A stretch of 64,000 nucleotides of DNA from Alphaproteobacteria bacterium (lineage in GTDB: Bacteria; Pseudomonadota; Alphaproteobacteria; Micavibrionales; Micavibrionaceae), in the NCBI GenBank assembly GCA_020442385.1, contig JAGRKE010000015.1, forward strand, positions 34,170 through 98,169, given 5' to 3'. Shown here piece after piece: positions 1-64,000 of this stretch; position 1 is the stretch's first letter; each line of letters begins with the position of its first letter. Made by a program: the position numbers and the translations under genes. The notes beneath the pieces were generated by a model, which searched no databases, had not been told where the DNA came from, and saw only the letters and a list, made by a program, of their open reading frames with translations.

Positions 1-478
1 CTATATAGATCAGAACCTCGTTCACGCCTTCCTCGAAAAAACGCGGGCCGTACACTTCGAAATCTGACCCGAATTGACGGTTCAAATCAGAGGACCATAT
101 GGCTGTCCAAGTCTCAACAAGGGTTTGCGGCTGCGGCCCTGATGCGCTCATGACACCATATTGACCCGCATGAACCGAGACGGCATGCATCGAATCAGGG
201 ATGTTTTCGGGGGAATTTACCTTGTATCCGATAGTGATACGATACGGATAGGAATGATCGCCTTCATAGTCTGAATAGACCGCGTAAATCACATCATCCA
301 CTTTAGACGATAGATTTTGGCCAACGCTATCTTTAAAAAATCTTTCCCACAACTTATTGATATCGTCGGCCGCCTGACCGTCTTTATTGGTCGTTACGGT
401 GGACACGCCAACCACGGTGAAGGGCTGTACGTCTTCTAATCCGGCGTGAACGTCGTAAGTTTGCGCTTGGCTGCTCAT
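1..478 (-). CDS. GyrI-like / AraC-effector-binding-domain family small-molecule-binding protein (C-terminus cut by window edge)
   Basis: Missing from the ORF track because it has no stop inside the window. Manual translation from ATG 478-476 gives [54 protein letters not shown]...YRITIGYKV...[11 protein letters not shown]...[16 protein letters not shown]. That is 159 codons with no stop. The ATG overlaps the trpB TGA (ATGA). The family call rests on remembered sequence character only. Confidence 0.5.
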
Positions 479-1710
479 AGATCGACCCCCAATTTTTCTG
501 CCACGGTGAAGATATCCTTATCGCCTCGCCCGCACATATTCATCACGATAATGTGGTCTTTGGGCAGTTGCGGCGCGATTTTCATGACATGGGCGAAGGC
601 GTGGGCGGGCTCCAGCGCCGGGATAATGCCTTCTAGCTTGGTGCAGAGCTGAAACCCCTCCAGCGCTTCCTCATCGGTCACCGACACATATTCAACGCGC
701 TTTTGGTCGAACAGCCACGCATGTTCCGGCCCGATTCCGGGGTAATCCAGCCCGGCCGAGATGGAATGCGCCTCTTGGATCTGCCCGTCTTCATTTTGCA
801 GGAAATAGCTTTTCATGCCGTGCAAAATGCCGGGCGTTCCGCCATTCAGGCTGGCGGCGTGCTGATCGGTATCGGTGCCGTGGCCTCCGGCTTCTACCCC
901 GATCAGATTGACATCCGCATCATCTAAAAACGGGTGGAACAGGCCCATGGCGTTTGATCCGCCGCCAATCGCTGCGATGAGTGTATCGGGCAGGCGGCCT
1001 TCTTTCTCCATCATTTGATCGCGCAGCTCTGTGCCAATGACGGACTGGAATGTGCGTACCATCTCCGGGAAGGGGTGCGGGCCGGCCACTGTGCCGATCA
1101 GGTAATAGGTATCATGCACATTCGCCACCCAATCGCGCATCGCTTCATTCATCGCATCCTTGAGCGTGCCCGAGCCGCTTTCGACGCTGCGCACCTCTGC
1201 GCCCAGCAGCTTCATGCGGAAGACATTGGGCTTTTGGCGCTCAATATCGGTTTTGCCCATAAAGATCGTGCAGGGTAAATCAAACAGCGCACAGACCGTG
1301 GCCGTGGCGACCCCGTGTTGACCCGCTCCCGTTTCGGCGATAATACGCGTTTTTCCCATGCGCCGCGCGAGGAGCACCTGACCGATGCAATGATTAATTT
1401 TGTGCGCGCCGGTGTGATTGAGCTCATCGCGCTTGAAATACACTTTCGCGCCGTCAAGGTGCATGCTCGTCGCATTGGCGAAGTATAGCGGCGAGGGTCT
1501 GCCAATATAGTCTTTGGCCAGGGATTCAAATTCCTCCCAAAAGGCCTGATCCGCTTTTGCCTCTTTCCAAGCCTGCTCAACAGACAAGATCAGGGGCATT
1601 AAAGTCTCGGCAACATAGCGCCCGCCATAGGGGCCAAAATGTCCATCTTTATTCGGTTCGGACCGTAGCGTATTTTTGTTTTTCATGCCCTGAATCTCTA
1701 ATTTTTTCAA
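475..1710 (-). CDS. trpB: tryptophan synthase beta chain
   Basis: 411-aa ORF with [39 protein letters not shown] and GGGSNAMG, typical of PLP-dependent TrpB. Confidence 0.97.
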
Positions 1711-1770
1711 TTACAGGGCGTTTATAGTATGTTTTAAGTCGCCTGAGAACCCCTTGTTTGTCTTTAAACT

Positions 1771-2349
1771 TTAGTAATTTAAGGATAGTCCAAACTGGAC
1801 CGCACCTTTTGTATTGGCGCCGACTGTGGTTTCCAGATTTTTTGCAATTTTGTAGCGGATATGCGCGGCAACATTGGTGGCTTTGCGCAAATTTTTATCA
1901 GCGTCGATAATGAGACGTCCGCCAACACGGCTTCCGTTTTGTGGGTTCACATTCACGATGCTTCTGAACCCGTCCACCAGTGATCCGCCGTTTAATTTGG
2001 TTGTGGGGCCGACATTGACGTTCAAATCTTTATTGCCCCAATGACCCATGAGAGAGGCGAGTGGCACAACAGGTTTTCCGTCTATGCCGATATTGGTGGG
2101 TTGCGTCACGACCAGACCCATAACACCAAATCCTTTTGATTTTTGATGCTTCAAAATATTGGCTGATAAAATATTCACCGTGGGCTCTGACAAATTTGTG
2201 TCAGATAGGCCCCAAACCATGCCTTTATAAATCAAGCCGCTTTTGGGCTTCTCGGGTGTGGGTTCGGTTTTTTCTTGTGCAAATGTCGGGCTCAATGACG
2301 TCAGGCTAGTCATACTGGCCAACATAAATGTAGGTATTAATTTGCTCAT
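1771..2349 (-). CDS. secreted / small outer-membrane beta-barrel-like protein, family unknown
   Basis: 192 aa. Signal-like N-terminus MSKLIPTFMLASMTSLTSLSPTFAQE. Gly/Asn/Thr-rich alternating pattern and a C-terminal ...QFGLSLNY aromatic end. Confidence 0.5.
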   Translation of the reverse strand: MSKLIPTFMLASMTSLTSLSPTFAQEKTEPTPEKPKSGLIYKGMVWGLSDTNLSEPTVNILSANILKHQKSKGFGVMGLVVTQPTNIGIDGKPVVPLASLMGHWGNKDLNVNVGPTTKLNGGSLVDGFRSIVNVNPQNGSRVGGRLIIDADKNLRKATNVAAHIRYKIAKNLETTVGANTKGAVQFGLSLNY

Positions 2350-2474
2350 AAGTGTTCTCCATACGCAGTTTTTGCTTAATTACAGGCTAATTATTATTCA
2401 TAATATAAATATATGCAAATATATGTCGTGACAATTCGACAACTAGTGTTGTAAAATTACGACAACACGACCTA

Positions 2475-3317
2475 TTGTTTTTTGAAGGTAAGCTTATGAT
2501 TCAAGACATGTTTGAAACGCTCGGTATTAAGGAAGAAGAGTCCAAAACCTATATATCCTTGCTGGAAAAGGGCCCCTCAGCAGCGGGAGATCTTGCCAAA
2601 TCCATGGGGTTGCCGCGCCCAACGCTCTATGGGTATTTGGAGCGCTTATGTGCTGTGGGATTGGTGACCCAGAGTATGCGCCGCGGTGTAAAAATTTTCG
2701 TTCCTGAGCCGGCGGATAAAATCCGCGTGCTTTACAAACGTAAAATCGAGGATTTGAAAGCGAGAGAAAAAACGCTTGATTCAATTATTCCGACGCTGGA
2801 GAAGAAGGCCGGTCTCAGTCTTATGCGCCCACGGATGCAGTTTTTCGAAGGGCGCGATGGGATGGAAACGGCGCTGCAGGATCATTTGGCATACGAAGGT
2901 TTAACCATGCTGGCTTTTTGGTCGATTAAGGCGGCGATTGAAGCGACATCAGAAGATTTTTGGTGGTATCTGAATAAGGAGCGTATCAAAAAAGATATGT
3001 CTTTAAAGGGGATTTGGCCGCCCGAGCAAGCGGTGGATGTGAAACGTTATCCTTTTATGGGGGTGGGGCCGGAATTTAAGCGTGAAATTCGCGTTGCGCC
3101 GGAAGGGATTGAATCCTCGATGGGGTATTGGATATATGCCAATAAAGTATTCTTTGCTTCATCCCGTGCGGAAAGTTTTTGTTTCATCATTGAAAGTAGC
3201 GAGCTGGTGCAGATGATGAGTAACCAGCACCGCGTGATCTGGGATTTATCCACGCCCATAACGCCTGCCGCGGCGGATATGAAACCGTTCCTTGATGATC
3301 TCTATGCAGAAGATTAA
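2475..3317 (+). CDS. TrmB-family transcriptional regulator
   Basis: Winged-helix region ESKTYISLLEKGPSAAGDLAKSMGLPRPTLYGYLERLCAVGLV. The track start is TTG 2475; ATG 2496 (MIQDMFETLG) is the more likely start. Confidence 0.7.
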   Translation: MFFEGKLMIQDMFETLGIKEEESKTYISLLEKGPSAAGDLAKSMGLPRPTLYGYLERLCAVGLVTQSMRRGVKIFVPEPADKIRVLYKRKIEDLKAREKTLDSIIPTLEKKAGLSLMRPRMQFFEGRDGMETALQDHLAYEGLTMLAFWSIKAAIEATSEDFWWYLNKERIKKDMSLKGIWPPEQAVDVKRYPFMGVGPEFKREIRVAPEGIESSMGYWIYANKVFFASSRAESFCFIIESSELVQMMSNQHRVIWDLSTPITPAAADMKPFLDDLYAED

Positions 3318-4315
3318 AATCTATAAATTAAAACCGTGTTCCCTATATAAGAGAGTTTGTCGTTAATTTTAATCGTTCCGCCGCCGATTTGAGCGGCCCA
3401 GTTTTTAGCTTTATAAGTTATAAATCCTTCCAAAGCCTCGTTATCGTTTTCTATTCCGGCAGCGGCGCGCCAGCCAAAGTTGTTTTTCAAGGGCCCGCTT
3501 GCCTGCCCCATAACAACGTAGCTTGTGCTTTGCATCTTAGTATTTTGTTTTAGGTTTCGTATAATGTTGTATTCAACTTCACCAAGCGCCAGTACTGAAA
3601 CAGGGCCCAAATTCTTGCCGAGATGCGTGGCGATATAATGGGTTTCTTGTTTTTGGCCGGTTCGCCCTTCGCCGAAGTTGGTAAAGTTATAGTTTGTTGT
3701 TATGAGGATATCGAAGGGCATTGTATAAGAAGTTTGTCCGCCCAAGGCCCAGACAACAGTCTGATATCCTGCTTCTTCGTTTTGTTCTGCATTACCAAGT
3801 TCTGCGATCCGTGTGCCCCCGATACCATGGAGCCTGACTTCGGACTTTTCGGAGATGTTCTTTGTCCACTGTATTTGTCCGCCGAGAATGCCGCTTTGGA
3901 TAGTTAATTTATCGCCCAGATAAGCGCCTGGTAGCCCGTTATCAAACTCAGCCCCTGAAATACGCTGGTTGAAAGGGGCAAATATTCCGGCCTTATATAT
4001 TAAATTTTCAGTATTATAGGCGAGCGTCGCAATTGAAGTTTGTATATTAAAATCAATCTCCCTGTTATTGCCAGCGCGCTCGACCAAGTCTGGTGAGAGC
4101 TGAAGTGCCCAGTTTCCTTTTTCAACATTGAGCACGAGTTCGGAATAGGAGAAATTTCCACCTCTGTCTCCGAGTTCCAACAATCCTCTTGAAAATCCGT
4201 TTATATTGACGGAGTCTTTTGGTGTTTCGCTTTGTTGCGCACGTACAGCGGCGTTAAAAGCCAATGCGGCCAGAGGAAATACGGTCCATTTTTTTAATGT
4301 GTTACGCAGATTCAT
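3314..4315 (-). CDS. outer-membrane beta-barrel (porin-like) protein
   Basis: 333 aa. Signal peptide MNLRNTLKKWTVFPLAALAFNAAVRAQQ, alternating beta-strand pattern and terminal ...LIYRF. Its stop overlaps the convergent TrmB stop (TTAA). Confidence 0.55.
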   Translation of the reverse strand: MNLRNTLKKWTVFPLAALAFNAAVRAQQSETPKDSVNINGFSRGLLELGDRGGNFSYSELVLNVEKGNWALQLSPDLVERAGNNREIDFNIQTSIATLAYNTENLIYKAGIFAPFNQRISGAEFDNGLPGAYLGDKLTIQSGILGGQIQWTKNISEKSEVRLHGIGGTRIAELGNAEQNEEAGYQTVVWALGGQTSYTMPFDILITTNYNFTNFGEGRTGQKQETHYIATHLGKNLGPVSVLALGEVEYNIIRNLKQNTKMQSTSYVVMGQASGPLKNNFGWRAAAGIENDNEALEGFITYKAKNWAAQIGGGTIKINDKLSYIGNTVLIYRF

Positions 4316-4399
4316 AAAATATCCTTATAAAGATAATTATGGCAATTTATAGGGAGGGTTTCGAAAAAGCAAGAAATTTAGTATGTAAAATATCTATGT

Positions 4400-5029
4400 T
4401 TATTTTACGATATTGATAAAAGCTTTTATTTTCTCAATATCCTTAACGCCTTTTTCGCGCTCAACGCCCGAAGAAACATCGATGGCTTTTGGGTTCAAGA
4501 TTGCGAGCGCCTGTGCAACATTTTCGGAATTGAGCCCGCCCGAGAGCATCCAAGGCGTTTGAATAGCAAGTTCGTTCAAGATTGACCAGTCAAAAATCTG
4601 CCCTGTGCCGCCGGGCAGTGATGCATTTTCGGGTTTTGCATCAAAGAGCATCCAATCGGCATATAGGGTATATTGTCCTATATCCTCAATATCAGATCGT
4701 GACCCGACCTGAATCGCTTTTATAAGGGGCAGGCCGAATTTGTCTTTAATCTCTTTCAGGCGCATTGGCGATTCAGACCCGTGCACTTGAACCATGTCCA
4801 GCGGCGCATGCTTTAAGACATTTTCGATGTCCGCATCGCTGGGGTCCACAAATAACCCGACGCGCTGTACGTGTTTTGGAATATGGGCGCTTAAGGCGGC
4901 GGCGATTTCGGGTGTAATGGCGCGCGGTGAGGGCGGGTAAAATACAAAACCAATGAAATCCGCTCCGGCTTCAACGGCGCTTATAACGGTATCTTGGGTG
5001 CTTAGGCCGCATATTTTGACCAAAGTCAT
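4400..5029 (-). CDS. trpF: phosphoribosylanthranilate isomerase
   Basis: 209 aa. MTLVKICGLSTQDTV... N-terminus and overall TrpF-like sequence. ATGA-type overlap with pyrF. Confidence 0.93.
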   Translation of the reverse strand: MTLVKICGLSTQDTVISAVEAGADFIGFVFYPPSPRAITPEIAAALSAHIPKHVQRVGLFVDPSDADIENVLKHAPLDMVQVHGSESPMRLKEIKDKFGLPLIKAIQVGSRSDIEDIGQYTLYADWMLFDAKPENASLPGGTGQIFDWSILNELAIQTPWMLSGGLNSENVAQALAILNPKAIDVSSGVEREKGVKDIEKIKAFINIVK

Positions 5030-5730
5030 GATGATGCGATCTCATCCAGAATAGCCCTAGCGGCGGCGGCAGGGTCCGGGGCCTGCGTAATCGGGCGGCC
5101 AATCACCAGATGGGTTGCGCCTGCGGCCAAAGCTTCGCTCGGGCCCATAACACGCTTTTGGTCGCCTTTATCCGCTCCGGCGGGTCGGATACCGGGAACC
5201 ATCAACTCGAAATCCGGGCCGCAGCTCTCACGCAGTAGCGCAATTTCCAGTGCTGAACAAACAACACCATCCAGACCGCTTTCCTTGGTTAGTCGCGCGA
5301 GGCGTTTCACGGAATCGGCCACCGTCTGCCCCTCATACCCGACAGCGCGCAGCTGCGCGTGGTCCAGTGAGGTTAAAATGGTTACGGCCAGCAGCTTTGT
5401 TCCGGGGGCGCACGCGTCCTTGGCGGCGCGCATCATCTCCGCTCCGCCCGCGGCATGTACATTAAGATAAGCGGGGGCAAAGCGCGCACAAACGCTGCGC
5501 ACCGCGCCCGCCACAGTATTGGGGATGTCATGGAATTTTAAATCGATAAACAGTGCCGCTTCGGGGCAGGCTTCCTGCACGGCTTCAATCCCTTGCGGGC
5601 CAAAGCTGTTGACGAACTCCATACCGACCTTCAGCGCGCCTGTAACGGGGCCTACACGCGCCGCCAAATCTTTGGCGCGCTCCAGATTATCTGTGTCCAA
5701 GGCACAGAATATGCGTGATTCAGAAGTCAT
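5026..5730 (-). CDS. pyrF: orotidine 5-prime-phosphate decarboxylase
   Basis: 234 aa with IFCALDTDNLERA and FIDLKFHDIPNTV motifs. Confidence 0.95.
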   Translation of the reverse strand: MTSESRIFCALDTDNLERAKDLAARVGPVTGALKVGMEFVNSFGPQGIEAVQEACPEAALFIDLKFHDIPNTVAGAVRSVCARFAPAYLNVHAAGGAEMMRAAKDACAPGTKLLAVTILTSLDHAQLRAVGYEGQTVADSVKRLARLTKESGLDGVVCSALEIALLRESCGPDFELMVPGIRPAGADKGDQKRVMGPSEALAAGATHLVIGRPITQAPDPAAAARAILDEIASS

Positions 5731-5742
5731 GGGGCTAGTTAT

Positions 5743-6081
5743 CTATTTTTTGAACGCTTTTGGCAAGGCCGGAAAGAAATCTGATGGAGGCGCGTCGCTG
5801 TCATTGGGTGCGTGGGTTTCCTCCAGCTCTTTTTGCAGCTTAGAGATTTCCTTACGCTGGCGGCAGCGTTCACGCCGTGCCTTGCCTTCATTGATCCAAA
5901 CCATCATCGAGCCGATGACAAAGCCAAAGCTCATCAGGCCCAAAGCCACAATAAACAGCGGCAGCTCCAGCGCCGGAGTAAAGGGCGTGTAATAGACTTC
6001 AATTGTATGAAGATTGGCCGCGGCAAACACCAGTACGGCTATCGTGATCAGAAAGCCTACAATCGTGCGGATTAAAGTCAT
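5743..6081 (-). CDS. LapA/DUF1049-family inner-membrane protein
   Basis: 112 aa with two TM helices, then a charged coiled tail KARRERCRQRKEISKLQKELEE. It sits in the conserved alphaproteobacterial position between ihfB and pyrF. Confidence 0.7.
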   Translation of the reverse strand: MTLIRTIVGFLITIAVLVFAAANLHTIEVYYTPFTPALELPLFIVALGLMSFGFVIGSMMVWINEGKARRERCRQRKEISKLQKELEETHAPNDSDAPPSDFFPALPKAFKK

Positions 6082-6105
6082 GGTTTTTTATATAAGATGC
6101 GCGGC

Positions 6106-6435
6106 CTAGTACCAGCTATCTTCGGATTGTGAAGACGAATCGTCGTGTGATGCCAGATCTTTATTCAGATCTTCGCGCAGGGCCTTCCCTGTTTTAAAGA
6201 ATGGCAGGCGCTTGGCCTCCACTTCAACGGTTTCACCTGTGCGTGGGTTACGGCCTGTGCGGGAATCGCGATGTTTGACAGAGAACGCTCCAAAGCCACG
6301 AAGCTCTACACGGTCGCCTTGCACTAAGGCTTGTGTGATTTTTTCAAAAACCGTTTCAACGATTTTTTCGATATCACGCAAATACAAATGCGGGTTGCGT
6401 TCGGCGAGGCGTTGGATGAGTTCTGATTTTGTCAT
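6106..6435 (-). CDS. ihfB: integration host factor beta subunit
   Basis: [11 protein letters not shown]...[47 protein letters not shown] closely parallels E. coli IhfB. It has an extra acidic/Ser tail. Confidence 0.95.
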
Positions 6436-6614
6436 GACCTTTGTCGTCCTTTTTCAGGGGGCTGTTTTGCGCCCGTGAATCAAAATTTCGTGTTCGAATA
6501 GGGATAGATTGCCTTATTAAGACGCCTTGCGTCAAGAAAAACAGCAGGGGAAAATATTGATTGATAAGGATTTTTTCAAAAAACAGCGTAAAAAACCCTC
6601 GAAACAAAGCGGAA

Positions 6615-6650
6615 ATAAAAAAGCCGGTCTGTAAAAAACCGGCTTTTTTG
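6615..6650 (-). terminator. intrinsic terminator after rpsA (bidirectional shape)
   Basis: 8-bp stem AAGCCGGT (6621-6628) / ACCGGCTT (6638-6645) flanked by an A-run and a T-run, about 20 nt downstream of the rpsA stop. Confidence 0.75.
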
Positions 6651-6670
6651 AATTTGTATGAGGTGCGATT

Positions 6671-8470
6671 CTATTCTTCGCTGGCCTCTTCGTCTTTCTT
6701 GGCAGCGGCTTTCTTCTTGGGTGCTGCTTTTTTCTTTGGCTTGTCTTCGGCTTTTGCCGCGTCGCCGCCTTGGTTTTCCTTCAGCGCTTCGCCCAGGATA
6801 TCACCAAGTGATGCACCGCTTTCGGTTGATCCGAATTCTTTCATCGCTTGCTTATCTTCATCGATTTCGCGTGCTTTGATAGACAGGCTCAGATTGCGGG
6901 TCTTCTTGTCCATGCCGATGATCTTCGCATCAACCTTTTCACCAACGGCGAAACGGTCGGGACGTTGCTCGGAACGCTCACGCGACAGGTCAGCTTTCTT
7001 AATGCGGCCAGAAACGTTCTCGTTTATTTCAACATCAACATAGGTCTTGCCGATTTCAGTCACAGTTCCTGTAACCACGCTGCCCTTCTTCAGGCCATCC
7101 ATAGAGCCTTCAAACGGGTCGTCTGTCAGCTGCTTGATACCCAGAGCCACGCGCTCCTTCTCAGGGTCCATATCCAGGATTTTTACCTTGACCATGTCAC
7201 CTTTGTTGAAGGTCTTCAGCACCTCTTCGCTATCATCTTCCCATGAAGCGTCAGAGAAGTGGACCATGCCGTCAATATCGCCGGACATGCCAACAAACAG
7301 ACCGAATTCGGTGATATTGCGAATTTCGCCTTCGATTTCCTGACCCACCTTGTGGTCCTTGGCGAATTGCTCCCACGGATTGTCCTGTGTTTGCTTGATG
7401 CCCAGAGAAATGCGGCGTTTTTCTTCATCCACTTCCAGAATAACCACGTCAACTTCCTGAGAGGTTGAAACGATTTTGCCCGGATGGGTGTTTTTCTTGG
7501 TCCATGACATTTCAGAGACGTGAACCAGACCTTCGATACCGTTCTCCAGCTCAACGAACGCGCCGTAATCAGCAATGTTTGTTACGCGGCCAGTGATCTT
7601 GTCGCCAACATTGTATTTGCCGGCTATATCGGCCCATGGATCATCGTCCAGTTGCTTCATGCCCAGCGAGATACGGCCGTTATCTTCGTTGAAACGGATT
7701 ACCTGAACATCGATGCTCTGACCAATTTGTAGAACTTCTGAGGGGTGGTTCACACGCTTCCAAGAGATGTCCGTCACGTGCAACAGACCGTCAACACCCC
7801 CCAGATCAACGAACGCGCCGTAATCTGTGATGTTTTTAACAACGCCCTGAAGAACCTGACCTTCGCTCAGATCGTCCAACAACTCGTTGCGGGCTTCGGC
7901 GCGGCTTTCTTCCAGAACGGCGCGGCGTGACACAACGATGTTGCCGCGGGCGCGGTCCATCTTCAGAATGTGGAACGGCTGGGGCGTACCCATCAATGGG
8001 GATACGTCACGCACCGGGCGTATATCAACTTGTGAACCGGGCAGGAACGCAACCGCGCCGCCCAAATCAACGGTGAAACCGCCTTTAACACGACCGAAGA
8101 TAACGCCGGTAACGCGCTCTTCTTTATTGTGTGATTTTTCAAGCTCAACCCAAACTTCTTCGCGGCGGGCTTTTTCACGGGAAAGAACGGTATCACCGTT
8201 ACGGTTTTCCATTCTTTCAACGAACACCTCAACAACGTCACCGATTTTAATTTCGGAGTCATCGCCGGGCTTTGAGAATTCTTGTTTCGCGATACGTCCC
8301 TCAGATTTCAGACCGACATCAACGATCACAAAATCATTTTCAAGCGCAATGACGGTTCCGTTTACAACGGAGCCTGCGAATTGGTCTTGTCCTTTAAGGG
8401 ATTCTTCGAGAAGGGATGCAAACTCTTTTGAGTCTGTACTGTCCTGTAGTCTTGCAGCAACACTTGCCAT
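6671..8470 (-). CDS. rpsA: 30S ribosomal protein S1
   Basis: 599 aa with six S1 repeats (e.g. GQVLQGVVKNITDYGAFVDLGGVDGLLHVTDISW). It has a Lys/Ala-rich C-terminal tail. Confidence 0.97.
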   Translation of the reverse strand: MASVAARLQDSTDSKEFASLLEESLKGQDQFAGSVVNGTVIALENDFVIVDVGLKSEGRIAKQEFSKPGDDSEIKIGDVVEVFVERMENRNGDTVLSREKARREEVWVELEKSHNKEERVTGVIFGRVKGGFTVDLGGAVAFLPGSQVDIRPVRDVSPLMGTPQPFHILKMDRARGNIVVSRRAVLEESRAEARNELLDDLSEGQVLQGVVKNITDYGAFVDLGGVDGLLHVTDISWKRVNHPSEVLQIGQSIDVQVIRFNEDNGRISLGMKQLDDDPWADIAGKYNVGDKITGRVTNIADYGAFVELENGIEGLVHVSEMSWTKKNTHPGKIVSTSQEVDVVILEVDEEKRRISLGIKQTQDNPWEQFAKDHKVGQEIEGEIRNITEFGLFVGMSGDIDGMVHFSDASWEDDSEEVLKTFNKGDMVKVKILDMDPEKERVALGIKQLTDDPFEGSMDGLKKGSVVTGTVTEIGKTYVDVEINENVSGRIKKADLSRERSEQRPDRFAVGEKVDAKIIGMDKKTRNLSLSIKAREIDEDKQAMKEFGSTESGASLGDILGEALKENQGGDAAKAEDKPKKKAAPKKKAAAKKDEEASEE

Positions 8471-8540
8471 GGTTTTAGTCCTTTTTGACCAATCAGGGCT
8501 TTTTAAATATTGGGCCTGATAAGGTCGGTTAGAGTTTCAT

Positions 8541-8572
8541 GTGCTTTCACGAAACACCTGTTTCGTAAGCAC
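8541..8572 (-). promoter_or_regulatory. extended stem-loop in the cmk-rpsA spacer (candidate rpsA leader structure)
   Basis: Nested inverted repeats: GTGCTT (8541-8546) / AAGCAC (8567-8572) and ACGAAACA (8549-8556) / TGTTTCGT (8559-8566). No U-run follows on the minus strand, so it is not a classic terminator. Confidence 0.3.
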
Positions 8573-8603
8573 GTTTTGAAAAGATCTGGGCGAGGTATAC
8601 GCG

Positions 8604-9275
8604 TTAGATTTGGACTTTTTCTCTAATAATCTCAAGCGCTTGAGAGAGCATTTCCGCTTGCGTTAAAGCGCTGGTATCCAGCACATACGCATCAGGCGCT
8701 TGTTTCATTGGAGCCGCTGTGCGGGCCGTGTCACGCGCATCGCGCTCACGCATATCCTTCAAAACGGCCTCATATGTAACGTCAAGTCCGCGAGATTGCA
8801 ACTCTTTTGTGCGTCTTTGTGCGCGCACCTCATCATCGGCGGTGACGAAGATTTTGACATCCGCATCCGGGCATATGACCGTTCCGATGTCGCGTCCGTC
8901 CAAAACCGCGCCTTTATAGGGCCGCGGCGGGCTTGCGGCGAAGTCTTGTTGCAGGATATTCAGCGCCTCGCGCACCTTCGGGTATGCGGCGATGATTGAG
9001 GCTTTTTGCCCGATGCGGTCCTCACGCAAGGACGGCTTGCCCAAAATGTCATCCGGCATATCGGCGGCTTTGATTTTTTTGACCAAAATTTGCGCGGCCT
9101 TGAGGGCGTCTGTTTTGTCACGCGCGCTCATCCCCGCCTTAATCAGCTCATAGGCGCTCGCGCGGTACAGCGCGCCGGTATCCATATGCGCAAAGCCCAG
9201 CTCTTGTGCAATGGCGCGGGCCAATGTGCCCTTACCGCTGGCCGCCGGGCCATCTATGGCGATGACAATGCTCAT
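8604..9275 (-). CDS. cmk: cytidylate kinase
   Basis: 223 aa with IAIDGPAASGKGT P-loop and a Cmk-like body. Confidence 0.95.
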   Translation of the reverse strand: MSIVIAIDGPAASGKGTLARAIAQELGFAHMDTGALYRASAYELIKAGMSARDKTDALKAAQILVKKIKAADMPDDILGKPSLREDRIGQKASIIAAYPKVREALNILQQDFAASPPRPYKGAVLDGRDIGTVICPDADVKIFVTADDEVRAQRRTKELQSRGLDVTYEAVLKDMRERDARDTARTAAPMKQAPDAYVLDTSALTQAEMLSQALEIIREKVQI

Positions 9276-10612
9276 GCTGCGCTCTCAATCTTCAGGCCCA
9301 GATCATTCATCAGTGAGATGAATGTTGGGAAGCTGGTTTGGATCGGTGCGCCGTCATCAATTTCGATCGGCTCATCGGTAACAGCGCCCAGTACCAGAAA
9401 GCTCATCGCGATGCGGTGATCCAGCGCCGTGGCAATCTTCGCCCCACGCTCTTTTAACCCTGGGGGCGGTTTGCCGTTGCCGTGAATGGTCAGGCTATCC
9501 GCACCCATCTCCAGTTCCACCCCGCAGGCTTTTAGGCCCTCAGCCACCATCAATAGGCGGTCGCTCTCTTTCACGCGCAGCTCCTCCAATCCTGTCATAT
9601 GGGTTGTGCCTTGCGCGCACGCGGCGGCCATCGCCAGAATTGGAAATTCATCAATCATCGAGGGGACGCGGGCTTCGGGAATCGTTATGCCCTTGAGCGG
9701 GCCGCCCTTTACGGTAATATCGGCAATCTTTTCGCCGTTTTCTTCGCGCTCATTCTCAAAACTTATATCCGCGCCCATCTCTTTGAGGCAGGTAAACAGC
9801 CCCGTGCGGCGCTCATTCATGCCGATGCGCGGCATGTGAATCTGTGATCCTGCGATAATCGCCGCCGCCACGGCCGGGAAGGCGGCTGAGGATGGATCGG
9901 AGGGCACATGAATGGTGCAGGGCTTTAAATCTTGTTCGCCGATCACGCTCACGGCAAGGCGACCATCATCCAGCAGCTTTGTTTCAACATCAACACCAAA
10001 GCCGCGCAGCATGTTTTCGGTGTGGTCGCGCGTCGGCTTGCTCTCAATAACTGTGGTTTTTCCCCGCGCATTCAAGCCCGCGAGCAAGATGGCTGATTTC
10101 ACTTGCGCGCTGGCAACGGGCAATTCGTATTCAATCGCCAAAACATCTTGCGCGCCGGTCACGGTGAGGGGCAGCGTGCCACCCTCGCTGGCCTCAAAAG
10201 CCGCGCCCATCATCTCCAGCGGCTTTGTCACCCGGTTCATCGGGCGCTTGGTCAGGGACGCATCGCCCTCAAAGCTCGCGGTGATATTATGCCCGCTGAC
10301 AAGCCCCATTAACAGGCGCGTCGATGTCCCGCTGTTGCCCATTTGCAAGGGCGCATCGGGTTGATGCAGACCGCCCAGGCCAACCCCGTGAACATGCCAC
10401 AGTCCGCTCTGGTCTTTTTCAATTTGCGCGCCCATCGCCCGCATCGCATCGGCGGTGTGCAAAACATCTTCACCCTCCAGCAAGCCGCTGATCGTTGTTT
10501 CGCCAATGGCTAGCGCACCCAGCATAAGGGCGCGGTGCGATATCGATTTATCACCGGGAATGGTGGCCGTGCCGGATAGATGGGAGGCTTTATGTGAGAG
10601 AAGCGGTATCAT
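9272..10612 (-). CDS. aroA: 3-phosphoshikimate 1-carboxyvinyltransferase (EPSP synthase)
   Basis: 446 aa with IPGDKSISHRALMLGALA and LGNSGTSTRLLMG motifs. Confidence 0.96.
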   Translation of the reverse strand: MIPLLSHKASHLSGTATIPGDKSISHRALMLGALAIGETTISGLLEGEDVLHTADAMRAMGAQIEKDQSGLWHVHGVGLGGLHQPDAPLQMGNSGTSTRLLMGLVSGHNITASFEGDASLTKRPMNRVTKPLEMMGAAFEASEGGTLPLTVTGAQDVLAIEYELPVASAQVKSAILLAGLNARGKTTVIESKPTRDHTENMLRGFGVDVETKLLDDGRLAVSVIGEQDLKPCTIHVPSDPSSAAFPAVAAAIIAGSQIHMPRIGMNERRTGLFTCLKEMGADISFENEREENGEKIADITVKGGPLKGITIPEARVPSMIDEFPILAMAAACAQGTTHMTGLEELRVKESDRLLMVAEGLKACGVELEMGADSLTIHGNGKPPPGLKERGAKIATALDHRIAMSFLVLGAVTDEPIEIDDGAPIQTSFPTFISLMNDLGLKIESAA

Positions 10613-10679
10613 AAAGCCTAGAAATATAGGGCGAGCGGCGCTTTATCAATCTTATTTTGGGCTTAATTTGAAGAATGGC

Positions 10680-12863
10680 TTACTTTTTATCAAAGCTTGT
10701 AAGATCGCCATCATACTCTTGGAAGAACTTCACGAAGTCTTCGGCCTTCACCGGGCGGGAATAGCGGAAGCCCTGAACCTCGTCACAATTATGCTCCAGC
10801 AGGAACTCTTCATGCTCTTTGGTTTCTGCGCCCTCCGCAATAACTTTCAGGTTCAGGGAGTGGCCCAGTGCGATAATGGTTTTGGCGATCGCCGCATCAT
10901 CGGCATTGTTCAAGGCGTTGCGGATAAAGCTTTGGTCAATCTTCAAGCGGTCAATCGGGAATTGGCGCAGATACGACAGGGATGAATATCCCGTACCGAA
11001 ATCATCAATCGCCAGCTCAACACCGACAGAGTTTAGATTTTGCAGGACTTGAATTGTGTGCTGGATATCGTCCATAAACACGCTTTCTGTGACTTCCAGC
11101 TCGACGCGCTTGGGATCTATGCCTGTCTTGGTAATGACCTTCTGCGTAAAGCTGACAATATCGCTTTGGCTGAATTGTACGCCCGAAACGTTAATCGCGA
11201 TGCGTCCGTCATAGCCATATTTATCAGACCATTCCATGGCATCGCGGCAGGCGCGCTCCATCACCCACTCACCGATTGGAACAATCAAGCCGGATTGTTC
11301 AGCCACAGGAATAAAGTCTGCGGGAGAAATAAAGGTAAAGCCTTCTTTGCTGTTATCGGGTTTGAACCAGCGCAGCAGCGCTTCGGCCCCGATGACCTTG
11401 CCTGTGTTCAAATCCAGCTGCGGCTGATAGTGTAGCGAGAGCTGATCATGCTCCAGCGCGTCGCGCAGATCGCGCAGCATTTGGAAGCGTTGTTGCACGG
11501 CGCGGTCGAAATCTTCGGAATATTCTTTAACGCTGTCGCGCCCCTCTTCCTTGGCGCGGTTGAGCGCGATATCGGCGTTTTTCAAAACCTGATCGGGGTC
11601 AATCGCATCATCCGGGAAGGTTGAAACACCAACAGAGGCACGGATCTGGAATTCTTCATTAAAGACTTTGAAAGGCTCGGCGCGAATGACCGACAAGACC
11701 TTATCTGCGACATCGCGGGCGCTGTTGATATCGGTATCCAGCGGCATGGTGATTGCAAATTCATCCTCGCCTGTGCGCGAAACCATTGCACGTTCTGGCA
11801 TTGCGGAGCGCAGGCGCTTACCCACGCCGCGCAGGATTGCATCGCCAACATTATGGCCCATGGAATCATTGATATCTTTGAAATGGTCCAAATCCATCGC
11901 GATAATCGCATAGCGCATGGTTTTTTCATCGCCGGAATTGCGCATCTTCTCGGTTAAGTCCTGCAAGAACAAGGTACGGTTGGGTAGGCCGGTCAACTTA
12001 TCGTAATAGGCCAGCTTGTGAATCTTGTCCTCGGCGGCGCTTTTGATGCGTTTGATGTTATCGGCATTTTGATGAATAAGCTTCTGTGCCAGATCAATCG
12101 CGCCACCAATTTCGTCGCTTACGCTATAGGGCGAAGCGGGAATTTGCGGGTTTTCGGGATCTTTAGAGGCAGCAAGCAAATTATTGCGCATGAACAAAAT
12201 CGGCTCCAGCAACCAGCGGCCCAGCGCCATCATCAAAACAGATGTGACGAAGGCGGACATTAGCAACATGATCAAAATTGTCTGTTTTACAAAGCTAAAA
12301 ACTTCTCCTTGCACATTCGAGGAATCCAGCCGTGCGACAATAATAAAGGGACGCTGCAAGTCATTGGCCCGGAAGACCACTTCATAAGAACCGCCATCCG
12401 CACTGCGGTAGGTTTTCGAAAGGCTTTCCTGCTCCAGCATCACCAAAGCAAGCGGTTCGCCAAATGTTTTGATAAGGTCGAGTTGGTTGGAATACACCGC
12501 AAAGCCGTTTACAAGCGTTGTTGAAAGCAGCTGGTCAGCTTTTTCAGTCGATATCGGCGAGGCTAGCAAGTCTTTAATCGAGGTATCGAGCAGCGGAGCA
12601 ATGGCTGCACGCCCGACTTCACGCAATTGGAATAGGCGCTCATTTTCAAATTCTTTAAGGGTGAAGTTCAGAATAACCGCTTGCACCGCCAGAATAGTCA
12701 AGAACACCGCCAGCGTAATGCGCCAGCTAATCCGGCTTTTCCAGATTTGGCTGGGAGAAGAAAACAGCATGGCCTTCCACGCCGAACTATGTGTTTGCTC
12801 GGTACGGTCTTGCGTGTTTGCGTTATCTGAACTGGAAGATTTCAATTTTGATATAGAAACCAT
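10680..12863 (-). CDS. membrane sensor protein with GGDEF (variant) and EAL domains
   Basis: 727 aa. N-terminal TM, sensor region and second TM. GGDEF domain with signature RTGEDEF. EAL domain with EALLRW, DDFGTGYSSLSYL, KIDQSF and EGAE. Confidence 0.9.
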   Translation of the reverse strand: MVSISKLKSSSSDNANTQDRTEQTHSSAWKAMLFSSPSQIWKSRISWRITLAVFLTILAVQAVILNFTLKEFENERLFQLREVGRAAIAPLLDTSIKDLLASPISTEKADQLLSTTLVNGFAVYSNQLDLIKTFGEPLALVMLEQESLSKTYRSADGGSYEVVFRANDLQRPFIIVARLDSSNVQGEVFSFVKQTILIMLLMSAFVTSVLMMALGRWLLEPILFMRNNLLAASKDPENPQIPASPYSVSDEIGGAIDLAQKLIHQNADNIKRIKSAAEDKIHKLAYYDKLTGLPNRTLFLQDLTEKMRNSGDEKTMRYAIIAMDLDHFKDINDSMGHNVGDAILRGVGKRLRSAMPERAMVSRTGEDEFAITMPLDTDINSARDVADKVLSVIRAEPFKVFNEEFQIRASVGVSTFPDDAIDPDQVLKNADIALNRAKEEGRDSVKEYSEDFDRAVQQRFQMLRDLRDALEHDQLSLHYQPQLDLNTGKVIGAEALLRWFKPDNSKEGFTFISPADFIPVAEQSGLIVPIGEWVMERACRDAMEWSDKYGYDGRIAINVSGVQFSQSDIVSFTQKVITKTGIDPKRVELEVTESVFMDDIQHTIQVLQNLNSVGVELAIDDFGTGYSSLSYLRQFPIDRLKIDQSFIRNALNNADDAAIAKTIIALGHSLNLKVIAEGAETKEHEEFLLEHNCDEVQGFRYSRPVKAEDFVKFFQEYDGDLTSFDKK

Positions 12864-13076
12864 GACACCACATTATTCATTATTATGTATGTTCTGTACA
12901 GCGGTATTAAAACGTTATTTGGAAAGATTTCCCCCAAACTTAAAGTGTAGATGAAATGTGTTAATAAGGACTTTAGAACTCCCTAATACTTTAGAGTTTT
13001 TCTATTTAAGTTATTGTTTTTAAACATAAAACAAAATAAAAAACTTTGCTAAAATACGAGATAAATTCGTTTTAGT

Positions 13077-14264
13077 TTACCCAGCCTTTCGGCCATGAAC
13101 CAAAACTTTACGCTCATCGGCAAGCGTACAGGCAAATAGATACGAGTCACCGCCTTCCTGAAGCTTGAGTTTTTTGCGCAAAGAGGCGACATCGCCGGGG
13201 AAGTTGCGGATGCTGAGATTGGCTTTTTTAAGCGGCAAAGCTTTGTGCTGTACAGGCAATATCTCAATAATTTCAAAGGCGCGGCCCGGAAAATCGGGAT
13301 TATAAATCTCGCTGGTATAAAGATGCGTATGTTCGTGCAGTTTTTGCACGCTGTAGCGATGTGCTATTGCGTTAAAGCCGCCCGCCTTTTGAAAGGCCGG
13401 GCCGGGCTCATAAAGGAATGCTTGCGGTAGAGTGGTTTCAGCGCGCGCTTGTTCTTGCGACGGGCTAAATTCAAAGCGTTTAAGCACCGCGCCTTCATCA
13501 TCTAAAGACACACAAATGCGCGGAATATCCTCGGAAGCTGGCGGGCTTTCAAAATCCAGATCATAAACAACCTCCTTACAATCACCGCGCCACTCCAGAA
13601 TATGCACCGCGCGCACGCAGCCCAGATCAATAATTGCCTGCGCAATATCCAGCATGGGAGAGGTTTTAATCAGCGCACGCTTGGTTTTGGTTTTTAGCAA
13701 CTCCAGCAGCGCGGGCACATCGGGGCTGCAATCCTCCAGCCGGAAAAACCCTTTGCGGGTTTGGGTGCGCCGCTGCGGATCGATCATAATCAGATCGACC
13801 GGCTCTATACGCCCCAGAAAGTTCTCCGCGCTCTCGCAATAAACCTCAATCGGGGTTTGTGTTAGGCGCGCCAGATTATGGCTCAGCAGCGCGGCGGCAT
13901 TCTCCTCACAATCAATGCAGATTCCGCGCTCAAAGCGTGACGCCAGCGCCGCGCAATCAACGCCCGCCCCGCCGGTTAAATCGGCGAAGCTGCGCCCGCT
14001 TGCCAGTACCGCCTTGTACTGTGCCGTGGCGGTGGATGAGGCTTGCTCGATCAAGTCGCTGGACGGAAAAACAATATCGGGATGCTCACTCCAGCTGGGA
14101 ATTTTCACCGCTGCTTTTTGCCGCGCCTTGATCTGATCAAGGATTAAGGGATACGGCCAATCCGCGCTGGGCGGTTTTTTTAGGGCGAGCTCCCTTATAT
14201 CGGCGTCATCATTACGCCGCATGAATTCCTTTATTTCAGGGTCTAAAATATGTTTTAAGATCAT
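13077..14264 (-). CDS. class I SAM-dependent methyltransferase (THUMP-like C-terminal module, tentative)
   Basis: 395 aa with SAM motif I DLTGGAGVDCAAL. The start ATG overlaps the upstream stop (ATGA at 14261-14264). Confidence 0.75.
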   Translation of the reverse strand: MILKHILDPEIKEFMRRNDDADIRELALKKPPSADWPYPLILDQIKARQKAAVKIPSWSEHPDIVFPSSDLIEQASSTATAQYKAVLASGRSFADLTGGAGVDCAALASRFERGICIDCEENAAALLSHNLARLTQTPIEVYCESAENFLGRIEPVDLIMIDPQRRTQTRKGFFRLEDCSPDVPALLELLKTKTKRALIKTSPMLDIAQAIIDLGCVRAVHILEWRGDCKEVVYDLDFESPPASEDIPRICVSLDDEGAVLKRFEFSPSQEQARAETTLPQAFLYEPGPAFQKAGGFNAIAHRYSVQKLHEHTHLYTSEIYNPDFPGRAFEIIEILPVQHKALPLKKANLSIRNFPGDVASLRKKLKLQEGGDSYLFACTLADERKVLVHGRKAG

Positions 14265-15913
14265 CCTTCAAAAAAGAAGCCTGGATTATAGTCGGTTAAT
14301 TTGGGCAAGGGAGGAAGCGGTGCTCTGGGAAGCTCTGGCAGATCAGTATCGCCCCATTGCGAGCGATATTTTTGAATAAAGCTTGAGGCATCAATATCCT
14401 TGAACGAATACCAAAGTGTGATGGCTTTGATAAAAGGCGTATGATAAAAAATTCTTTTTTGATCGGCTTCGTCTAAGCTATCTACAAACTCTTGAAATTT
14501 TTCTTTTGAACTCAGTTCTCTAAGCATCAGCCCATCGCTTGCGAAAAGAATATCGGCTTTGTCTTTCGAATCTTCAATGTTTAAAATTAAGTCGAGTGCT
14601 CTGTTTGAAGCAAAACGACCAACGAGTAGTGTATCTACAAAGCTGCCCCGGTTAAGATTGAGGGGGTGGAGATTAGGTCTTTCTTTTAAAAAGGGGTCTC
14701 TTATTTTCAAAAGTCTTGCCCGGTGGCTTGATATTTCAAAAGACTCAACAAACGCAATCAATTTATCTTCAAACTGTTTTTTTTCTTCATCGCTGAAATT
14801 ACGACGGAAGCCTCTTCGTAAAGCGAATAATGAGATCACAGCCCAGACATCGCTTTTTTCAAGAATCGATAGGCGTGTTTCAGGATTTTCAATATCTCCA
14901 ATAAGCTCTAGAGCATCAATGTCTGGATAGTGCTCCGCCAAGTGAAGCATCAAGGGCGCATGTTCTAACATTCTTGCGCGATGTTCTGAGTTTTCAAGAG
15001 ATGTAATAAAAGAAACGATTTTCAGACAGTCTTCTTCAACCGCTTTTCTGTCTTCTGGCGTCTTAAAGTGCGGGTAATCATATTTTTCTGGAAATGTAGC
15101 GAATGGACTATCAGTGTAGAGTTTCCAGTATTTACCTTTCAAATATTTAACGGCTTGTTCTGTTGTAAGGGTAAGTATACGGTCTTTTTTATCTGGCGTT
15201 TCAAAATGCTCAACAATTTGATTGAGAAGCGAGAGATCATCTTTCGCCCAGGCATTTTCAAACAGGGCGTCCTGACATTTTTCGATGAGGTTCATTTGAT
15301 CTTCTTGATCAAGATGTTTGAGGAGGTGTAAAAATTTCCCCGGAGCCTCATATGCGATGAATTCAGCTAAAAGATGGCAGTCTTTGAAATCTCCAAAGGG
15401 TAATATTTTGGGATTGTTATATTCAAAATTTAAGATGTTCGAAATAATGTCTGCGTTATCATTTTTTACGATGAGGTCTATAACTTTGTTTCTGCGGTCG
15501 TTATTGCGCACGTGAAGGAGGTGAGCGGCCACTTCGACTCTTTTCATTTGCTCAATCTGTTCTTTTTCATCCAAATGATCAAAAACCAAATCACCAACCT
15601 GTTCGATGTAATTTCCTGCAGCATAAGGCAGTTCTTTCCCGTCATATGGTTTCGGCTCGATAGCAACGACCTTCAGAAATTTATTGAATGTATCTGGATG
15701 TTTAAGGACTTCTTTTTTCTGCTGCGGTGGAAGAGCGGTAATGGCATTAAAGGCTTCGGTGAACGCTTCATCATAAGCCTTATCATCGGAATTTTCCTCG
15801 AGAAGATAGTCTTGCTTTAGCAATTTATCGATGATTTCGGGAAAGATAGACTGGGCCGAAAGCCATTCTTGCGAAAGCGGCTTTTTCTCTTTTGAGGAAT
15901 CATCATTGCCCAT
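14261..15913 (-). CDS. helical-repeat protein of unknown function (AT-rich gene)
   Basis: 550 aa with no TM or signal peptide. Internal repeats such as ITSLENSEHRARMLEHAPLML and VESFEISSHRARLLKIRDPFL. Visibly AT-richer than its neighbours. Confidence 0.65.
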   Translation of the reverse strand: MGNDDSSKEKKPLSQEWLSAQSIFPEIIDKLLKQDYLLEENSDDKAYDEAFTEAFNAITALPPQQKKEVLKHPDTFNKFLKVVAIEPKPYDGKELPYAAGNYIEQVGDLVFDHLDEKEQIEQMKRVEVAAHLLHVRNNDRRNKVIDLIVKNDNADIISNILNFEYNNPKILPFGDFKDCHLLAEFIAYEAPGKFLHLLKHLDQEDQMNLIEKCQDALFENAWAKDDLSLLNQIVEHFETPDKKDRILTLTTEQAVKYLKGKYWKLYTDSPFATFPEKYDYPHFKTPEDRKAVEEDCLKIVSFITSLENSEHRARMLEHAPLMLHLAEHYPDIDALELIGDIENPETRLSILEKSDVWAVISLFALRRGFRRNFSDEEKKQFEDKLIAFVESFEISSHRARLLKIRDPFLKERPNLHPLNLNRGSFVDTLLVGRFASNRALDLILNIEDSKDKADILFASDGLMLRELSSKEKFQEFVDSLDEADQKRIFYHTPFIKAITLWYSFKDIDASSFIQKYRSQWGDTDLPELPRAPLPPLPKLTDYNPGFFFEG

Positions 15914-15981
15914 AGCGCTACTCTTAACTCATTATAATAAGAGGCCAGCTTAGACATAAGTCTGGGCGGGGTCAATATGTA

Positions 15982-16596
15982 TCAGGATTTTTCAATCAGC
16001 TTGAGAAAACGGCTCTGCACGTTCTGATCATCTTTAAAGATGCCGGAGAACTTCGATGTCACGGTGGCTGATCCGGGCTTGTGTACGCCGCGGATGGACA
16101 TGCATTGGTGGTCGGCCTCAATCATCACGGCCACGCCGCGCGGGTCGAGCGCTTCGTCAATCGCTTCCACGATGTGTTTTGTCATGTTTTCCTGCGATAC
16201 TAGACGTTTCGCAAAGATATCTACAACGCGGGCCAGCTTGGAGATTCCAACCACTTTATCTGTCGGCCAGTATGCTACATGCGCCACGCCTGTAATGGGA
16301 ACCATGTGGTGTTCGCAGTGCGATACAAAATCGATACCCTTAACGATGACCATGTCATCGAAATCCTCAATATCATCGAAGGTCTTGGACAAATCTTTTG
16401 CCGCATCCAGATTATATCCGGCAAAGAACTCATCATAAGAGCGAACAACACGCGCTGGCGTTTCTTTCAAACCGCTGCGGCTTGGGTCTTCACCAATATA
16501 GCGCAGCAAGGTTTCAACCGCTTTTTCGGCTTCCTCGCGCGAAGGGCGCTTGATGTCATCTTTCTTCATTTCGACGATCTTGCTCATTTTTTCCAT
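15982..16596 (-). CDS. folE: GTP cyclohydrolase I
   Basis: 204 aa with the VSHCEHHMVPITGVAHVAYWP motif. Confidence 0.95.
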   Translation of the reverse strand: MEKMSKIVEMKKDDIKRPSREEAEKAVETLLRYIGEDPSRSGLKETPARVVRSYDEFFAGYNLDAAKDLSKTFDDIEDFDDMVIVKGIDFVSHCEHHMVPITGVAHVAYWPTDKVVGISKLARVVDIFAKRLVSQENMTKHIVEAIDEALDPRGVAVMIEADHQCMSIRGVHKPGSATVTSKFSGIFKDDQNVQSRFLKLIEKS

Positions 16597-16678
16597 TCCA
16601 TATTGAATTTAGGGGTTGGTCTTACCCTTAATTTCCCTTATTTTCCAGTAAAAATTACATTTTACGAATGAGAAACAT

Positions 16679-18013
16679 ATGTCAGCGCTGCAGCTTTACA
16701 ATAGTTTGACCCGCAAAAAAGAGGTCTTTACGCCGATTGATCCCGATCATGTGCGCCTGTATGCCTGCGGGCCGACGGTCTATAACTACGCCCATATCGG
16801 CAATGCGCGTATGGCGGTGGTGTTTGATTTGCTGGCGCGTGTTCTGCGCACGCAATATGCAAAAGTGACCTATGCGTCCAACATCACTGATGTGGATGAC
16901 AAGATCATGGCCGCGTCCGAAGAAACCGGCGCATCCATCAATGAGATTACAGAGAAATATACCAAGATTTACAATGATGATATGGCCGCGCTGGGCTGCG
17001 CCCTGCCGGATATTCAGCCCAAGGCGACCGCGCATATTGGCGACATGATCAAGATTATTGAGGATTTGATCGCGCGTGATCACGCCTACGCGTCTGACGG
17101 GCATGTGTTGTTCCATGTGCCATCGTTTGAAAAATATGGCGGCCTGTCGGGCCGCAGCCGGGATGAGCAAATCGCCGGCGCGCGGGTCGAGGTTGCCAGC
17201 TACAAAAAAGACCCCGCCGATTTCGTGCTGTGGAAACCGTCGAGCGATAATGAGCCGGGTTGGGAGTCCCCATGGGGCTATGGCCGTCCCGGTTGGCATA
17301 TTGAATGCAGCGCGATGAGCGCGGTTCATCTCGGCCTGCCTTTCGACATTCACGGCGGCGGGGCGGATTTGAAATTCCCGCATCATGAAAATGAAATCGC
17401 GCAGAGCTGCTGCGCGTCCGGCTCCGAAGACGATCTCTCCGGCTTTGCCAAAGTCTGGGTGCATAACGGTTTCGTGACAGTGGAGGGGGAAAAGATGTCA
17501 AAATCGCTGGGCAATGTGCAGCTCGCCCATGATCTGGCCCAAAAATATCCCGGCCCTGTTTTGCGTCTGGCGTTGCTGTCGGCGCAATATTCCAAGCCGC
17601 TAGACTGGACCGAGCAGCGTATCGGCGAAGCGGGGAAGCTGTATGAGAAATTGCAGCGCGCGCTGGCCGATGATGGTGATGCGTCTGGCGCGCCCGATGC
17701 GGCGCTGGTTGAGGCGCTCTGTGATGATCTGAACACGCCGCTGGCCTTTGTGCGTTTGAATGAATTGCTGAAGGACGCGGGCCGCGCCCCCGGTGTACTG
17801 CGCGCCAGTCTTGATTTGCTGGGCGTGGTGGTTGTGCCTGCGGAAGCGGCGGCCGTGGAATCCGATCCGGCGATTGATGCGCTGGTGGCCGAGCGTAGTG
17901 CGGCCAAGGCCGATAAAAATTTCGCCCGCGCCGATGAAATCCGCGACCAACTCGCCGCCCAAGGCATCGAGATTATCGACACCCCCGATGGTGCACAGTG
18001 GAAGCGGGTTTAG
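16679..18013 (+). CDS. cysS: cysteine--tRNA ligase
   Basis: 444 aa with HIGN (HIGH-type) and KMSKSLGN class I signatures and GWHIECSAMS. Confidence 0.97.
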   Translation: MSALQLYNSLTRKKEVFTPIDPDHVRLYACGPTVYNYAHIGNARMAVVFDLLARVLRTQYAKVTYASNITDVDDKIMAASEETGASINEITEKYTKIYNDDMAALGCALPDIQPKATAHIGDMIKIIEDLIARDHAYASDGHVLFHVPSFEKYGGLSGRSRDEQIAGARVEVASYKKDPADFVLWKPSSDNEPGWESPWGYGRPGWHIECSAMSAVHLGLPFDIHGGGADLKFPHHENEIAQSCCASGSEDDLSGFAKVWVHNGFVTVEGEKMSKSLGNVQLAHDLAQKYPGPVLRLALLSAQYSKPLDWTEQRIGEAGKLYEKLQRALADDGDASGAPDAALVEALCDDLNTPLAFVRLNELLKDAGRAPGVLRASLDLLGVVVVPAEAAAVESDPAIDALVAERSAAKADKNFARADEIRDQLAAQGIEIIDTPDGAQWKRV

Positions 18014-18029
18014 CTAGGTTGGTTTTATT

Positions 18030-18230
18030 TTAAAGCAGGTCTTTTGCTTGAATCTTTAAGGCTTTTGCAATTTTGTCCAAAATGCCAATTGTGGGATTAC
18101 GTACACCGCGTTCAATACCGCTAATGTAGGTGCGATGCAGGTCACAACGGAAGGCCAGCTCTTCTTGAGAAAGCCCCTGTTTTTTGCGCATGCGCGCCAG
18201 ATTTTTGCCAACAGTTTTTTGAATATCCAT
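18030..18230 (-). CDS. XRE-family helix-turn-helix regulator (66 aa)
   Basis: VGKNLARMRKKQGLSQEELAFRCDLHRTYISGIERG is a Cro/C1-type HTH. Confidence 0.8.
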   Translation of the reverse strand: MDIQKTVGKNLARMRKKQGLSQEELAFRCDLHRTYISGIERGVRNPTIGILDKIAKALKIQAKDLL

Positions 18231-18301
18231 TCTTGTATTAGGCTGGATATGTAGATTATAGTTCTACAGACTATAAGTCTCATTTAATTGTCGTAAAATA
18301 T

Positions 18302-18472
18302 ATGAACGAAGATTTTGCCACGCTGGAAGAACAGATAATCGAGATTGAATATTTGGTGCGGGCTTTGCAAATACTTTCGGGTGATGACGGGGTGCACATT
18401 ACTTTGTTAAACGTGCTTGAACAAAAATGTACGGCGCTTAGGGCCGACTTTTATAAGCGTTGGCAAGCCTAA
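18302..18472 (+). CDS. possible 56-aa ORF divergent from the XRE gene
   Basis: Below the track cutoff. Manual translation: MNEDFATLEEQIIEIEYLVRALQILSGDDGVHITLLNVLEQKCTALRADFYKRWQA. Its stop overlaps the convergent 18469 stop. No family recognised. Confidence 0.25.
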   Translation: MNEDFATLEEQIIEIEYLVRALQILSGDDGVHITLLNVLEQKCTALRADFYKRWQA

Positions 18473-19185
18473 CGCGCGATCAGAACTTTGTAGAAAACAT
18501 ATTCCGCTGGGGCGGCGGTGCGCTGGAAACAGGCGGAGGTGCGCCCTCTAAAATTCGCGCCGCCGGCTTCATCGCCGATGGTCTCGCTATAGCCGAATGC
18601 GCCGATATAGCGTGTCTCTCCCATATCCGTATCGGTGGGCGGCACATCGCCGGGGTTGGTGATATCTAAAAGTTCATTGATCTCAATGCAGGTTTGCTGG
18701 GCGAGCTCATCCACCACCAAGATCAGGTCTGCGCAAGAAGAATCCCCGCAGGTTTCCCCCACATCCTGAATTTCGTTATCGCCGTAAATATGCCATATAT
18801 TATCCGGGCTGGCGGCGCTGTCCATCGCTTCGGAGGGAGGCTGCGTCCAGGTTAGGCCAGCGCCGCTGGGGTGGAAAATCTTGTTCAAATTATCCGTGCA
18901 GCCCGCATGGTCGTAATCATCCGCGCCCCAGTTCGGGTCATCAAAACACAGCATATCATCGTCCACACCGCGCAGGCGCAGCTGCGCCACCGCATTGGCC
19001 ATGATGTTGGCATATTCGAGAATTTCACTGGCATAGAGCCGCGCGCGGTCTTCGCTGAGCTGTTGCACATTTCCGCGTATGCTGTTGCTCACCGCATAGG
19101 ACAGGGCGGCGAGCAGAACCACGGCAATCAGGACATAGAAAATAACGCTTCCGCGCTCATCGGTTCGGGTGTGAGGCTCTCTCAT
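18469..19185 (-). CDS. membrane-anchored Cys-containing protein with PilX/TadG-like N-terminal helix (tentative)
   Basis: 238 aa. A polar leader is followed by one hydrophobic helix, GSVIFYVLIAVVLLAALSYAV. The acidic ectodomain has six Cys. Confidence 0.55.
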   Translation of the reverse strand: MREPHTRTDERGSVIFYVLIAVVLLAALSYAVSNSIRGNVQQLSEDRARLYASEILEYANIMANAVAQLRLRGVDDDMLCFDDPNWGADDYDHAGCTDNLNKIFHPSGAGLTWTQPPSEAMDSAASPDNIWHIYGDNEIQDVGETCGDSSCADLILVVDELAQQTCIEINELLDITNPGDVPPTDTDMGETRYIGAFGYSETIGDEAGGANFRGRTSACFQRTAAPAEYVFYKVLIAR

Positions 19186-19190
19186 ACCTC

Positions 19191-19574
19191 TTAGTTTACC
19201 TCAGCCAGAAACTCTTTGAAATCGCTTTCATTGGATTTGGGAATATAGACGGGAATGGTTTTCGCACCGTGCGCAGCCAGTGTCAGGAATTCTGCCCGGC
19301 CCACGCCGATCTCGACATTGTCATTAATGCCAATCCCAAGAATGGGTTTTTCCAGCGGCTGGTTCTTGCTGAGTTTTTCCTCGACCAGTGCGCGCTTTGG
19401 TTTTTCGCGCGGCGGCAGATCGCGCTCGGGCTTGATTGTGCCGTCATTCAAAAGCCACTCAAAACTGAATATTGAATCGCGCCAGCTCTCCAGCACGCGC
19501 GCCACATCGACGGTTATTTCAAGATAACGCGCGGCGTCTTGGTGGGCGATGAATTCTATCTGTGTCACATCCAT
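19191..19574 (-). CDS. hypothetical protein (127 aa)
   Basis: Clean ORF 5 nt upstream of 18469..19185, so probably the same operon. No motif recognised. Confidence 0.55.
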   Translation of the reverse strand: MDVTQIEFIAHQDAARYLEITVDVARVLESWRDSIFSFEWLLNDGTIKPERDLPPREKPKRALVEEKLSKNQPLEKPILGIGINDNVEIGVGRAEFLTLAAHGAKTIPVYIPKSNESDFKEFLAEVN

Positions 19575-19634
19575 GATTGAAAACCCTCTATCTTTCTATA
19601 TATATGAAGGAGGTAAAGCATTTGTAAAAGGATT

Positions 19635-19841
19635 ATGAGCAAAATGCCCGCAAAAAAGAAAACGCAAGGACCGGAAGTGATCATATGCGATAAAGACGTC
19701 GATGGCGTAAGCTGCGATGGCGGCGGCGGCGCGCTGGGCCATCCGAAGGTCTGGTACAGCTTTGACGGGCAGGATAACGTGGAGTGCGGCTATTGCGATC
19801 GCTTGTTTACCAAGACCGGCACAAAAGGCAAGAAAGCCTGA
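19635..19841 (+). CDS. zf-CHCC zinc-finger domain protein
   Basis: 68 aa with ...CDGGGGALGHPKVWYSF...VECGYCDRLF. Confidence 0.8.
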   Translation: MSKMPAKKKTQGPEVIICDKDVDGVSCDGGGGALGHPKVWYSFDGQDNVECGYCDRLFTKTGTKGKKA

Positions 19842-19855
19842 AACCGTTGCTGATT

Positions 19856-19883
19856 CTTGATTTAGTGCGAAAAAACCTTATAT
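19856..19883 (+). promoter_or_regulatory. RpoH (sigma-32)-type promoter candidate for the Hsp20 gene
   Basis: CTTG (19856-19859), 17 nt, then CTTATAT (19877-19883), about 75 nt upstream of the Hsp20 ATG. This matches the remembered alphaproteobacterial heat-shock consensus CTTG-N17-CYTATNT. Confidence 0.45.
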
Positions 19884-19956
19884 AATTATAAAAGGCGGCG
19901 CTGCATGAGGCGGGCTGCTCTTATATTCAAGACTCGCTCATAAGGAGGAGTAGATA

Positions 19957-20442
19957 ATGACTTCAGGACGACTGACCCTATTCGACAGCCCGCTATTTCT
20001 GGGTTTTGATCAATTGGAAGAGACCTTCCAGCGCATGCGTAAATCCGCTGGTGATGGCTATCCTCCCTATAATATTGAACAAACAGGCACGCACACGCTG
20101 CGCATCACGCTGGCGGTCGCGGGCTTTACCATGGACGAGCTTGATGTAGAGATCGAGCAAACGCAGCTCGTCATACGCGGTCGTCAAAATGATGACGATC
20201 AGCGTGTGTATCTGCATCGCGGCATTGCGGCGCGTCAGTTCCAGCGCGCTTTTGTTCTGGCGGATGGGATGGAGGTCAAAGGTGCGGCGCTGGATAACGG
20301 CCTTTTGCATATCGACCTGGAGCAACTCACGCCCGAGCGCGTTGTGAAGAAAATTGAGATTAAAAATGCTGAAGGTGACGGCGGTCATTCACAGGCGATT
20401 GACGTTGAAGCCACTGAAGTTAAACCAAAACCAAAGAAATAG
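19957..20442 (+). CDS. ibpA: small heat-shock protein, Hsp20/IbpA family
   Basis: 161 aa with alpha-crystallin core PPYNIEQTGTHTLRITLAVAGFTMDELDVEIEQTQLVIRG. Confidence 0.92.
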   Translation: MTSGRLTLFDSPLFLGFDQLEETFQRMRKSAGDGYPPYNIEQTGTHTLRITLAVAGFTMDELDVEIEQTQLVIRGRQNDDDQRVYLHRGIAARQFQRAFVLADGMEVKGAALDNGLLHIDLEQLTPERVVKKIEIKNAEGDGGHSQAIDVEATEVKPKPKK

Positions 20443-20514
20443 TGTCGACGCTAAGAAAATTTTAATGAGTGTTGGGCACAATCTGTGTATACTAAGAATT
20501 AGCGAGGGTTTTTC

Positions 20515-20760
20515 ATGATCAATAAACATTCTGATGCAGAACTTATTCAGCCCAGAGAACTTCTGAAGAATCTGTCTTCACGCGATTTCCTTAATTTCGG
20601 TCTAGAGCAAGTGGCGTATATTCGCCCGATCAGAATTGACGGCCAGTCCGCATTTGCGGTTCATGGTGCGGACGGTACACCGATCGCCGTGTCTGAGACC
20701 ATGGACGGTGCTGTGATTAATGCACGCCACAACGACCTTGAGCCGTTCGCGGTAAACTAA
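20515..20760 (+). CDS. DUF1150-family protein
   Basis: 81 aa with YIRPIRIDGQSAFAVHGADGTPIAV. Sits in the usual position after Hsp20 in alphaproteobacteria. Confidence 0.75.
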   Translation: MINKHSDAELIQPRELLKNLSSRDFLNFGLEQVAYIRPIRIDGQSAFAVHGADGTPIAVSETMDGAVINARHNDLEPFAVN

Positions 20761-20777
20761 ATTTTCCGATTATAGAT

Positions 20778-21239
20778 CTAAGCAGCCAGCAGCCACCCGT
20801 CAGGGTTGGTGAAGTGTGCTTTAAGTGTATCTTCATCCTGCGCATCGCGTAGTTTCTGACATAGCTCTTCATTGCGCAGCAGGCGAGAGATGCGTGATAG
20901 ACCGCGCAAATGCAATCCGCCGTGATCTTCCGGGGACAGCAACAAGCAAATCAGGTCTGCCGGCTTCTGATCCAGCGCGCCAAAATCAACAGGCTGAGCC
21001 AGCGTGGCCAGCGCCACATAACGATTTTGCAAAAGGGGTGATTTCATATGTGGAATAGCAACGCCCTCGCCAACGCCCGAAGCAAAGGCTTCTTCCTTGG
21101 CCATCAGCGTTTCAACGAGTGACTGCGAGGAATATCCTAAATCTTGGCTAATGCGCTCCGCCAGAGCCGCAAAAACGTCTTTCCTCGAAGCCGCCTTGAT
21201 GCCTGCCAGAGCAGCATCAATCTGAATGGTATAGAGCAT
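20778..21239 (-). CDS. ptsN: PTS IIA-like nitrogen regulatory protein (EIIA-Ntr)
   Basis: GVAIPH phosphorylation-site motif and position after hpf/rpoN. The track ORF extends to TTG 21374. ATG 21239 (MLYTIQIDAAL) gives a normal-length protein. Confidence 0.85.
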   Translation of the reverse strand: MLYTIQIDAALAGIKAASRKDVFAALAERISQDLGYSSQSLVETLMAKEEAFASGVGEGVAIPHMKSPLLQNRYVALATLAQPVDFGALDQKPADLICLLLSPEDHGGLHLRGLSRISRLLRNEELCQKLRDAQDEDTLKAHFTNPDGWLLAA

Positions 21240-21417
21240 GCTTTTACCTTTTATGAATCCGTTTTTATTTTCGTCCGCGTGTCGTTTTTTATGTGATTCT
21301 ATCACGCTCGCAGCTTCTTTTGAGGGTTGAATATACCCAACAGATGTAAAAATCCAGATATTTTTTTGCTGCAATACATTATTTATGCACGCCTAATATA
21401 CAGGTGTGTATTTCAAT

Positions 21418-21445
21418 AAAAAACGCGCCCGTTTTGTGGGGCGCG
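21418..21445 (-). terminator. intrinsic terminator after hpf
   Basis: 7-bp GC stem CGCGCCC (21424-21430) / GGGCGCG (21439-21445), followed on the minus strand by a U-run (plus-strand A-run 21418-21423). Confidence 0.7.
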
Positions 21446-21474
21446 CTTTGTAAGTTTTATATATATAGGCGCGA

Positions 21475-22071
21475 TTAATCCTGTGGATCGACCCAGCCAA
21501 TATTGCCGTCCGGACGGCGGTAAATCATGTTCAAACCGCCATGTTTGGCGTTGCGAAACATTAGGGCCGGCTCTTGCGAAAGCTCAAGGCGCATCACCGC
21601 ATCCGAGACGCTGATTGTCTCAATTTCTTTTTCAATTTCCGCGATAATCGCCGGATCATCGGTCTGTGGGTTGTCGTCATTGGCGCTGATCTCTTCTGGG
21701 CCTTGCGAGGCGAGAACATATCCACGGGCCTTCATAATTTCCTCTTCGGGCGTATGTTCCTGACGGGCGTGGTTATCGCGCAATTTACGCTTATAACGGC
21801 GCAGCTGTTTCCCGACTTTGTCGGCGGCCGATTCGAAGGATGCGTAAGGGTCATTCGCCAGCGCATCGGCAACAACCATCAGGTTCTTACCCATTTGAAT
21901 TGAAATATGCACCTTGGTTTGCGGATGGCCGTGGCCTTCGCGTGAAAAGGTGACAGTCGCAAAAGCGGCGTGGTTGAAATACTTTTGGTTTAAGTCTTCA
22001 AGCTTATCCGAGACGTGCGTTTTCAGCGCATCGCCGACATCCATTTGTTTGCCATGTACGGTGAGTTCCAT
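21475..22071 (-). CDS. hpf: ribosome hibernation promoting factor (long form)
   Basis: 198 aa with MELTVHGKQMDVGDALKTHVSDKLEDLNQKYF and a C-terminal dimerisation-type extension. Confidence 0.92.
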   Translation of the reverse strand: MELTVHGKQMDVGDALKTHVSDKLEDLNQKYFNHAAFATVTFSREGHGHPQTKVHISIQMGKNLMVVADALANDPYASFESAADKVGKQLRRYKRKLRDNHARQEHTPEEEIMKARGYVLASQGPEEISANDDNPQTDDPAIIAEIEKEIETISVSDAVMRLELSQEPALMFRNAKHGGLNMIYRRPDGNIGWVDPQD

Positions 22072-22145
22072 GCGTACCTTCCTGTTTTTTGATTATCAGT
22101 TCTGAATAGTAACATTATAGCACGGAAATCTTTAAAACACAGTTT

Positions 22146-23600
22146 TTATAGGTTCTTTTTTTGCTTTCTGCGCTGCACAGATGATGGGATATGCATGGCT
22201 TCGCGGTATTTTGCGACGGTTCTTCTTGCAATATCAATGTCTTCAGTTTTTAGCATGGACACAATTTTATCATCCGACAAAATTTTCTTCGGATCTTCGC
22301 TGTCGATCATGGTTTTTATGCGTGCCTTCACTGCCTCTGAAGAATGGGTCGTGCCGTCCGCCCCCTCCAGCGCGGTGGAGAAAAAGAATTTCAGCTCAAA
22401 AATACCGCGCGGCGTGCCGATATATTTATTGGTGGTTACACGGCTGACTGTGCTTTCATGCATCTCAATCACTTCGGCAATATCTTTGAGAGTGAGTGGC
22501 TGCAGGAATTCAATCCCGTAATTAAAAAACGCATCTTGCTGCTCGACGATTTCTCCGGCGACTTTCAGGATGGTTTGCGCGCGCTGGTCCATCGCCCGCA
22601 CCAGCCAGTTGGCGGAGCTGAGCTGATTGGCTAGATATTCTTTGTCTTTCTTTTGTATCGCATGTTGGGCGACCTCGGTATAGTACTCATTATTCACTAA
22701 AACGCGCGGAAGCGTTTCGTTATTTAACTCAACGCGCCAGCCGCCTCCCAGGTTTTTCGGCAGTTTTTTCATCAACACATCGGGTATGGCGGTTTGAACA
22801 ACCAGATGATCAAATTCGGCGGCGGGTTTTGGGTTCAGAGCCTGAATTTCGCCGATCATATCGCGCATATAGGTCTCGTTAACGCCGCAAATACTGGCTA
22901 GTTTTTTATAATCTTTATCGGCCAGCAATTTCAGATTTTGCAGCAGGGTTTGCATCGGCTCATCCAGCTGCCCGCGATCCTCAAGCTGCAGGGCCAGGCA
23001 CTCCTCCAGATTGGCGGCGAACACACCCGCCGGATCGAACCCCTTCATAATCCCCAGCAGATTTTCAATACGCTCGCGCGAACACCCGAGCTGTTCGGTC
23101 AGCTCGGAAGGATCGGTGCGCAAATATCCGGCCTCGTCCAACTGGTCTATGATCAGGCCGCCAATCATGCGGTCGCGCGCATCACCGCAGGCAACGAAAA
23201 GCTGCTCGGTTAAATGATCGCGCAGCGTCTCGGGCTTGCTCATGCGGTTTTCGAAGGCCATATCGGCCTCTTCGAATTTTAAATTTCCGCCGCTGCCGAT
23301 ATCGGCCATGGATGATCCGGGGTCAAAATCCGCAGTGTTCGTATCATCATTGGTATTTGCGTCTTCAAAATCGCGCTCAATATCGTCTTTGGCGCTATCA
23401 TCCGCAACCTCATCCAGCGAGGATTCCGGCGCATCCGATTCAGCTTTTTCCAGCAGCGGATTTTTTTCCAGCTCTTCTTCGACAAACTCCGCCAGCTCAA
23501 CATTGCTCAGCTGCAACAGCTTGATCGCCTGCTGCAATTGCTGGGTCATTACCAGCTGCTGGGATTGTCTGAGATCTAGATTTTGGGAAATTTTACTCAT
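22146..23600 (-). CDS. rpoN: RNA polymerase sigma-54 factor
   Basis: 484 aa. Gln-rich region I (LRQSQQLVMTQQLQQAIKLLQ) and RpoN box ARRTVAKYRE. Confidence 0.97.
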   Translation of the reverse strand: MSKISQNLDLRQSQQLVMTQQLQQAIKLLQLSNVELAEFVEEELEKNPLLEKAESDAPESSLDEVADDSAKDDIERDFEDANTNDDTNTADFDPGSSMADIGSGGNLKFEEADMAFENRMSKPETLRDHLTEQLFVACGDARDRMIGGLIIDQLDEAGYLRTDPSELTEQLGCSRERIENLLGIMKGFDPAGVFAANLEECLALQLEDRGQLDEPMQTLLQNLKLLADKDYKKLASICGVNETYMRDMIGEIQALNPKPAAEFDHLVVQTAIPDVLMKKLPKNLGGGWRVELNNETLPRVLVNNEYYTEVAQHAIQKKDKEYLANQLSSANWLVRAMDQRAQTILKVAGEIVEQQDAFFNYGIEFLQPLTLKDIAEVIEMHESTVSRVTTNKYIGTPRGIFELKFFFSTALEGADGTTHSSEAVKARIKTMIDSEDPKKILSDDKIVSMLKTEDIDIARRTVAKYREAMHIPSSVQRRKQKKNL

Positions 23601-23634
23601 AAATCTACTTTAGCATAGATTACGAGTCTGTCGA

Positions 23635-24396
23635 TTAAAGCTTGAAGCCTTCACCCAGATAAACGCGCTGCACATCGGCGTTGTTGATGATGTCTTCGGG
23701 CGCGCCCTCCATCAGAACTTTTCCGTCATGCAGGATATAGGCGCGGTCAACAATGCCTAAGCAGTCGCGTACGTTGTGATCGGTAATCAGAACGCCGATT
23801 CCGCGGTCTTTCAAGTGCGAAATCAGGTTGCGAATATCCGCCACCGCGATCGGGTCAATTCCGGCCAAAGGTTCATCCAGGAGTATGAATTGCGGACGCG
23901 CCGCCAGCGCGCGGGCAATTTCTACGCGGCGGCGTTCACCGCCCGACAGGGCGACCGCAGGCGTGCGGCGCAAATGCTCGATGCCAAACTCGCCCATCAA
24001 ATCTTCCAGAAGCAATTCCTGATCTTCTGCGCTCAAATCTTGCGATTCAATAACGGCGCGCAAATTATCTTCGACCGACAACCCGCGGAAAATCGAGGCT
24101 TCCTGTGGCAGATATCCAACGCCAAGGCGCGAGCGGCGATACATCGGCAAAGCCGTCACATCCTGCCCGTCGACCAAAACATAGCCGCCATCGGCGTTAA
24201 TAAGCCCGGTAATAATGTAAAAGGACGTTGTCTTCCCCGCGCCGTTTGGGCCGAGCAAAGCCACGGCCTCACCGCGCTGAATGGTAAAGCTGACATCGCG
24301 CAGAACCGGGCGCTTCTTATAGCTCTTGGAGAGGTGCTGGGCGACCAGACCTTTGGGAACTTCCTTAATGCGCGCTTTGGGCGGTAATTTATCCAT
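23635..24396 (-). CDS. lptB: LPS export ABC transporter ATP-binding protein
   Basis: 253 aa with Walker [10 protein letters not shown], signature LSGGERRR, and position next to rpoN. Confidence 0.95.
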   Translation of the reverse strand: MDKLPPKARIKEVPKGLVAQHLSKSYKKRPVLRDVSFTIQRGEAVALLGPNGAGKTTSFYIITGLINADGGYVLVDGQDVTALPMYRRSRLGVGYLPQEASIFRGLSVEDNLRAVIESQDLSAEDQELLLEDLMGEFGIEHLRRTPAVALSGGERRRVEIARALAARPQFILLDEPLAGIDPIAVADIRNLISHLKDRGIGVLITDHNVRDCLGIVDRAYILHDGKVLMEGAPEDIINNADVQRVYLGEGFKL

Positions 24397-24405
24397 GATG
24401 CTTTC

Positions 24406-25035
24406 TTAAACCTTGCTCACAGCCAACTTTATACCAAGTGCGATTAATAATCCACCACAGATGCGGTCGATCCATTGCGTAAAATTTAAAAAGATTTTTT
24501 GAATTTTCTGATTGGTTAAAACGATTGCTACGATGCTGAACCAGATGAAAGTGCTAATGACGCATGTTGCCCCGTAAAGAAGTTGAATTTCAAATGGTGT
24601 AGAGGGATCAATAATCTGAGTGAAAAGCGCCAGAAAATACATTGTGGCTTTTGGATTAAATAAATTTGTAACAAAACCAGAACGCAACGCCTTTACATTC
24701 GACATTGTAGTTTTTGTTTTTCCTGAAAGATTGATTTTTTTGTCGAAGCCGTTTGAAAACAAAGCTTTCATGCCGATATAAATTAAGTATCCAGCACCGA
24801 TATATTTGATAATCGAAAAAAGCATAACAGATTGTGAAATGATCGTTGCGAGTCCGACTAGGGAATAGAAAACATGGACTACAATTCCGCCAGCAAATCC
24901 AAGTGCGGTATAAATTCCGGCTTTTCTTGAATATAGAACGGAGTTTCTAACAGCCATTACAAAGTCTGGTCCGGGTGACATGAGGGCGACCAGATTAACG
25001 ACAAACAAAATTAGCCATGCATGCATAAATTCCAT
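24406..25035 (-). CDS. LysE/RhtB-family amino-acid exporter
   Basis: 209 aa with six hydrophobic segments and SPGPDFVMAVRNS N-terminal motif. AT-rich gene. Confidence 0.8.
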   Translation of the reverse strand: MEFMHAWLILFVVNLVALMSPGPDFVMAVRNSVLYSRKAGIYTALGFAGGIVVHVFYSLVGLATIISQSVMLFSIIKYIGAGYLIYIGMKALFSNGFDKKINLSGKTKTTMSNVKALRSGFVTNLFNPKATMYFLALFTQIIDPSTPFEIQLLYGATCVISTFIWFSIVAIVLTNQKIQKIFLNFTQWIDRICGGLLIALGIKLAVSKV

Positions 25036-25037
25036 CG

Positions 25038-25889
25038 CTACTGTCCTCCAGATTTCTTTTCACTGTTGGGGTAGAACACGCCGCGCACCTGCCCGCCGGT
25101 TTTGGCGCTGCCGAACATGCGGCTGGTGTTGGTGTTCATATCCACTTCCGCGCGCTCGCCTTCCAGAATATTCGGCCCGCGCTTGATGATGACATCGCCT
25201 TTAATCTCTGCGGTGTTTGTATCGGCCTTATAAATGCCGTACGCGCCGGTGATCACTTCCGTCGGCGTGGTGATAACAACATTCCCGATCGCCTCCATGG
25301 AGTGCAAAACGCGCTGGCCTTTTGCATTTTCCTTGAGCAAAGCTGAAATCTTATCCGAGCGCAGCGTATCCGTGCCGCCTGTAGGTTTCGGACGTATAAT
25401 TTTCGCATCGCCCAGCGCCACCAGACGCCCGTCTGTCACCCAATATTCAAATTTGTCACGCGCGGTGAGGGTTTGGTCGGGTGATGTCATTTTCAGATTA
25501 TCGCCAGTCATAACCGCAAGACCCTGATCAACCTCATAGGTCGCCATATCGCCATACGCATTATTCTCGCGTGAGGAAATCACCACATTGTCGGTGGCTT
25601 TCATTTTATAAATCTCAAGGCCCGAACCGTCCCCGTCGCGGTAATCCGCGGTCAGGGTTTGCGCGGCAATCGAAACATCGCCTTGCTTGGCTTTGGCATT
25701 GTCGCGGGCGATAAATTGCTTGTCATTGCGCAGCCATTCCAGCGTTTTATCTGCCGTGATTTCAATCGGCTGGTCGCTGCTCGATGGTCCGCCAAGCCCT
25801 TGGGCGCAAACCGGGGCGGCGCATAAAATTACCGCAATCAAAAGAAGAATAAACCTATTCACCGAACACCCCTCCCAAATCACTTTCAC
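25038..25889 (-). CDS. lptA: LptA/OstA-family periplasmic LPS transport protein
   Basis: 283 aa with a signal peptide and repeated OstA-like beta-jellyroll sequence (PIEITADKTLEW..., GNVVITTPTEVITG...). Confidence 0.85.
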   Translation of the reverse strand: MKVIWEGCSVNRFILLLIAVILCAAPVCAQGLGGPSSSDQPIEITADKTLEWLRNDKQFIARDNAKAKQGDVSIAAQTLTADYRDGDGSGLEIYKMKATDNVVISSRENNAYGDMATYEVDQGLAVMTGDNLKMTSPDQTLTARDKFEYWVTDGRLVALGDAKIIRPKPTGGTDTLRSDKISALLKENAKGQRVLHSMEAIGNVVITTPTEVITGAYGIYKADTNTAEIKGDVIIKRGPNILEGERAEVDMNTNTSRMFGSAKTGGQVRGVFYPNSEKKSGGQ

Positions 25890-26556
25890 CGCGATTGCGC
25901 AGAATCAGTTTCGCCGGGCCGGTAAAAACCAAATGGCCTTTCACATTATCGGCCTTCAGGCCCTTGGCGTTGAGCGTGCCTGCCGGGCCTTGGCCGTAAA
26001 CATCCACATCTGACCAAGCTTGCGATGTATTTAAATCCAGATTCAGCTCGGCCATTTGCATTTGATAGCCCTCATCATGGAAAATCTCAACATCCCCCTT
26101 CAGGATCAGGCGTTTATTATCTTGGCGGTATGCGCCGTTTTGCGCCTGCACCGCAACCCAATTGCCGCTGGTCAGCAACATATCCGCCAGCGGGGATTCT
26201 AAAATCACCAGATCGTCATTATTCTCCCCGCGCACGGCGCGGTTGGCGGTGACGGTATAGGGCTGGTTTTTGCTGTCGACGCTTTCAAAGCGTGGGTTGA
26301 GCAGCTCATTCTTCCCGATGATTTTCGGGGCGTTCGCGCTTTCAACAGGAATGATATTATCATCGCTCATCTGCCCCCATGCGAAAACGGCGGCGATAAT
26401 CATGGCCGCGATTAGCGGCAGCACGAGGCGCATACGGCTGATAAACAGGGAATATTTTGGGTTGTAGCTGGCTGGGCGGGGATCGCGCGCAGCGCTGAGC
26501 CGCTCCATGCGGTCATTTTGCTCTACGCGTTTATAGAAATCGTTTTCATCGTCCAT
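25855..26556 (-). CDS. lptC: LPS export system protein LptC
   Basis: 233 aa with a single N-terminal TM (LVLPLIAAMIIAAVFAWG), an LptC-like beta-rich body, and a conserved position. Confidence 0.8.
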   Translation of the reverse strand: MDDENDFYKRVEQNDRMERLSAARDPRPASYNPKYSLFISRMRLVLPLIAAMIIAAVFAWGQMSDDNIIPVESANAPKIIGKNELLNPRFESVDSKNQPYTVTANRAVRGENNDDLVILESPLADMLLTSGNWVAVQAQNGAYRQDNKRLILKGDVEIFHDEGYQMQMAELNLDLNTSQAWSDVDVYGQGPAGTLNAKGLKADNVKGHLVFTGPAKLILRNRGESDLGGVFGE

Positions 26557-26578
26557 AATTTATATGTAGCGCGCTTTC

Positions 26579-27568
26579 TCAGGCGAGGCCAGCCTGAAGA
26601 CAATCTTGCAGCCTGATTAAACCTTTAAGCTCATCACCATCCATCACCAAAAGGCTGGTTAGATAATGGCCCGGCGTATTGGTCATCATATCCATCGCTT
26701 CAACGCCCAGTGCTTTCGCGTTGATGGTTTTTGGGGCGCTGGTCATCACTTCGGTGACGGGTTTTTGCAGCAGATTTGCATCCATGTGGCGTTTCAAATC
26801 GCCGTCGGTGATAATTCCCTTCATACCGCCTTTATCATCGGTGACAACGACCAGACCCAAGTTCTTTTCGGTCAGAACTAAAATCGCTTCGTCCATTTTT
26901 GCGCTGTCTTTTACAAAGGGCATATCCGCATGCGCAACCATCAGCTCGGTTACGCTCATCAAACGCTGGCCCAGCTTGCCGCCGGGGTGGAAGACCTTGT
27001 ATTGCTCTGGTGTCAGCCCCATACGCTCCAGCAAACTTACCGCCAGCGCATCGCCCAGCGCGATCATCATGGTGGTGGAGGTTGTTGGGGCCAAACCGTT
27101 CGGGCAGGCTTCGGGCGCTTTGGGTAACAGCAGGGTAATATCTGAATGGCTGGCCAGTGTGCTTTCTGGATTGCTGGTCATCGCGATCAGGGTAATTTTA
27201 TAGCGGCGCGTGTAATGAATTAGGTCCGATAATTCCGAATTTTCGCCGGAGTTTGAGAGCATCAGAACCACATCATTATCGGTGATCATGCCCATATCGC
27301 CGTGGCTGGCTTCGCCTGGATGCACGAAGTAAGACGGCGTACCGGTCGAGGCCATAGTTGCGGCAATCTTGCGTGCGACGTGGCCGCTCTTGCCGATGCC
27401 TGCGACGATCAAACGTCCGGGCTGGCCGGCTTTTTGCTTCATGTCGTGAATGGCGGAGACGGCCTTGGAAAAAGACTCATCAATGGAATCGTTCAACGCC
27501 TGCAGGCCGTCAATTTCGGTTTGCAGGGCGCGCTGCGCGTTTTGAATATCGGTTTTGGACTCGCTCAT
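26579..27568 (-). CDS. kdsD: arabinose-5-phosphate isomerase (KpsF/GutQ family; SIS + 2 CBS)
   Basis: GRLIVAGIGKSGHVARKIAATMASTGTPSYFVHPGEASHGDMG. The track ORF extends to 27685. ATG 27568 (MSESKTDIQ) is the likely start. Confidence 0.92.
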   Translation of the reverse strand: MSESKTDIQNAQRALQTEIDGLQALNDSIDESFSKAVSAIHDMKQKAGQPGRLIVAGIGKSGHVARKIAATMASTGTPSYFVHPGEASHGDMGMITDNDVVLMLSNSGENSELSDLIHYTRRYKITLIAMTSNPESTLASHSDITLLLPKAPEACPNGLAPTTSTTMMIALGDALAVSLLERMGLTPEQYKVFHPGGKLGQRLMSVTELMVAHADMPFVKDSAKMDEAILVLTEKNLGLVVVTDDKGGMKGIITDGDLKRHMDANLLQKPVTEVMTSAPKTINAKALGVEAMDMMTNTPGHYLTSLLVMDGDELKGLIRLQDCLQAGLA

Positions 27569-27581
27569 GAGGTCGGCCTTA

Positions 27582-28193
27582 TTAATGCTCGAAAATATCA
27601 ATATCCGGCCAGCCTTCCAGATCCAGCTCCGCGCGGGCGGGCAGGAAGTCAAAGCACTTTTGGGCCAGTGCGGTGCGCTCTTCACGCTTTAGCATCTCAT
27701 CAAGCTTTTCTTTCAGGGCATGCAGGTGCAAAACATCATTGGCGGCATATTCCAGCTGCGCTTCGCTCAGTTCGTCTGCGCCCCAGTCGGATGTTTGCTG
27801 CTGCTTGTTCAGCTCAACGCCCAAAAGCTCGCGGCAGATATCGCGCAAACCGTGGCGGTCGGTGTATGTGCGCACCAGTTTGGAGGCGGTGCGTGTGCAA
27901 TAGACGTTGTTTGTCTCAACGCCGAGGAACTTTCTAATCACCGCCACATCAAAGCGCGCAAAGTGATACAGGATTTGTGTTTTTGGATCGCTGAGCACTT
28001 TCTTCAGGTTCGGTGCATCGTAAGTGGCGCGGTCCAGCTGCACAATATGCGCCTCACCATCACCGTCCGAGAGCTGCACAACGCACAGCGGGTCACGGCT
28101 GGGGTTCAGGCCGCGCGTTTCGGTATCAACGGCGATAGATTTGCCAAATTTTACAGTGGCGGGCAAATCGCCCTTATGAAGATGTATGCTCAT
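27582..28193 (-). CDS. rnd: ribonuclease D-like 3-prime-5-prime exonuclease (short form)
   Basis: 203 aa with DTETRGL (ExoI) and YAANDVLHLH (ExoIII) motifs. Confidence 0.85.
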   Translation of the reverse strand: MSIHLHKGDLPATVKFGKSIAVDTETRGLNPSRDPLCVVQLSDGDGEAHIVQLDRATYDAPNLKKVLSDPKTQILYHFARFDVAVIRKFLGVETNNVYCTRTASKLVRTYTDRHGLRDICRELLGVELNKQQQTSDWGADELSEAQLEYAANDVLHLHALKEKLDEMLKREERTALAQKCFDFLPARAELDLEGWPDIDIFEH

Positions 28194-28307
28194 GCGTAAT
28201 TCTTTTAAGTCTTTCAGCTCTTTAACATAGAGTTTGTATCACACCCTTTTTCGAAGATAAAGAGTGCGGCCGCCGGTTTGTATTACGGGTTTGTTTTGTA
28301 GGATAAA

Positions 28308-28394
28308 TGGTGCCCAGAAGAGGACTTGAACCTCCACTCCCTTACGAGAACTACGACCTGAACGTAGCGCGTCTACCAATTCCGCCATCTGGGC
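28308..28394 (-). tRNA. tRNA-Leu (anticodon CAG)
   Basis: 87 nt: GCCCAGATGGCGGAATTGGTAGACGCGCTACGTTCAGGTCGTAG...GGTTCAAGTCCTCTTCTGGGCACCA. Acceptor stem GCCCAGA/TCTGGGC, anticodon loop TTCAGGT, long variable arm, encoded CCA. Confidence 0.93.
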
Positions 28395-28414
28395 ATGTGT
28401 GAATTGCGGACCTT

Positions 28415-28443
28415 TTGATATAGGACTTGGTTGGGCTTGTCAA
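28415..28443 (-). promoter_or_regulatory. sigma-70-type promoter for tRNA-Leu
   Basis: On the minus strand: TTGACA (28443-28438), 17 nt, then TATCAA (28420-15). This puts the start about 10-15 nt before the mature 5-prime end of the tRNA. Confidence 0.5.
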
Positions 28444-28548
28444 ATATTGTGCGTGTAAAAATTAATCCTTTCATTTTGATGGTTTTTTAACGATCATAAG
28501 GCACAGTGGTTATGGGGCTTTCCCTTCTTCAATCAAAGGCTTTCGTGC

Positions 28549-29388
28549 ATGAAAATTCTTATTGTCGATCATGATGAAATGGCGGTGCAGCTTATAAAAT
28601 CAAAGCTGGAGCCCCTTGGGCATCAGGTCGTGGTTGAAAAGGCCAAAAACAACGCGGTGGACCGCGTGGCCGGTGAAAACTTCGATATCATCTTTCTCGA
28701 TCCCGCGCCGCTGACCTCCGCGCGTCCGATTGTTTTGAATATCCGCCGCAGCGTGCGCAACTTCCCGTACGTGATTTTGCTCTCCGCCAATGGATCGCGC
28801 GAAGAGGCGGTGAAAGCGGGCATGAATGATTATGTGGCCAAGCCGGTCGACCCGGACGCGCTGGCGGAAAAAATAGAAAACGCGCAGAGCCTGATCGAGC
28901 TTGTGGATCGCATCGGCGATGATTCAGAAGATTTCCCAAGCGCCGGGGGCGTGATTGCCAAATCTGCCTTTAATCAGCTTTTCCTCTCGGCGATTGACCG
29001 TGCGGACCGCTACGGCGAGAAAACCTATTTGCTGTTTATCTCGCTCAGTAATTATCAGGAGATTTTGGAGACGGACGGGCCGTACGCTGCCGATTACGCG
29101 GTGGCCAAGCTGTCGCAATATCTGGTGCTGCTGCGCCGCCAAAGCGATATTATCGGCCAGACGGCGAAATATGAATACACGCTGATGCTCCAGCGTCCGC
29201 AATATGAAACCGAGCCCCACGAAGCGGCCAGTCGCTTTGCCGATGCGCTCTCGGGCTATAAAGATCTCGCGTCTTCGGGCGTAACTGTGGCTGAAGTTAC
29301 TGTACGCCTTCTCGATATTCCGACAGGCCGTACAGTCGCCGAATACATCTTCACGCCCGGTGCGACCCAAAGCCAGAGTGCGGAATAG
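28549..29388 (+). CDS. response regulator: receiver domain + degenerate GGDEF-like domain
   Basis: 279 aa. REC motifs (ILIVDHDE, IIFLDP, YVAKPV). The C-terminal domain aligns with GGDEF folds but carries AKYEY in place of GGDEF. Confidence 0.8.
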   Translation: MKILIVDHDEMAVQLIKSKLEPLGHQVVVEKAKNNAVDRVAGENFDIIFLDPAPLTSARPIVLNIRRSVRNFPYVILLSANGSREEAVKAGMNDYVAKPVDPDALAEKIENAQSLIELVDRIGDDSEDFPSAGGVIAKSAFNQLFLSAIDRADRYGEKTYLLFISLSNYQEILETDGPYAADYAVAKLSQYLVLLRRQSDIIGQTAKYEYTLMLQRPQYETEPHEAASRFADALSGYKDLASSGVTVAEVTVRLLDIPTGRTVAEYIFTPGATQSQSAE

Positions 29389-29408
29389 ATTAATTAGGAA
29401 AAAATTCC

Positions 29409-29445
29409 TTGACACCTGTTATTGCCTGTTTTATAGAATAACAGG
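29409..29445 (+). promoter_or_regulatory. sigma-70-like promoter with overlapping 9-bp inverted repeat (operator-like)
   Basis: TTGACA 29409-29414, 17-nt spacer, TATAGA 29432-29437. The inverted repeat CCTGTTATT (29415-29423) / AATAACAGG (29437-29445) brackets the spacer and -10. Confidence 0.5.
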
Positions 29446-29473
29446 ATAAACACCACAAATCCGTGTGGAATGC

Positions 29474-29516
29474 GCCGTTCTTCGCCTTGGCCGAAGCGCG
29501 GCTTTTTTATTTTTTG
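29474..29516 (+). terminator. intrinsic terminator / attenuator hairpin upstream of 29537 ORF
   Basis: Stem GCCGTTCTTCG (29474-29484) / CGAAGCGCGGC (29492-29502), with one mismatch and one GU pair, followed by TTTTTTATTTTTT. Confidence 0.6.
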
Positions 29517-29536
29517 AAAAAGGAGAAACTTTCATC

Positions 29537-29872
29537 ATGTCTACATTTTTACCCCAAGATGCAAATAACTACCCGATCCCGGCGCTGCGCCTGAAAAATG
29601 GTGCGGCTCATGCGATTTCCGCGACTGCAACATCGGCGCGAAATTCCACGGCCTTTGATGGCGATACGCGCATCATCAGCCTGTATGCCACCAGCCCGGT
29701 TTTTGTGAAATTCGGCGATTCATCTGTCACGGCGACAACCAGTGACCATTATTTTCCGGCCGGGGTTTATTATGATCTGTCTATCGGCGGTGATACGACG
29801 GCGCAATATGGCTATGTTGCGGTGCTGGCCGCCGATACCGATGGCACGGTGTATGTGTCTGAGAAAGAATAA
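29537..29872 (+). CDS. hypothetical 111-aa beta-rich protein
   Basis: ATG 29537 is preceded by AAAGGAGA. The track start GTG 29465 would read through the terminator hairpin. Sequence: MSTFLPQDANNYPIPALRLKNGAAHAISATA... Confidence 0.6.
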   Translation: MSTFLPQDANNYPIPALRLKNGAAHAISATATSARNSTAFDGDTRIISLYATSPVFVKFGDSSVTATTSDHYFPAGVYYDLSIGGDTTAQYGYVAVLAADTDGTVYVSEKE

Positions 29873-29873
29873 A

Positions 29874-30467
29874 TCAGGCTGATTTTCTGGATTTCAGGGC
29901 CGTCGTTATGGTGCCATCGTCGAGATAATCCAGCTCTCCGCCCACGGGAACGCCATGCGCCAGATGGGTAATCTCTACGGATGTTCCGGCCAGCGTGTCG
30001 GAAATATAATGCGCCGTGGATTGCCCATCGACCGTGGCGGCGAGGGCGAGAATAATTTCCTGCACCTGCTCGGACTGGGCGCGGGTTTTCAATCCGGCAA
30101 TATTCAAATCATCCGGCCCGATCCCGTCCAGCGCGCTGAGCAACCCGCCCAGCACATGATATTGCCCGCGATACGCGCCTGTGCGCTCAATCGCCCACAA
30201 ATCACTGACCTGCGACACCACGCAAATCTTGCTTTGGTCGCGGCGGGCATCCTGGCAAATGCCGCACGGGTCATGGGAATCGAGATTGCCGCAAACATGG
30301 CACTCTTTAATCTCATCCGCGGCGCGCTCCAGCGTCTGGGCCAGCGGGCGCATCAGCGTATCGCGCTTATTCAATAAATGCAGGGCGATGCGCCGCGCGC
30401 TGCGATTGCCCAAACCGGGCAGCGTGGAAAGCGTCCTGATCAGATGTTGAAGTGGTCCGTCATTCAT
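29874..30467 (-). CDS. recR: recombination protein RecR
   Basis: 197 aa with zinc finger [16 protein letters not shown] and a Toprim region. Confidence 0.95.
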
Positions 30468-31080
30468 TGAGTGTGCGCTCTTTATTTGGATCGACGTAAT
30501 TAAACAGCCCCGCCGGGTGCGTGATGCCGGTCTTTAGATAGAACAGCTCCACCTCCGTGATCAGGCCTTGCGCGTCGATCACCCGCCATTTTTTGAGCTG
30601 TAGCGGTTCTTCCGTAAAGGCCATCATCAATGTGCCTGCCGCCGGGTCGGCGCTTTGCGTCAGGGTCACTTGCAAATATCCGCCCGCGCGCTTGATGCTC
30701 TGTACTTTCACATCCCCGCTCAGCTTGATATCGCCGCGCAAAAGGAAATCGGCCAGCGTTTGGCCGATCGGCGCGTTGGTTTGCTCGCCCAGCTCCGCAT
30801 CATAGAAATAAATAAAGAACCCGTCAGCGACCACGAAATCCTCGATCGGCGGGTCATATTCAAAGCGTAATTTTCCGGGGCGCTCCAGATAAAACGTCCC
30901 GACCAGCTGCGTGCCGTCATGCGTGGTCTGAACAAAGCGCGCCTGCGCGGTTTTGAGCGTATCAAGATAGGCTTCAATCTTTGCGGCTTGCGCGGCTGTA
31001 TCCTCAACCGGCTCCATTTTGGCCAGCGCCGGCAGCGTGAAGGTCAAAACGACCATGCTCAGTAATATTAGAAATCTCAT
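30460..31080 (-). CDS. lolA: LolA-like outer-membrane lipoprotein carrier
   Basis: 206 aa with a signal peptide and [30 protein letters not shown]. Confidence 0.8.
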
Positions 31081-31174
31081 TCATAAGCCCTTTATGTTTG
31101 TCATGCTTATAAGATTATACGGTTTTAGAGGCTTTCAACCTTCGAATCCAGTTTTTTAAGTGCTGTTTTCACAT

Positions 31175-31241
31175 GGGCCCACTGGGCCCGGTTGAATGAA
31201 ATCAATATTTTACGGCGTATCACCGGGCCCGCGCGGGCCCG
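31175..31241. promoter_or_regulatory. two GGGCCC-core palindromes in the lolA / 31311 divergent intergenic region
   Basis: GGGCCCACTGGGCCC (31175-31189) and the perfect 18-bp palindrome CGGGCCCGCGCGGGCCCG (31224-31241). They are followed by TTGACA (31251-31256), 17 nt, then TATTTT. Confidence 0.35.
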
Positions 31242-31310
31242 TTTTGGTATTTGACAGCGCGCCTGTATTTTTCTATTTTCATATCAATCAACACTATTGA
31301 GTATGAGTTT

Positions 31311-31571
31311 ATGAAAGCTGAACAAACCCGCCAAGAAATTCGTGTCATCGTGCCACCCGCGCGTTTGGGGGATCATATCAAAGCGTTGCAGACGGAATTT
31401 CCGGGCTCCGACGCGGATGCGAAATTTTCTTTTGGTGGAAAGCCAACAGGAACGATTATTCGCTTTTTTGCTGCGGCCGCGGATCTGGATGGGCTGCAAG
31501 AGAGAATTGAAAAGGCAACGGGCTATAAAATGGCCAAGACGGATGAATATAATTTCACCGTATCTACTTAA
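31311..31571 (+). CDS. hypothetical 86-aa protein
   Basis: ATG 31311 (MKAEQTRQEIRVIVPPARLG...). The track start TTG 31251 coincides with a -35-like TTGACA and is unlikely. Confidence 0.5.
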   Translation: MKAEQTRQEIRVIVPPARLGDHIKALQTEFPGSDADAKFSFGGKPTGTIIRFFAAAADLDGLQERIEKATGYKMAKTDEYNFTVST

Positions 31572-34063
31572 ACGTCACTGAAATCACGCACCAGAATTTC
31601 GCGCTTACCCGTTGGGCTGGCTTTGGAAATAATGCCTTGGCGTTCCATTTCCTCGATAATGCGCGCCGCGCGGTTATACCCGATTTGCAGGTAACGCTGG
31701 ACGAAGCTGGTGGAGGCCTTGCCCTCGCGCGCGACCAGCGCGACCGCCTGATCATACAGCTCGTCAACCTCGCTGCCGCTGTCATTACCGCTGCCGCCGC
31801 CGAACATGGCGTTCATCACATCGCTATCGCCGAAATCGCCGTCCTCATCGGTGATGTCATCGATATATTGCGGCTGGCTTTGATTGCGCAGGAAGTCACA
31901 GACTTTTTCTACATCTTTGTCCGATACGAACGGGCCATGCACGCGGGTGATACGCCCGCCCGGTGCCATATACAGCATATCGCCCATGCCTAGAAGCTGC
32001 TCTGCCCCACCTTCACCAAGGATTGTGCGGCTGTCGATTTTCGAGGTGACAGAGAAAGAAATACGGGTCGGGAAGTTGGCTTTAATCACGCCCGTAATAA
32101 CGTCAACTGATGGGCGCTGCGTGGCCATAATCAAGTGAATTCCGGCGGCGCGCGCCATCTGCGCCAGGCGCTGAATGGCGGCCTCAACGTCTTTTCCGGC
32201 CACCAGCATCAAATCGGCAAATTCATCAACCACCACGATGATGTAAGGCAGCTCGGAAAGGTCCATCGGCTGCTCTTCAAAAACAGGTTTGCCCGTATCG
32301 GGATCAAAGCCGGTTTGAACGCGGCGCATTAAATTCTCGCCCTTCTTCGCGGCTTCGCGCACGCGCGCGTTATAGCCCTCAATATTGCGCACACCCAGTT
32401 TGGACATGGCGCGATAGCGGTCTTCCATTTCTTTGACCGTCCATTTCAACGCGACCACGGCTTTGCCCGGCTCGGTCACCACGGGTGAAAGCAAATGCGG
32501 AATATCGTCATAAACGGACAGCTCCAGCATCTTCGGATCAATCATGATAAAGCGGCATTTTTCCGGCGGCAGAGCGTAGAGGATCGAACAAATCATCGTA
32601 TTCACCGCAACCGATTTACCAGAGCCCGTTGTTCCGGCGACCAGAAGGTGTGGCATTTTCGCCAGATCGGCCAGAATGGGTTGCCCGCCAATATCCTTAC
32701 CCAGAATGAGCGGCAGCTTGGCCTTGGTTTTTTCGAACACGCCGGTCGAGAGCAGCTCTTGCATATACACGGTTTGGCGCACTTTATTGGGCAGCTCAAT
32801 CCCGATCACATTGCGCCCCGGCACAACCGCCACGCGCACGGATACAGCGGACATAGAGCGCGCAATATCATCAGCCAGTGAAATCACCCGGCTGGATTTA
32901 ACGCCCGGTGCGGGCTCCAGTTCATACAGCGTGACCACAGGGCCGGGATGAATGCTAACGATATCGCCCTCGATTTTGTAATCAGCCAAAACATTTTGCA
33001 AAAGCTCCGCATTCTTGCGCAGCGCTTCTTCATTCATGTGCGGCGCTTCGGTTTCCTCGGGTGGCTCCTGAATCAGGTTCAGCGGCGGGAATTCCCATTC
33101 GCCATTATCAAGGGAGAATTTTTGCTGACTGGGCGATTGCGATTTCTTCTCCGCCGCTGCCGCTTTTGGAGCAACGACAGGAATATTGGCTCTGGCCGCT
33201 GGCTCCGGCATTAGATCATCATCGTCTTCAGGATAATCGTAATCGCTTGCAGCAGGCGCGTCCGATATTGTCGGTGCACGGCGCTGCGGCGCTTCTTTCT
33301 TAAGGCGCGGCAGGGCAATATTCAAAGACGGGAATTGCGGGGTGTAGCTCTCATCATTGTAATGACGCACCCAGCCGATAAAGCCAAGAGCCATCGAATA
33401 GGTGAAGACCGCACCGGCGATCAACAGGTCTTTGGCTTTGATCAGAATGCTCAACATTTCTGATTTCGTGACGGCGCCTGCATAGGCGAAAGTGGCAAGG
33501 AAGAGCGCTGCTGCGATTCCCGGAATGCCGATATCGGCCAAGAAAGCCGAGCTGGAGCGGATTTTTTCAAGCAGGAGCGTTCCCGCGCTGGAACCCAGAT
33601 AGGGATGAACGGCCCATTCCCCGGCGGGAATTTGTGCCAGAGCGATAGACAGGCACAGCGTTGAAACCAGCAGGGCACAAGCGCGCAGCCAAAGCGGTGA
33701 TAAAATGTCGCGCCGCCAGCAACGCACGCCCCAAATGATAAATCCGAACGCGAGCGCCAAAGATCCGATCCCCATTGTCTGGAGTAAGAGGTCGGATATC
33801 CACGCACCTGTTGATCCGCCTAGATTGGTTATGTTCCCATCCGCCGCAGCCGTGTTCCAAGAAGGATCATTGTGATCGTAAGTGATCAGCGAGATCAGCA
33901 AGAACAACCCCGTTAAGGCGAGCGTTGCGGCAATAATATCCACCAGCCTGCGCGCAAGGAAAGCCTGCACCGGCACGGGCAGAAGGGAAACTAGAAAGCT
34001 ATTGGATGATTTTTTGCGCTTTTTGTTTTTAAGGGGGCGCTTGATTGTACGGGCTCGTGCCAT
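31568..34063 (-). CDS. ftsK: DNA translocase FtsK
   Basis: N-terminal TM domain, Pro-rich linker, motor with VAGTTGSGKSV Walker A, and a gamma winged-helix tail. The likely start is ATG 34063 (MARARTIKRP); the track start is 34153. Confidence 0.95.
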   Translation of the reverse strand: MARARTIKRPLKNKKRKKSSNSFLVSLLPVPVQAFLARRLVDIIAATLALTGLFLLISLITYDHNDPSWNTAAADGNITNLGGSTGAWISDLLLQTMGIGSLALAFGFIIWGVRCWRRDILSPLWLRACALLVSTLCLSIALAQIPAGEWAVHPYLGSSAGTLLLEKIRSSSAFLADIGIPGIAAALFLATFAYAGAVTKSEMLSILIKAKDLLIAGAVFTYSMALGFIGWVRHYNDESYTPQFPSLNIALPRLKKEAPQRRAPTISDAPAASDYDYPEDDDDLMPEPAARANIPVVAPKAAAAEKKSQSPSQQKFSLDNGEWEFPPLNLIQEPPEETEAPHMNEEALRKNAELLQNVLADYKIEGDIVSIHPGPVVTLYELEPAPGVKSSRVISLADDIARSMSAVSVRVAVVPGRNVIGIELPNKVRQTVYMQELLSTGVFEKTKAKLPLILGKDIGGQPILADLAKMPHLLVAGTTGSGKSVAVNTMICSILYALPPEKCRFIMIDPKMLELSVYDDIPHLLSPVVTEPGKAVVALKWTVKEMEDRYRAMSKLGVRNIEGYNARVREAAKKGENLMRRVQTGFDPDTGKPVFEEQPMDLSELPYIIVVVDEFADLMLVAGKDVEAAIQRLAQMARAAGIHLIMATQRPSVDVITGVIKANFPTRISFSVTSKIDSRTILGEGGAEQLLGMGDMLYMAPGGRITRVHGPFVSDKDVEKVCDFLRNQSQPQYIDDITDEDGDFGDSDVMNAMFGGGSGNDSGSEVDELYDQAVALVAREGKASTSFVQRYLQIGYNRAARIIEEMERQGIISKASPTGKREILVRDFSDV

Positions 34064-34351
34064 GAAAGTTACGCTCAGCAGGGGTTGAAAAATTAAGAAT
34101 AAGGAAGACCAGCGCGGGTGGCTGCCCCTAGAGGATAACAAATCCGTGGACATAAAAACAAGTAAAAGCCTGCGTAGCGCTTTAAATTTTAACCGTTTTT
34201 ATCGACCGGCGAGCGGTTTTCCCCAGCCTAAAAAATGCAATTGTACGCAATTAACCTTTTGTTAACCTTTCTCCCATAAAAAGCCCTGATAAAAGTACGA
34301 AAAAGTACTTTTTATGCGCGATGAGCCTCTTTTAAGACTGAGTTTAAACCT

Positions 34352-34723
34352 ATGAAATCACAAGCCAAAAGACTGACACACAAAATGTATATGATAAGCG
34401 ATGATGAAAATTACAAATATGATGTTTATATCTATCATCATCCGGCCAACACCAATGAAAAGCTGCAAGACTGGGAGCGCAAAAGCACGACCCAGAATTT
34501 GCACCGCGCGTTGATGAAGGCGAAAAAGCTCTATAAAAGCCGCAAATACCACAAGGTCGAGGTGACGAAGTGCAAGCTCGATTCAGAAGAGAATTGCGTG
34601 CGTTCATCCATATTCAGAGTTTACGAACCGGGGAGTGTCTTAAAGAAGGCTCTTTGGGGTTTAGGGGGCGCGGCTATCCTTTTAGGGGCCGCGCTTTTTA
34701 TAGCGCTTGTGTACGTGCTTTAA
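34352..34723 (+). CDS. hypothetical tail-anchored membrane protein
   Basis: 123 aa. Basic soluble part plus C-terminal TM LWGLGGAAILLGAALFIALVYVL. Confidence 0.5.
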   Translation: MKSQAKRLTHKMYMISDDENYKYDVYIYHHPANTNEKLQDWERKSTTQNLHRALMKAKKLYKSRKYHKVEVTKCKLDSEENCVRSSIFRVYEPGSVLKKALWGLGGAAILLGAALFIALVYVL

Positions 34724-35058
34724 TCCATTACGCCGAGGGGGTTTGTGCTGACAAGCTGTGCAACTTGATCAAAGACATTGGCGTTTTCTTCCATTTGCTC
34801 CTTGATTGGCTCGTTTTGTTCGGCCAGCGTTCTGAAGAACGCGGCGGCATCGGCCAGTAAACGTCCGGCCAATTCGGCATGGCTTTTGTCATTTATTGAA
34901 CCCTGCGGCTCTTGAACGATTAAGGCGGCCATTTGTTCAAACACACCGGCATTTTCCGTCATTTCTTTTTCAATCTCCGGATTTTGCTCAGAGAGTGTCT
35001 TAAAAAAGCCTGCGGCATCAATCAGAAGTTTTCCAGCAAGTTCAGCATGGGTTGGCAT
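34720..35058 (-). CDS. hypothetical protein made of two tandem ~53-aa repeats
   Basis: HAELAGKLLIDAAGFFKTLSEQNPEIEKEMTENAGVFEQMAALIVQEP is followed by HAELAGRLLADAAAFFRTLAEQNEPIKEQMEENANVFDQVAQLVSTNP. Confidence 0.6.
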   Translation of the reverse strand: MPTHAELAGKLLIDAAGFFKTLSEQNPEIEKEMTENAGVFEQMAALIVQEPQGSINDKSHAELAGRLLADAAAFFRTLAEQNEPIKEQMEENANVFDQVAQLVSTNPLGVMD

Positions 35059-35153
35059 GAAATTTAGTCCTTAAAGTTTATAGTGAAGTAAGCACATCTC
35101 ATCCACACTAGGGCATAGACGTGCGCAGAAAACAAGGCTTTTCACGAAAAACC

Positions 35154-36020
35154 TTAAGGGGCGTCAGCGCGTTTCTTATATGTCTTGCGAAATGGATGCG
35201 CGGGATAAGCGCCCAAAAACTGTACATCTTTCGCGTAAAAGCCCAGTTCTTCCAGGGCCAGCTTGAAAGGTTCGCTTTCGGGATGCCCTTCCACTTCGCA
35301 GTAAAACTGTGCGGCCTGAAAATTCTCATCGACGTAAGATTCAAGTTTGGCAAGGCTCAACCCGTTTGTCGCAAACCCGCCCAGACTTTTATACAGCGCG
35401 GCGGGGATATTGCGTACACCAAAGGTCAGGCTGGTGATGGTTTCATCTTCGGGATTTTTCGGCGTTTCCGGCTCGCGTGATAAAATCAAAAAGCGAGTGG
35501 TGTTGTGGTGCTCGTCCTGAATATTTTCCTGCAAGATATCTAAACCGTAAATCTCAGCTGCGAGTGAGGAGGCGATTGCGCCGTGCGCCTTATCTTGCAG
35601 GCGGGAAATCTCTTCCGCGGCGCCGGCCGTATCGGCATGAACATGGGCTTGCAGGCCGAGTTGTTTGATAATTTTCCGGCATTGCGGAATGGCGTGAACA
35701 TGGCTGTGCACATGCGTCAGATTCTTGATGTCTGCGCCTTTTACGCCCAGTAAATTATGTTCGATGGGCTGGAAATGCTCCCCGATGATGAACAGCCCGC
35801 TATTGGGCAGCAGGTGGTGAACATCGGCCACGCGCCCTGCGATTGTATTATCCACCGGGATCATCGCCAGATCGGCCTCTTTATTTTGAACGGCCAAAAA
35901 CGCATCATCAAAAGCATGACAAGGCACAGTCTCCAGATCCGGGAAGACCGTGCGGCACGACAGATCAGAGTAAGCGCCGTGCGCGCCTTGGAATGCGATT
36001 TTTTTATAAGCGTGTGGCAT
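35154..36020 (-). CDS. pheA: prephenate dehydratase (PDT + ACT)
   Basis: 288 aa with IAFQGAHGAYSD, TRFLILS and a C-terminal ACT-like region. Confidence 0.9.
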   Translation of the reverse strand: MPHAYKKIAFQGAHGAYSDLSCRTVFPDLETVPCHAFDDAFLAVQNKEADLAMIPVDNTIAGRVADVHHLLPNSGLFIIGEHFQPIEHNLLGVKGADIKNLTHVHSHVHAIPQCRKIIKQLGLQAHVHADTAGAAEEISRLQDKAHGAIASSLAAEIYGLDILQENIQDEHHNTTRFLILSREPETPKNPEDETITSLTFGVRNIPAALYKSLGGFATNGLSLAKLESYVDENFQAAQFYCEVEGHPESEPFKLALEELGFYAKDVQFLGAYPAHPFRKTYKKRADAP

Positions 36021-36187
36021 CTTTTGTGTCCTTGATTATGGGCCTGTAATTTGATTTCGGTCATTTTTAAGTTGAATGACTATAAGCAAACTGTATATGT
36101 ATGTCGACAAGCGCGGAAGGATTGTTATACTTTTTGTGCCTTTTGGTTTAGGTCAGTTTAAACGATAAGAAATATCATAGGTTTTAA

Positions 36188-36817
36188 ATGTCGAGCTTCG
36201 AATTTAATAAGATTTTTGCCGCTGTTCTGGTGGCCGGTATTGTGGCGATGTTGGGGGGATTTGTTGCGGAGTTGCTGATGCATCCGCACGAATTGGAAAA
36301 GAACGCGGTCGAGATTGATGGCGGTCCTGTTGCCTCCGGCGGCGGCGCGGCGGAAGCCATGCCTGAGCCCATCTTAAGTTTGATTGCCGATGCTGATATT
36401 GCCAAAGGTGAAAAACTTTCCAAGGCTTGTGCGGCTTGTCACTCATTTGAGAGTGGTGGTCCGGCGAAGGTTGGTCCGAATCTTTACGGTGTTGTTGGCC
36501 GTGCGAAAGGCAGCAAAGCCGGATTTGAATATTCTGCTGGCATGAAAGCCGTTGGCGGATCATGGACATACGCTGATTTGAACAAATTTCTATGGAAGCC
36601 GAAGAAATTCGTTGCTGACACAAAGATGAACTATATCGGCTTGAAAAAGCCCGAAGACCGCGCGGCGATGATTGCATGGCTCAGAACGCTTGGATCATCT
36701 GCGGCGCTACCGACGCAAGGCCAGATTGATGCTGAAATGGCTGAGCTTGCAACGCCTGAAGCGGAAGAGCCGGCTTCTGAGGGTGCGCCGTCCGAAGAAG
36801 CGCCAAGCGCGCACTAA
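36188..36817 (+). CDS. membrane-anchored c-type cytochrome
   Basis: 209 aa with an N-terminal TM, heme motif CAACHSF, distal Met region and an acidic Pro/Glu tail. Confidence 0.85.
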   Translation: MSSFEFNKIFAAVLVAGIVAMLGGFVAELLMHPHELEKNAVEIDGGPVASGGGAAEAMPEPILSLIADADIAKGEKLSKACAACHSFESGGPAKVGPNLYGVVGRAKGSKAGFEYSAGMKAVGGSWTYADLNKFLWKPKKFVADTKMNYIGLKKPEDRAAMIAWLRTLGSSAALPTQGQIDAEMAELATPEAEEPASEGAPSEEAPSAH

Positions 36818-36834
36818 GCGGCGTTATTTGGGTT

Positions 36835-37284
36835 TTATCCGGCTTTTTGTTCCCAGCCTTTATTCCCCTGTTGCCAATAGGTGATATCATGGCCTTGGTC
36901 CTGATAGGCTTTCCAGCGCGCCCGTGCCTGAGAGACCGCCGTTTCATCCAGCCCATTAAACAGCTCACAACACAGGCCGTATGTGCCGATATTCTCACTG
37001 GTGGCACCGCCGGTTAAGATCAAAACATCTGCGCTATTCGGGTTTTCATCGTCACTGGTGAGCCAAATTGGTTGCAACTCGGCATGGCCGTCTTTTTTTG
37101 ACCCGTGCGGCAGGAAGCTGTTGGGATTGTAGGTCCACAAATAATCATTCAAACGCTCGGCCATATGATCATCGGGCGTTTTGACCAAAATGCGGTGACC
37201 ATTCTCCAGCGCCTTGCCCAAAAGAGCTGGTAGAACCTGCTCCAGGCTTTGGCGTTCCAGATGATAAAAGCGTACTTCACTCAT
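36835..37284 (-). CDS. holC: DNA polymerase III chi subunit
   Basis: 149 aa with MSEVRFYHLERQSLEQVLPALL...DYLWTYNPNSFLPHG. Confidence 0.9.
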   Translation of the reverse strand: MSEVRFYHLERQSLEQVLPALLGKALENGHRILVKTPDDHMAERLNDYLWTYNPNSFLPHGSKKDGHAELQPIWLTSDDENPNSADVLILTGGATSENIGTYGLCCELFNGLDETAVSQARARWKAYQDQGHDITYWQQGNKGWEQKAG

Positions 37285-38332
37285 AATTTTCTCCTTCGGG
37301 CGGGTATAAATGCTCGCCGCCTTTGGGATCTTTGACCAGATATTTGCCGTTTGGCAAGGGAGTCATATAAGAGCATGTAATCGGCACCTTGCCGTATCCG
37401 CCCGGAATATCGAGCATATAATGCGGCAGAGCAACGCCGGAAAGCCGCCCCTGCAGCTCCGCCATGATTGCTTTTCCCTGCGCAATCGACAGATGGAAAT
37501 GCGCGGTTCCCGGTGCTAAATCTGGGTGGTGCAGGTAATAGGGTTTTACATGCGCGCTCAGCAATGTGCGGAAAAGCTGTTCAAGAATTTCAGCGCTATC
37601 ATTCACGCCCTTGAGCAAAACAGACTGTGATAATAGAGAGCATCCGGCCTTATGCAGAGTGTTCAAGCACTCCTGTACGCGTTTTGAAATTTCCTGCGTA
37701 TGATTGGCATGAACCACCATATATATGGGTTTTGTGCGCTCTTCTAAAATCGCTGTCAGCTCTGGCGTTACGCGCGCGGGATCGGCAATGGGAATGCGTG
37801 TATGTATGCGGATAGTCTGTACGTGTTCGATGGCCTCAAGCGCACTGAAAATTTCGTCGAGTTGGCGCGGTGAAAGCACCAGCGGATCGCCGCCGGTTAA
37901 AATCACTTCACGGATTTGCGTGTTTTGACGGATGTAATTTAGTGCTTCTGTGCGCTCCTGCGCGCTCAAGATATCAGAGCCGGGACCGACCCGCTCGCGG
38001 CGAAAGCAATAGCGGCAATACACAGCGCAGATATTGGCGGGCTTGAATAAAACGCGGTCAGGATAGCGGTGAACGATGCCCTTTACTGGCGTGTGTACGT
38101 CATCACCAATCGGATCGATATTTTCCTGTGGCAGAATTGTCAGCTCACGGGCTTGCGGGATGTACTGCTTGGCGACCGGGTCGGTGTGAATGTCACCCTG
38201 AATGGTTTCTTTCACAGCATCGGTGATGCGCACCGCATATTTTTTCTTGAGCACAGCGCTGTCACACCCGCCCTTTTGCGTGATGTAGTTTTCTTGTTTT
38301 TCGGAAGTGTGTTTAAGTTTATTCATACTCAT
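37277..38332 (-). CDS. KamA-family radical SAM lysine 2,3-aminomutase-like enzyme (EpmB-like)
   Basis: 351 aa with CAVYCRYCFRRE radical-SAM cluster motif and ILTGGDPL. Overlaps both pepA and holC ends. Confidence 0.85.
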   Translation of the reverse strand: MSMNKLKHTSEKQENYITQKGGCDSAVLKKKYAVRITDAVKETIQGDIHTDPVAKQYIPQARELTILPQENIDPIGDDVHTPVKGIVHRYPDRVLFKPANICAVYCRYCFRRERVGPGSDILSAQERTEALNYIRQNTQIREVILTGGDPLVLSPRQLDEIFSALEAIEHVQTIRIHTRIPIADPARVTPELTAILEERTKPIYMVVHANHTQEISKRVQECLNTLHKAGCSLLSQSVLLKGVNDSAEILEQLFRTLLSAHVKPYYLHHPDLAPGTAHFHLSIAQGKAIMAELQGRLSGVALPHYMLDIPGGYGKVPITCSYMTPLPNGKYLVKDPKGGEHLYPPEGENYE

Positions 38333-39836
38333 TGGCGATCAGGCGGTCTAGAACGCGCACACCAAAGCCAGTACCGAATTTCGGCACGGTCGGTTTATCG
38401 GCCTTGATATAGGCTGTTCCGGCGATATCCATATGCGCCCATTTCACGCCATCCTCAATAAAATGCTCAAGGAACCCGGCGGCGGTGCACGCCCCGCCCC
38501 AACGCCCGTTGGTGCGCGCCAGATTTTGCAAATCTGCGGTTAGGCTCTCCATATCCTTTTTCCAAACCTCATCAAGCGGCATACGCCAGAGCTTTTCTGT
38601 GGTTTGGCCTGCGGCCGTTTCCAGACCCTGCCACAGCGCATCATCATTAACGAATGTGCCGCAATATTCATGGCCCAGCGCAACCATCATTGCCCCGGTT
38701 AGCGTGGCCAAATCAATCACCGTTCCGGGCTTATATTTCTTCTGTACGTATGTCAGGCAATCGGCAAGGACAAGGCGGCCTTCTGCGTCGGTGTTCATAA
38801 TCTCAATCGTTTTGCCGGAATAGGATTTGATAATATCGCCGGGGCGGTATGCATTGCTGGAGGGCATATTTTCCGCCAGACCGACAATGCCGATCACATG
38901 TGCTTTGGATTTACGCGCGGCTAGGGCCTTCATCGTGCCGACGACGGCGGCCGAGCCGCCCATATCCATTTTCATTTCATCCATACCGGCGCTGGGCTTA
39001 ATTGAAATACCGCCCGTATCAAAGGTCACGCCTTTGCCGACCAGTGCGATAGGCGCGGATGTCTTTGATTTCGCGCTGCCATTCCAATGCATGATCACAA
39101 TGCAGGGCTTTTGGGCCGAGCCCTGACCGACGGCCAAAATGCCGCCCATCTTTAGGGCTTTGAGTTTCTTTTCATCGAGAACTTCAACACGTACACCTGT
39201 ACCGCTAAGCTCTTTTTTGATGTATTTCGCATAGGCGGGCGGGTTAATCGTATTGGGCGGTTCATTGACCAGATCGCGCGCAACAAACACGCCCTCGGCC
39301 ACAAAGCTCATTGGACGGAAAAGTCCAGAAACCGCGCTGTAATGGCTTCCGATTAGGCTCAGGCTTTTGATGGTTTTATCATCATCGCCTTTTTTGGTTT
39401 TGTATTTATCAAAGCGGTAAGAGCGCAATTTAAAACCCATCGCCATAGACGCGTACAGCGCATCGGGATTTTGCTTTTTATCGGTCTTTAAAGCATCCAT
39501 CATCAGCGCGGCCTCTTGCGCACCCGCGCCTTTAACTGCGGCATAAAGCTTTCCGCCCAGCGCTTCGGCTTTGGCTTGATCCAGATCGGTGGTTTTGCCA
39601 ATGCCCAGACAAAGAATGCGCTTGAAATCGGATTTACCGGGAACAGGTAGCAAAAGTGTTTGCCCGTGTTTGCCGGTGAATTTTTCACTGTCTTTAATCG
39701 CGCTTTTGATAAAGCCCTTCAGTTTTTTATCCAGTGCCTTGGCGTTTTCGCCCAGTGCGCCGCCTTCGGATATCAGCAGGACGCCAAGCGGGCTTTGTGT
39801 GGTCAGGGATTTTTTAAATTTTATTGCAGTTGTCAT
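38319..39836 (-). CDS. pepA: leucyl aminopeptidase (M17)
   Basis: 505 aa with NTDAEGRLVLAD and VGKGVTFDTGG motifs. Confidence 0.96.
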   Translation of the reverse strand: MTTAIKFKKSLTTQSPLGVLLISEGGALGENAKALDKKLKGFIKSAIKDSEKFTGKHGQTLLLPVPGKSDFKRILCLGIGKTTDLDQAKAEALGGKLYAAVKGAGAQEAALMMDALKTDKKQNPDALYASMAMGFKLRSYRFDKYKTKKGDDDKTIKSLSLIGSHYSAVSGLFRPMSFVAEGVFVARDLVNEPPNTINPPAYAKYIKKELSGTGVRVEVLDEKKLKALKMGGILAVGQGSAQKPCIVIMHWNGSAKSKTSAPIALVGKGVTFDTGGISIKPSAGMDEMKMDMGGSAAVVGTMKALAARKSKAHVIGIVGLAENMPSSNAYRPGDIIKSYSGKTIEIMNTDAEGRLVLADCLTYVQKKYKPGTVIDLATLTGAMMVALGHEYCGTFVNDDALWQGLETAAGQTTEKLWRMPLDEVWKKDMESLTADLQNLARTNGRWGGACTAAGFLEHFIEDGVKWAHMDIAGTAYIKADKPTVPKFGTGFGVRVLDRLIANEYE

Positions 39837-39907
39837 GAGTGTTTATTCTTTTAAGATCGTTGTGGTCGGGTCTTTATTGGTTTAAACCGTAGAGCATATG
39901 GTTTGTT

Positions 39908-41062
39908 TTGGCCAGAGCGAAAAAGGGCAGAAAATTGAAAATTTTTGACTGGTACATTTTCAAAAATTTGAGCATAGCGACAGTGTTTGTGGCGCTGGTT
40001 CTGACCGTGGTTGTGTTTTTAACGCAATCTCTGAAATTTCTTGAGCTGGTGATTAACGCCGGAGCCTCCAGCTCTTCCTTTTGGCTTTTAACCCTTTTGG
40101 CCTTGCCGCGCTTTATTGAAGTGATTTTGCCATTGGCCCTGATGGCGGCCACGTTGTTTCTTTATAACCGTATGACTATGGATTCTGAATTGGTTGTTGT
40201 GCGTGCGGTGGGTGCCTCACCGCTGTCTATGGCGCGCCCGGCCATAGTTTTGGGCACAATTGTTACGATATTTTTATGGGCGACGACACTTTGGGCAACA
40301 CCGGCCGCGCTGTCGAATATGCACCAGATGCGCCAAGTGATTAAGGCGCAGTTCTCCAGTCTTTTGTTCCGTGAAGGGGTGTTTAATCAGGCTGGACAAG
40401 GACTCACGCTTTATATCCGCGAACGTAGCTCCGATGGTGAAATGCTGGGGCTTATGATTCATGACAGCCGGGAAAAAACTAAAAATCCCTCAACCATTCT
40501 GGCCAAGCGCGGGGTGATTGTTGTGGATGGCGATAACCAGCAAGTTGTGGTTTATGATGGATCGCGTCAGGAATTTGACCGCAAAACCGGCACGCTTCAC
40601 CGGCTGAATTTTGAGCGCTATACGATTGATCTGCCAGAAAGCGCACCTGTTCGGCAACGCTGGGCCGAGCCGGAAGAGAGGACGTTTTTTGAATTGTTCG
40701 ATCCCGATCTTGAAAACGCCCTTGATGTTCGTAATTTACGCGAGTTTAAGGTAGAGATTCACAGGCGAATTATCAGCCCGCTTTTGGCACTTGTTTTCAC
40801 CCTGATTCCTTGCTGTGCATTGTTGCTAGGGCCGCTGGATCGGCGTGGGCAGGCGTGGCGCATTGTTTTTGCCATTGGCGGCATTGTGATTATTGAAGGG
40901 CTGTTCTTGGCGGGCTTTAACATTGCACGGCGCAGCGATGCGGGGATTGTCCTTGCTTATATTCTGGTGCTGCTGCCGCTTGGCTTCTCGTGGTTTTTGC
41001 TCAGCGGTTATGCGGATGCGTTCCGCCGCCGTTTGCTCTATAAAACGGAGGCGCGCTCATGA
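39908..41062 (+). CDS. lptF: LPS export ABC permease LptF
   Basis: 384 aa with a YjgP/YjgQ-type N-terminus YIFKNLSIATVFVALVLTVVVFLTQSLKFLELV. Divergent from pepA as is usual. Confidence 0.9.
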   Translation: MARAKKGRKLKIFDWYIFKNLSIATVFVALVLTVVVFLTQSLKFLELVINAGASSSSFWLLTLLALPRFIEVILPLALMAATLFLYNRMTMDSELVVVRAVGASPLSMARPAIVLGTIVTIFLWATTLWATPAALSNMHQMRQVIKAQFSSLLFREGVFNQAGQGLTLYIRERSSDGEMLGLMIHDSREKTKNPSTILAKRGVIVVDGDNQQVVVYDGSRQEFDRKTGTLHRLNFERYTIDLPESAPVRQRWAEPEERTFFELFDPDLENALDVRNLREFKVEIHRRIISPLLALVFTLIPCCALLLGPLDRRGQAWRIVFAIGGIVIIEGLFLAGFNIARRSDAGIVLAYILVLLPLGFSWFLLSGYADAFRRRLLYKTEARS

Positions 41063-42174
41063 AAATGACACCGACTCTGGGCCGGTATCTGGCCAAATCT
41101 TATTTTTCCAACCTGCTGGTACTGCTGTTTGCGCTGCTGGCGGTGATTTATCTTTTCGATACGGTTGAGCTTTTGCGCCGTGGCAGTAAGTTTGACGATG
41201 TCTCATTAGGTTTGATTTTACAAATGGGGCTTTTGAAATTGCCTGAGGTCGGACAAGTATTGTTTCCCTTTGCCATTCTTTTCAGCGCGATGTTTACCTT
41301 TTGGCAGCTGACGCGGCGCTATGAGTTGATTGTTGTCCGCGCGTCCGGCTTTTCAGTCTGGCAGTTTTTAACACCCGTTTTGACGGTGGCGGTTTTTGTC
41401 GCACTGCTTCAGGTTACGGCGATTAATCCAGTCGGTTCGCTGTTGATTGGAAAGTTTGATCAGCTTGAGAGCAAATATCTTAAGCGCCAAGACAGCCAGA
41501 TTGCCCTGTTTAAAGAGGGGTTATGGCTTCGCCAGGGTTTTGCGCAAACTACATCCGATGCTTCGGATGGCTATGTCATTTTGCATGCTCGCCAGATATC
41601 GCAGCCTGATTGGACGCTCAACGATGTAACGGTCTTATTCTTTAAAAACGACAATACATTTGTCCGCCGTATTGATTCTGAAAGCGCGCATCTGGATCAA
41701 GCACAGTGGGTTTTTGATGATGTTACGATGTATGAGCCGGGAAAAGATCGGATAAAGAGGTCGTCTTATATGCTTCCAACGCAATTGACCATCGCGGATG
41801 TGGAGGAGAGTTTTTCCTCGCCTGAATCCATGTCGTTTTGGCGGCTGCCGGGACATATTCAAACGCTGGAGGAGACAGGGTTTGATGCCAGCCGTTTGCG
41901 TGTGCATTATCACAATTTACTCTCTCAGCCCTTGATGTTTGCGGCGATGATTTTGCTGGCGGCGGCTGTCTCTATGCGTCCACCGCGATTTAACGGCGGA
42001 ATGGCCTTAATCGGTATTGGCGTGTTTTTGGGGTTTTTCGTCTTTTTCATGTCGAGCTTTTTGCAGGCGTTGGGCGCGTCACAACAAATTCCGATCGTGC
42101 TGGCGGCCTGGGCACCGGCGATGATCTGCTTTTTGCTAGGTTTGACGGTTATGATGAATCTTGAGGATGGCTAG
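41059..42174 (+). CDS. lptG: LPS export ABC permease LptG
   Basis: 371 aa, paralogous architecture to LptF, overlapping start. Confidence 0.9.
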   Translation: MKMTPTLGRYLAKSYFSNLLVLLFALLAVIYLFDTVELLRRGSKFDDVSLGLILQMGLLKLPEVGQVLFPFAILFSAMFTFWQLTRRYELIVVRASGFSVWQFLTPVLTVAVFVALLQVTAINPVGSLLIGKFDQLESKYLKRQDSQIALFKEGLWLRQGFAQTTSDASDGYVILHARQISQPDWTLNDVTVLFFKNDNTFVRRIDSESAHLDQAQWVFDDVTMYEPGKDRIKRSSYMLPTQLTIADVEESFSSPESMSFWRLPGHIQTLEETGFDASRLRVHYHNLLSQPLMFAAMILLAAAVSMRPPRFNGGMALIGIGVFLGFFVFFMSSFLQALGASQQIPIVLAAWAPAMICFLLGLTVMMNLEDG

Positions 42175-42393
42175 GGATTTGGCATTGTTCACGCATTTCC
42201 AATGCATTAGAATGTATCTCAACAAATAAATGGTGGGCTTAACGTTTTGGTAATAAAGTCGTGATTAACTGTAGGCTCAAACGCGGATTTCCTCCGTAAA
42301 TTTAATCCTTCAAGATTTTACTAAAGAGTTGACTTAACACACAAAATAGAACAGATATATGGGGCGCGTTTGTGCGCGAAATGGGAAAAGACT

Positions 42394-43158
42394 ATGAAAT
42401 ACGGCACAAAAACAATTTTTAATGTGGCTTTAGCGCTTGTTGTGAGCGCTTTCTTGGCTGGTTGCGCGGGTGATTCATCCAATCCTTACGAGGTGAGCGA
42501 TCCGTTTGAGGGTACGAACAGAGCCATATTTTCTTTCAACAACGCGGTTGACCATGCCGTTATTAACCCGACCATCAGGGGCTACCGCGCTGTTGTACCA
42601 CGTCCGGCGCGTAATGGCGTAAATAACTTCCTTATCAATTTGAAAAGCCCCGTGCGTTTCGGAAACCAGCTTTTGCAAGGTGATCTTGAAGGCGCAGGAA
42701 ATGAATTTGTCCGCACCAGTGTGAACACGCTTTTGGGTGTTGGCGGTATTTTTGATTTGGCCGGTTATGAAGGCCTTGAATATGAATCAGAAGACTTTGG
42801 TCAGACTTTGGCCGTTTGGGGTGTTGGTCACGGGCCGTATCTGGTTGTACCGTTCCTCGGCCCGTCATCGCTGCGTGACTATGTCGGGTATGCGGTTGAT
42901 TCATTCGTTGATCCTTTGAATATGTATCTTCGTAATACAGGCAGAGACGGTGTCTTCTATGCTCGTCTTGGCGCAGAATACTTCAACTTGCGCGACAACT
43001 TGGTTGATGTGCTTGAAGATCTCGAAGCCAGCTCGGTTGATTATTATGCGGCTGTTCGCAGCACATACTACCAAAGCCGCGATGCTTTGGTGAAAGATCA
43101 GTCCAGTTCAGTATCGGCTGGTCCGGCAATCCCGGATTTTGACAGCGAAGATTATTAA
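42394..43158 (+). CDS. mlaA: MlaA/VacJ-family lipoprotein
   Basis: Lipobox LAGC. NRAIFSFNNAVDHAVINPTIRGYRAVVP...LLGVGGIFD. The likely start is ATG 42394; the track start is 42370. Confidence 0.9.
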   Translation: MKYGTKTIFNVALALVVSAFLAGCAGDSSNPYEVSDPFEGTNRAIFSFNNAVDHAVINPTIRGYRAVVPRPARNGVNNFLINLKSPVRFGNQLLQGDLEGAGNEFVRTSVNTLLGVGGIFDLAGYEGLEYESEDFGQTLAVWGVGHGPYLVVPFLGPSSLRDYVGYAVDSFVDPLNMYLRNTGRDGVFYARLGAEYFNLRDNLVDVLEDLEASSVDYYAAVRSTYYQSRDALVKDQSSSVSAGPAIPDFDSEDY

Positions 43159-43246
43159 AAGTTTCTTCTTGAACTATTAAACAGACACGCTAATTTCTTA
43201 TGGGTCATAATTTTTTATGACCCATTTGATGTGAGGAGATATCACA

Positions 43247-43912
43247 GTGACAACTAAACGTTTTTCTAAATCCACCCTTTTGGCGTTAACAACGGCCATT
43301 TTGGTTTCCGGCGCGTATCCCGCGCAGGCTTTTATCAAGGGTATCGATCATAATTCACAAACTCCGCTGACACTGCACGTTGCAGATGACGCGCACGTTC
43401 AAGGAGCACAAAACTTTATTGATGGCGTTGCTAAGCGTGGTATCGGTTTTTTGAGCAATGAATCTCTATCCGAGGCGCAGCGCGAAAAAGAATTCAGACA
43501 GTTGCTAAATGACAGTTTCGATATGAACACGATTGCCCGTTTTGCTTTGGGCCGTTATTGGAAAAGTGCGTCTGAAGCGCAGAAAAAAGAATATCTCAAA
43601 CTGTTCCAGGCCATGATTGTCGAAGTTTATACCGCCCGTTTTTCTGAATATAACGGCCAGGCTTTAGAGGTTGTAAGCGCGCGCGGGGAAGGTGATTCCG
43701 ATGCAATCGTGACATCGAAAATTGTTCCTGCAGAGGGTAAGGACGTGCAAGTTGATTGGCGCGTACGCCACAAAAATGGACGCTATAAGGTCGTTGATGT
43801 TGTTGTGGAAGGTGTCAGTATGGCTCTAACGCAACGTTCGGATTTCGCGTCTGTGATTCAGCGCGGCGGCGGCAATGTCGAGGTTTTGCTCGAACACCTG
43901 CGCGCGTCTTAA
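43247..43912 (+). CDS. mlaC: MlaC/Ttg2D-family periplasmic phospholipid-binding protein
   Basis: 221 aa with a signal peptide and ARFALGRYWKSASEAQKKEYLKLFQAMIVEVYTARF. Confidence 0.85.
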   Translation: MTTKRFSKSTLLALTTAILVSGAYPAQAFIKGIDHNSQTPLTLHVADDAHVQGAQNFIDGVAKRGIGFLSNESLSEAQREKEFRQLLNDSFDMNTIARFALGRYWKSASEAQKKEYLKLFQAMIVEVYTARFSEYNGQALEVVSARGEGDSDAIVTSKIVPAEGKDVQVDWRVRHKNGRYKVVDVVVEGVSMALTQRSDFASVIQRGGGNVEVLLEHLRAS

Positions 43913-43926
43913 ATCCATACAACACC

Positions 43927-46662
43927 TTAATTCAGCAAGGCTGGTAGTGCACCGCCGCCTTTGACGCGGTTGATCAGCAAGTTTCCGCCCGTATAAATCT
44001 GTCCTGAAATTTGTCCGGCCGGATCGCCAGCGCCCTCTTGGAAGGCGGAGACGCTCACACCAGACCAGCGCAAGATTTGGTTCGGGATCAAATCGATCAG
44101 CTTAAAGCTGGAGAGCGCCATCATATACACCAAAATTACATACAGCACTGTGTAGAAAATTTCATCAACGGGTGAACGTAAAAAGTCTGCAAAATCACCA
44201 CCGCCGCCGGTTTCTGCGATCTTTTTAGTGTCAAAACCACTCACATTTTCAACCACAACCGTGAAAATATCATTCAACACATGAACCATGCTGGAGAAAA
44301 GAATGATGCTTGCCAGCAAACCGGTTACGATCAAAACGGGACGTATAAAGATTTCGAGGAGTAGAAAATATCCGTTTGACGCATCACGTCCGGGAATGCC
44401 TTCCCCATCAATGCGAATATGGGCCATGGCCCACAGTGGCATCGCAACCATGGCTTCGAAAATACTTTTGATCCAACCACTGACCGCGAACATGAAATAG
44501 ACAAAGGGCAGCATCGGTAAAATGTAATACAGAATAATACTCATCAGCATCACGGAAAGACCGAGGCCCCACAATGCGCCGCCGATTTGCTGCAATGCTG
44601 CTTTTTCCGCATCTCCGATATTGCCAATAAGACCAGCAAAGTTTTGCCCGCCGGCACCCAGCGCCAAATTTCTGACAGAAGCTTGCATCATCGCGCGGCC
44701 CAAAGAGCTGAGCTGGGCAAGAGGGTGAACGTCGACATTGTCTCTTATGCTGAAAATTCCACTGGTCCCAAGCAGGGCATTAATACCGTCGACCACAATG
44801 TTACCAGTTCTTTTATTGTAAGTCGTTTCGGTGAGTGAATCGGTGTTCCAGAGGCTATAGGCGCGGTATAAAACGGCGGCAATTTTTTGATCTTCTTCAT
44901 GCTCATACGAAATTTTTCCTCCGCTCTCCAATCTGGGATTAAACACGGCTTGTCCGCTGATATTCTGGTTTTTAGCGAGTTTGTTGGTGCGTACTGTTTC
45001 CATGACGGCGGGAAATTTCACAACATTCGGAAAGTTATAGAGCGCCGAGGCAGCCGCGCCGTTAATCTCCGCAATGCGGTTATACCACAGCGCCGCACCT
45101 GCCCAGCCCTTTGCTTTTAAAGCGGGTAGCATGCTGGTCAGATCTGGATTGGAAGTAATTTCTGCGCGTGCGTCTTGAAGGGCTTGTTCAGCCAAGGTTT
45201 TCAAATTGTTGTTGTAGTGGGTGTAGCGATCATTTGCGAAATTTGATTCCAAAACACAGTCAGGCTCGTTTTCACTAACGTAGAAATGTTTGATCAAGCA
45301 GTGTGCGTGATTGCGAATAGCTGTATCAAACCACATAGATCTTACAAGATCATAGTAAAGTTCTTGCAGCCCACCTAAATCGGCAGAAGGGTCATAAGGG
45401 ACTTTCAAGGCAAGACGTCCGCACATCGGATTTACATTGCCTGTAAATTCTTTTGTAAACTCATCACTGGGATCGTCCGGATCAACGGGTGGCGCAATGT
45501 AATGGCCAAAAGAAATAACAATCTGCGCTTGTTTTGCCGTTGTAGTGTTTGAACCGCTTCCAACAACATAATTGACCGCTTGCCCGTATGTTGTGGAAAG
45601 TAATTTTTTAGATGTTCTTGCATCGCTGGTCACAATATAGGCATCAATCGGCATATCTTTGCCGTATTTTCTTGGGGCTGCCATTTCTTCAATAATTTTG
45701 CAGGTCTTTGCGAGATACATGAAATTGAGCAAATCATATTGACCCAGTTCGGGGATCGTCGGAGAGGCCAGAATTTTCTCGCCTTCAATCAGCTCGCCTG
45801 TTGTCAGGTTTTCGTTAAAATAGCCCCAGGCGTTGGTTGCGAAGTTTGACCCGACTTTCGCGGTCCATAGTGTTACAAGCTGCGCGCCGTTTAATCCTTC
45901 ATTCGCACCGCCCATATTTAGTGGCGCAAGCATGGCAAAAAACAAAATCAGGCGCACCGGCGCCCAGGCGCGGTTGGTGCGTTGGCCAAACGGAGTCCCG
46001 GTCGCGGCTGTCTCTGCAACAATCGCTGTAAAGAAATACAGGATGATCAAAACCGCAACGAAGAAGAGGCCGATTGAATAAAAATGAAAAAGCTTATGCA
46101 GGGCGAGTTGAAACGAATCCGGGTATGGTGCGCTTATTGTTGTGATTGGATCGCCCCTCATATCGGCGCATGGCGTTGACGTGGACACACAAGATTCAAA
46201 AATACCCCGTGTTCCGAAAACCCGGTCGAGCATAATAAAAGCGATGTCTTGTTCCGGTCCGCCGCCGCCATGGGCATAGGGGGAATTTACCGAAAAAAGA
46301 TCAGGGATGGATTGTGCCATCACATCTTGCTGCACGAATAAGGAAACGGAAAAGAGTGCGATTTGAACGCCCATCAGTACCAGTCCGCTAAGCGTGACAA
46401 AATAAACCAGAATTTTGTCGATATTCTTTTTATCAAAAACCAGATGATTGGCGGCTTCGCCCAGAACATGGCGAATACCAAAGCGCCCTCTGTTGGCAGG
46501 ATTAAGATAGGAGTGATTATCAGGCAGCAAGCCGATCGCGCTGTAGACAACCGCCATCAAATATGAAATGTGAACAAAGCCGGATGTGAACAAGTCTTTG
46601 AGCCGCGGAAAAAAACCGGGGAGCAGTGTGTATTTCAAAAATTTTGTTTTTGTTGCGCTCAT
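43927..46662 (-). CDS. large polytopic membrane protein, paralogue 3 of 3 in transcription order (DotA/TraY-like, tentative)
   Basis: 911 aa. Shares with the two upstream genes: GIRHV.GEAAN, the Cys-x7-Cys loop, AETAATGTPFGQRTNRAWAPVRL, GSNFATNAW, GWAGAALWYN, HPLAQL, and the C-terminal TM bundle with PLWAMAHIRIDGEGIPG and FKLIDLIPNQILRW. Confidence 0.8.
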   Translation of the reverse strand: MSATKTKFLKYTLLPGFFPRLKDLFTSGFVHISYLMAVVYSAIGLLPDNHSYLNPANRGRFGIRHVLGEAANHLVFDKKNIDKILVYFVTLSGLVLMGVQIALFSVSLFVQQDVMAQSIPDLFSVNSPYAHGGGGPEQDIAFIMLDRVFGTRGIFESCVSTSTPCADMRGDPITTISAPYPDSFQLALHKLFHFYSIGLFFVAVLIILYFFTAIVAETAATGTPFGQRTNRAWAPVRLILFFAMLAPLNMGGANEGLNGAQLVTLWTAKVGSNFATNAWGYFNENLTTGELIEGEKILASPTIPELGQYDLLNFMYLAKTCKIIEEMAAPRKYGKDMPIDAYIVTSDARTSKKLLSTTYGQAVNYVVGSGSNTTTAKQAQIVISFGHYIAPPVDPDDPSDEFTKEFTGNVNPMCGRLALKVPYDPSADLGGLQELYYDLVRSMWFDTAIRNHAHCLIKHFYVSENEPDCVLESNFANDRYTHYNNNLKTLAEQALQDARAEITSNPDLTSMLPALKAKGWAGAALWYNRIAEINGAAASALYNFPNVVKFPAVMETVRTNKLAKNQNISGQAVFNPRLESGGKISYEHEEDQKIAAVLYRAYSLWNTDSLTETTYNKRTGNIVVDGINALLGTSGIFSIRDNVDVHPLAQLSSLGRAMMQASVRNLALGAGGQNFAGLIGNIGDAEKAALQQIGGALWGLGLSVMLMSIILYYILPMLPFVYFMFAVSGWIKSIFEAMVAMPLWAMAHIRIDGEGIPGRDASNGYFLLLEIFIRPVLIVTGLLASIILFSSMVHVLNDIFTVVVENVSGFDTKKIAETGGGGDFADFLRSPVDEIFYTVLYVILVYMMALSSFKLIDLIPNQILRWSGVSVSAFQEGAGDPAGQISGQIYTGGNLLINRVKGGGALPALLN

Positions 46663-46686
46663 ATTGTTTCGTTAGGACTTATCGTA

Positions 46687-49554
46687 TTAGCCACCCGCTT
46701 CTTTGGACCCTTGTTTTCCGCCCGAACCAATATTTTTAAGCAGACCTTCTACCCCTCCACCAATAGAGGAGATGGCTTGTTGGCCACCGACACCGGCCGT
46801 GCCAACCAGACCTTCTGCGGCATTTTGGTTCTGGTCGTTAAAGGTCGAGACGCTCTGTCCCATCCAGCGCAGAATATTGTTCGGGATTAGATCGATCAGT
46901 TTGAAGGACGACATGCCCATCATGTACACGATGATCGCGTAAACAATTGTATAGAAAAATTCATCAACCGGGCCGCGTAAAAATTCCATGATATTGTCAT
47001 CGCCAGAGCCGCTGGCGCCTGTAACGTTGACCGTCATAATATCCCACACATCATTCATGACCGTTACCAAAGCCGAGAAGGTTGAAATACTGGCGAGCAA
47101 TCCAAAAATAATCAGGATTGGCCGCAGGAAAATTTCAAAAATCAGGAAATAACCGTTTACAGCAGCCTGCCCCGGCAGGCCGTTTCCATCAATACGGATA
47201 TGGGCCAGTGCCCAAAGCGGCGCACCGACCATGGCCTCGAAAATGCCTTTGACCCATCCGCCGATGGCAAAGAAGAAATAGATGAAGGGCAAGAATGGAA
47301 TAACATAGAACAACAAAAATCCGATGGTGATCGTTATCATGACAATGCTCATGATTGGTCCGATGAACAGCCCTTGGCTTTTCTCATCCGTGGCGCTGAA
47401 TAGGGCATATGCAGTATTGACCAATATTGCGCGTGTAGAGGCTTCAATCAGCGAGCGGCCGATTTGTACAAGCTGTGCGAGTGGGTGCACTTCTCTGTTC
47501 TCGCGCATTTGAAACAGACCTTCGGTGCCAAACATGTAATTTAAAACATCGATAAACGGGTTGTTTTGTGCAGCTGTTTTTGAGGATGACCCATAATCAG
47601 CAGCTTGCCAATATTTATAGGCTTCCCACAAAGCGTTCGCATAATCTTTCTCAACGGGTTGATTAAATGTGATGGCTTCACCACCCGGCAAAACCGGATT
47701 AAAACGATCATTCCCACTAACAAACGTCAATTTTTGTTTGCGCTGTGCAAGAACGTCTTCCATGACTTGCGGATATTTGGCAACCAAAGGCTTATTGTAA
47801 ACGGCCCCTGCTAATGAACCGTTGAGTTCGGCGACCTTGTTGTACCAAATACCGGCGCCTGCCCAGCCCTTTTCTTTTAAGACTTGGCTGAAATCCCATT
47901 TTGGTGATTTAAGCTGCTCTTTAACAGCGCCCTCACCTATGTCACCCATACCATTGAGCCACATGTCCAGAGGATAGGCCAAGCCACCGCCACCAGAATC
48001 TGGGCCTTTTAATACTCTTTCCATCAAAACTTTTAATCGCTGGATGTTTTCTTGCGCCATTTCTACGGTCGGCAAGAGCTCTTCCACACAATATCCGCCG
48101 CCGCCCCATAACGACGTTGTACAGGCAACATGTACATGCGGGTAGCTCACAGGATCTTCAGCGTTTTGTTCAAAGATCCAGTACCAGCTTAGATTAATAA
48201 TGTACCAGTAATAGCGCTGCATAATCGAAGCGCCGGTGTCGGCATATTTCTCGGCTTCACCGGGCGGTACGGGAACACCACCCGAAGGTTTTGGAGGACG
48301 TGGGTCGGTGAGCGGCAGAACAATCTCTCCACATACCGGGCCAACATAGCCTTTATATTTTCCGAATTTTTCTTTGTCTTCGTACCCAAAGCGAATGGTC
48401 ACATATTCATCGCCGTTGGCGAAATCAAGCATATCTTCGTAGCTGGTATACCCGCCTGGATCTTCACCATATTTTTTTTCCAGCTGAAGGGCGCCATTGT
48501 TTGTGCCTGATAAGGTGTCTCTCACAAGGTATGGTTCTATCTCAACAACATTACCTGAATCAAAAGTGCGGGCAAGCTCCAGCTCTCTACAAACCTTGGC
48601 GGCGTAGATCATTTGAAGAAGCCCGGCGAGTTCCGGGGTCTGCAATTCTGCGACCATTTTTGAATTACTGCCGCCGCCGGCGATCGTGTTACCTGCCTGC
48701 GCGTTAAAGCCCAGTTCATCGTTAAACAGATTCCATCCATTGGTCGCGAAGTTTGAGCCGTATTTGGCGGCATATAAAACAATATATTGCGAGCTGTTAA
48801 TTCCGTTTGTAAGTGGCATCAAAAGGCCGATGGCGACAACAATCCGGATAGGGGCCCAAACCTTATTAAAACGTTTTCCGAAAGGGGTTCCCGTTTGCGC
48901 AGTTTCGGCAATGACGGTCATCATGAAGTAAAAAGCGATAAAGACGGCAACGACCAAAAGCCCGGTACTGTAAACAGCGAAGAGTTTGTGTGTAGCATGG
49001 TGAATCGGGAAAGGCCAGCTTGTTCCGCTTAGAAACCAATTTATTGTCGCGCCGCTTGCATCAACGCAATCGGTTCCTGTTGATACACAAGAGTTAAAAA
49101 TATTCTCAACCCCGAACACCATATCCATCATGATCATGGCGATATCTTGAGCCGGGGGCGCATTCGCTGTGCCGAAGAAACTGAGGAAGTTGGTTCCTAT
49201 TGTTGCGGCGGCCACCGGCTGCACAAAGGCTGCGCTGATAAGTAATCCGATCTGAAGTACAATTAAAACAAAGCCGGTTAGAACCAAAAAGAATAAAAGA
49301 ATCTGATCTATATTTTTTCGACTTAAGGTTAAATTATTGGCCGCTTCGGCGATCACATGACGAATGCCATAGCGACCCATGTTGGCCGGATTGAGATAAG
49401 GGTGATTATCCGGCAGCAGGCGTACAACTTGATAAACCAGCGCAATGAAATAAGGCACATATTGAAAGCCCGAAGCAAACAGCGCCTTAAAGCGCGGCCT
49501 GACCTGCGGCAGGAAGACATAGCTCAGAACTTGTTTTTTGCTTATGCTTGTCAT
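46687..49554 (-). CDS. large polytopic membrane protein, paralogue 2 of 3 (DotA/TraY-like, tentative)
   Basis: 955 aa with the same motif set (AETAQTGTPFGKRFNKVWAPIRI, GWAGAGIWYN, HPLAQL, PLWALAHIRIDGNGLPG, FKLIDLIPNNILRW). 24-nt gap to the next gene. Confidence 0.8.
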   Translation of the reverse strand: MTSISKKQVLSYVFLPQVRPRFKALFASGFQYVPYFIALVYQVVRLLPDNHPYLNPANMGRYGIRHVIAEAANNLTLSRKNIDQILLFFLVLTGFVLIVLQIGLLISAAFVQPVAAATIGTNFLSFFGTANAPPAQDIAMIMMDMVFGVENIFNSCVSTGTDCVDASGATINWFLSGTSWPFPIHHATHKLFAVYSTGLLVVAVFIAFYFMMTVIAETAQTGTPFGKRFNKVWAPIRIVVAIGLLMPLTNGINSSQYIVLYAAKYGSNFATNGWNLFNDELGFNAQAGNTIAGGGSNSKMVAELQTPELAGLLQMIYAAKVCRELELARTFDSGNVVEIEPYLVRDTLSGTNNGALQLEKKYGEDPGGYTSYEDMLDFANGDEYVTIRFGYEDKEKFGKYKGYVGPVCGEIVLPLTDPRPPKPSGGVPVPPGEAEKYADTGASIMQRYYWYIINLSWYWIFEQNAEDPVSYPHVHVACTTSLWGGGGYCVEELLPTVEMAQENIQRLKVLMERVLKGPDSGGGGLAYPLDMWLNGMGDIGEGAVKEQLKSPKWDFSQVLKEKGWAGAGIWYNKVAELNGSLAGAVYNKPLVAKYPQVMEDVLAQRKQKLTFVSGNDRFNPVLPGGEAITFNQPVEKDYANALWEAYKYWQAADYGSSSKTAAQNNPFIDVLNYMFGTEGLFQMRENREVHPLAQLVQIGRSLIEASTRAILVNTAYALFSATDEKSQGLFIGPIMSIVMITITIGFLLFYVIPFLPFIYFFFAIGGWVKGIFEAMVGAPLWALAHIRIDGNGLPGQAAVNGYFLIFEIFLRPILIIFGLLASISTFSALVTVMNDVWDIMTVNVTGASGSGDDNIMEFLRGPVDEFFYTIVYAIIVYMMGMSSFKLIDLIPNNILRWMGQSVSTFNDQNQNAAEGLVGTAGVGGQQAISSIGGGVEGLLKNIGSGGKQGSKEAGG

Positions 49555-49583
49555 TCTTTAATTACCTAAATTGTTCCCCATTA

Positions 49584-52457
49584 TTATTTTTTTCTCGTGC
49601 CCAGCAATTCACCCAATTGGCCAGCTTCTTTTCCGAGAACAGATCCTACACCTTGCCCGAATTGTTGTGCGCTGCTTGTAAGCTGGCGACCAAAGGTCAG
49701 ACCACCAACGGCGGCATAACGTGTAAGCCCTTGCGTGGCATCATCATTAATATCGTTGAAGGAGGACACACCCGCACCCATCCAGCGCAGAATATTATCC
49801 GGGATCTGATCAATCAGTTTAAAGGAAGCGGTGGCCAGCATGTACACAATGATGGTGTACAAGACCGTAAAGAAGAACTGATCGATAATGCCGCGCTTCA
49901 AAACAATGCCGCCGACATCCAGAATGGTTGCATCATATTGATCGGCATAGCCTGTCAAGTTGTCTAGAACGAGTGGCCAAATTGAGTGAAGAACACGCAC
50001 CTGCGCTGTGAAAATAGTAACCGCAGCGACCAGGCCGACGACAATCAGAATCGGCCGCACGAAAATTTCGAAAATCAGGAAATACCCGTTGGCGGCGGAA
50101 TCACCGGGCAGACCTTCCCCATCAAGGCGCAAATGCGCCAGCGCCCAGAGCGGCACACCAACCATAGCCTCGAAAATTCCCTTCACCCATCCGCCGACAG
50201 CAAAGAAGAAATAAACGAACGGCAAGAACGGTAAAATGTAGTAAAGAATAAAGCCGGCAGTCAGGCCGATAAAAGCAATGTTAGTGGCCAGTCCGGCGGC
50301 TGTGCCCTTGGCCAGCCCGAACATCTTGTCAAAAAGATTGCCCATTGTGCCGTCAAGCGTCGCGCCTAAAACATTGATGATTGCGCTGTCAACCAGGCTT
50401 TTTCCAACGGCAGTTAATTGCGCGAGCGGATGAATATAGGCATTTTCACCGCGCATCGCCATCAGGCCGCTGGTGCCGAAAACAAGGTGTATAATATCTT
50501 GGAAAACCGCGCCTGTTGATGTTGAATCTTCGCTGATATTGTTCGCGCCGTCCAGATACCAATATTTATAATAACTGCTCAGCCCCTTGGCGATTGTGGT
50601 TGCATCGGAACCGGCAAGATTGCTTTCAAACAGATCGACCAATCTCTCACCTTTAAAACTTGGATCAAATTTATCAATGGGCGCGGGGGCGGAGTCGTTG
50701 CTGGTTTTTTGTTCGCGCACCTCTTCCATAATTACAGGATAAGATACAGGGCGCGGCACGCTTGTAACGGCGCTGATGAAGGCACCGTTTAGGCTGTTTA
50801 TACGGTTGTACCAAATGCCAGCGCCGCCCCATCCATATTGAAGGATTTCATCGTCCTTCTCGTTACTTTGATTGGCCAGATTATAATCATTCCAGATTTG
50901 TTCAATATGAGATGCCAGATCGCCCTGAATGTCGGCAACCATTTCTGTTTTTAGATTGTTTCCCAGCTCCGCTGTTGCGCAGCTTGGATTATCAGAAACA
51001 AAGATCCCATTACACATAAGGGCTTCATCAGATGGGCCGCATATCGTACAAGATACGTAATAAGGTGCTCCGGAGGCGCTAATCCACTGGTCGTTAAAGT
51101 ACAGAGCCATATATTTTTGAGAAATTTGTATGAGGTTATACTGCGCAGAACCACCTGTGTGCCAAAGGTTTTTAATTAATTCATAATAATATTGTTGTAC
51201 CGCGCCCGGGCCTGCACCGCCCGCTGTGGAGGCATCAACGATTGAAATATTGATCTCACCACAGGTCGGTTCAACCGCGCCTTTATATTGCTTGTTTTTC
51301 TCTTCGTCACGGACACCAAAACGGATGCGAATATCCGACTTATCGTAGAAATCAAGCGCAGTTTGGTAAGTGGTGCTTGGGGTCACTTCTTGAAATGTTG
51401 CGCCACCGCCGCCGCTTAAACTTGGGTTTTTAACGAAATAGGCTTTTATGGTGTTCATGGGCTGCGTGTAATAATCGCGCTGCATTGGGGGTACATAGTT
51501 TTTACTCTCATCCTGATGCCAGTATGAATAGGCGCAGGCATGGGCCAAGGACATGAAGGCAACGGTCGGCGCAATATTGGGTGTTTGCGGAAGGGCTATA
51601 TTGTTTTGGGTTTCACCTGTCGCGCCGATATCACCAAGTTCTTCATTAAACTTAAGCCAGCCGTTTGTCGCCATATTCGATCCGATTTTCGCGGCGTAGA
51701 GCGTGATGAATTGGCCGCTGTTTAAACCGTAATTAATCGGGACCAGCAATCCAAGCGCGACCACCAGCCGGATTGGCACCCAGACATTTTGGAAGCGTTG
51801 ACCGAAGGGTGTGCCTGTGACGGCGGTTTCGCCAATCACAACCACCACGAAATACAGAAAAATCATCGCGGCAACGACCAGTAGACCGAGCGAATAAAAA
51901 CGAAACAGGCTGTGTAACCCAGCATGGAACGCATGCGGCAGATTACCCGGTTCAACAGGGCCGTTTTCCGTACAGGCGACACCAATATCGACACAGGACT
52001 TAAAAAATCCTGGAATGCCAAAAACGCGGTCCATCATCATAAAGGCGATGTCACGCTCGGGCTGTCCGTTACTGAAAATTGATTGCGCCAAAGCGGGCTG
52101 AATAACATAGCCATAAAGCAGCAGGGCGAGCTGCATCACCAAGATGACAATGCCCACCATAAGGGCGGTGAAGATAATAATCTGGTCGATATTTTTGCGG
52201 CTGATGACAAGGTTGTTTGCGGCCTCGCCGATTACATGGCGAATGCCGAACTTGCCGATATTTTGCGGCTCAAGATAAGGGTGATTGCTGGGGAGAAGCT
52301 TAACGATTCCGTAGATCGAGGCCATGAGGAAGGCAAGATAACCAAAGCCTGAGGCAAAAAGGTTTTTCGCGCGCGGAATAATTCCGGGCAGGATCATGTA
52401 TCCCAAAACTTTTTTTGCTTGAACGCCTTGCACGTTGCCCCTCGCCACTCTACTCAC
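49584..52457 (-). CDS. large polytopic membrane protein, paralogue 1 of 3 (DotA/TraY-like, tentative)
   Basis: 957 aa, GTG start, with the same motif set (GETAVTGTPFGQRFQNVWVPIRL, GWGGAGIWYN, HPLAQL, PLWALAHLRLDGEGLPG, FKLIDQIPDNILRW). 29-nt gap to the next gene. Confidence 0.8.
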   Translation of the reverse strand: MSRVARGNVQGVQAKKVLGYMILPGIIPRAKNLFASGFGYLAFLMASIYGIVKLLPSNHPYLEPQNIGKFGIRHVIGEAANNLVISRKNIDQIIIFTALMVGIVILVMQLALLLYGYVIQPALAQSIFSNGQPERDIAFMMMDRVFGIPGFFKSCVDIGVACTENGPVEPGNLPHAFHAGLHSLFRFYSLGLLVVAAMIFLYFVVVVIGETAVTGTPFGQRFQNVWVPIRLVVALGLLVPINYGLNSGQFITLYAAKIGSNMATNGWLKFNEELGDIGATGETQNNIALPQTPNIAPTVAFMSLAHACAYSYWHQDESKNYVPPMQRDYYTQPMNTIKAYFVKNPSLSGGGGATFQEVTPSTTYQTALDFYDKSDIRIRFGVRDEEKNKQYKGAVEPTCGEINISIVDASTAGGAGPGAVQQYYYELIKNLWHTGGSAQYNLIQISQKYMALYFNDQWISASGAPYYVSCTICGPSDEALMCNGIFVSDNPSCATAELGNNLKTEMVADIQGDLASHIEQIWNDYNLANQSNEKDDEILQYGWGGAGIWYNRINSLNGAFISAVTSVPRPVSYPVIMEEVREQKTSNDSAPAPIDKFDPSFKGERLVDLFESNLAGSDATTIAKGLSSYYKYWYLDGANNISEDSTSTGAVFQDIIHLVFGTSGLMAMRGENAYIHPLAQLTAVGKSLVDSAIINVLGATLDGTMGNLFDKMFGLAKGTAAGLATNIAFIGLTAGFILYYILPFLPFVYFFFAVGGWVKGIFEAMVGVPLWALAHLRLDGEGLPGDSAANGYFLIFEIFVRPILIVVGLVAAVTIFTAQVRVLHSIWPLVLDNLTGYADQYDATILDVGGIVLKRGIIDQFFFTVLYTIIVYMLATASFKLIDQIPDNILRWMGAGVSSFNDINDDATQGLTRYAAVGGLTFGRQLTSSAQQFGQGVGSVLGKEAGQLGELLGTRKK

Positions 52458-52727
52458 TCTACCGCACTTGCCGCCTGAATTTTAGCGAAATTCTTATTTA
52501 TTTTACCATCATTCGCGCACGTCGTGCCAATCTACCAGTCATAATTCTGACAGAATTTGGTTAAGAGTTTGTTATGAAATGGCTAAATATCACCTGAATG
52601 TGGCGCGGGCGATATTTGTAAGTCATTGATATATAACAATTTTTATTTCAACCAAAACTGAAATTTAAAAAGACGGCAGAGGATTTCGCGATTGTAGTAA
52701 TAGGAAGAACACATTATCATTCAACCG

Positions 52728-53285
52728 ATGATACGTATCCTCATGTTTTTACTCGTTTTATGGTCTGTTCCCGCGTTCGCGCAGGCACCTGCGAAAACCG
52801 TGATCCATGACGCGGTGGAGGCGGAGTTGCTGCTGGGTAAGCATTTGTTTACTAGTCTTGGTTTAGAACGCGATCTTCATTATACACGCTACGGTGAGTC
52901 AGTTATCTACAAAAAAGACGGTGTTTATTATATGTATGCGGGCCAGATCAGGTTTCATGAAACAAGAGAAGAGCCGTATCGCGGCGGCGGTTATATCATT
53001 GCCAAAGGGACGATCACCGAAATCAAACACAAGGAATTTGTGTTTGAAGGGGTGATTGAAACCCAGACGCTGCAAGGACACGAGTGGTATCCTTGCGTGC
53101 GCACAGGACGATTTATGTTTAGCCGTGATCACGATGATGAGACACAATATGAGCATGATGTTGATTTCTGGCGTTATAATAATGGCTCAGAAGATTATAA
53201 GAGATGTGATCCAAGATCAGATTACTTAGGTATTGATATGTATGTTGATGATATTTTACATGTCTATAATTTTACTGATCCATAA
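52728..53285 (+). CDS. secreted hypothetical protein
   Basis: 185 aa with signal peptide MIRILMFLLVLWSVPAFAQA. No family recognised. AT-rich. Confidence 0.6.
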   Translation: MIRILMFLLVLWSVPAFAQAPAKTVIHDAVEAELLLGKHLFTSLGLERDLHYTRYGESVIYKKDGVYYMYAGQIRFHETREEPYRGGGYIIAKGTITEIKHKEFVFEGVIETQTLQGHEWYPCVRTGRFMFSRDHDDETQYEHDVDFWRYNNGSEDYKRCDPRSDYLGIDMYVDDILHVYNFTDP

Positions 53286-53593
53286 ACTGGAAATATCGGT
53301 TTCGTTCTGCCTCTCCGTTATATTTTTCGTCTCTGAACTTTTTCAGAGCCCCAAGGAATATTTTTTTCTTCTTTGGATCTTTGGCGACATCACTGAGGCC
53401 TCTTAAAGTTTCTGAACCAGCGCTTGCTTTTTCTGGGCGGTCAATTTTGACATGTTTGTTGCGGTGTATCGTGGCTTTTGGGCGGGGTGTTGACGGTTTC
53501 CTGAAGCAGATGCAGTGCGCGCATAATGCGGAAATGCCCTTCCATCATTTCATTGAGGCAATAAAGCAGGATTTCACGGTCTTTTTCGGTCAT
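53272..53593 (-). pseudogene. small gene apparently split by a +1 frameshift (about 106 aa if repaired)
   Basis: Frame A runs from ATG 53593 to TGA 53441 and encodes MTEKDREILLYCLNEMMEGHFRIMRALHLLQETVNTPPKSHDTPQQTCQN. Frame B is open for 90 codons from 53544 to TAA 53272 but has no usable start codon. It reads ...HVKIDRPEKASAGSETLRGLSDVAKDPKKKKIFLGALKKFRDEKYNGEAERNRYFQFMDQ. Confidence 0.3.
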
Positions 53594-53638
53594 TTAAGGA
53601 ATTCTGGTACTTATGTGTACAAGAAAGCATGTTCACAT

Positions 53639-53839
53639 ATGGACATGAGTTTGGCAAGACGTTTGGCAGATAATTTAAGAAAAAGGCGTAGCGGCAAAAC
53701 GCAGGAAGTTTTTGCGCGTAAGTTAGGCATTAGTCGCGTCAGTTTGACTCGTATCGAGAATGCGGAACAAAACGTCTCTCTCAAAACGCTGCAACAGCTC
53801 TGCAAAGCCCTCAAATGTGATATCGGCGATTTGTTTTAA
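53639..53839 (+). CDS. XRE-family helix-turn-helix regulator (66 aa)
   Basis: MDMSLARRLADNLRKRRSGKTQEVFARKLGISRVSLTRIENAEQNVSLKTLQQLCKALKCDIGDLF. The upstream part of track ORF 53381..53839 is unlikely to be coding. Confidence 0.75.
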   Translation: MDMSLARRLADNLRKRRSGKTQEVFARKLGISRVSLTRIENAEQNVSLKTLQQLCKALKCDIGDLF

Positions 53840-53847
53840 GTGATAAA

Positions 53848-53872
53848 CTATTTCTTCTCCAGCAGGCCTTTT
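53848..53872 (-). repeat. 3-prime tail module, copy a
   Basis: Plus strand CTATTTCTTCTCCAGCAGGCCTTTT, which on the minus strand is AAAAGGCCTGCTGGAGAAGAAATAG and encodes ...KGLLEKK stop. Confidence 0.7.
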
Positions 53873-54384
53873 AAGTCTTTAAGGCGAGAGCGATATTCAT
53901 TGTCACCAATGGGGTCCCAATACCCTTTAATGGAATCATCTTCGGAAGATTTTACTTCATCTTCCACAAGGCCAATATAAATCACGCCCGTTTGCATATT
54001 TGAACCTGGGCCGTTATCTTCGCCCTGCGTAATAACTCTGAGATATTTGTGTTTTCCATTCGTAAAATAAAAATCACAATATGCCGTTCCCATGCCTGTA
54101 CATGCGCCCAATTCTTCATATCCTAATTTTAGAAACGGATGCAGATGGCCGTATTTTTCAATGTCATTTTGAATAATCTCATCCCGAAAATCAGTCGTAG
54201 GTATCCAACCGCTTTTTAAAATGATTTTTCGTGCGTCATGGTAAGGCATGTTCATGGTAATAATTTCTTCGCTCTGTTTGATACAGGCAGAGAGTATACA
54301 CAACCCTAATATGCAGAAAACTATACATCGCCTTGTGAAATTATTTTGGATCTTATCATTCAACATAAAGATAAACATATCCAA
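53848..54384 (-). CDS. lipoprotein, paralogue of 54822..55229 (candidate periplasmic immunity-type protein)
   Basis: Lipobox ILSAC. Shares MNMPYHDARKIILKSGW.P, LGYEE...CTG.G...C.FYF.N.K..YL with the other copy. Has an extra C-terminal tail ending LKGLLEKK. The true start is probably an internal ATG just after TTG 54384. Confidence 0.65.
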   Translation of the reverse strand: MDMFIFMLNDKIQNNFTRRCIVFCILGLCILSACIKQSEEIITMNMPYHDARKIILKSGWIPTTDFRDEIIQNDIEKYGHLHPFLKLGYEELGACTGMGTAYCDFYFTNGKHKYLRVITQGEDNGPGSNMQTGVIYIGLVEDEVKSSEDDSIKGYWDPIGDNEYRSRLKDLKGLLEKK

Positions 54385-54388
54385 AAAA

Positions 54389-54419
54389 CTATTTCTCCAA
54401 CAGGTCTTTTACGGTTTTG
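54389..54419 (-). repeat. 3-prime tail module, copy b (out-of-frame relic)
   Basis: CTATTTCTCCAACAGGTCTTTTACGGTTTTG. It would encode ...ARKALIDLKTVKDLLEK stop in a frame different from the overlapping 54409..54762 ORF. Confidence 0.7.
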
Positions 54420-54762
54420 AGGTCAATAAGCGCTTTACGAGCCAAGTACCCAACGTGGCGATTTGTAATGGCAGCAAAGCATAAAAGAAGAGATATATGA
54501 CCATAATATAAAACATGGGTTTCCAAATGCAGACTTGATCGTTGACTGTAGAGTAGATGTCATGCCATCGGGGCTGATACCCTTTTTCCATGTAAGCGCA
54601 TAAATCTTGTCCCGCGTTGTCTCCTAAAAAAGCCCATGAAGCAAGAGCTGAAAACGCCAAAGCCAGCACAATTGTGCTTAAAAAAACATAGCGCACGATG
54701 TTATTTTTTTCTGGTCCAGGGTTTGTTTTTATAGGCGTGGCCAATTTCTTTTCCCATCTCAT
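54409..54762 (-). CDS. small membrane protein (2 predicted TM)
   Basis: 117 aa with VRYVFLSTIVLALAFSALASWAFL and MFYIMVIYLFFYALLPLQIATLGTWLV. No family recognised. Confidence 0.5.
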   Translation of the reverse strand: MRWEKKLATPIKTNPGPEKNNIVRYVFLSTIVLALAFSALASWAFLGDNAGQDLCAYMEKGYQPRWHDIYSTVNDQVCIWKPMFYIMVIYLFFYALLPLQIATLGTWLVKRLLTSKP

Positions 54763-54821
54763 TTACATTTTCACGGCCGGTTGAATTCCAGATTGATCCG
54801 ATTTTTTCGGGTGTTGGGTTT

Positions 54822-55229
54822 TTAATCAATTTCATAGCGAATAGCGGCATAGACAATCTTTGTTTGGATTTCGAAGTGGGGGTCTGGATATTCCCCACTC
54901 GTACCAAGTTTTAGATACTCACCTTTTTCATTTTGAAAATAAAATAAGCAGGCCAGCATGCCTGCCCCTGTACAATCAGAAACCTCAGCATAACCCAGAT
55001 CCCGAAAATAATGTGCAGCAGCTCCTATCTCATCGTATGGCGGCATACCGTCTGCAGGTTTCCATCCACTTTGCAAAATAATTTTTCGTGCGTCATGATA
55101 ATTCATATTCATGATGATGGATTGATTGTTCGCTTCTTTTGCGTAGGTACAAGATGTAAGCAAGAGCAGTGCCAGAAGCCCAAAATAGCTAAATGAAACA
55201 GCATTTTTCTGTTTAAAAATATTATTCAT
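54822..55229 (-). CDS. lipoprotein, paralogue of 53848..54384 (candidate periplasmic immunity-type protein)
   Basis: ATG 55229. Lipobox LLTSC. MNMNYHDARKIILQSGWKP and LGYAEVSDCTGAGMLACLFYFQNEKGEYL. Starts 21 nt after the GH104-like stop. Confidence 0.65.
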   Translation of the reverse strand: MNNIFKQKNAVSFSYFGLLALLLLTSCTYAKEANNQSIIMNMNYHDARKIILQSGWKPADGMPPYDEIGAAAHYFRDLGYAEVSDCTGAGMLACLFYFQNEKGEYLKLGTSGEYPDPHFEIQTKIVYAAIRYEID

Positions 55230-55250
55230 CAAGACATTTATAGCTCTAAA

Positions 55251-55283
55251 CTATTTCTTCTCCAACAGGTCTTTTACGGTTTG
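55251..55283 (-). repeat. 3-prime tail module, copy c
   Basis: CTATTTCTTCTCCAACAGGTCTTTTACGGTTTG. It encodes ...QTVKDLLEKK stop of the GH104-like gene. Confidence 0.7.
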
Positions 55284-55883
55284 ATAATCAGTCAATGCTC
55301 TGTTGTTTAGAATACCTTCATAACGGCTTTTATTGGAGGGGTCTGGTGGCAATGCTGCCCATTCATCAGAGAGATTTTTGATCAATGCCTCCGTACTAAT
55401 CTTACCGGCTTTATATTTCTCGAACCCTCTGTATTCCATGCGTGCTCTGGCCAGTTGATCTTGAAGCTTTTTATCAAAGAGCGCACTTTCATCAACGCCA
55501 AGCTTATCAGCGGCCTCTTTTAAGGTGTTACGCCTAAACTGGTATCGCCCAACAGCTGAAGATCCCCTACCTTCATCAATCATCTCTTTTTGAAGTTTTT
55601 GAACTTTTTTAAGCGTCATTGTGGTCAGGGGCTTTTCTTCGTTGCCATAGATAATATTATAATTATCGCTGCTTTCCAGTTTACCGATGAAATCGAGAAT
55701 CTCGTTGCCTTTGCGGGTTGGGGAAATGGTCTCGGGTTTGTGTGCGGGGGCGGGCGGTTGGCGCTCGCCTTTTCTGCGTGGCACGGGCGGGGCGGTATTG
55801 CGGATCATCCGGCCTGTGGCATCCACATTTTCAGGCAGCTGGCCAAAGCCGCCAATGCGTAAATCATCCTTATTCCAAGGCAT
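55251..55883 (-). CDS. lambda-R-like (GH104) lytic transglycosylase/muramidase with Pro-rich N-terminal extension
   Basis: IGKLESSDNYN, AVGRYQFR, FDKKLQDQLA and EWAALPP parallel the lambda R motifs LAWSEGT, GAGRYQLL and IWASLPG. ATG 55883 has an AAGGAA RBS. No signal peptide. Confidence 0.7.
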   Translation of the reverse strand: MPWNKDDLRIGGFGQLPENVDATGRMIRNTAPPVPRRKGERQPPAPAHKPETISPTRKGNEILDFIGKLESSDNYNIIYGNEEKPLTTMTLKKVQKLQKEMIDEGRGSSAVGRYQFRRNTLKEAADKLGVDESALFDKKLQDQLARARMEYRGFEKYKAGKISTEALIKNLSDEWAALPPDPSNKSRYEGILNNRALTDYQTVKDLLEKK

Positions 55884-55953
55884 GGTTTTATTCCTTTCTT
55901 TCCAGATACAAAAAAGCGCCCGGCGAAACAAAGCAACGCTTTGTTCGCGTCTT

Positions 55954-55985
55954 AAAAAAGCAAAAGCCCCATTTTTGGGGCTTTT
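55954..55985 (-). terminator. intrinsic terminator after ettA
   Basis: Stem AAAAGCCCC (55962-55970) / GGGGCTTTT (55977-55985) with a U-run on the minus strand. A second hairpin lies at 55923-55948. Confidence 0.75.
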
Positions 55986-56049
55986 CAGATAGACTCGGGG
56001 CGTATTTAAGGACTATATTCCTATATATTGATCAGAATGTCAAGACTTT

Positions 56050-57726
56050 TTAAGCGATTTTCTTATACTTAATCCGATGCGGTTGGTCGGCGTCCACACC
56101 CATGCGGCGTTTATAATCGGCCTCATAATCCTCGTAATTGCCTTCGAACCATGTGACCTGGCTCTCGCCTTCGAAGGCTAGAATATGCGTACAGAGGCGA
56201 TCCAAGAACCACCGATCGTGGGAGATGATCACCGCACAACCGGGGAAGCGCTCAATCGCTTCTTCCAGCGCGGCGAGGGTCTCGGTATCCAAATCGTTCG
56301 TTGGCTCATCGAGCAAGATAACATTGGCTTCTTCTTTAAGCATTTTGGCAAGGTGTACGCGGTTTCTCTGACCGCCTGATAAGCTGCCAACCAGCTGCTG
56401 CTGGTCGCCGCGGCGGAAATTGAACGCAGACACGTACGCCCGTGATTGCATCTCGATCTTACCCAGTTTGATGATATCCGTTCCGCCGGAGATTTCCTCC
56501 CACACGGTTTTCTTGGCGTTCAAAGAATCGCGGCTTTGGTCGACATAGCCGAGCTTGACGGTATCTCCGACCTTAAATTCACCGCTGTCAGGTTTTTCAT
56601 GACCCGTAATCATTTTAAACAGCGTGGTTTTACCCGCGCCGTTCGGGCCGATTACCCCAACAACTCCGCCCGGCGGCAGCTTGAAGGACAGATTTTCGAT
56701 CAGGAGATGATCGCCAAAGCCCTTGGAGATATTATTGGCCTCAATCACCAGATCGCCCAGACGCGGCGGTGTTGGAATGACGATCTGCGCATTGCGCTTA
56801 TCAACCTTTTCCGATTCAGCCAGCATTTCCTGATAGGCGTTGATACGCGCCTTGGATTTTGATCGGCGGGCCGACGGGCTTGTGCCCATCCATTCCTGCT
56901 CGCGCTTCAGGGTCTTGGCGCGTGTATCTTCTTCGCGTTCTTCCTGCTCAAGGCGTTTGCGCTTGGCTTCCAGATAGGCGGAGTAATTGCCTTCATAGGG
57001 AATGCCAGAGCCACGGTCGATCTCAAGAATCCAGCCCGTAACATTATCAAGGAAGTAGCGATCGTGTGTGATCATCACCACCGTGCCTTTATATTCCAAG
57101 AGGAAGCGCTGGAGCCAGCTCACGCTCTCGGCATCCAAGTGGTTGGTCGGTTCATCCAGCAGCAGCAAGTCAGGCTTTTCAAGCAGCAAGCGGCACAGCG
57201 CCACGCGGCGCTTTTCCCCGCCGGAAAGATTTTCAACCGAAGCATCACCGGGCGGCGTACGCAGCGCATCCATCGCCATTTCGATCGTGCGGTCTAGCTC
57301 CCACCCGTCGGCGGCATCAATCTCATCTTGCAGCGTGCCCATCTCTTCGGTCAGCGCCTCAAAATCGGCATCGGGCTCGCCCATCGCGGCAGCAACCTCG
57401 TTATAGCGGTCGACTTTGGCTTTAATCCCGGAGAGCCCTTCCATGATGTTTTCGCGCACAGTTTTGGAATTATCGAGCTGCGGCTCTTGTTGCAGATAGC
57501 CGACTTTTGCGCCCTCGGCGGACCATGCCTCGCCCAGATAATCCTTATCCGTACCGGCCATAATCCGCAGCAAGGTCGACTTACCCGCACCGTTGGGGCC
57601 GAGCACACCGATTTTCGCACCGGGCAGGAAAGACAGGGTGATATTCTCTAAAACCTTCTTGCCGTCACCATAAGATTTGGTGAGGCCGTTCATCACATAG
57701 ACATATTGATAGGATGGATTTGACAT
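56050..57726 (-). CDS. ettA: energy-dependent translational throttle protein EttA (ABC-F)
   Basis: 558 aa with [45 protein letters not shown] and two ABC cassettes. Confidence 0.95.
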
Positions 57727-57818
57727 GGGTGCCCTTAATTAATTGACATATAATAAGTGACTATTTAAAGTCTGCTTTCAATTTTTAAAAAAAGTAACCA
57801 CTGAGTACACGAAAAATC

Positions 57819-58703
57819 ATGGCTAGAAAAGACCCAAACGACCTTTCTGGTTTTGAAATAATGAAAGAGTCAAAGGACGGCAATGTCCCCACTCCTGCTT
57901 TAGAGAAGTTTTCAATTGCTTTTAATAAACTACAAGAAGGCCGTGTAACCTTTAGTACAAAGTTCAATCGTAATATCCATGGAGATAGAGACGGTAATAT
58001 GAGTGTCGGGCCGCTTCTTATATTGCTCGATACTGTATCTGGAGTACCTGTTTTTTCCAAGCTTGATAAGAACCATATATGTGTAACCCGAAGTTTGGAT
58101 ATTACGTTTCCAAAACCCATAAAAAAGCTTATCGGACATATAGAGGCAAAGGGGTCTATTCTTCAAATGAGCGAAGATGGCAGAGAAGCCGTTGGTAAAG
58201 CGATTCTAAAAAGCGAAGAGGGAGAAAGTTTTGCTGTTGCAGAGGCACAGATGGCTATTCGCAAGAAAGTTAACTTTTCTTTTCCTCATTTTGATTTGTC
58301 GGAAATGAATATCGCGCCGTTAGGCTCTAAGGAGTATGGATCTTTTATTGATCATTTGGGGATCGTATTTTCTTCTGATAGGGCTACCAGTATGAAACCA
58401 GTGCAATCCATACATAGTAATCGTATGGGGTTTCTTCATGGCGGTGTTACGGCATCTTTTTTAGCATGCTCGGCGCAATATGAACTCCAAAAAAACAAAC
58501 CCAAGGATGAATTTATAATTCGCCATTTGAATATTGAATACAAAAAACCGATTAAGCCAGAGGACGGCATAATTTATGCGTTAACGGATATTGAGCCTCA
58601 GAAGGGATCAAAGCACTGTGTGCGTGTTCGTGTGTGCCATCAAAAAGGAAAAACAATGCTGGCTGAGGGTTTTGCTGTATTTGAACATCTATCCTTGATT
58701 TGA
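57819..58703 (+). CDS. double hotdog-fold (PaaI-type) thioesterase-like protein
   Basis: 294 aa. Two halves each carry an N..G..HGG/GPL....LD...G-type motif (NMSVGPLLILLDTVSG and MGFLHGGVTASFLACSA). AT-rich. Confidence 0.5.
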   Translation: MARKDPNDLSGFEIMKESKDGNVPTPALEKFSIAFNKLQEGRVTFSTKFNRNIHGDRDGNMSVGPLLILLDTVSGVPVFSKLDKNHICVTRSLDITFPKPIKKLIGHIEAKGSILQMSEDGREAVGKAILKSEEGESFAVAEAQMAIRKKVNFSFPHFDLSEMNIAPLGSKEYGSFIDHLGIVFSSDRATSMKPVQSIHSNRMGFLHGGVTASFLACSAQYELQKNKPKDEFIIRHLNIEYKKPIKPEDGIIYALTDIEPQKGSKHCVRVRVCHQKGKTMLAEGFAVFEHLSLI

Positions 58704-58887
58704 AAAATGAAAAAATGCGCGAAATAAAATTATAAAATTCCGTAAATTAAGTTGACATAAAAAATAGGATATGTTCTAGTTTCTCACCCAAATGAAACAG
58801 GAGTCATCAATGCCCCCTCAAGATCTAAAAGTAGATTTTGATAACGCCGAATTTCATGTTCCAAGTGTGAATGATAGGGTAAAAGAG

Positions 58888-59490
58888 TTAAAACCCGTTC
58901 TCAATAAAGACCTCTTCATTATCGATATACCCGCCTTTGGGGCGTGCGGGCTCAATGCCTTTACCAACCACAACAATCATACAGACCACGTGGTCGGATG
59001 GTAGATTGATAAGCTCTCCCACTGCCTCAGAGTCAAAGCCGATCATCGGGCAGCTTTCATATCCCATCGCGCGGGCGGCGAGCATGAGTGTTTGCGCGGC
59101 TAGACCGGCGGATCGCATGGCTTCATCGCGTTGCTGCCAGTCTTTGCCTTCATAAAATTCGATAATTTTAGGCACATACATATCGCTGATCTCTTTGGGA
59201 TAATTCACCATGTAGCGCGCCGGGTCTTTGGCATAGGCGCTCAAGTCACCGCATACAACATAAACCAGCGATGCATCGGTGATTTGCGCCTGCCCCCAGG
59301 CCACGTCGCGCACCTTTTGGCGTAGCGCGGGATCGGTCAGCTTCACAAAGCGCCAATTTTGTGTGTTAAAGGAGGTCGGCGTCTGGCGTACCAAATCCAT
59401 CAATTCTTGCTCTTGCTCTGGTGGAATTTGAAATTTCGGGTCGTAATGTTTAACGGCGCGGCGCGTGCGGATGGCTTCGAATGTATGCAT
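58888..59490 (-). CDS. nitroreductase-family NAD(P)H oxidoreductase
   Basis: 200 aa with RRAVKHYD, TSFNTQNWRFV and ESCPMIGFD. Confidence 0.85.
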   Translation of the reverse strand: MHTFEAIRTRRAVKHYDPKFQIPPEQEQELMDLVRQTPTSFNTQNWRFVKLTDPALRQKVRDVAWGQAQITDASLVYVVCGDLSAYAKDPARYMVNYPKEISDMYVPKIIEFYEGKDWQQRDEAMRSAGLAAQTLMLAARAMGYESCPMIGFDSEAVGELINLPSDHVVCMIVVVGKGIEPARPKGGYIDNEEVFIENGF

Positions 59491-59646
59491 GGTTTTAATG
59501 TTCCAAAGAGTGATTTCACCTTAAAACCTAAAGCCCCGGAGAAAATAATCAAGACCGATAAGTGCGGTGGATGAAAATCAATTCAGACTTGAAAAAAACC
59601 AACTGGTCGGTAATATGGGTAAGAAGCTTACTGAAAGGGGATTTCC

Positions 59647-60243
59647 ATGGCACAGGCACGGCGCAAAACCACACAAAATAAAATTATCGAGAAAGCGGAA
59701 AAACTGCTCTGGCAGCAAGGCTATGAGGGGACATCTCTCAACGATGTGGTTGGCAAAGCCGGGGTGAGCAAGGGCGCGTTCTTTCATTATTACCCGAATA
59801 AGCAGGCAATTTCGCAGGATGTGATTAACAAGTACAGCCGCGAGCAACTGGTTGCGCCGCTGGAAAAACGTCTGGCTGAGGCGTCCACGGTTAAGAACGG
59901 CCTGTTTAATTGGGTGAGTGAATTTTTTGAAACATTCAAGAGCCATAACTTTAAGGGCGGATGCTTGCTCGGCAATATGGCGCTGGAGCTTTCCGATCAA
60001 AATGAGGCTGCCCGCGAGACGATCAAACAGCATTTTCTCGATCTTGAGAACATTATCGCCTCGGCCTTAAAGCCCTTAATGGATGATGGGAAACTGTTTA
60101 TGGAGCCGCGCCAGCTCGCGCGCCTTTTGATTGCCTCTTTGCAGGGCGCAACTATGATGAGCAAGGTTCATAAAGACAATAACCGCGCCAGCCGCGAATT
60201 TCAGGCTATTGCGCATCTGATTGAATATGCGATTAAGGATTAG
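59647..60243 (+). CDS. TetR/AcrR-family transcriptional regulator
   Basis: 198 aa with GYEGTSLNDVVGKAGVSKGAFFHYYPNK HTH. Divergent from the nitroreductase. Confidence 0.9.
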   Translation: MAQARRKTTQNKIIEKAEKLLWQQGYEGTSLNDVVGKAGVSKGAFFHYYPNKQAISQDVINKYSREQLVAPLEKRLAEASTVKNGLFNWVSEFFETFKSHNFKGGCLLGNMALELSDQNEAARETIKQHFLDLENIIASALKPLMDDGKLFMEPRQLARLLIASLQGATMMSKVHKDNNRASREFQAIAHLIEYAIKD

Positions 60244-60245
60244 GT

Positions 60246-60875
60246 TTATTTGAAATTATAGTCAGAAAGGGTACAGTTTGGCCCAACGACTGTGAAACGT
60301 GATTTAAAATTATTTGGTATGCTTCCGTTTCCATCTGATATTTTCCAGGCGATATACTGCCATTTCGATAAAAGATTAATAATCTGGTCTTCATTTTTGA
60401 GGTCGGAAAGCGGTAACTCCTGTGCAACCCATTTTCCGTCTGTTGCCGTTTTAAATTGTCGTGTTAGAGACCATTCGCCGTTATGAAGCTCCGCCATAAG
60501 CAGGCAAGGCGTATCTTTAAACTCTTCGGGTATCTTTGGCAGAGAATAATCTTCGCAGTTTCCCAGCTTTTTAACAACGTCAATTTTGCTGCCTTTTTCA
60601 AAAAATTTGGTAAGTAACGGCCATCTTGACGCGCCATTCTTTGCGGGCGGGGTGTTAGTGTTCGTTGTTGGTGTGAATGGAGATTTTTCTGAATATATTC
60701 CCTGACTTTGAAGCTGTTTTTTTATTAAATATGTGCTTTTAATTCCAAGGTTATTGGATTTTTCGGTGTGTCCATTCGAAGCAGCGCTTTTCCCGCGGCC
60801 TTGTGCTTCAAGGCGGGCCTGCTTTTTATCTTTTTGCTGTTGTTGCTTTTTGTGGCGACCTTTTTGTTTAGTCAT
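60246..60875 (-). CDS. hypothetical protein with highly basic Lys/Gln-rich N-terminus
   Basis: 209 aa starting MTKQKGRHKKQQQQKDKKQARLEAQGRGK. AT-rich. No family recognised. Confidence 0.5.
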   Translation of the reverse strand: MTKQKGRHKKQQQQKDKKQARLEAQGRGKSAASNGHTEKSNNLGIKSTYLIKKQLQSQGIYSEKSPFTPTTNTNTPPAKNGASRWPLLTKFFEKGSKIDVVKKLGNCEDYSLPKIPEEFKDTPCLLMAELHNGEWSLTRQFKTATDGKWVAQELPLSDLKNEDQIINLLSKWQYIAWKISDGNGSIPNNFKSRFTVVGPNCTLSDYNFK

Positions 60876-60981
60876 AGCGGCTCTTATACGTGGTTTACGT
60901 TATTATGTCCTAACCCTATCGTTTTCATAAGTCAAATGTTTCTTGTTTGTACGCGTGTGTGGGCTGTGTTAAATAGCGTGT

Positions 60982-61599
60982 ATGAGCGAAGGTTTGATTA
61001 AGGGTTCGGACGGGCGGATGCGGTGCTGGTGGCATGGCAACGACCCGGAATATCTGCGCTATCACGATGAAGAATGGGGCCGCCCCGTTCATGACGATGT
61101 ACGTCTTTTTGAAAAGGTTTGTCTTGAGGGGTTTCAGGCGGGTTTAAGCTGGCTGACGATCTTGCGTAAGCGCGAGAATTTTCGCGCCGCCTTTGCCGGA
61201 TTTAATGCCGAAAAAGTGGCCCGCTTTACACAAAAGGACGTTGAGCGCTTGCTGGGCGATGCGGGAATTATCCGCCACCGCGGCAAAATCGAGGCAACGA
61301 TCAATAACGCAAAATGTACGTGCGATGTAGTGGATGCGTACGGTTCGCTGGCGGCTTATTTTTGGCGCTTTGAGCCTGATCACCACCAAACGCCGCGCGT
61401 TAAAGCCGATATTCCCCCCGTAACCGATGAATCAAAAGCGCTGTCCAAAGACCTTAAAAAACGCGGATTTAAATTTGTCGGACCGACCACCATGTATGCG
61501 CATATGCAGGCGATGGGTATGGTCAACGACCATTTGCACGGTTGCCATGTTTGCGCGGAGATTGAGAAACAGCGCGCAAAATTCAAACGCCCTGTTTGA
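60982..61599 (+). CDS. tag: DNA-3-methyladenine glycosylase I
   Basis: 205 aa with CWWHGNDPEYLRYHDEEWGRPVHDDVRLFEKVCLEGFQAGLSWLTILRKRENFR. Confidence 0.93.
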   Translation: MSEGLIKGSDGRMRCWWHGNDPEYLRYHDEEWGRPVHDDVRLFEKVCLEGFQAGLSWLTILRKRENFRAAFAGFNAEKVARFTQKDVERLLGDAGIIRHRGKIEATINNAKCTCDVVDAYGSLAAYFWRFEPDHHQTPRVKADIPPVTDESKALSKDLKKRGFKFVGPTTMYAHMQAMGMVNDHLHGCHVCAEIEKQRAKFKRPV

Positions 61600-61629
61600 G
61601 TTCCGGCTAATCGGTGCTAAAGTTTTTCT

Positions 61630-62376
61630 ATGGTCTCAAAAGACAAAACATCACTGAATTCTTTATCGGAAGCCACGCGCGGGCGTGCGGCATTTTCCGG
61701 TCATGATGGTGCGCTGGGCGCGGCCGGATACCGCGAAGCCAGTTTTGATCCTGATAACAGTGATTTTTTGCAACTGCCCGGTCAGAGCATTTCAGTTAGC
61801 CCCGGTGCGAATGGGTTTGAATCCATCCTGATTGGCGTGAAATGGGATCATATGATGATCCAAGATACGAGTTTTTTGGGCAAATTAATGAATAAGAAAA
61901 AAACCAGGCCCGTTGATCTGGATCTGGGCTGCCTTTATGAAATGCAAGACGGTACGCGCGGCGCTATTCAGGCGTTTGGCAAGAAATTCGGTGCGTATGA
62001 AGAACCGCCATTTATTCGTTTGTCGGGTGATGAGCGCACAGGCGAGACCGAAGGCGTGGATGAAATGATCGCAATCAATGGCGCGCATTGGGATAAAATC
62101 AAACGCCTGCTGGTTTATATTTATATTTATGACGGCGCGCCGAACTGGCAGCAGATCAACCCGCATTTGATTATCGATGTGCCGGGTGAGGATGATCTGG
62201 TTGTGACGTTGGGCGCGCATGATGACCGCTTGTCTTTATGTGCCGTGGGCGGCCTGGAGCAGGTGCGCGGCGGTATCAAACTCACGAATTACACAGAATA
62301 TTTCCCCGGCCACGATGAGATGGACCGGGCTTTTGGTTATGGCCTCGAATGGGGCGATGGCTGGAAAGATCTATAA
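61630..62376 (+). CDS. TerD-domain protein with divergent Ca-site motif and ~60-aa N-terminal extension
   Basis: 248 aa with ILIGVKWDH...VDLDLGCLYE...IRLSGDERTGETEGVDEMIAING...RLLVYIYIYDG. Confidence 0.75.
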   Translation: MVSKDKTSLNSLSEATRGRAAFSGHDGALGAAGYREASFDPDNSDFLQLPGQSISVSPGANGFESILIGVKWDHMMIQDTSFLGKLMNKKKTRPVDLDLGCLYEMQDGTRGAIQAFGKKFGAYEEPPFIRLSGDERTGETEGVDEMIAINGAHWDKIKRLLVYIYIYDGAPNWQQINPHLIIDVPGEDDLVVTLGAHDDRLSLCAVGGLEQVRGGIKLTNYTEYFPGHDEMDRAFGYGLEWGDGWKDL

Positions 62377-62402
62377 CCTAAGCAGCCAGCCGGGAGCATA
62401 AG

Positions 62403-63041
62403 ATGGCCGATATTTTCGATACACGTTTTAAAGATAAAGAGATTGAGCTGAGCAATAACAGGGCGGTTGTTGGCGATGATGTGAATTTGACGGCCAAGGA
62501 TGAGACGCTTAAGAAAATTCTGATTGGCGCGGGTTGGGATATCAATGCCTTTGATGCTGATGCGCTGGATCTGGATATCAGCGTTCTGCTTCTGAACAAG
62601 GACAACACCACCCGCGAGGATCAGGAGTTCGTCTTTTATAATAATACCGAGGCTTATGGCGGCGCGGTGACCCATAACGGTGACAGTCGCACAGGTGCGG
62701 GTGATGGCGATGATGAAAGTATTTCCGTCGATCTTCAGGGCGTACCTTTTGATGTCGTAAAATTTTTATTGGTGATTTCAATTTATAAAGGCGTCGAAAA
62801 GGGGCAAACCATGGATATGGTGCGCAACGCTTATATTCGGATCGTTAATGCCGAAAACAATATTGAGCTGGTGCGCTATGAGCTTACCGATGTTTTGAAT
62901 GATAAAACCGAAAGTGCGATGATCGCCGCGGCAGTTAATCGCGAAGGTCCGAAATGGCATTTCGTGCCCATGGCTGAATTTGTTGAAGGTGGCCTGGCCG
63001 AAGTGGCGACGCGCCACGGCATGATTATCGCCCAGCAATAG
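62403..63041 (+). CDS. terD: TerD-family stress protein
   Basis: 212 aa with GAGWDINAFDADALDLDISVLLL, FVFYNN and HNGDSRTGAGDGDDESISVDLQGVP, a canonical TerD Ca-binding signature. Confidence 0.88.
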   Translation: MADIFDTRFKDKEIELSNNRAVVGDDVNLTAKDETLKKILIGAGWDINAFDADALDLDISVLLLNKDNTTREDQEFVFYNNTEAYGGAVTHNGDSRTGAGDGDDESISVDLQGVPFDVVKFLLVISIYKGVEKGQTMDMVRNAYIRIVNAENNIELVRYELTDVLNDKTESAMIAAAVNREGPKWHFVPMAEFVEGGLAEVATRHGMIIAQQ

Positions 63042-63596
63042 CTATTTTTTCATGCCCAGCAGGGATGCTGGTTTGATTTTCGGTGATTTGCGGCCCACGC
63101 GCCCGCTGCGCCCGCCGCCCCAGCCATCATCATCGGACAGTTCTTTTTCGAGAAGCATTTCAATATCTGGAATCTCGCTCATCAGCAGCGAACCGATACA
63201 GGCGCGAAAAAACTCGCATCCCTTCTTATCCCAATCGCCAAATTTATTTGTGTAGTCTTCGCCTTTTACCAGCAGGTATTTCGGAGACCATTCGCTCTGG
63301 GTTGAGGGCTGCGCGCGCATCAACATGATTTGTTTATAGCTGTAGGTTTTAGTTTCAGTGCGTACACGTTTTTCATCGCCGATACCTTCGATAACTTCGT
63401 ATTCTTCTTCCTGCACCTCGTCATACAGGAACTGAATTTCGGCTTCCAGATCTTCGCTGTCTGGGCCCATACGCACCTCGGCGCTGCAGGTAATGCCCAT
63501 ATCGCTGTCATAGTAAACCCAAGGCTGCGTCTCATAGGGTGAGAGCACCCGGTCTACGCCGAGTTTTTCAAGCAGCTCTTCCAAAGGTACACGCAT
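63042..63596 (-). CDS. acidic hypothetical protein with basic Gly/Arg/Lys tail
   Basis: 184 aa ending ...DDDGWGGGRSGRVGRKSPKIKPASLLGMKK. Its stop abuts the TerD stop (TAGCTA). Confidence 0.55.
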   Translation of the reverse strand: MRVPLEELLEKLGVDRVLSPYETQPWVYYDSDMGITCSAEVRMGPDSEDLEAEIQFLYDEVQEEEYEVIEGIGDEKRVRTETKTYSYKQIMLMRAQPSTQSEWSPKYLLVKGEDYTNKFGDWDKKGCEFFRACIGSLLMSEIPDIEMLLEKELSDDDGWGGGRSGRVGRKSPKIKPASLLGMKK

Positions 63597-63698
63597 ACAA
63601 AATCCTAAGGTCTTTGATAAAGACGAAAAACCTATACTATTCTAGCAGAAAGAAAGGGGAAAGATTTTTCAAATATTTAGTGCTATGATACCAAGCTC

Positions 63699-64000
63699 AT
63701 GACGGACCGAAAACACAACCGCATTTTTCCGATTATTACAGCCGCGCTGGTTATTGCGCTGTATGTGCCTATGTCCGCCGGGGCGCAAGACCAGACTGCG
63801 CCGCAGGACGAAGCGCCTGTATCCACCGAACAAACGCAGCCCCGCATTTTTGAAACCAATATGCGTGCGGCCAGCGCCTCGCTGTTAATGGCGGGCAAGC
63901 TGAGCGTTCATCTTTGGGGCGTTGAAGATATCCCGATGAGCGTGCCTGTGATGGCCTTGAGGGCGCGCACCACCATGGCCAATGCGATTGGCGATGGCAA
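63699..64000 (+). CDS. secreted hypothetical protein, 3-prime end beyond window
   Basis: Manual translation: MTDRKHNRIFPIITAALVIALYVPMSAGAQDQTAPQDEAPVSTEQTQPRIFETNMRAASASLLMAGKLSVHLWGVEDIP... Open to the window edge. Not in the track. Confidence 0.5.
   Translation, partial: MTDRKHNRIFPIITAALVIALYVPMSAGAQDQTAPQDEAPVSTEQTQPRIFETNMRAASASLLMAGKLSVHLWGVEDIPMSVPVMALRARTTMANAIGDG

Follow-up and report, generated by a model that had tools for sequence, protein, structure and literature searches.

A tandem trio of DotA/TraY-family genes conserved in the core chromosome of Micavibrio-like alphaproteobacteria

In the 64-kb stretch of DNA analysed here (hereafter the window), three tandem genes on the minus strand encode proteins of the DotA/TraY family, falling within the VirB6 structural class of type IV secretion systems, and our comparisons with related genomes show this array to be a vertically inherited operon of the core chromosome, not a plasmid, an ICE or a recognisable type IV secretion system (T4SS) locus. 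The family assignment itself is not new, as automated pipelines already tag homologues of these genes "DotA/TraY family protein"; the novelty lies in how the genes are arranged, in the conservation of this arrangement and in the lineage that carries it. Our literature searches found no published description of such an array, in agreement with a first-pass annotation of the sequence, which had held it not to be a described system. The features discussed below are the following:

52458..52727, minus strand: AT-rich region upstream of the trio and its probable promoter region (270 nt)
49584..52457, minus strand: first-position DotA/TraY-family paralogue (957 aa from the GTG at 52457)
52098..52457, minus strand: subfamily-specific N-terminal module of the first paralogue (~120 aa; the same module heads genes 2 and 3)
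49555..49583, minus strand: spacer between genes 1 and 2 (29 nt, read directly)
46687..49554, minus strand: second-position DotA/TraY-family paralogue (955 aa)
46663..46686, minus strand: spacer between genes 2 and 3 (24 nt, read directly)
43927..46662, minus strand: third-position DotA/TraY-family paralogue (911 aa)

A read-out of the open reading frames confirmed the positions, sizes and gaps that the first-pass annotation had assigned to the three tandem genes. The real start of the first gene is probably at 52433, 8 codons downstream of the GTG, because the corresponding ENA call has the resulting length of 949 aa and alignments with homologues begin at that point (residue 9). An exact look-up of the second paralogue in the contig index gave no record, and the ENA version of the first was found. 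The three products share 37–42% identity overall (42% between the second and the first, 37–39% between the third and the first), so the paralogy claimed earlier is real, and all of the motifs quoted in support of it were located in the translations, including the three Cys-x7-Cys loops, GETA.TGTPFG[QK]R, GW[AG]GA, HPLAQL and the C-terminal block. An assembly artefact, raised at that stage as a concern, does not account for the triplication, since an independent ENA assembly contains the same trio at 99–100% identity and 58 further genomes carry a complete array. The spacers of related arrays (n = 81) have medians of 25 nt between genes 1 and 2 and 26 nt between genes 2 and 3, and a terminator scan of the 29-nt spacer in the window revealed no terminator-like site. 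Within the upstream region there was one weak sigma-70-like match (52720–52691, 9 of 12 positions), a match to the consensus only, and further upstream a strong terminator (55985–55962) closes ettA; the promoter and terminator scan gave site counts no higher than in shuffled sequence, and the boundaries of the operon are weakly supported.

The likeness to DotA/TraY, which the first-pass annotation had put forward, was borne out in both sequence and structure. Against the NCBIfam model TIGR04346 (DotA/TraY), which has a curated cut-off of 100 bits, the products of genes 1, 2 and 3 scored 249.8, 242.2 and 238.3 bits (E-values 6e-74 to 2e-70). In proteins 1 and 3 the match ran unbroken over positions 25/26–656 of the 656 model positions (residues 181–894 of the first paralogue corresponding to positions 26–656), and that of protein 2 fell into two parts, of which the better spanned positions 304–656. 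The sole sequence match in the PDB was to Legionella DotA (E-value 2e-17). When an AlphaFold (AF2) model of the first paralogue (pLDDT 83.1, pTM 0.81) was searched against the PDB with Foldseek, Legionella DotA was again the sole significant match (9ngy_FP1, E-value 1.4e-12, probability 1.00), the next one having an E-value of 0.17; the TM-score to 9ngy was a moderate 0.40/0.44 over 987 columns, in a comparison of a monomer model with an in-situ pentamer. The proteins did not reach the 500-bit threshold of the Legionella-type DotA equivalog NF033886 (158.7, 171.7 and 147.9 bits), just their C-terminal 220–230 residues matching well. No Pfam family, VirB6/TrbL included, scored above threshold for any of the three, and the structural match to a VirB6 protein, R388 TrwI (7o3v_J), was not significant (E-value 2.4, probability 0.10).

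The AF2 secondary structure and hydropathy also agreed with the architecture first read from the sequence, a polytopic protein with a large extracytoplasmic insert, and they reproduced the layout of DotA, with two N-terminal TM helices, a large disulfide-type extracytoplasmic domain and, at the C-terminus, long hydrophobic helices in a bundle. The elements run in the order N-terminal module, short Cys-x7-Cys loop, the two conserved DotA TM helices, which flank the GETA.TGTPFGQR...W.P.R motif, an extracytoplasmic domain of ~400 aa in which cysteines are conserved, and at the C-terminus a run of long hydrophobic helices, the counterpart of the channel-chamber block in Legionella DotA. Hydropathy peaks lie at about residues 88–124, 181–217, 223–245, 720–762, 788–824 and 856–882, and six cysteines are kept in register across all three paralogues. 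The N-terminal module, with its motifs LP..PR, SGF, LLP.NHPYL, FGIRHV.GEAAN and KNID and a long hydrophobic helix, falls outside the matches to both TIGR04346 and Legionella DotA, which start near residue 181; in the AF2 model it comprises helices 26–51, 72–81 and 87–122, residues ~31–100 being confidently predicted. A phmmer search with the module against 1.84 billion representatives returned 474 matches, and among the 150 listed it was always N-terminal, the full-length proteins being ~900–1100 aa long. The module is specific to this DotA subfamily and provides a simple annotation marker for the clade. A conserved A-x-A site lies near residue 124, where the module might be cut off as a possible leader.

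The window belongs to the core chromosome of a Micavibrio-like alphaproteobacterium and shows synteny with M. aeruginosavorus ARL-13, the two having a common gene order over ~60 genes. All 58 complete related loci (58/58) had the order ettA, three or four DotA-like genes, mlaC-mlaA-lptG-lptF; where an array was flanked by both ettA and mlaC it contained three copies in 54 cases, four copies in 4 and fewer in none. In most genomes ettA is located ~200 nt upstream of the array and mlaC ~40 nt downstream, the mla and lpt genes converging on the array from the opposite strand, and in some the surroundings of the trio differ and include no mla or lpt genes. The best 80 loci from a search of 185,579 species genomes were all labelled Micavibrio, Alphaproteobacteria bacterium or similar, and included M. 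aeruginosavorus HCB189. The housekeeping flanks noted on first inspection are part of a conserved backbone, and the synteny, a GC content equal to that of the flanks and a position outside the ARL-13 genomic islands all speak against carriage by a plasmid or ICE. The islet between ettA and the trio gave only a generic HTH in PADLOC and Pfam searches.

The triplication is older than the radiation of the sampled Micavibrio-like alphaproteobacteria. In a neighbour-joining tree (computed without bootstrap) the copies fell into three positional orthogroups on a long branch from plasmid TraY, with genes 1, 2 and 3 of the window in the position-1, -2 and -3 orthogroups, respectively, and the extra copy of the four-gene arrays in the position-2 orthogroup; because the copies form such positional groups we regard the triplication as ancient and vertically inherited. 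Identity was 46–50% within orthogroups and 40–42% between them, and 100 columns were at least 90% conserved across all three. At the 90% level we found no columns that were conserved within each orthogroup yet differed between them, so specialisation of the subunits is not proven by sequence alone.

The orthologues of the trio are transcribed in cultured M. aeruginosavorus, and more so in the attack phase: in ARL-13, GMV_196, GMV_197 and GMV_198 (GMV_196 being the orthologue of the third paralogue) had GEI values of 11.9, 4.8 and 3.6 in the attack phase versus 3.9, 1.7 and 2.8 in the attachment phase, a modest bias from a single RNA-seq experiment in one species, in which only 33% of the genes showed transcription during the attack phase. 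How material crosses two envelopes during attachment is a standing question for Micavibrio-type epibiotic predators, for which the ARL-13 genome paper suggested type I and type II secretion and haemolysins only. A lineage-wide, transcribed set of channel-class proteins offers a concrete target for this question and is a candidate part of the cell-contact apparatus; the predatory lifestyle is documented for cultured Micavibrio only, many carriers of the trio being MAG lineages.

We see an even chance that the trio is a domesticated envelope channel used in prey contact, with a mixed-ring assembly and partners encoded elsewhere. The three products would combine, probably in a mixed ring on the model of the DotA and VirB6 pentamers, to build at least one channel chamber of the inner membrane and periplasm, which the lineage would have adapted to its contact-dependent, epibiotic way of life. 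As a conduit or gate it might carry proteins, and perhaps macromolecules of other kinds, through the envelope of the predator to the attached prey. Such a channel would be put in place ahead of prey contact, in keeping with the attack-phase expression, and would depend for its drive on partners encoded elsewhere; a candidate is the product of the ARL-13 gene annotated icmO (DotL, the coupling ATPase).

A DotA-class subunit that is triplicated, fixed in the core chromosome and apart from its machine would imply either that the subunit can work outside a canonical T4SS or that a very diverged, scattered type IVB secretion system (T4BSS) has been overlooked in a whole bacterial order. Our system-level search combined tblastn with 23 proteins of an MPF_I plasmid and Pfam/NCBIfam scans. 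About 50 ORFs of the window, every long one included, were housekeeping or of unknown function, with no other secretion gene among them, and the trio was the sole tblastn match in the 64 kb, which upholds the earlier remark that the window contains no further secretion-system genes. Nor did 85 related loci show another T4SS gene within 10 kb of the array (~1.6 Mb of flanks); co-located DotB/TraJ, DotO/TraU, DotL/TrbC, DotC, DotD, DotG, DotH and IcmT/TraK were found neither in the window nor in these loci, and no candidate for IcmX, the VirB5-class protochannel partner of DotA, adjoins the array. The description of the array as an orphan in the first-pass annotation thus stands for its neighbourhood (the window and the 85 loci), and is limited genome-wide by the gene named icmO elsewhere in ARL-13. 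In the ARL-13 gene table, as far as we had access to it, this name is given to the distant GMV_383 (860 aa), which is flanked by three hypotheticals whose sizes resemble those of the genes around the MPF_I plasmid coupling protein; the examined part of the table contains no further tra, vir, dot or icm names. An 861-aa ORF of the window (31568–34153) was suspected of encoding a coupling protein because of the similar length of the ARL-13 "icmO", and was rejected, as it proved to be FtsK, carrying the full set of four FtsK Pfam domains.

It is possible, if somewhat unlikely, that the three genes are dotA paralogues of a complete T4BSS whose other genes lie elsewhere in the chromosome, scattered or strongly diverged, in which case we would be dealing with a conventional T4BSS with an amplified channel subunit and nothing orphan. 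GMV_383 and the sizes of its neighbours point this way, although the "icmO" identity is the name given in the table, and the Rickettsiales, with their several rvhB6 copies and rvh genes in scattered places, provide a documented parallel. Against it are the flanks of the 85 loci and the window, empty of other T4BSS genes, the lack of further such names in the examined part of the table, and the 2011 statement by the ARL-13 authors of "no evidence for type IV secretion"; this last point is weak for a diverged T4BSS, because Dot/Icm components, DotC, DotD, DotH and IcmX among them, are poorly recognised by general annotation. Rather unlikely, in our view, is a type IVB machine stripped down to its central channel, in which three DotA-class subunits that assemble together, perhaps supplied by a single DotL/IcmO-like coupling ATPase, would form a minimal translocon fixed in the chromosome, without an outer-membrane core or VirB4- or VirB11-type ATPases, and would be the long-sought conduit by which the predator injects proteins into attached prey or draws material from it.

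The adjacent genes raise the further idea that the trio serves the envelope biogenesis of the predator itself, e.g., as a lipid or LPS conduit with the Mla and Lpt proteins, which we consider very improbable. The array does adjoin mlaC-mlaA-lptG-lptF in nearly every genome, and published work has recently linked the Dot/Icm machine to lipid mixing; however, the convergent orientation of the mla and lpt genes means that they are not co-transcribed with the array, their adjacency carries little functional signal in a region of ~60 syntenic genes, the trio of some genomes does without them, and lipid mixing in Legionella depends on DotG, not on DotA. That the array is a decaying remnant of a conjugative element or an assembly duplication without current function can be dismissed on the conservation data: although DotA/TraY is otherwise typical of conjugative plasmids and ARL-13 carries ICE-like islands, the three ORFs are intact and only ~40% identical to one another, the trio was assembled independently in the ENA contig, every complete related array keeps at least three DotA-like genes with strongly conserved columns across the orthogroups, and the array is transcribed, lies outside the islands and matches its surroundings in GC content.

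The reading of the trio as a prey-contact channel draws on Legionella DotA, which forms a pentamer, is itself secreted and was shown in 2025 to be the VirB6-class gatekeeper channel; its assembly and function need IcmX, DotG and ATPases, none of which was found in the window or the related loci, and this counts against the channel reading. Our proteins have in common with Legionella DotA (PDB 9ngy/9nh0) the order TM1, TM2, disulfide-bearing extracytoplasmic domain and C-terminal hydrophobic helices, at ~14% sequence identity in the structural alignment. They differ in having a conserved N-terminal module of ~120 aa instead of a simple signal peptide, in being encoded by three or four paralogues and not by one gene, and in lying in the core chromosome with no icmX, dotG, dotO, dotB or other dot/icm genes close by; their host preys on bacteria and is not a eukaryotic-cell pathogen.

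With the IncI-type (MPF_I) TraY proteins, such as that of pACYCa.6E of Stenotrophomonas, they share the NCBIfam family TIGR04346. A plasmid search identified 3,889 plasmids with matches, 3,236 of them conjugative; the best plasmid relative aligned over 70% of the protein, identities were 21–31%, and for most plasmids the alignment was limited to the C-terminal 17–19%. Plasmid TraY is a single-copy gene of a mobile element, located among genes for IcmP-like, coupling (T4CP), IcmT/TraK, DotD/TraH, ATPase and PilV proteins, whereas the genes described here are triplicated, chromosomal, vertically inherited and alone.

The first-pass annotation also drew a parallel to the VirB6 (rvhB6) arrays of the Rickettsiales, and it is an apt one, as DotA is now classed structurally as a VirB6 equivalent; the resemblance is one of organisation (three or four copies, 40–42% identical between orthogroups), not of membership in the VirB6/TrbL family. 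The Rickettsiales lack the VirB5 partner and have kept the rest of a type IVA machine, whereas in the window and the 85 related loci we found no other T4SS component. Common to both are the tandem amplification of a VirB6-class channel subunit into strongly diverged paralogues with N- or C-terminal extensions, and an alphaproteobacterial lineage that lives off other cells.

The three tandem genes that the first-pass annotation had placed on the minus strand were found as ORFs at exactly its coordinates, and we number them from the ettA side to the mlaC side:

49584-52457, minus strand, first paralogue, ORF of 957 aa
46687-49554, minus strand, second paralogue, ORF of 955 aa
43927-46662, minus strand, third paralogue, ORF of 911 aa

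The gaps of 29 and 24 nt that it gave between them were borne out, and a search for terminator-like hairpins inside these spacers found none; all of the motifs it had listed as shared are present in the three translations, and the claimed paralogy is reflected in a pairwise identity of 37–42%. An independent ENA metagenome contig carries the trio at 99–100% identity. As the ENA gene call for the first paralogue begins 8 codons downstream, and homologue alignments begin at residue 9, the true start of this gene is probably 52433.

The suggested resemblance to DotA/TraY held: by both the defining HMM and the fold these proteins are members of that family. All three score 238–250 bits against NCBIfam TIGR04346 (DotA/TraY family; curated cut-off 100), the first and third matching nearly the full model in one stretch and the second in two stretches. 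They do not qualify as Legionella-type DotA equivalogs: against NF033886 they score 148–172 bits, far below the 500 required. A Pfam scan of the three proteins assigned no family. The sole PDB sequence match was to Legionella DotA (9ngy/9nh0, E-value 2e-17), over the first TM-helix pair and the C-terminal hydrophobic block. A confident AlphaFold2 model of the first paralogue, built from a 107-sequence alignment (mean pLDDT 83.1, pTM 0.81), gave a single significant Foldseek match in the PDB, again the Legionella DotA chain (E-value 1.4e-12, probability 1.00, TM 0.40/0.44 over 987 aligned columns); the runner-up had an E-value of 0.17, and R388 TrwI/VirB6 only 2.4. The family call itself is not new, automated pipelines already naming homologues "DotA/TraY family protein". 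Hydropathy and the AlphaFold2 model agree on the following layout:

N-terminal region: a weakly hydrophobic helix (residues ~26-51) and a very hydrophobic helix (87-122)
After the N-terminal region: a short loop with a Cys-x7-Cys pair
Residues ~176-273: two DotA TM helices flanking GETA.TGTPFGQR...W.P.R
After the DotA TM helices: a mixed alpha/beta domain of ~400 residues
Residues ~677 to 893: long hydrophobic helices, then a C-terminal helix

This is the polytopic architecture with a large extracytoplasmic insert that had been proposed. Six cysteines are in register and conserved in all three paralogues, which fits an alpha/beta domain that would be extracytoplasmic and disulfide-bonded, as in Legionella DotA with its five disulfides.

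The first ~120 residues lie outside both the TIGR04346 and the Legionella DotA matches, and the plasmid TraY alignment begins only at residue 108; this N-terminal module is among the better conserved regions of all three paralogues. A phmmer search with the segment alone against 1.84 billion representative proteins returned 474 matches (422 with E < 1e-10); among the 150 of these that were listed the module was always N-terminal, and full-length proteins were ~900–1100 aa, the shorter ones most likely being fragments from contig ends. Immediately after the long N-terminal hydrophobic helix there is an A-x-A-like motif, QPALA|QS (window 52086-52094, residues ~122–124 of the first paralogue), with equivalents in the other two and an Ala124 invariant in 107 sequences. 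The motif resembles a signal peptidase I site, so the N-terminal module might be cut off as a leader of ~120 aa. At the other end, some first-position orthologues of 1040–1091 aa (P0079, P0045, P0096, P0107, and P0063) match Pfam PF13884 Peptidase_S74 over their final 50–60 residues (26–28 bits, cut-off 22), a domain not present in the window's first paralogue. Peptidase_S74 serves phage tail fibres and endosialidases as a self-cleaving trimerisation chaperone, and joined to a DotA-class membrane protein it makes an odd fusion.

Homologues at 43–61% identity occur in MAGs labelled Alphaproteobacteria, Micavibrio sp., Rhodospirillaceae, or Bdellovibrionales, the last label stemming from the historical NCBI placement of Micavibrio in Bdellovibrionota. 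The NCBI taxonomy still files the genus there, and many MAGs with the array (L014, L018, L019, L035, L051, and others) are titled Bdellovibrionales or Pseudobdellovibrionaceae. The gene order of the window (rpsA, cmk, aroA, GGDEF-EAL, cysS, rpoN, lptB, lptA, kpsF, recR, lolA, ftsK, pheA, cytochrome c, holC, pepA, lptF, lptG, mlaA, mlaC, trio, ettA) is that of GMV_144 to GMV_200 in M. aeruginosavorus ARL-13. A survey of one genome per species (185,579 species) gave 357 confirmed matching stretches; the best 80 loci all belong to Micavibrio-like genomes, among them that of the cultured M. aeruginosavorus HCB189. Among these 80 loci the order is near-invariant: ettA on the same strand, the DotA-like genes, then mlaC-mlaA-lptG-lptF, convergent on the opposite strand. 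Between ettA and mlaC, 54 arrays hold three copies and four hold four, with no array below three; the median spacers measure 25–26 nt, and ettA ends ~200 nt upstream.

In a neighbor-joining tree of 236 copies, rooted on plasmid TraY and without bootstrap support, the copies form three clades that track array position, and a long branch (1.18) separates the subfamily from plasmid TraY. Four-gene arrays were seen at L056, L058, L064, L076, and L078. In the same tree their extra copy is a position-2 duplicate, and most of their second- and third-position copies group with position 2, suggesting that this position was duplicated later, within a single subclade. Identity is 46–50% within orthogroups, 40–42% between them, and 26% to plasmid TraY, and 100 columns of the alignment show conservation of 90% or more over the three orthogroups together. 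Judged from array conservation, positional clades, and these identity and column data, the triplication is ancient, purifying selection acts on its copies, and inheritance of the array is vertical.

The window had been said to contain no other secretion gene, and this was upheld. Pfam or NCBIfam searches of ~50 of its ORFs, including every long one, found only housekeeping or unknown proteins and no other type IV gene; tblastn with 23 proteins from the IncI-type transfer (MPF_I) region of Stenotrophomonas pACYCa.6E, the plasmid that matched best, including its coupling protein, IcmP-like, IcmT/TraK, DotD/TraH, and DotB-like ATPase, was run against the window and 85 related loci (~1.6 Mb), and TraY was the one query with any match. 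The locus thus falls outside the system-level definition of a type IVB secretion system (T4BSS) or an MPF_I transfer region. An 861-aa ATPase (31568-34153) proved to be FtsK, with its 4TM domain present; its syntenic counterpart in ARL-13, GMV_178, has a listed length of only 1512 bp and may have a mis-called start or lack the N-terminal domain. Other features considered were:

52728-55931, islet of low GC (~0.41) separating ettA from the trio, with six small genes
14261-15913, minus strand, 550-aa ORF in a low-GC patch (~0.41-0.44) between a THUMP-like methyltransferase-type gene and cysS
28308-28394, minus strand, tRNA-Leu(CAG), the window's single tRNA gene
L021:1166-6289, same strand as the trio, example of a ~1,500-1,700-aa protein in a related locus
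L021:6971-8077, same strand as the trio, example of a DUF3137 protein in that locus

The islet encodes a 185-aa protein (PF27214 PM1083 in the contig index, no match in our own Pfam scan), a 152-aa HTH protein (Y4mF/HipB type), and four unknowns of 178, 117, 136, and 226 aa; for the islet as a whole PADLOC and Pfam indicated no function beyond the HTH. Besides the window genome, only the ENA twin has it; at this spot related genomes contain ~200 nt, and M. aeruginosavorus encodes an M50 peptidase. Neither Pfam nor PADLOC matched the 550-aa ORF, and no integrase or other mobile-DNA sign was noticed beside the tRNA gene among the ORFs scanned. The ~1,500–1,700-aa protein, without a Pfam domain, is followed by the DUF3137 protein just upstream of ettA in 17 related loci. 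Conserved neighbours past ettA are a methyladenine glycosylase, TerD proteins, and a Na/Ca exchanger, and in one genome a relocated trio adjoins DsbD, a redoxin, a histidine kinase, and a YkuD transpeptidase.

The ARL-13 RNA-seq table lists the trio orthologues GMV_196, GMV_197, and GMV_198 as "putative membrane protein" (2694, 2763, and 2742 bp), flanked by the Ttg2 (mlaC) gene on one side and by the M50 peptidase and ettA genes on the other, outside the genomic islands and agreeing in size and order with the HCB189 locus. Their expression (GEI, attack then attachment phase) is as follows:

GMV_196: 11.9 / 3.9
GMV_197: 4.8 / 1.7
GMV_198: 3.6 / 2.8

Only 33% of ARL-13 genes are transcribed in attack phase, when housekeeping genes are silent (PMC3189940), and neighbouring lptF/G, pepA, and efp are then at ~0. 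Transcription of the trio during the swimming, prey-seeking stage therefore sets it apart from most of the predator's genes. That paper does not discuss the three genes.

The trio are vertically inherited DotA-class proteins, a surprising setting for a central T4BSS channel subunit. By homology they would be channel-chamber subunits, and the retention of three positional orthogroups in one operon by all complete arrays argues that the copies are not redundant; most simply, their products would form a mixed ring, or rings differing in their extracytoplasmic domains. We give an even chance to the reading that this lineage fixed a DotA-class channel in its core genome, where it would serve a contact-dependent lifestyle, presumably predation, would be built before prey contact, and would be powered by partners encoded elsewhere. 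On that reading the trio is a concrete candidate for an epibiotic feeding conduit, a function we infer throughout.

IcmO, or DotL, is the T4BSS coupling ATPase. A gene named "icmO", GMV_383 (2583 bp, 860 aa), is in the ARL-13 gene table (PMC3189940 Additional file 4); it adjoins gyrB and argS, lies outside any genomic island, and is expressed in both phases. The orphan status of the trio is local, shown for the window and 85 related loci. GMV_383, known here from its name and size in that table, may be a coupling-protein partner of the trio. It also bears on a rival reading that we think improbable, if worth serious attention, in which the trio are the dotA copies of a dispersed conventional T4BSS. 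Its hypothetical neighbours among GMV_382-385 (255, 193, and 404 aa) resemble in size the genes around the pACYCa.6E coupling protein (259 aa, T4CP of 846 aa, DUF882 of 206 aa, IcmP-like of 369 aa), and Dot/Icm core proteins are easily overlooked by general annotation; the ARL-13 authors, whose own table carries the icmO name, state that nothing points to a type III or IV system (PMC3189940). That the trio handles lipid or LPS traffic of the cell itself is very unlikely: the one basis for this is that it adjoins mla and lpt genes, but these are convergent to it, synteny is general across the region, relocated arrays exist, and Dot/Icm lipid mixing requires DotG, not DotA. An assembly artefact or decaying remnant we exclude, the triplication being ancient, conserved, vertically inherited, and found in an independent contig and in related three- and four-copy arrays.

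Among known systems, TraY of 3,889 plasmids matches at no more than ~31% identity, mostly over the C-terminal fifth only, and in pACYCa.6E it is a single gene within a full transfer region, unlike the window trio with no other transfer genes. In Legionella, the hydrophobic helices of the pentameric, VirB6-like DotA surround a chamber, and DotA with a pentamer of the VirB5-like IcmX forms a closed protochannel on the machine axis that opens on host contact into a ~45 nm conduit; both proteins are also released from the cell. We found no paper on these genes in Micavibrio or on any tandem DotA array, in keeping with the view that this is not a described system. The likeness to the VirB6 arrays of Rickettsiales drawn in the first-pass annotation is apt in organisation, the rvhB6 array being the nearest analogue: Rickettsia has five rvhB6 paralogues, for which a mixed ring and separate rings have both been discussed, although Rickettsiales, unlike the locus of the trio, retain the other parts of the machine, and their proteins are true members of the VirB6 sequence family.

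Follow-up and report, generated by a model that had tools for sequence, protein, structure and literature searches.

The X-Tfe/X-Tfi pairs of Xanthomonas citri, reportedly described by Souza et al. in 2015, belong to a bacteria-killing type IV secretion system. A framework for polymorphic toxin loci with orphan toxin-tip/immunity cassettes (CdiA-CT/CdiI, Rhs) is said to have been set out by Zhang, Aravind et al. in 2012, while MuF-domain polymorphic toxins of temperate phages were reportedly described by Jamet et al. in 2017. The gp5 tail lysozyme of phage T4 has a periplasmic inhibitor, Spackle. Bdellovibrio encodes the DD-endopeptidases Bd3459/Bd0816 together with the self-protection protein Bd3460 (PMC4686830).

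We analyzed a window (the whole 64,000-nucleotide stretch of contig JAGRKE010000015.1, from a member of the Micavibrionaceae) in which an AT-rich islet separates ettA from a DotA-like triplet. The islet carries, in this order, an intact hydrolase (F), a lipoprotein (E), a stump of 41 codons from an SLT-type toxin, a 2-TM protein (D), a remnant of an F tail and a further lipoprotein (C). The following features were distinguished:

52458..52576, minus strand: ancestral DNA of the ettA-triplet spacer with the triplet promoter, alignable to the ettA-DotA1 spacer of the relative G015, including TGGTAAAAT
52577..52727, no strand: left end of the insertion, with the region upstream of gene A; window-specific in the spacer alignment
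52728-53285, plus strand: gene A; its 185-aa product, a member of PF27214 (PM1083), is secreted, with a clear Sec signal, MIRILMFLLVLWSVPAFA
53272..53640, minus strand: two adjacent open frames, putatively coding
53642..53839, plus strand: XRE/Cro-type HTH protein, 65 aa (HTH_3, E = 1e-13)
53848..54384, minus strand: C, lipoprotein of the E/C family with a lipobox and a C-terminal extension ending ...LKGLLEKK; paralogue of E
54392..54463, minus strand: F-type toxin remnant, last ~24 codons, out of frame; 38-nt repeat in common with the 3′ end of F
54409..54762, minus strand: D, 2-TM protein (two hydrophobic spans) with two Cys in the loop; homologues follow full-length toxin 2
54704..54826, minus strand: toxin-2 remnant, last 41 codons (PG_binding_1 plus SLT-like lytic transglycosylase), with a C-terminus match
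54822..55232, minus strand: E, lipoprotein with a lipobox (LSAC and LTSC are given for C and E), adjoining F homologues
55251..55883, minus strand: F, intact lysozyme-like peptidoglycan hydrolase, 210 aa (PHROG 90 endolysin, E = 4e-19)
55923..55985, minus strand: leader with two hairpins, 55985-55962 plus T-run and 55948-55923 (z = -3.05)
56011..56049, minus strand: toxin-family promoter, TTGACA (56043-56038), 17-nt spacer and GAATAT (56020-56015)

Comparison with described systems

As in the X-Tfe/X-Tfi loci, a predicted peptidoglycan-hydrolase effector lacking a signal peptide, of a family often carrying a PG-binding domain, is encoded beside a putative periplasmic lipoprotein immunity gene. 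However, the islet family has no XVIPCD C-terminal domain (no Pfam hit), its constant part is N-terminal, and neither a VirB-type system nor linkage to secretion genes was found here. The resemblance to CdiA-CT/CdiI and Rhs loci comprises a common N-terminal region with swappable C-terminal toxin domains, a short conserved motif (DATGRMIR in the islet family) at the junction of the constant and variable parts, a partner gene directly downstream, and orphan partners behind toxin fragments. Unlike those toxins, the proteins of the islet family are small (160-420 aa) and devoid of a recognised trafficking domain, and they have their own conserved promoter and leader hairpin, while the islet stumps keep toxin 3′ ends and not the conserved 5′ junction.

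One family member of this genome, composed of PG_binding_1, Phage_Mu_F and an unknown C-terminus, recalls the MuF toxins, as do modules located within a phage-like structural cluster in two genomes, but F itself has no MuF domain and most modules lie outside the cluster. A virion-type lysozyme domain with a small exported protein as its candidate blocker is reminiscent of gp5 and Spackle, although E resembles nothing in the PDB in sequence or fold and F is a free-standing chromosomal gene. In Bdellovibrio, too, a predator wall-degrading enzyme gene lies beside a self-protection gene (PMC4686830); there, the enzymes are endopeptidases with signal peptides and the protector is an ankyrin protein, whereas F is a predicted glycosidase without a signal peptide and the fold of its putative protector is not ankyrin.

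Composition and insertion site of the islet

The GC content of positions 52458-56049 is 41.7%, compared with 50.6% in the 1.9-Mb genome, 48.0% in the triplet and 54.3% in ettA. Only 0.5% of 3592-bp genome windows are equally AT-rich (0.5th percentile), and GC3 per gene is 0.34-0.48 in the islet versus 0.50-0.64 in its neighbors. The AT-rich islet recognized in the sequence-only reading is thus real, and the genes listed there (secreted protein, XRE regulator, lipoproteins, 2-TM protein, hydrolase) were all found within it. Its proposed left limit has to be moved, as the leftmost ~120 bp (52458-52576) are ancestral triplet-promoter DNA outside the insertion.

Five relatives (G016, G022, G005, G015 and G010) lack the islet and have 170-230 bp between ettA and the first DotA-like gene. 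The low GC content, the abutment of ettA and triplet in these relatives and the retention of the ancestral spacer at 52458-52576 identify the islet as an insertion directly 3′ of the ettA stop codon. No flanking direct repeats were found around the inserted DNA. The same site is occupied by other low-GC accessory genes in G031 and G009, and the ettA-triplet spacer is a hot spot for accessory genes.

Gene A is divergent from the triplet and has only three relatives among the proteins found; one of them (40% identity) adjoins an F-lipoprotein module (L020). The “frameshifted small gene” read previously at 53272..53640 corresponds to two adjacent open frames, for neither of which a family or homologue was found, and is at most a putative gene. 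The XRE protein also matches a PADLOC “control protein” (E = 1e-9). The inverted repeat read in the sequence at its start is unlike the palindrome of the toxin promoter.

Hydrolase F and its polymorphic family

The N-terminal region of F (MPWN..GGFGQ..DATGRMIR) is Pro-rich, with residues 13-68 predicted to be disordered, and neither a signal peptide nor a hydrophobic N-terminus was found. Glu86, GRYQ and EWAA are invariant across the F family; on account of this catalytic-type Glu, the invariant motifs and the lysozyme-like fold, F looks from its sequence like an active enzyme. It shares a first-helix Glu, G-R-Y-Q and W-A-x-L-P with the R lysozyme of phage lambda, a GH104 lytic transglycosylase. 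The label “GH104-like” given to F earlier finds marginal support: the family profile does reach lambda lysozyme (1am7/3d3d), but at a non-significant E = 0.02, and F has no Pfam or NCBIfam hits. Unlike R, F has its significant phage matches (31-41% identity) mostly among domains annotated as tail lysozyme, baseplate hub, tape measure or lysozyme, and in structure it is closest to a cyanophage baseplate protein.

Homologues of F (47-76% identity) occur in other Micavibrio/alphaproteobacterial MAGs. Matches in 12 of 61 relatives are weak (at most 43% identity), located at distant loci and never near the triplet. Many F homologues sit among ordinary metabolic genes.

F belongs to a family of polymorphic peptidoglycan hydrolases confined to Micavibrio-like Alphaproteobacteria. 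Its constant elements are an N-terminal PG_binding_1 domain and/or a “GFG...DATGRMIR” Pro-rich linker, a near-identical palindrome promoter and a leader hairpin. The C-termini differ: F-type muramidase, SLT-like, GH108, glycine-zipper, MuF plus unknown domain and, recognized by eye in G025, probably GH24-like. Genes of locus L024 have N-terminal pieces in common and different C-termini. The three other family members of this genome, including the MuF-containing one, occupy unlinked loci, and homologous modules are mostly found among housekeeping genes. Neither a recognised trafficking domain nor a signal peptide was detected in F and its relatives, which counts against a role as toxins, since such an enzyme would need a way to its target. 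The combination of PG_binding_1 with a glycosidase and no signal peptide, also the layout of modular phage endolysins, has to be weighed on the same side.

The promoter boxes of F lie inside a palindrome-like motif, ATAGGAATATAGTCC, which starts directly after the ettA stop codon. This promoter is kept ahead of the toxin genes in all nine promoter regions aligned with it. The genome under study has four copies, all of them in front of a family member that a small low-GC ORF follows, and the promoter was also found in 19 of 61 relatives; the reversed control pattern was found in none. Of the two hairpins thought to bound the islet, both were recovered: 55985-55962 with its T-run doubles as the ettA end, and the second lies at 55948-55923. 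The same leader, with both hairpins, precedes a paralogous toxin gene on contig C6; toxins of other loci have a single hairpin and U-run with a different stem sequence.

Partner genes and toxin remnants

E and C are paralogues (39% identity, E = 3e-27) with two Cys residues that are invariant in the E/C family. C is 55% identical to the product of L024:7508-8020, with which it has the tail in common. The model of E is a confident, compact α/β structure (pLDDT 84); its comparison with the PDB gave no match, and no known immunity protein or lysozyme inhibitor is alike. The lipobox, the two invariant Cys and the compact model fit a periplasmic binding protein. Among close F homologues with downstream DNA available, an E/C-family gene lies directly beside the F homologue at all 16 loci, and E is probably the cognate inhibitor or immunity protein of F. 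Distant F-like genes of Saccharimonadales, Limnocylindria and Maritalea have no adjacent E/C gene. The partner genes are often convergent, not co-directional, a point against a toxin/immunity relationship. With 1422 representative clusters, the superfamily of the E/C domain is broad and includes fusions to kinases or peptidases, so the domain may be a binding module of general use.

The toxin-2 remnant is identical at 33 of 41 residues (80%) to the C-terminus of a 420-aa protein (L022:9478-10740) and runs into the beginning of D, an overlap that the intact pair with toxin 2 also shows. Homologues of D come after full-length toxin 2 in both L022 (53% identity) and L024; D-like 2-TM genes were recognized by eye, and not as search hits, in the L016 and L023 modules. 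We infer that D is the orphan immunity-type partner of an SLT-like toxin. The second remnant lies ahead of C; it can be aligned with the C-termini of F homologues and, in F itself, with residues 185-209. Locus L016 has the same order (lipoprotein-stump-2TM-lipoprotein-XRE) and likewise ends with an HTH_3 gene. Given the 3′ toxin stumps ahead of partner genes and the matching order in L016, the islet is probably an orphan-immunity array. The hydrolase and lipoproteins, earlier read as a cargo/immunity-type pair, keep that interpretation in view of the 16/16 adjacency and the remnants before orphan partners.

Alternative explanations

The PG_binding_1/DATGRMIR proteins, F among them, might be payload or virion lysins of a domesticated podovirus-like particle conserved across the order, with the islet as its dispersed accessory locus and the lipoproteins and 2-TM protein as Spackle-like exclusion factors against the lysin of incoming particles. 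We regard this as unlikely. The genome contains a ~16-kb structural cluster (C17:485847-501858) of a predicted particle, in which terminase, tail protein and tail spike were assigned by homology, and portal, capsid and others were read from ORF translations. In 43 of 61 relatives the N-terminal part of the cluster's tail protein occurs as a single copy, and its identity tracks taxonomy. Wherever a relative has the toxin promoter, the tail protein occurs too (19/19; without correction for phylogeny, p = 2.7e-4, or 0.004 when stratified). Four toxin-plus-partner modules lie within the particle cluster in L029/G069 and G025, two genomes other than this one, although such insertions could be ordinary phage “morons”, and most modules, including all four of this genome, are far from it. 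Phage_Mu_F in one family member and the proximity of the F domain to tail and baseplate lysins point towards a particle, whereas no E-like protein was found in 50,697 sequenced phage records. In lambdoid late promoters the promoter is directly followed by a terminator-like hairpin. The toxin promoter with its hairpin recalls this arrangement, but was not found in the particle cluster, and G024 has an F-like gene without the tail protein.

The sequence-only reading had proposed that the triplet may be an export or contact apparatus and the islet its cargo (F), immunity (lipoproteins) and regulator (XRE) module. Their adjacency in the window, the lack of a Sec signal in F and the presence of the triplet in every genome with an F-type module agree with it; this co-occurrence is little informative, as the triplet is near universal in the clade (DotA/TraY genes in 60 of 61 relatives, with several tandem copies in most genomes of family f1). 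DotA-like genes without any F match were found in 49/61 relatives, the five relatives with ettA beside the triplet lack the islet, none of the 16 other F-lipoprotein loci has a DotA-like gene within 8 kb, and in 10/10 further F-carrying genomes triplet and F lie on different contigs. Moreover, the conserved neighbors of the triplet are LptF/G and MlaA/C, and inspection revealed no C-terminal signal common to family members. Beyond its integrative conjugative elements (ICEs), M. aeruginosavorus has no type IV secretion system reported in its genome paper, which also counts against such export (PMC3189940). These comparisons contradict the genomic linkage, since the sequence-only reading had itself named related genomes with the triplet but not the islet as refuting it; they give export through the triplet no support and leave the reading very unlikely. 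The islet probably lies beside the triplet by chance, and the podovirus-like particle cluster is a better export candidate than the triplet.

We consider just as improbable a decayed lysis cassette of a defective prophage, with F as endolysin, D holin-like, E/C spanin-like and the XRE protein a Cro/CI remnant. The endolysin PHROG matches and absent signal peptide of F, the modular endolysin-like long forms of the family and the small 2-TM protein and lipoproteins would suit it, as would an integrase stump fused to a lipoprotein in L016 and a phage-type primase adjoining the module in L023. Yet of the genes examined in the ~12 kb to each side no further one was of phage type, and homologous modules lie mostly between housekeeping genes. 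D goes with the SLT-type toxin and not with F, and its position downstream of that toxin is not that of a holin. The ~100-aa globular disulfide domains of E and C showed neither a C-terminal TM segment nor a proline-rich o-spanin character, paralogous lipoproteins split by toxin stumps are not a lysis-cassette feature, and glycine-zipper or MuF C-termini are unfit for an endolysin.

It is most improbable that F is the cell's own wall-remodelling enzyme with the lipoproteins as its regulators or anchors: F homologues do often lie between metabolic genes and the E/C superfamily includes sensor-like fusions, but the patchy distribution of F among relatives, the foreign composition of the islet, the toxin stumps and duplicated partner genes, the missing signal peptide and the variable C-terminal domains, including non-enzymatic membrane-active types, all count against this.

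Proposed function of the islet

As a whole, the islet (~52577-56049) is probably best explained as a horizontally acquired toxin/immunity cassette array. The sequences show that it was inserted, and they also show the make-up of the family, the invariable pairing of hydrolase and lipoprotein genes, the toxin remnants and the common promoter. In such an array F would cut peptidoglycan glycan strands, and the product of the gene directly downstream, E, as a disulfide-containing lipoprotein of the periplasm, would bind and neutralise F-type enzyme reaching the periplasm of the producer or a sibling. D, which belongs with an SLT-type toxin, and C, a second F-type partner, each behind the 3′ stump of the toxin gene that once accompanied it, would be orphan immunity genes left after recombination and displacement, with C and D, like E, acting as putative inhibitors. 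They may be kept because they protect against the toxins of relatives, and the system as a whole may serve an antibacterial purpose, in competition or in epibiotic predation.

Gene content and composition of the islet

The islet (52458-56049) has a GC content of 41.7%, compared with 50.6% for the 1.9-Mb genome, 48.0% for the triplet of DotA-like genes on one side of it and 54.3% for ettA on the other; 0.5% of all 3592-bp genome windows are as AT-rich. GC3 is also lower in the islet genes (0.34-0.48) than in their neighbours (0.50-0.64), so the drop in base composition remarked on in the sequence-only reading is real. Family searches and inspection of open reading frames showed that the gene list of that reading was correct.

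Genes distinguished within the islet
A, 52728-53285, plus strand: 185-aa protein with a Sec signal
XRE, 53642-53839, plus strand: 65-aa HTH protein (HTH_3, E = 1e-13)
F, 55883-55251, minus strand: lysozyme-like hydrolase (PHROG 90, E = 4e-19)
E, 55232-54822, minus strand: lipoprotein
D, 54762-54409, minus strand: protein with two transmembrane segments (2-TM)
C, 54384-53848, minus strand: lipoprotein

Within the islet, family matches were confined to two proteins: XRE matched HTH families in Pfam, NCBIfam and PADLOC, and F matched endolysin PHROGs. No Pfam or NCBIfam family and no PADLOC entry matched A, C, D, E or F, and no PHROG matched A, C, D or E. An Rfam search over the islet returned nothing but a sub-threshold “rnk leader” (E = 0.4). 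At the position of a presumed frameshifted small gene two open frames are present, but neither has any homologue. Only three relatives of A were found, and their contexts (IS1595, Imm_superinfect and a hotdog thioesterase) suggest variable regions without assigning a function; a literature search for “PM1083” gave nothing relevant. Family searches revealed no integrase or tRNA gene within the islet, and no direct repeats flanking it were found. Its leftmost ~120 bp can be aligned with the ettA-triplet spacer of a related genome (G015) and are therefore ancestral triplet-promoter DNA.

A second AT-rich patch, likewise variable among relatives, lies on the other side of ettA (57819-60875). It contains genes encoding a double-hotdog protein (GC3 0.35), a nitroreductase, a TetR regulator and a 209-aa ORF (GC3 0.38). 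In G015 ettA directly abuts tag, and in a second relative (G010) only the TetR gene intervenes.

The islet and the DotA-like triplet

It had been proposed from adjacency that the triplet is an export or contact apparatus and the islet its cargo, immunity and regulator module. The comparison of related genomes did not support this link: the islet does not always travel with the triplet, which is the pattern that the proposal itself had named as speaking against it. The DotA/TraY model TIGR04346 matches 60 of the 61 related genomes searched. Most genomes of the family hold several copies in tandem, and most other families of the order have a single copy; in the genome under study no DotA/TraY copy was found beyond the triplet. 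The distribution of F is patchy, with matches in 12/61 relatives, at no more than 43% identity and in unrelated places, e.g. at 489 kb in G016 (triplet at 942-949 kb) and at 227 kb in G031 (triplet at 2278-2286 kb). Ten genomes with close relatives of F were also searched; all have the triplet, always on another contig. These genomes thus belong to the same clade, but the two features are unlinked.

The ettA-triplet junction is free of the islet in five relatives (G016, G022, G005, G015 and G010). In these, ettA ends 170-230 bp from the first DotA-like gene, tag and/or the terD pair follow, and the islet genes are all absent. In G031 and G009 the same junction holds different fillings, including low-GC accessory genes, among them KAP-NTPase-like and MazF-like genes (both recognised by eye). 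Because the junction is empty of the islet in five relatives and otherwise filled in these two, the islet is a lineage-specific insertion at a hot spot.

Apart from the triplet, no secretion genes are linked to the islet. Pfam gave no match to XVIPCD or any other known secretion signal, and the C-termini of the members of the toxin family described below are mutually unrelated, with no shared C-terminal signal. No chromosomal T4SS is reported for M. aeruginosavorus (PMC3189940). Literature searches combining Micavibrio with DotA or “polymorphic toxin” yielded nothing on such a system. The adjacency of islet and triplet is very probably a matter of chance. The fixed neighbours of the triplet on its other, downstream side (39908-43912) are LptF, LptG, MlaA and MlaC, i.e. 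envelope-lipid transport genes. This and the near-universality of the DotA-like genes suggest that they have a core function in the envelope and do not serve to secrete effectors. With the tempting link to the islet removed, the function of the triplet is therefore to be sought elsewhere, its neighbours being Lpt and Mla genes.

The hydrolase F and its family

The closest relatives of F (47-76% identity) come from uncultured Alphaproteobacteria, and several of these MAGs are labelled Micavibrio. The family has a conserved N-terminus (MPWNxDDLxIGGFGQ..QNVDATGRMIR), followed by a Pro-rich linker and PETISPT, a catalytic domain with invariant Glu86, GRYQ and EWAA, and the C-terminus ..KDLLEKP; longer members carry an extra N-terminal PG_binding_1 domain. 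Residues 13-68 of F are Pro-rich and modelled as disordered. That the hydrolase lacks a Sec signal was borne out, since its N-terminus is not hydrophobic; no signal peptide was found in members of the family, nor any trafficking domain in Pfam and NCBIfam searches.

The endolysin-type catalytic domain (PHROG 90 “endolysin”) is lysozyme-like, but the likeness to GH104 given in the sequence-only reading is marginal (family profile against lambda lysozyme, 1am7/3d3d, E = 0.02; no Pfam match). The best Foldseek match of F was a cyanophage baseplate protein (probability 1.0, E = 0.011). Matches to lytic transglycosylases were weak and appeared only at E > 0.4, and that to i-type lysozyme was also weak. 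The F domain occurs in sequenced phages at 31-41% identity; the phage proteins listed are mostly annotated as tail lysozymes, baseplate hub, tape measure or tail fibre/lysozyme proteins, and some as endolysins or lysozymes.

Another region of the genome under study (contig C14:67765-74532) encodes a 529-aa protein in which an F-like muramidase domain is fused to an M23 peptidase, along with a secreted SLT-like protein, an NlpC/P60-like protein and a pair of acidic proteins with coiled coils. This cluster sits between 2-oxoglutarate dehydrogenase/succinyl-CoA ligase genes and malate dehydrogenase.

Partner lipoproteins E and C

E and C are paralogues (39% identity, E-value 3e-27) of a family defined by a lipobox and a domain of ~100 residues with two invariant Cys. 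A gene of this family stands directly beside the F homologue in all 16 loci for which downstream DNA was available, in co-directional or convergent orientation. No adjacent E/C gene accompanies the distant F-like genes of Saccharimonadales, Limnocylindria and Maritalea.

The confident model of E (pLDDT 84) had no fold match in the PDB (best Foldseek E = 0.35), and a profile search against PDB sequences gave nothing meaningful. No likeness of E or C to Ivy, PliC/MliC, PliI, PliG, Tsi/Tgi, Spackle or X-Tfi was detected with Pfam, NCBIfam, PHROG, PADLOC, PDB or Foldseek; E belongs to none of the known lysozyme-inhibitor or immunity-protein families. The E/C domain, used as a profile, recovered 1422 representative clusters (488 with E below 1e-10), and among the distant members there are fusions to a Ser/Thr kinase or a DUF4344 peptidase, and weak PASTA matches. 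Since the domain belongs to such a broad superfamily, the reading of E and C as dedicated immunity proteins has to be tempered. No E-like protein was found in 50,697 phage records; plasmids gave two weak matches, and the neighbours of the one on an Acinetobacter plasmid were uninformative.

The C subfamily of these lipoproteins (53848-53900 in the window; L024:7508-8020 among the other loci compared) has a conserved C-terminal extension ending in ..LK(G/E)LLEK(K), which looks like the invariant end of the F toxins. This extension may have a function as a tail, or it may have arisen when the gene fused long ago with a toxin stump, i.e. the 3′ remnant of a toxin gene.

Orphan partner genes in a putative polymorphic toxin family

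Two such stumps lie within the islet. Translated comparison with related loci identified 54826-54704 as the last 41 residues (33/41 identical) of a second, SLT-like toxin type with PG_binding_1, here termed toxin 2. Its intact form is a 420-aa protein (L022:9478-10740) with PG_binding_1 and C-terminal SLT-type motifs (WVENARGHYG..NIEAG); a sister protein in L024 has a weak SLT_2 match. D starts inside the toxin-2 stump, exactly as its L022 homologue (53% identity) overlaps the intact toxin gene at its end. In L024 another toxin 2 is followed by a weaker match to D, and D-like 2-TM genes were recognised by eye in the modules of L016 and L023. The second stump (54463-54392), the middle copy of a 38-nt repeat, comprises the last ~24 codons of an F-type gene, out of frame and directly before C.

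The minus-strand order of the islet is accordingly intact F, E, toxin-2 stump, D, F stump and C. The same order (lipoprotein, stump, 2-TM gene, lipoprotein, XRE) is found in L016, on a 236-kb contig, while L020 contains F, a lipoprotein gene, an F stump, a second lipoprotein gene and another F stump, after which comes a homologue of A (40% identity). Strict adjacency in 16/16 loci and the stumps before orphan partner genes support the idea of cargo and immunity for the hydrolase and lipoproteins. In L016 the last lipoprotein, a member of the E family, is also joined in frame to the remaining 3′ part of a tyrosine recombinase gene (L016:12637-13200; ..GHSSIKVTYDVYGHLF..), which is a trace of the integrative element that brought the module.

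Two other explanations of these genes were considered. D is not a decayed second copy of F, as it has homologues of its own after a different toxin type and overlaps the F-tail stump only in its last ~70 nt. A phage lysis cassette is very unlikely as well: the toxin that D partners is of a different type and precedes it, no C-terminal TM segment is present in the globular E and C, and the neighbouring genes examined are not phage genes.

In the wider family, N-termini with PG_binding_1 and/or the GFG..DATGRMIR..Pro-rich stretch are joined to F-type, SLT-like, GH108 (L024), glycine-zipper or MuF C-termini; GH108-like and GH24-like C-termini were recognised by eye in genome G025. Genes of L024 start at “..MIR”, or have KDYRPKPFGEE..RLAAA in common and then diverge, and the DATGRMIR stretch therefore behaves as a constant/variable junction. 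Three further members are encoded elsewhere in the genome under study.

Toxin family members on other contigs of the genome
C9:102127-102978: coiled coil and glycine zipper; followed by a 95-aa TM ORF of 28.5% GC (locus to 103116)
C6:8775-9806: Phage_Mu_F and unknown domain; beside an integrase stump (locus to 9898)
C2:33171-33653: short tail; followed by a 130-aa ORF of 37% GC (locus 32807-33714)

For the C2 and C9 members and both members in G025, a small low-GC ORF for a membrane or secreted protein comes next.

Promoter and leader of the putative toxin genes

The 40 nt right after the ettA stop codon are the promoter of the module and not the 3′ flank of ettA. TTGACA (56043-56038) and GAATAT, with a 17-nt spacer between them, make up this promoter, which is embedded in ATAGGAATATAGTCC; the motif takes the form of the perfect palindrome GGAATATATTCC at other loci. 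It is kept upstream of toxin genes in nine other aligned regions (L014, L015, L016, L020, L021, L022 (twice), L028 and L030), and is followed in each by a hairpin and a U-run; in L022 the stem sequence differs and pairing is still possible. In the genome under study the motif (TTGAC-N14-ATAGGAWTAT) occurs exactly four times, each time before a family member, and the copy on C6 has the same two-hairpin leader as that of F. The promoter was found in 19/61 relatives, and the reversed control pattern in none.

The hairpins taken in the sequence-only reading for the boundary of the islet, the ettA terminator and a second one, do exist (55985-55962 with a T-run, and 55948-55923), but as the module promoter directly precedes them, both are parts of the toxin leader. 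The first presumably also terminates ettA. A promoter placed immediately before a terminator-like hairpin suggests control by read-through. A role of XRE as repressor of the toxin promoter was not supported: the inverted repeat at its start (ATGTGTACA..TGTTCACAT, found by eye) is unlike the promoter palindrome GGAATAT..TCC, so XRE is not evidently the toxin regulator.

A phage-like cluster as candidate delivery vehicle

The genome also carries a podovirus-like structural cluster of ~16 kb (contig C17:485847-501858). Its terminase, 665-aa tail protein and 674-aa tail spike have homologues in L029, whose tail protein matches phrog_376 (E = 1e-144), and the portal, scaffold, capsid, adaptor and a SleB-like hydrolase were assigned from ORF translations. 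No replication genes were seen in the cluster; a CI/LexA-like gene adjoins it. The N-terminus of the tail protein is encoded in single copy in 43/61 relatives at 64-95% identity, and since identity tracks taxonomy, vertical inheritance is suggested. The cluster may represent a domesticated, GTA-like particle.

We regard this cluster as a better vehicle candidate than the triplet, although a particle-borne export route for the toxins is in our judgement unlikely. In L029 (genome G069) two modules of F and lipoprotein lie between tail genes of the cluster, and in G025 (L038) two PG_binding_1 toxins, each with a convergent gene for a secreted protein or lipoprotein, lie among its capsid, adaptor and tail genes; these insertions speak for such a route, but they could be ordinary morons, and most toxin modules are located outside the cluster. 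A relaxed search revealed no convincing copy of the toxin promoter in the cluster. All 19 promoter-bearing relatives possess the tail protein (p = 2.7e-4 unstratified and 0.004 stratified, both without phylogenetic correction), which counts in favour of the route, as do the MuF-bearing family member and the virion-type affinities of F, whereas the particle itself is putative. A more elaborate picture appears quite doubtful: Micavibrio-like bacteria may have inherited vertically a podovirus-derived particle with a polymorphic PG_binding_1/DATGRMIR payload that comprises muramidases, transglycosylases and membrane-active toxins. The payload genes would share a late-type promoter followed by a read-through hairpin, and arrays of lipoprotein and 2-TM genes like those of the islet would shield kin against incoming particles. 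If true, an epibiotic predator would here possess a weapon that is carried by a capsid or virion and does not depend on a phage tail.

Proposed function of the islet and its significance

Beyond the established insertion, family architecture, strict toxin-partner adjacency, stumps and shared promoter, we consider it rather probable that the islet as a whole has a toxin/immunity mechanism, with F as the hydrolase, E, C and D as protectors, and antagonism as its purpose. F would cut the glycan strands of peptidoglycan, and E, anchored in the periplasm, would bind and block the F-type enzyme. D and C would be orphan protectors, kept because relatives have toxins of the SLT type and F type. Antagonism would take the form of competition or of the epibiotic predation typical of Micavibrio. 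Export is the weakest element of this proposal; F has neither a signal peptide nor a known trafficking domain.

The islet family follows the same logic as CDI and Rhs, which are polymorphic toxin/immunity loci with orphan cassettes, and the islet the same logic as Xanthomonas X-Tfe/X-Tfi and T6SS Tge/Tgi, in which peptidoglycan hydrolase effectors are paired with lipoprotein immunity proteins. In contrast to all of these, the islet family lacks the defining trafficking part, and it has its own promoter and leader and a partner fold without a known match.

To our knowledge, next to nothing is known of the means by which Micavibrio and other epibiotic predators harm their targets without harming themselves. 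The islet yields candidate enzyme-inhibitor pairs, a conserved promoter with its leader, and a candidate delivery vehicle. The M. aeruginosavorus genome paper mentions only “peptidoglycan binding proteins” on genomic islands (PMC3189940). Our analysis shows that such proteins of Micavibrio form a polymorphic, putatively co-regulated family of predicted wall-degrading and membrane-active toxins with dedicated partner genes, among them an uncharacterised lipoprotein fold and orphan-immunity arrays.
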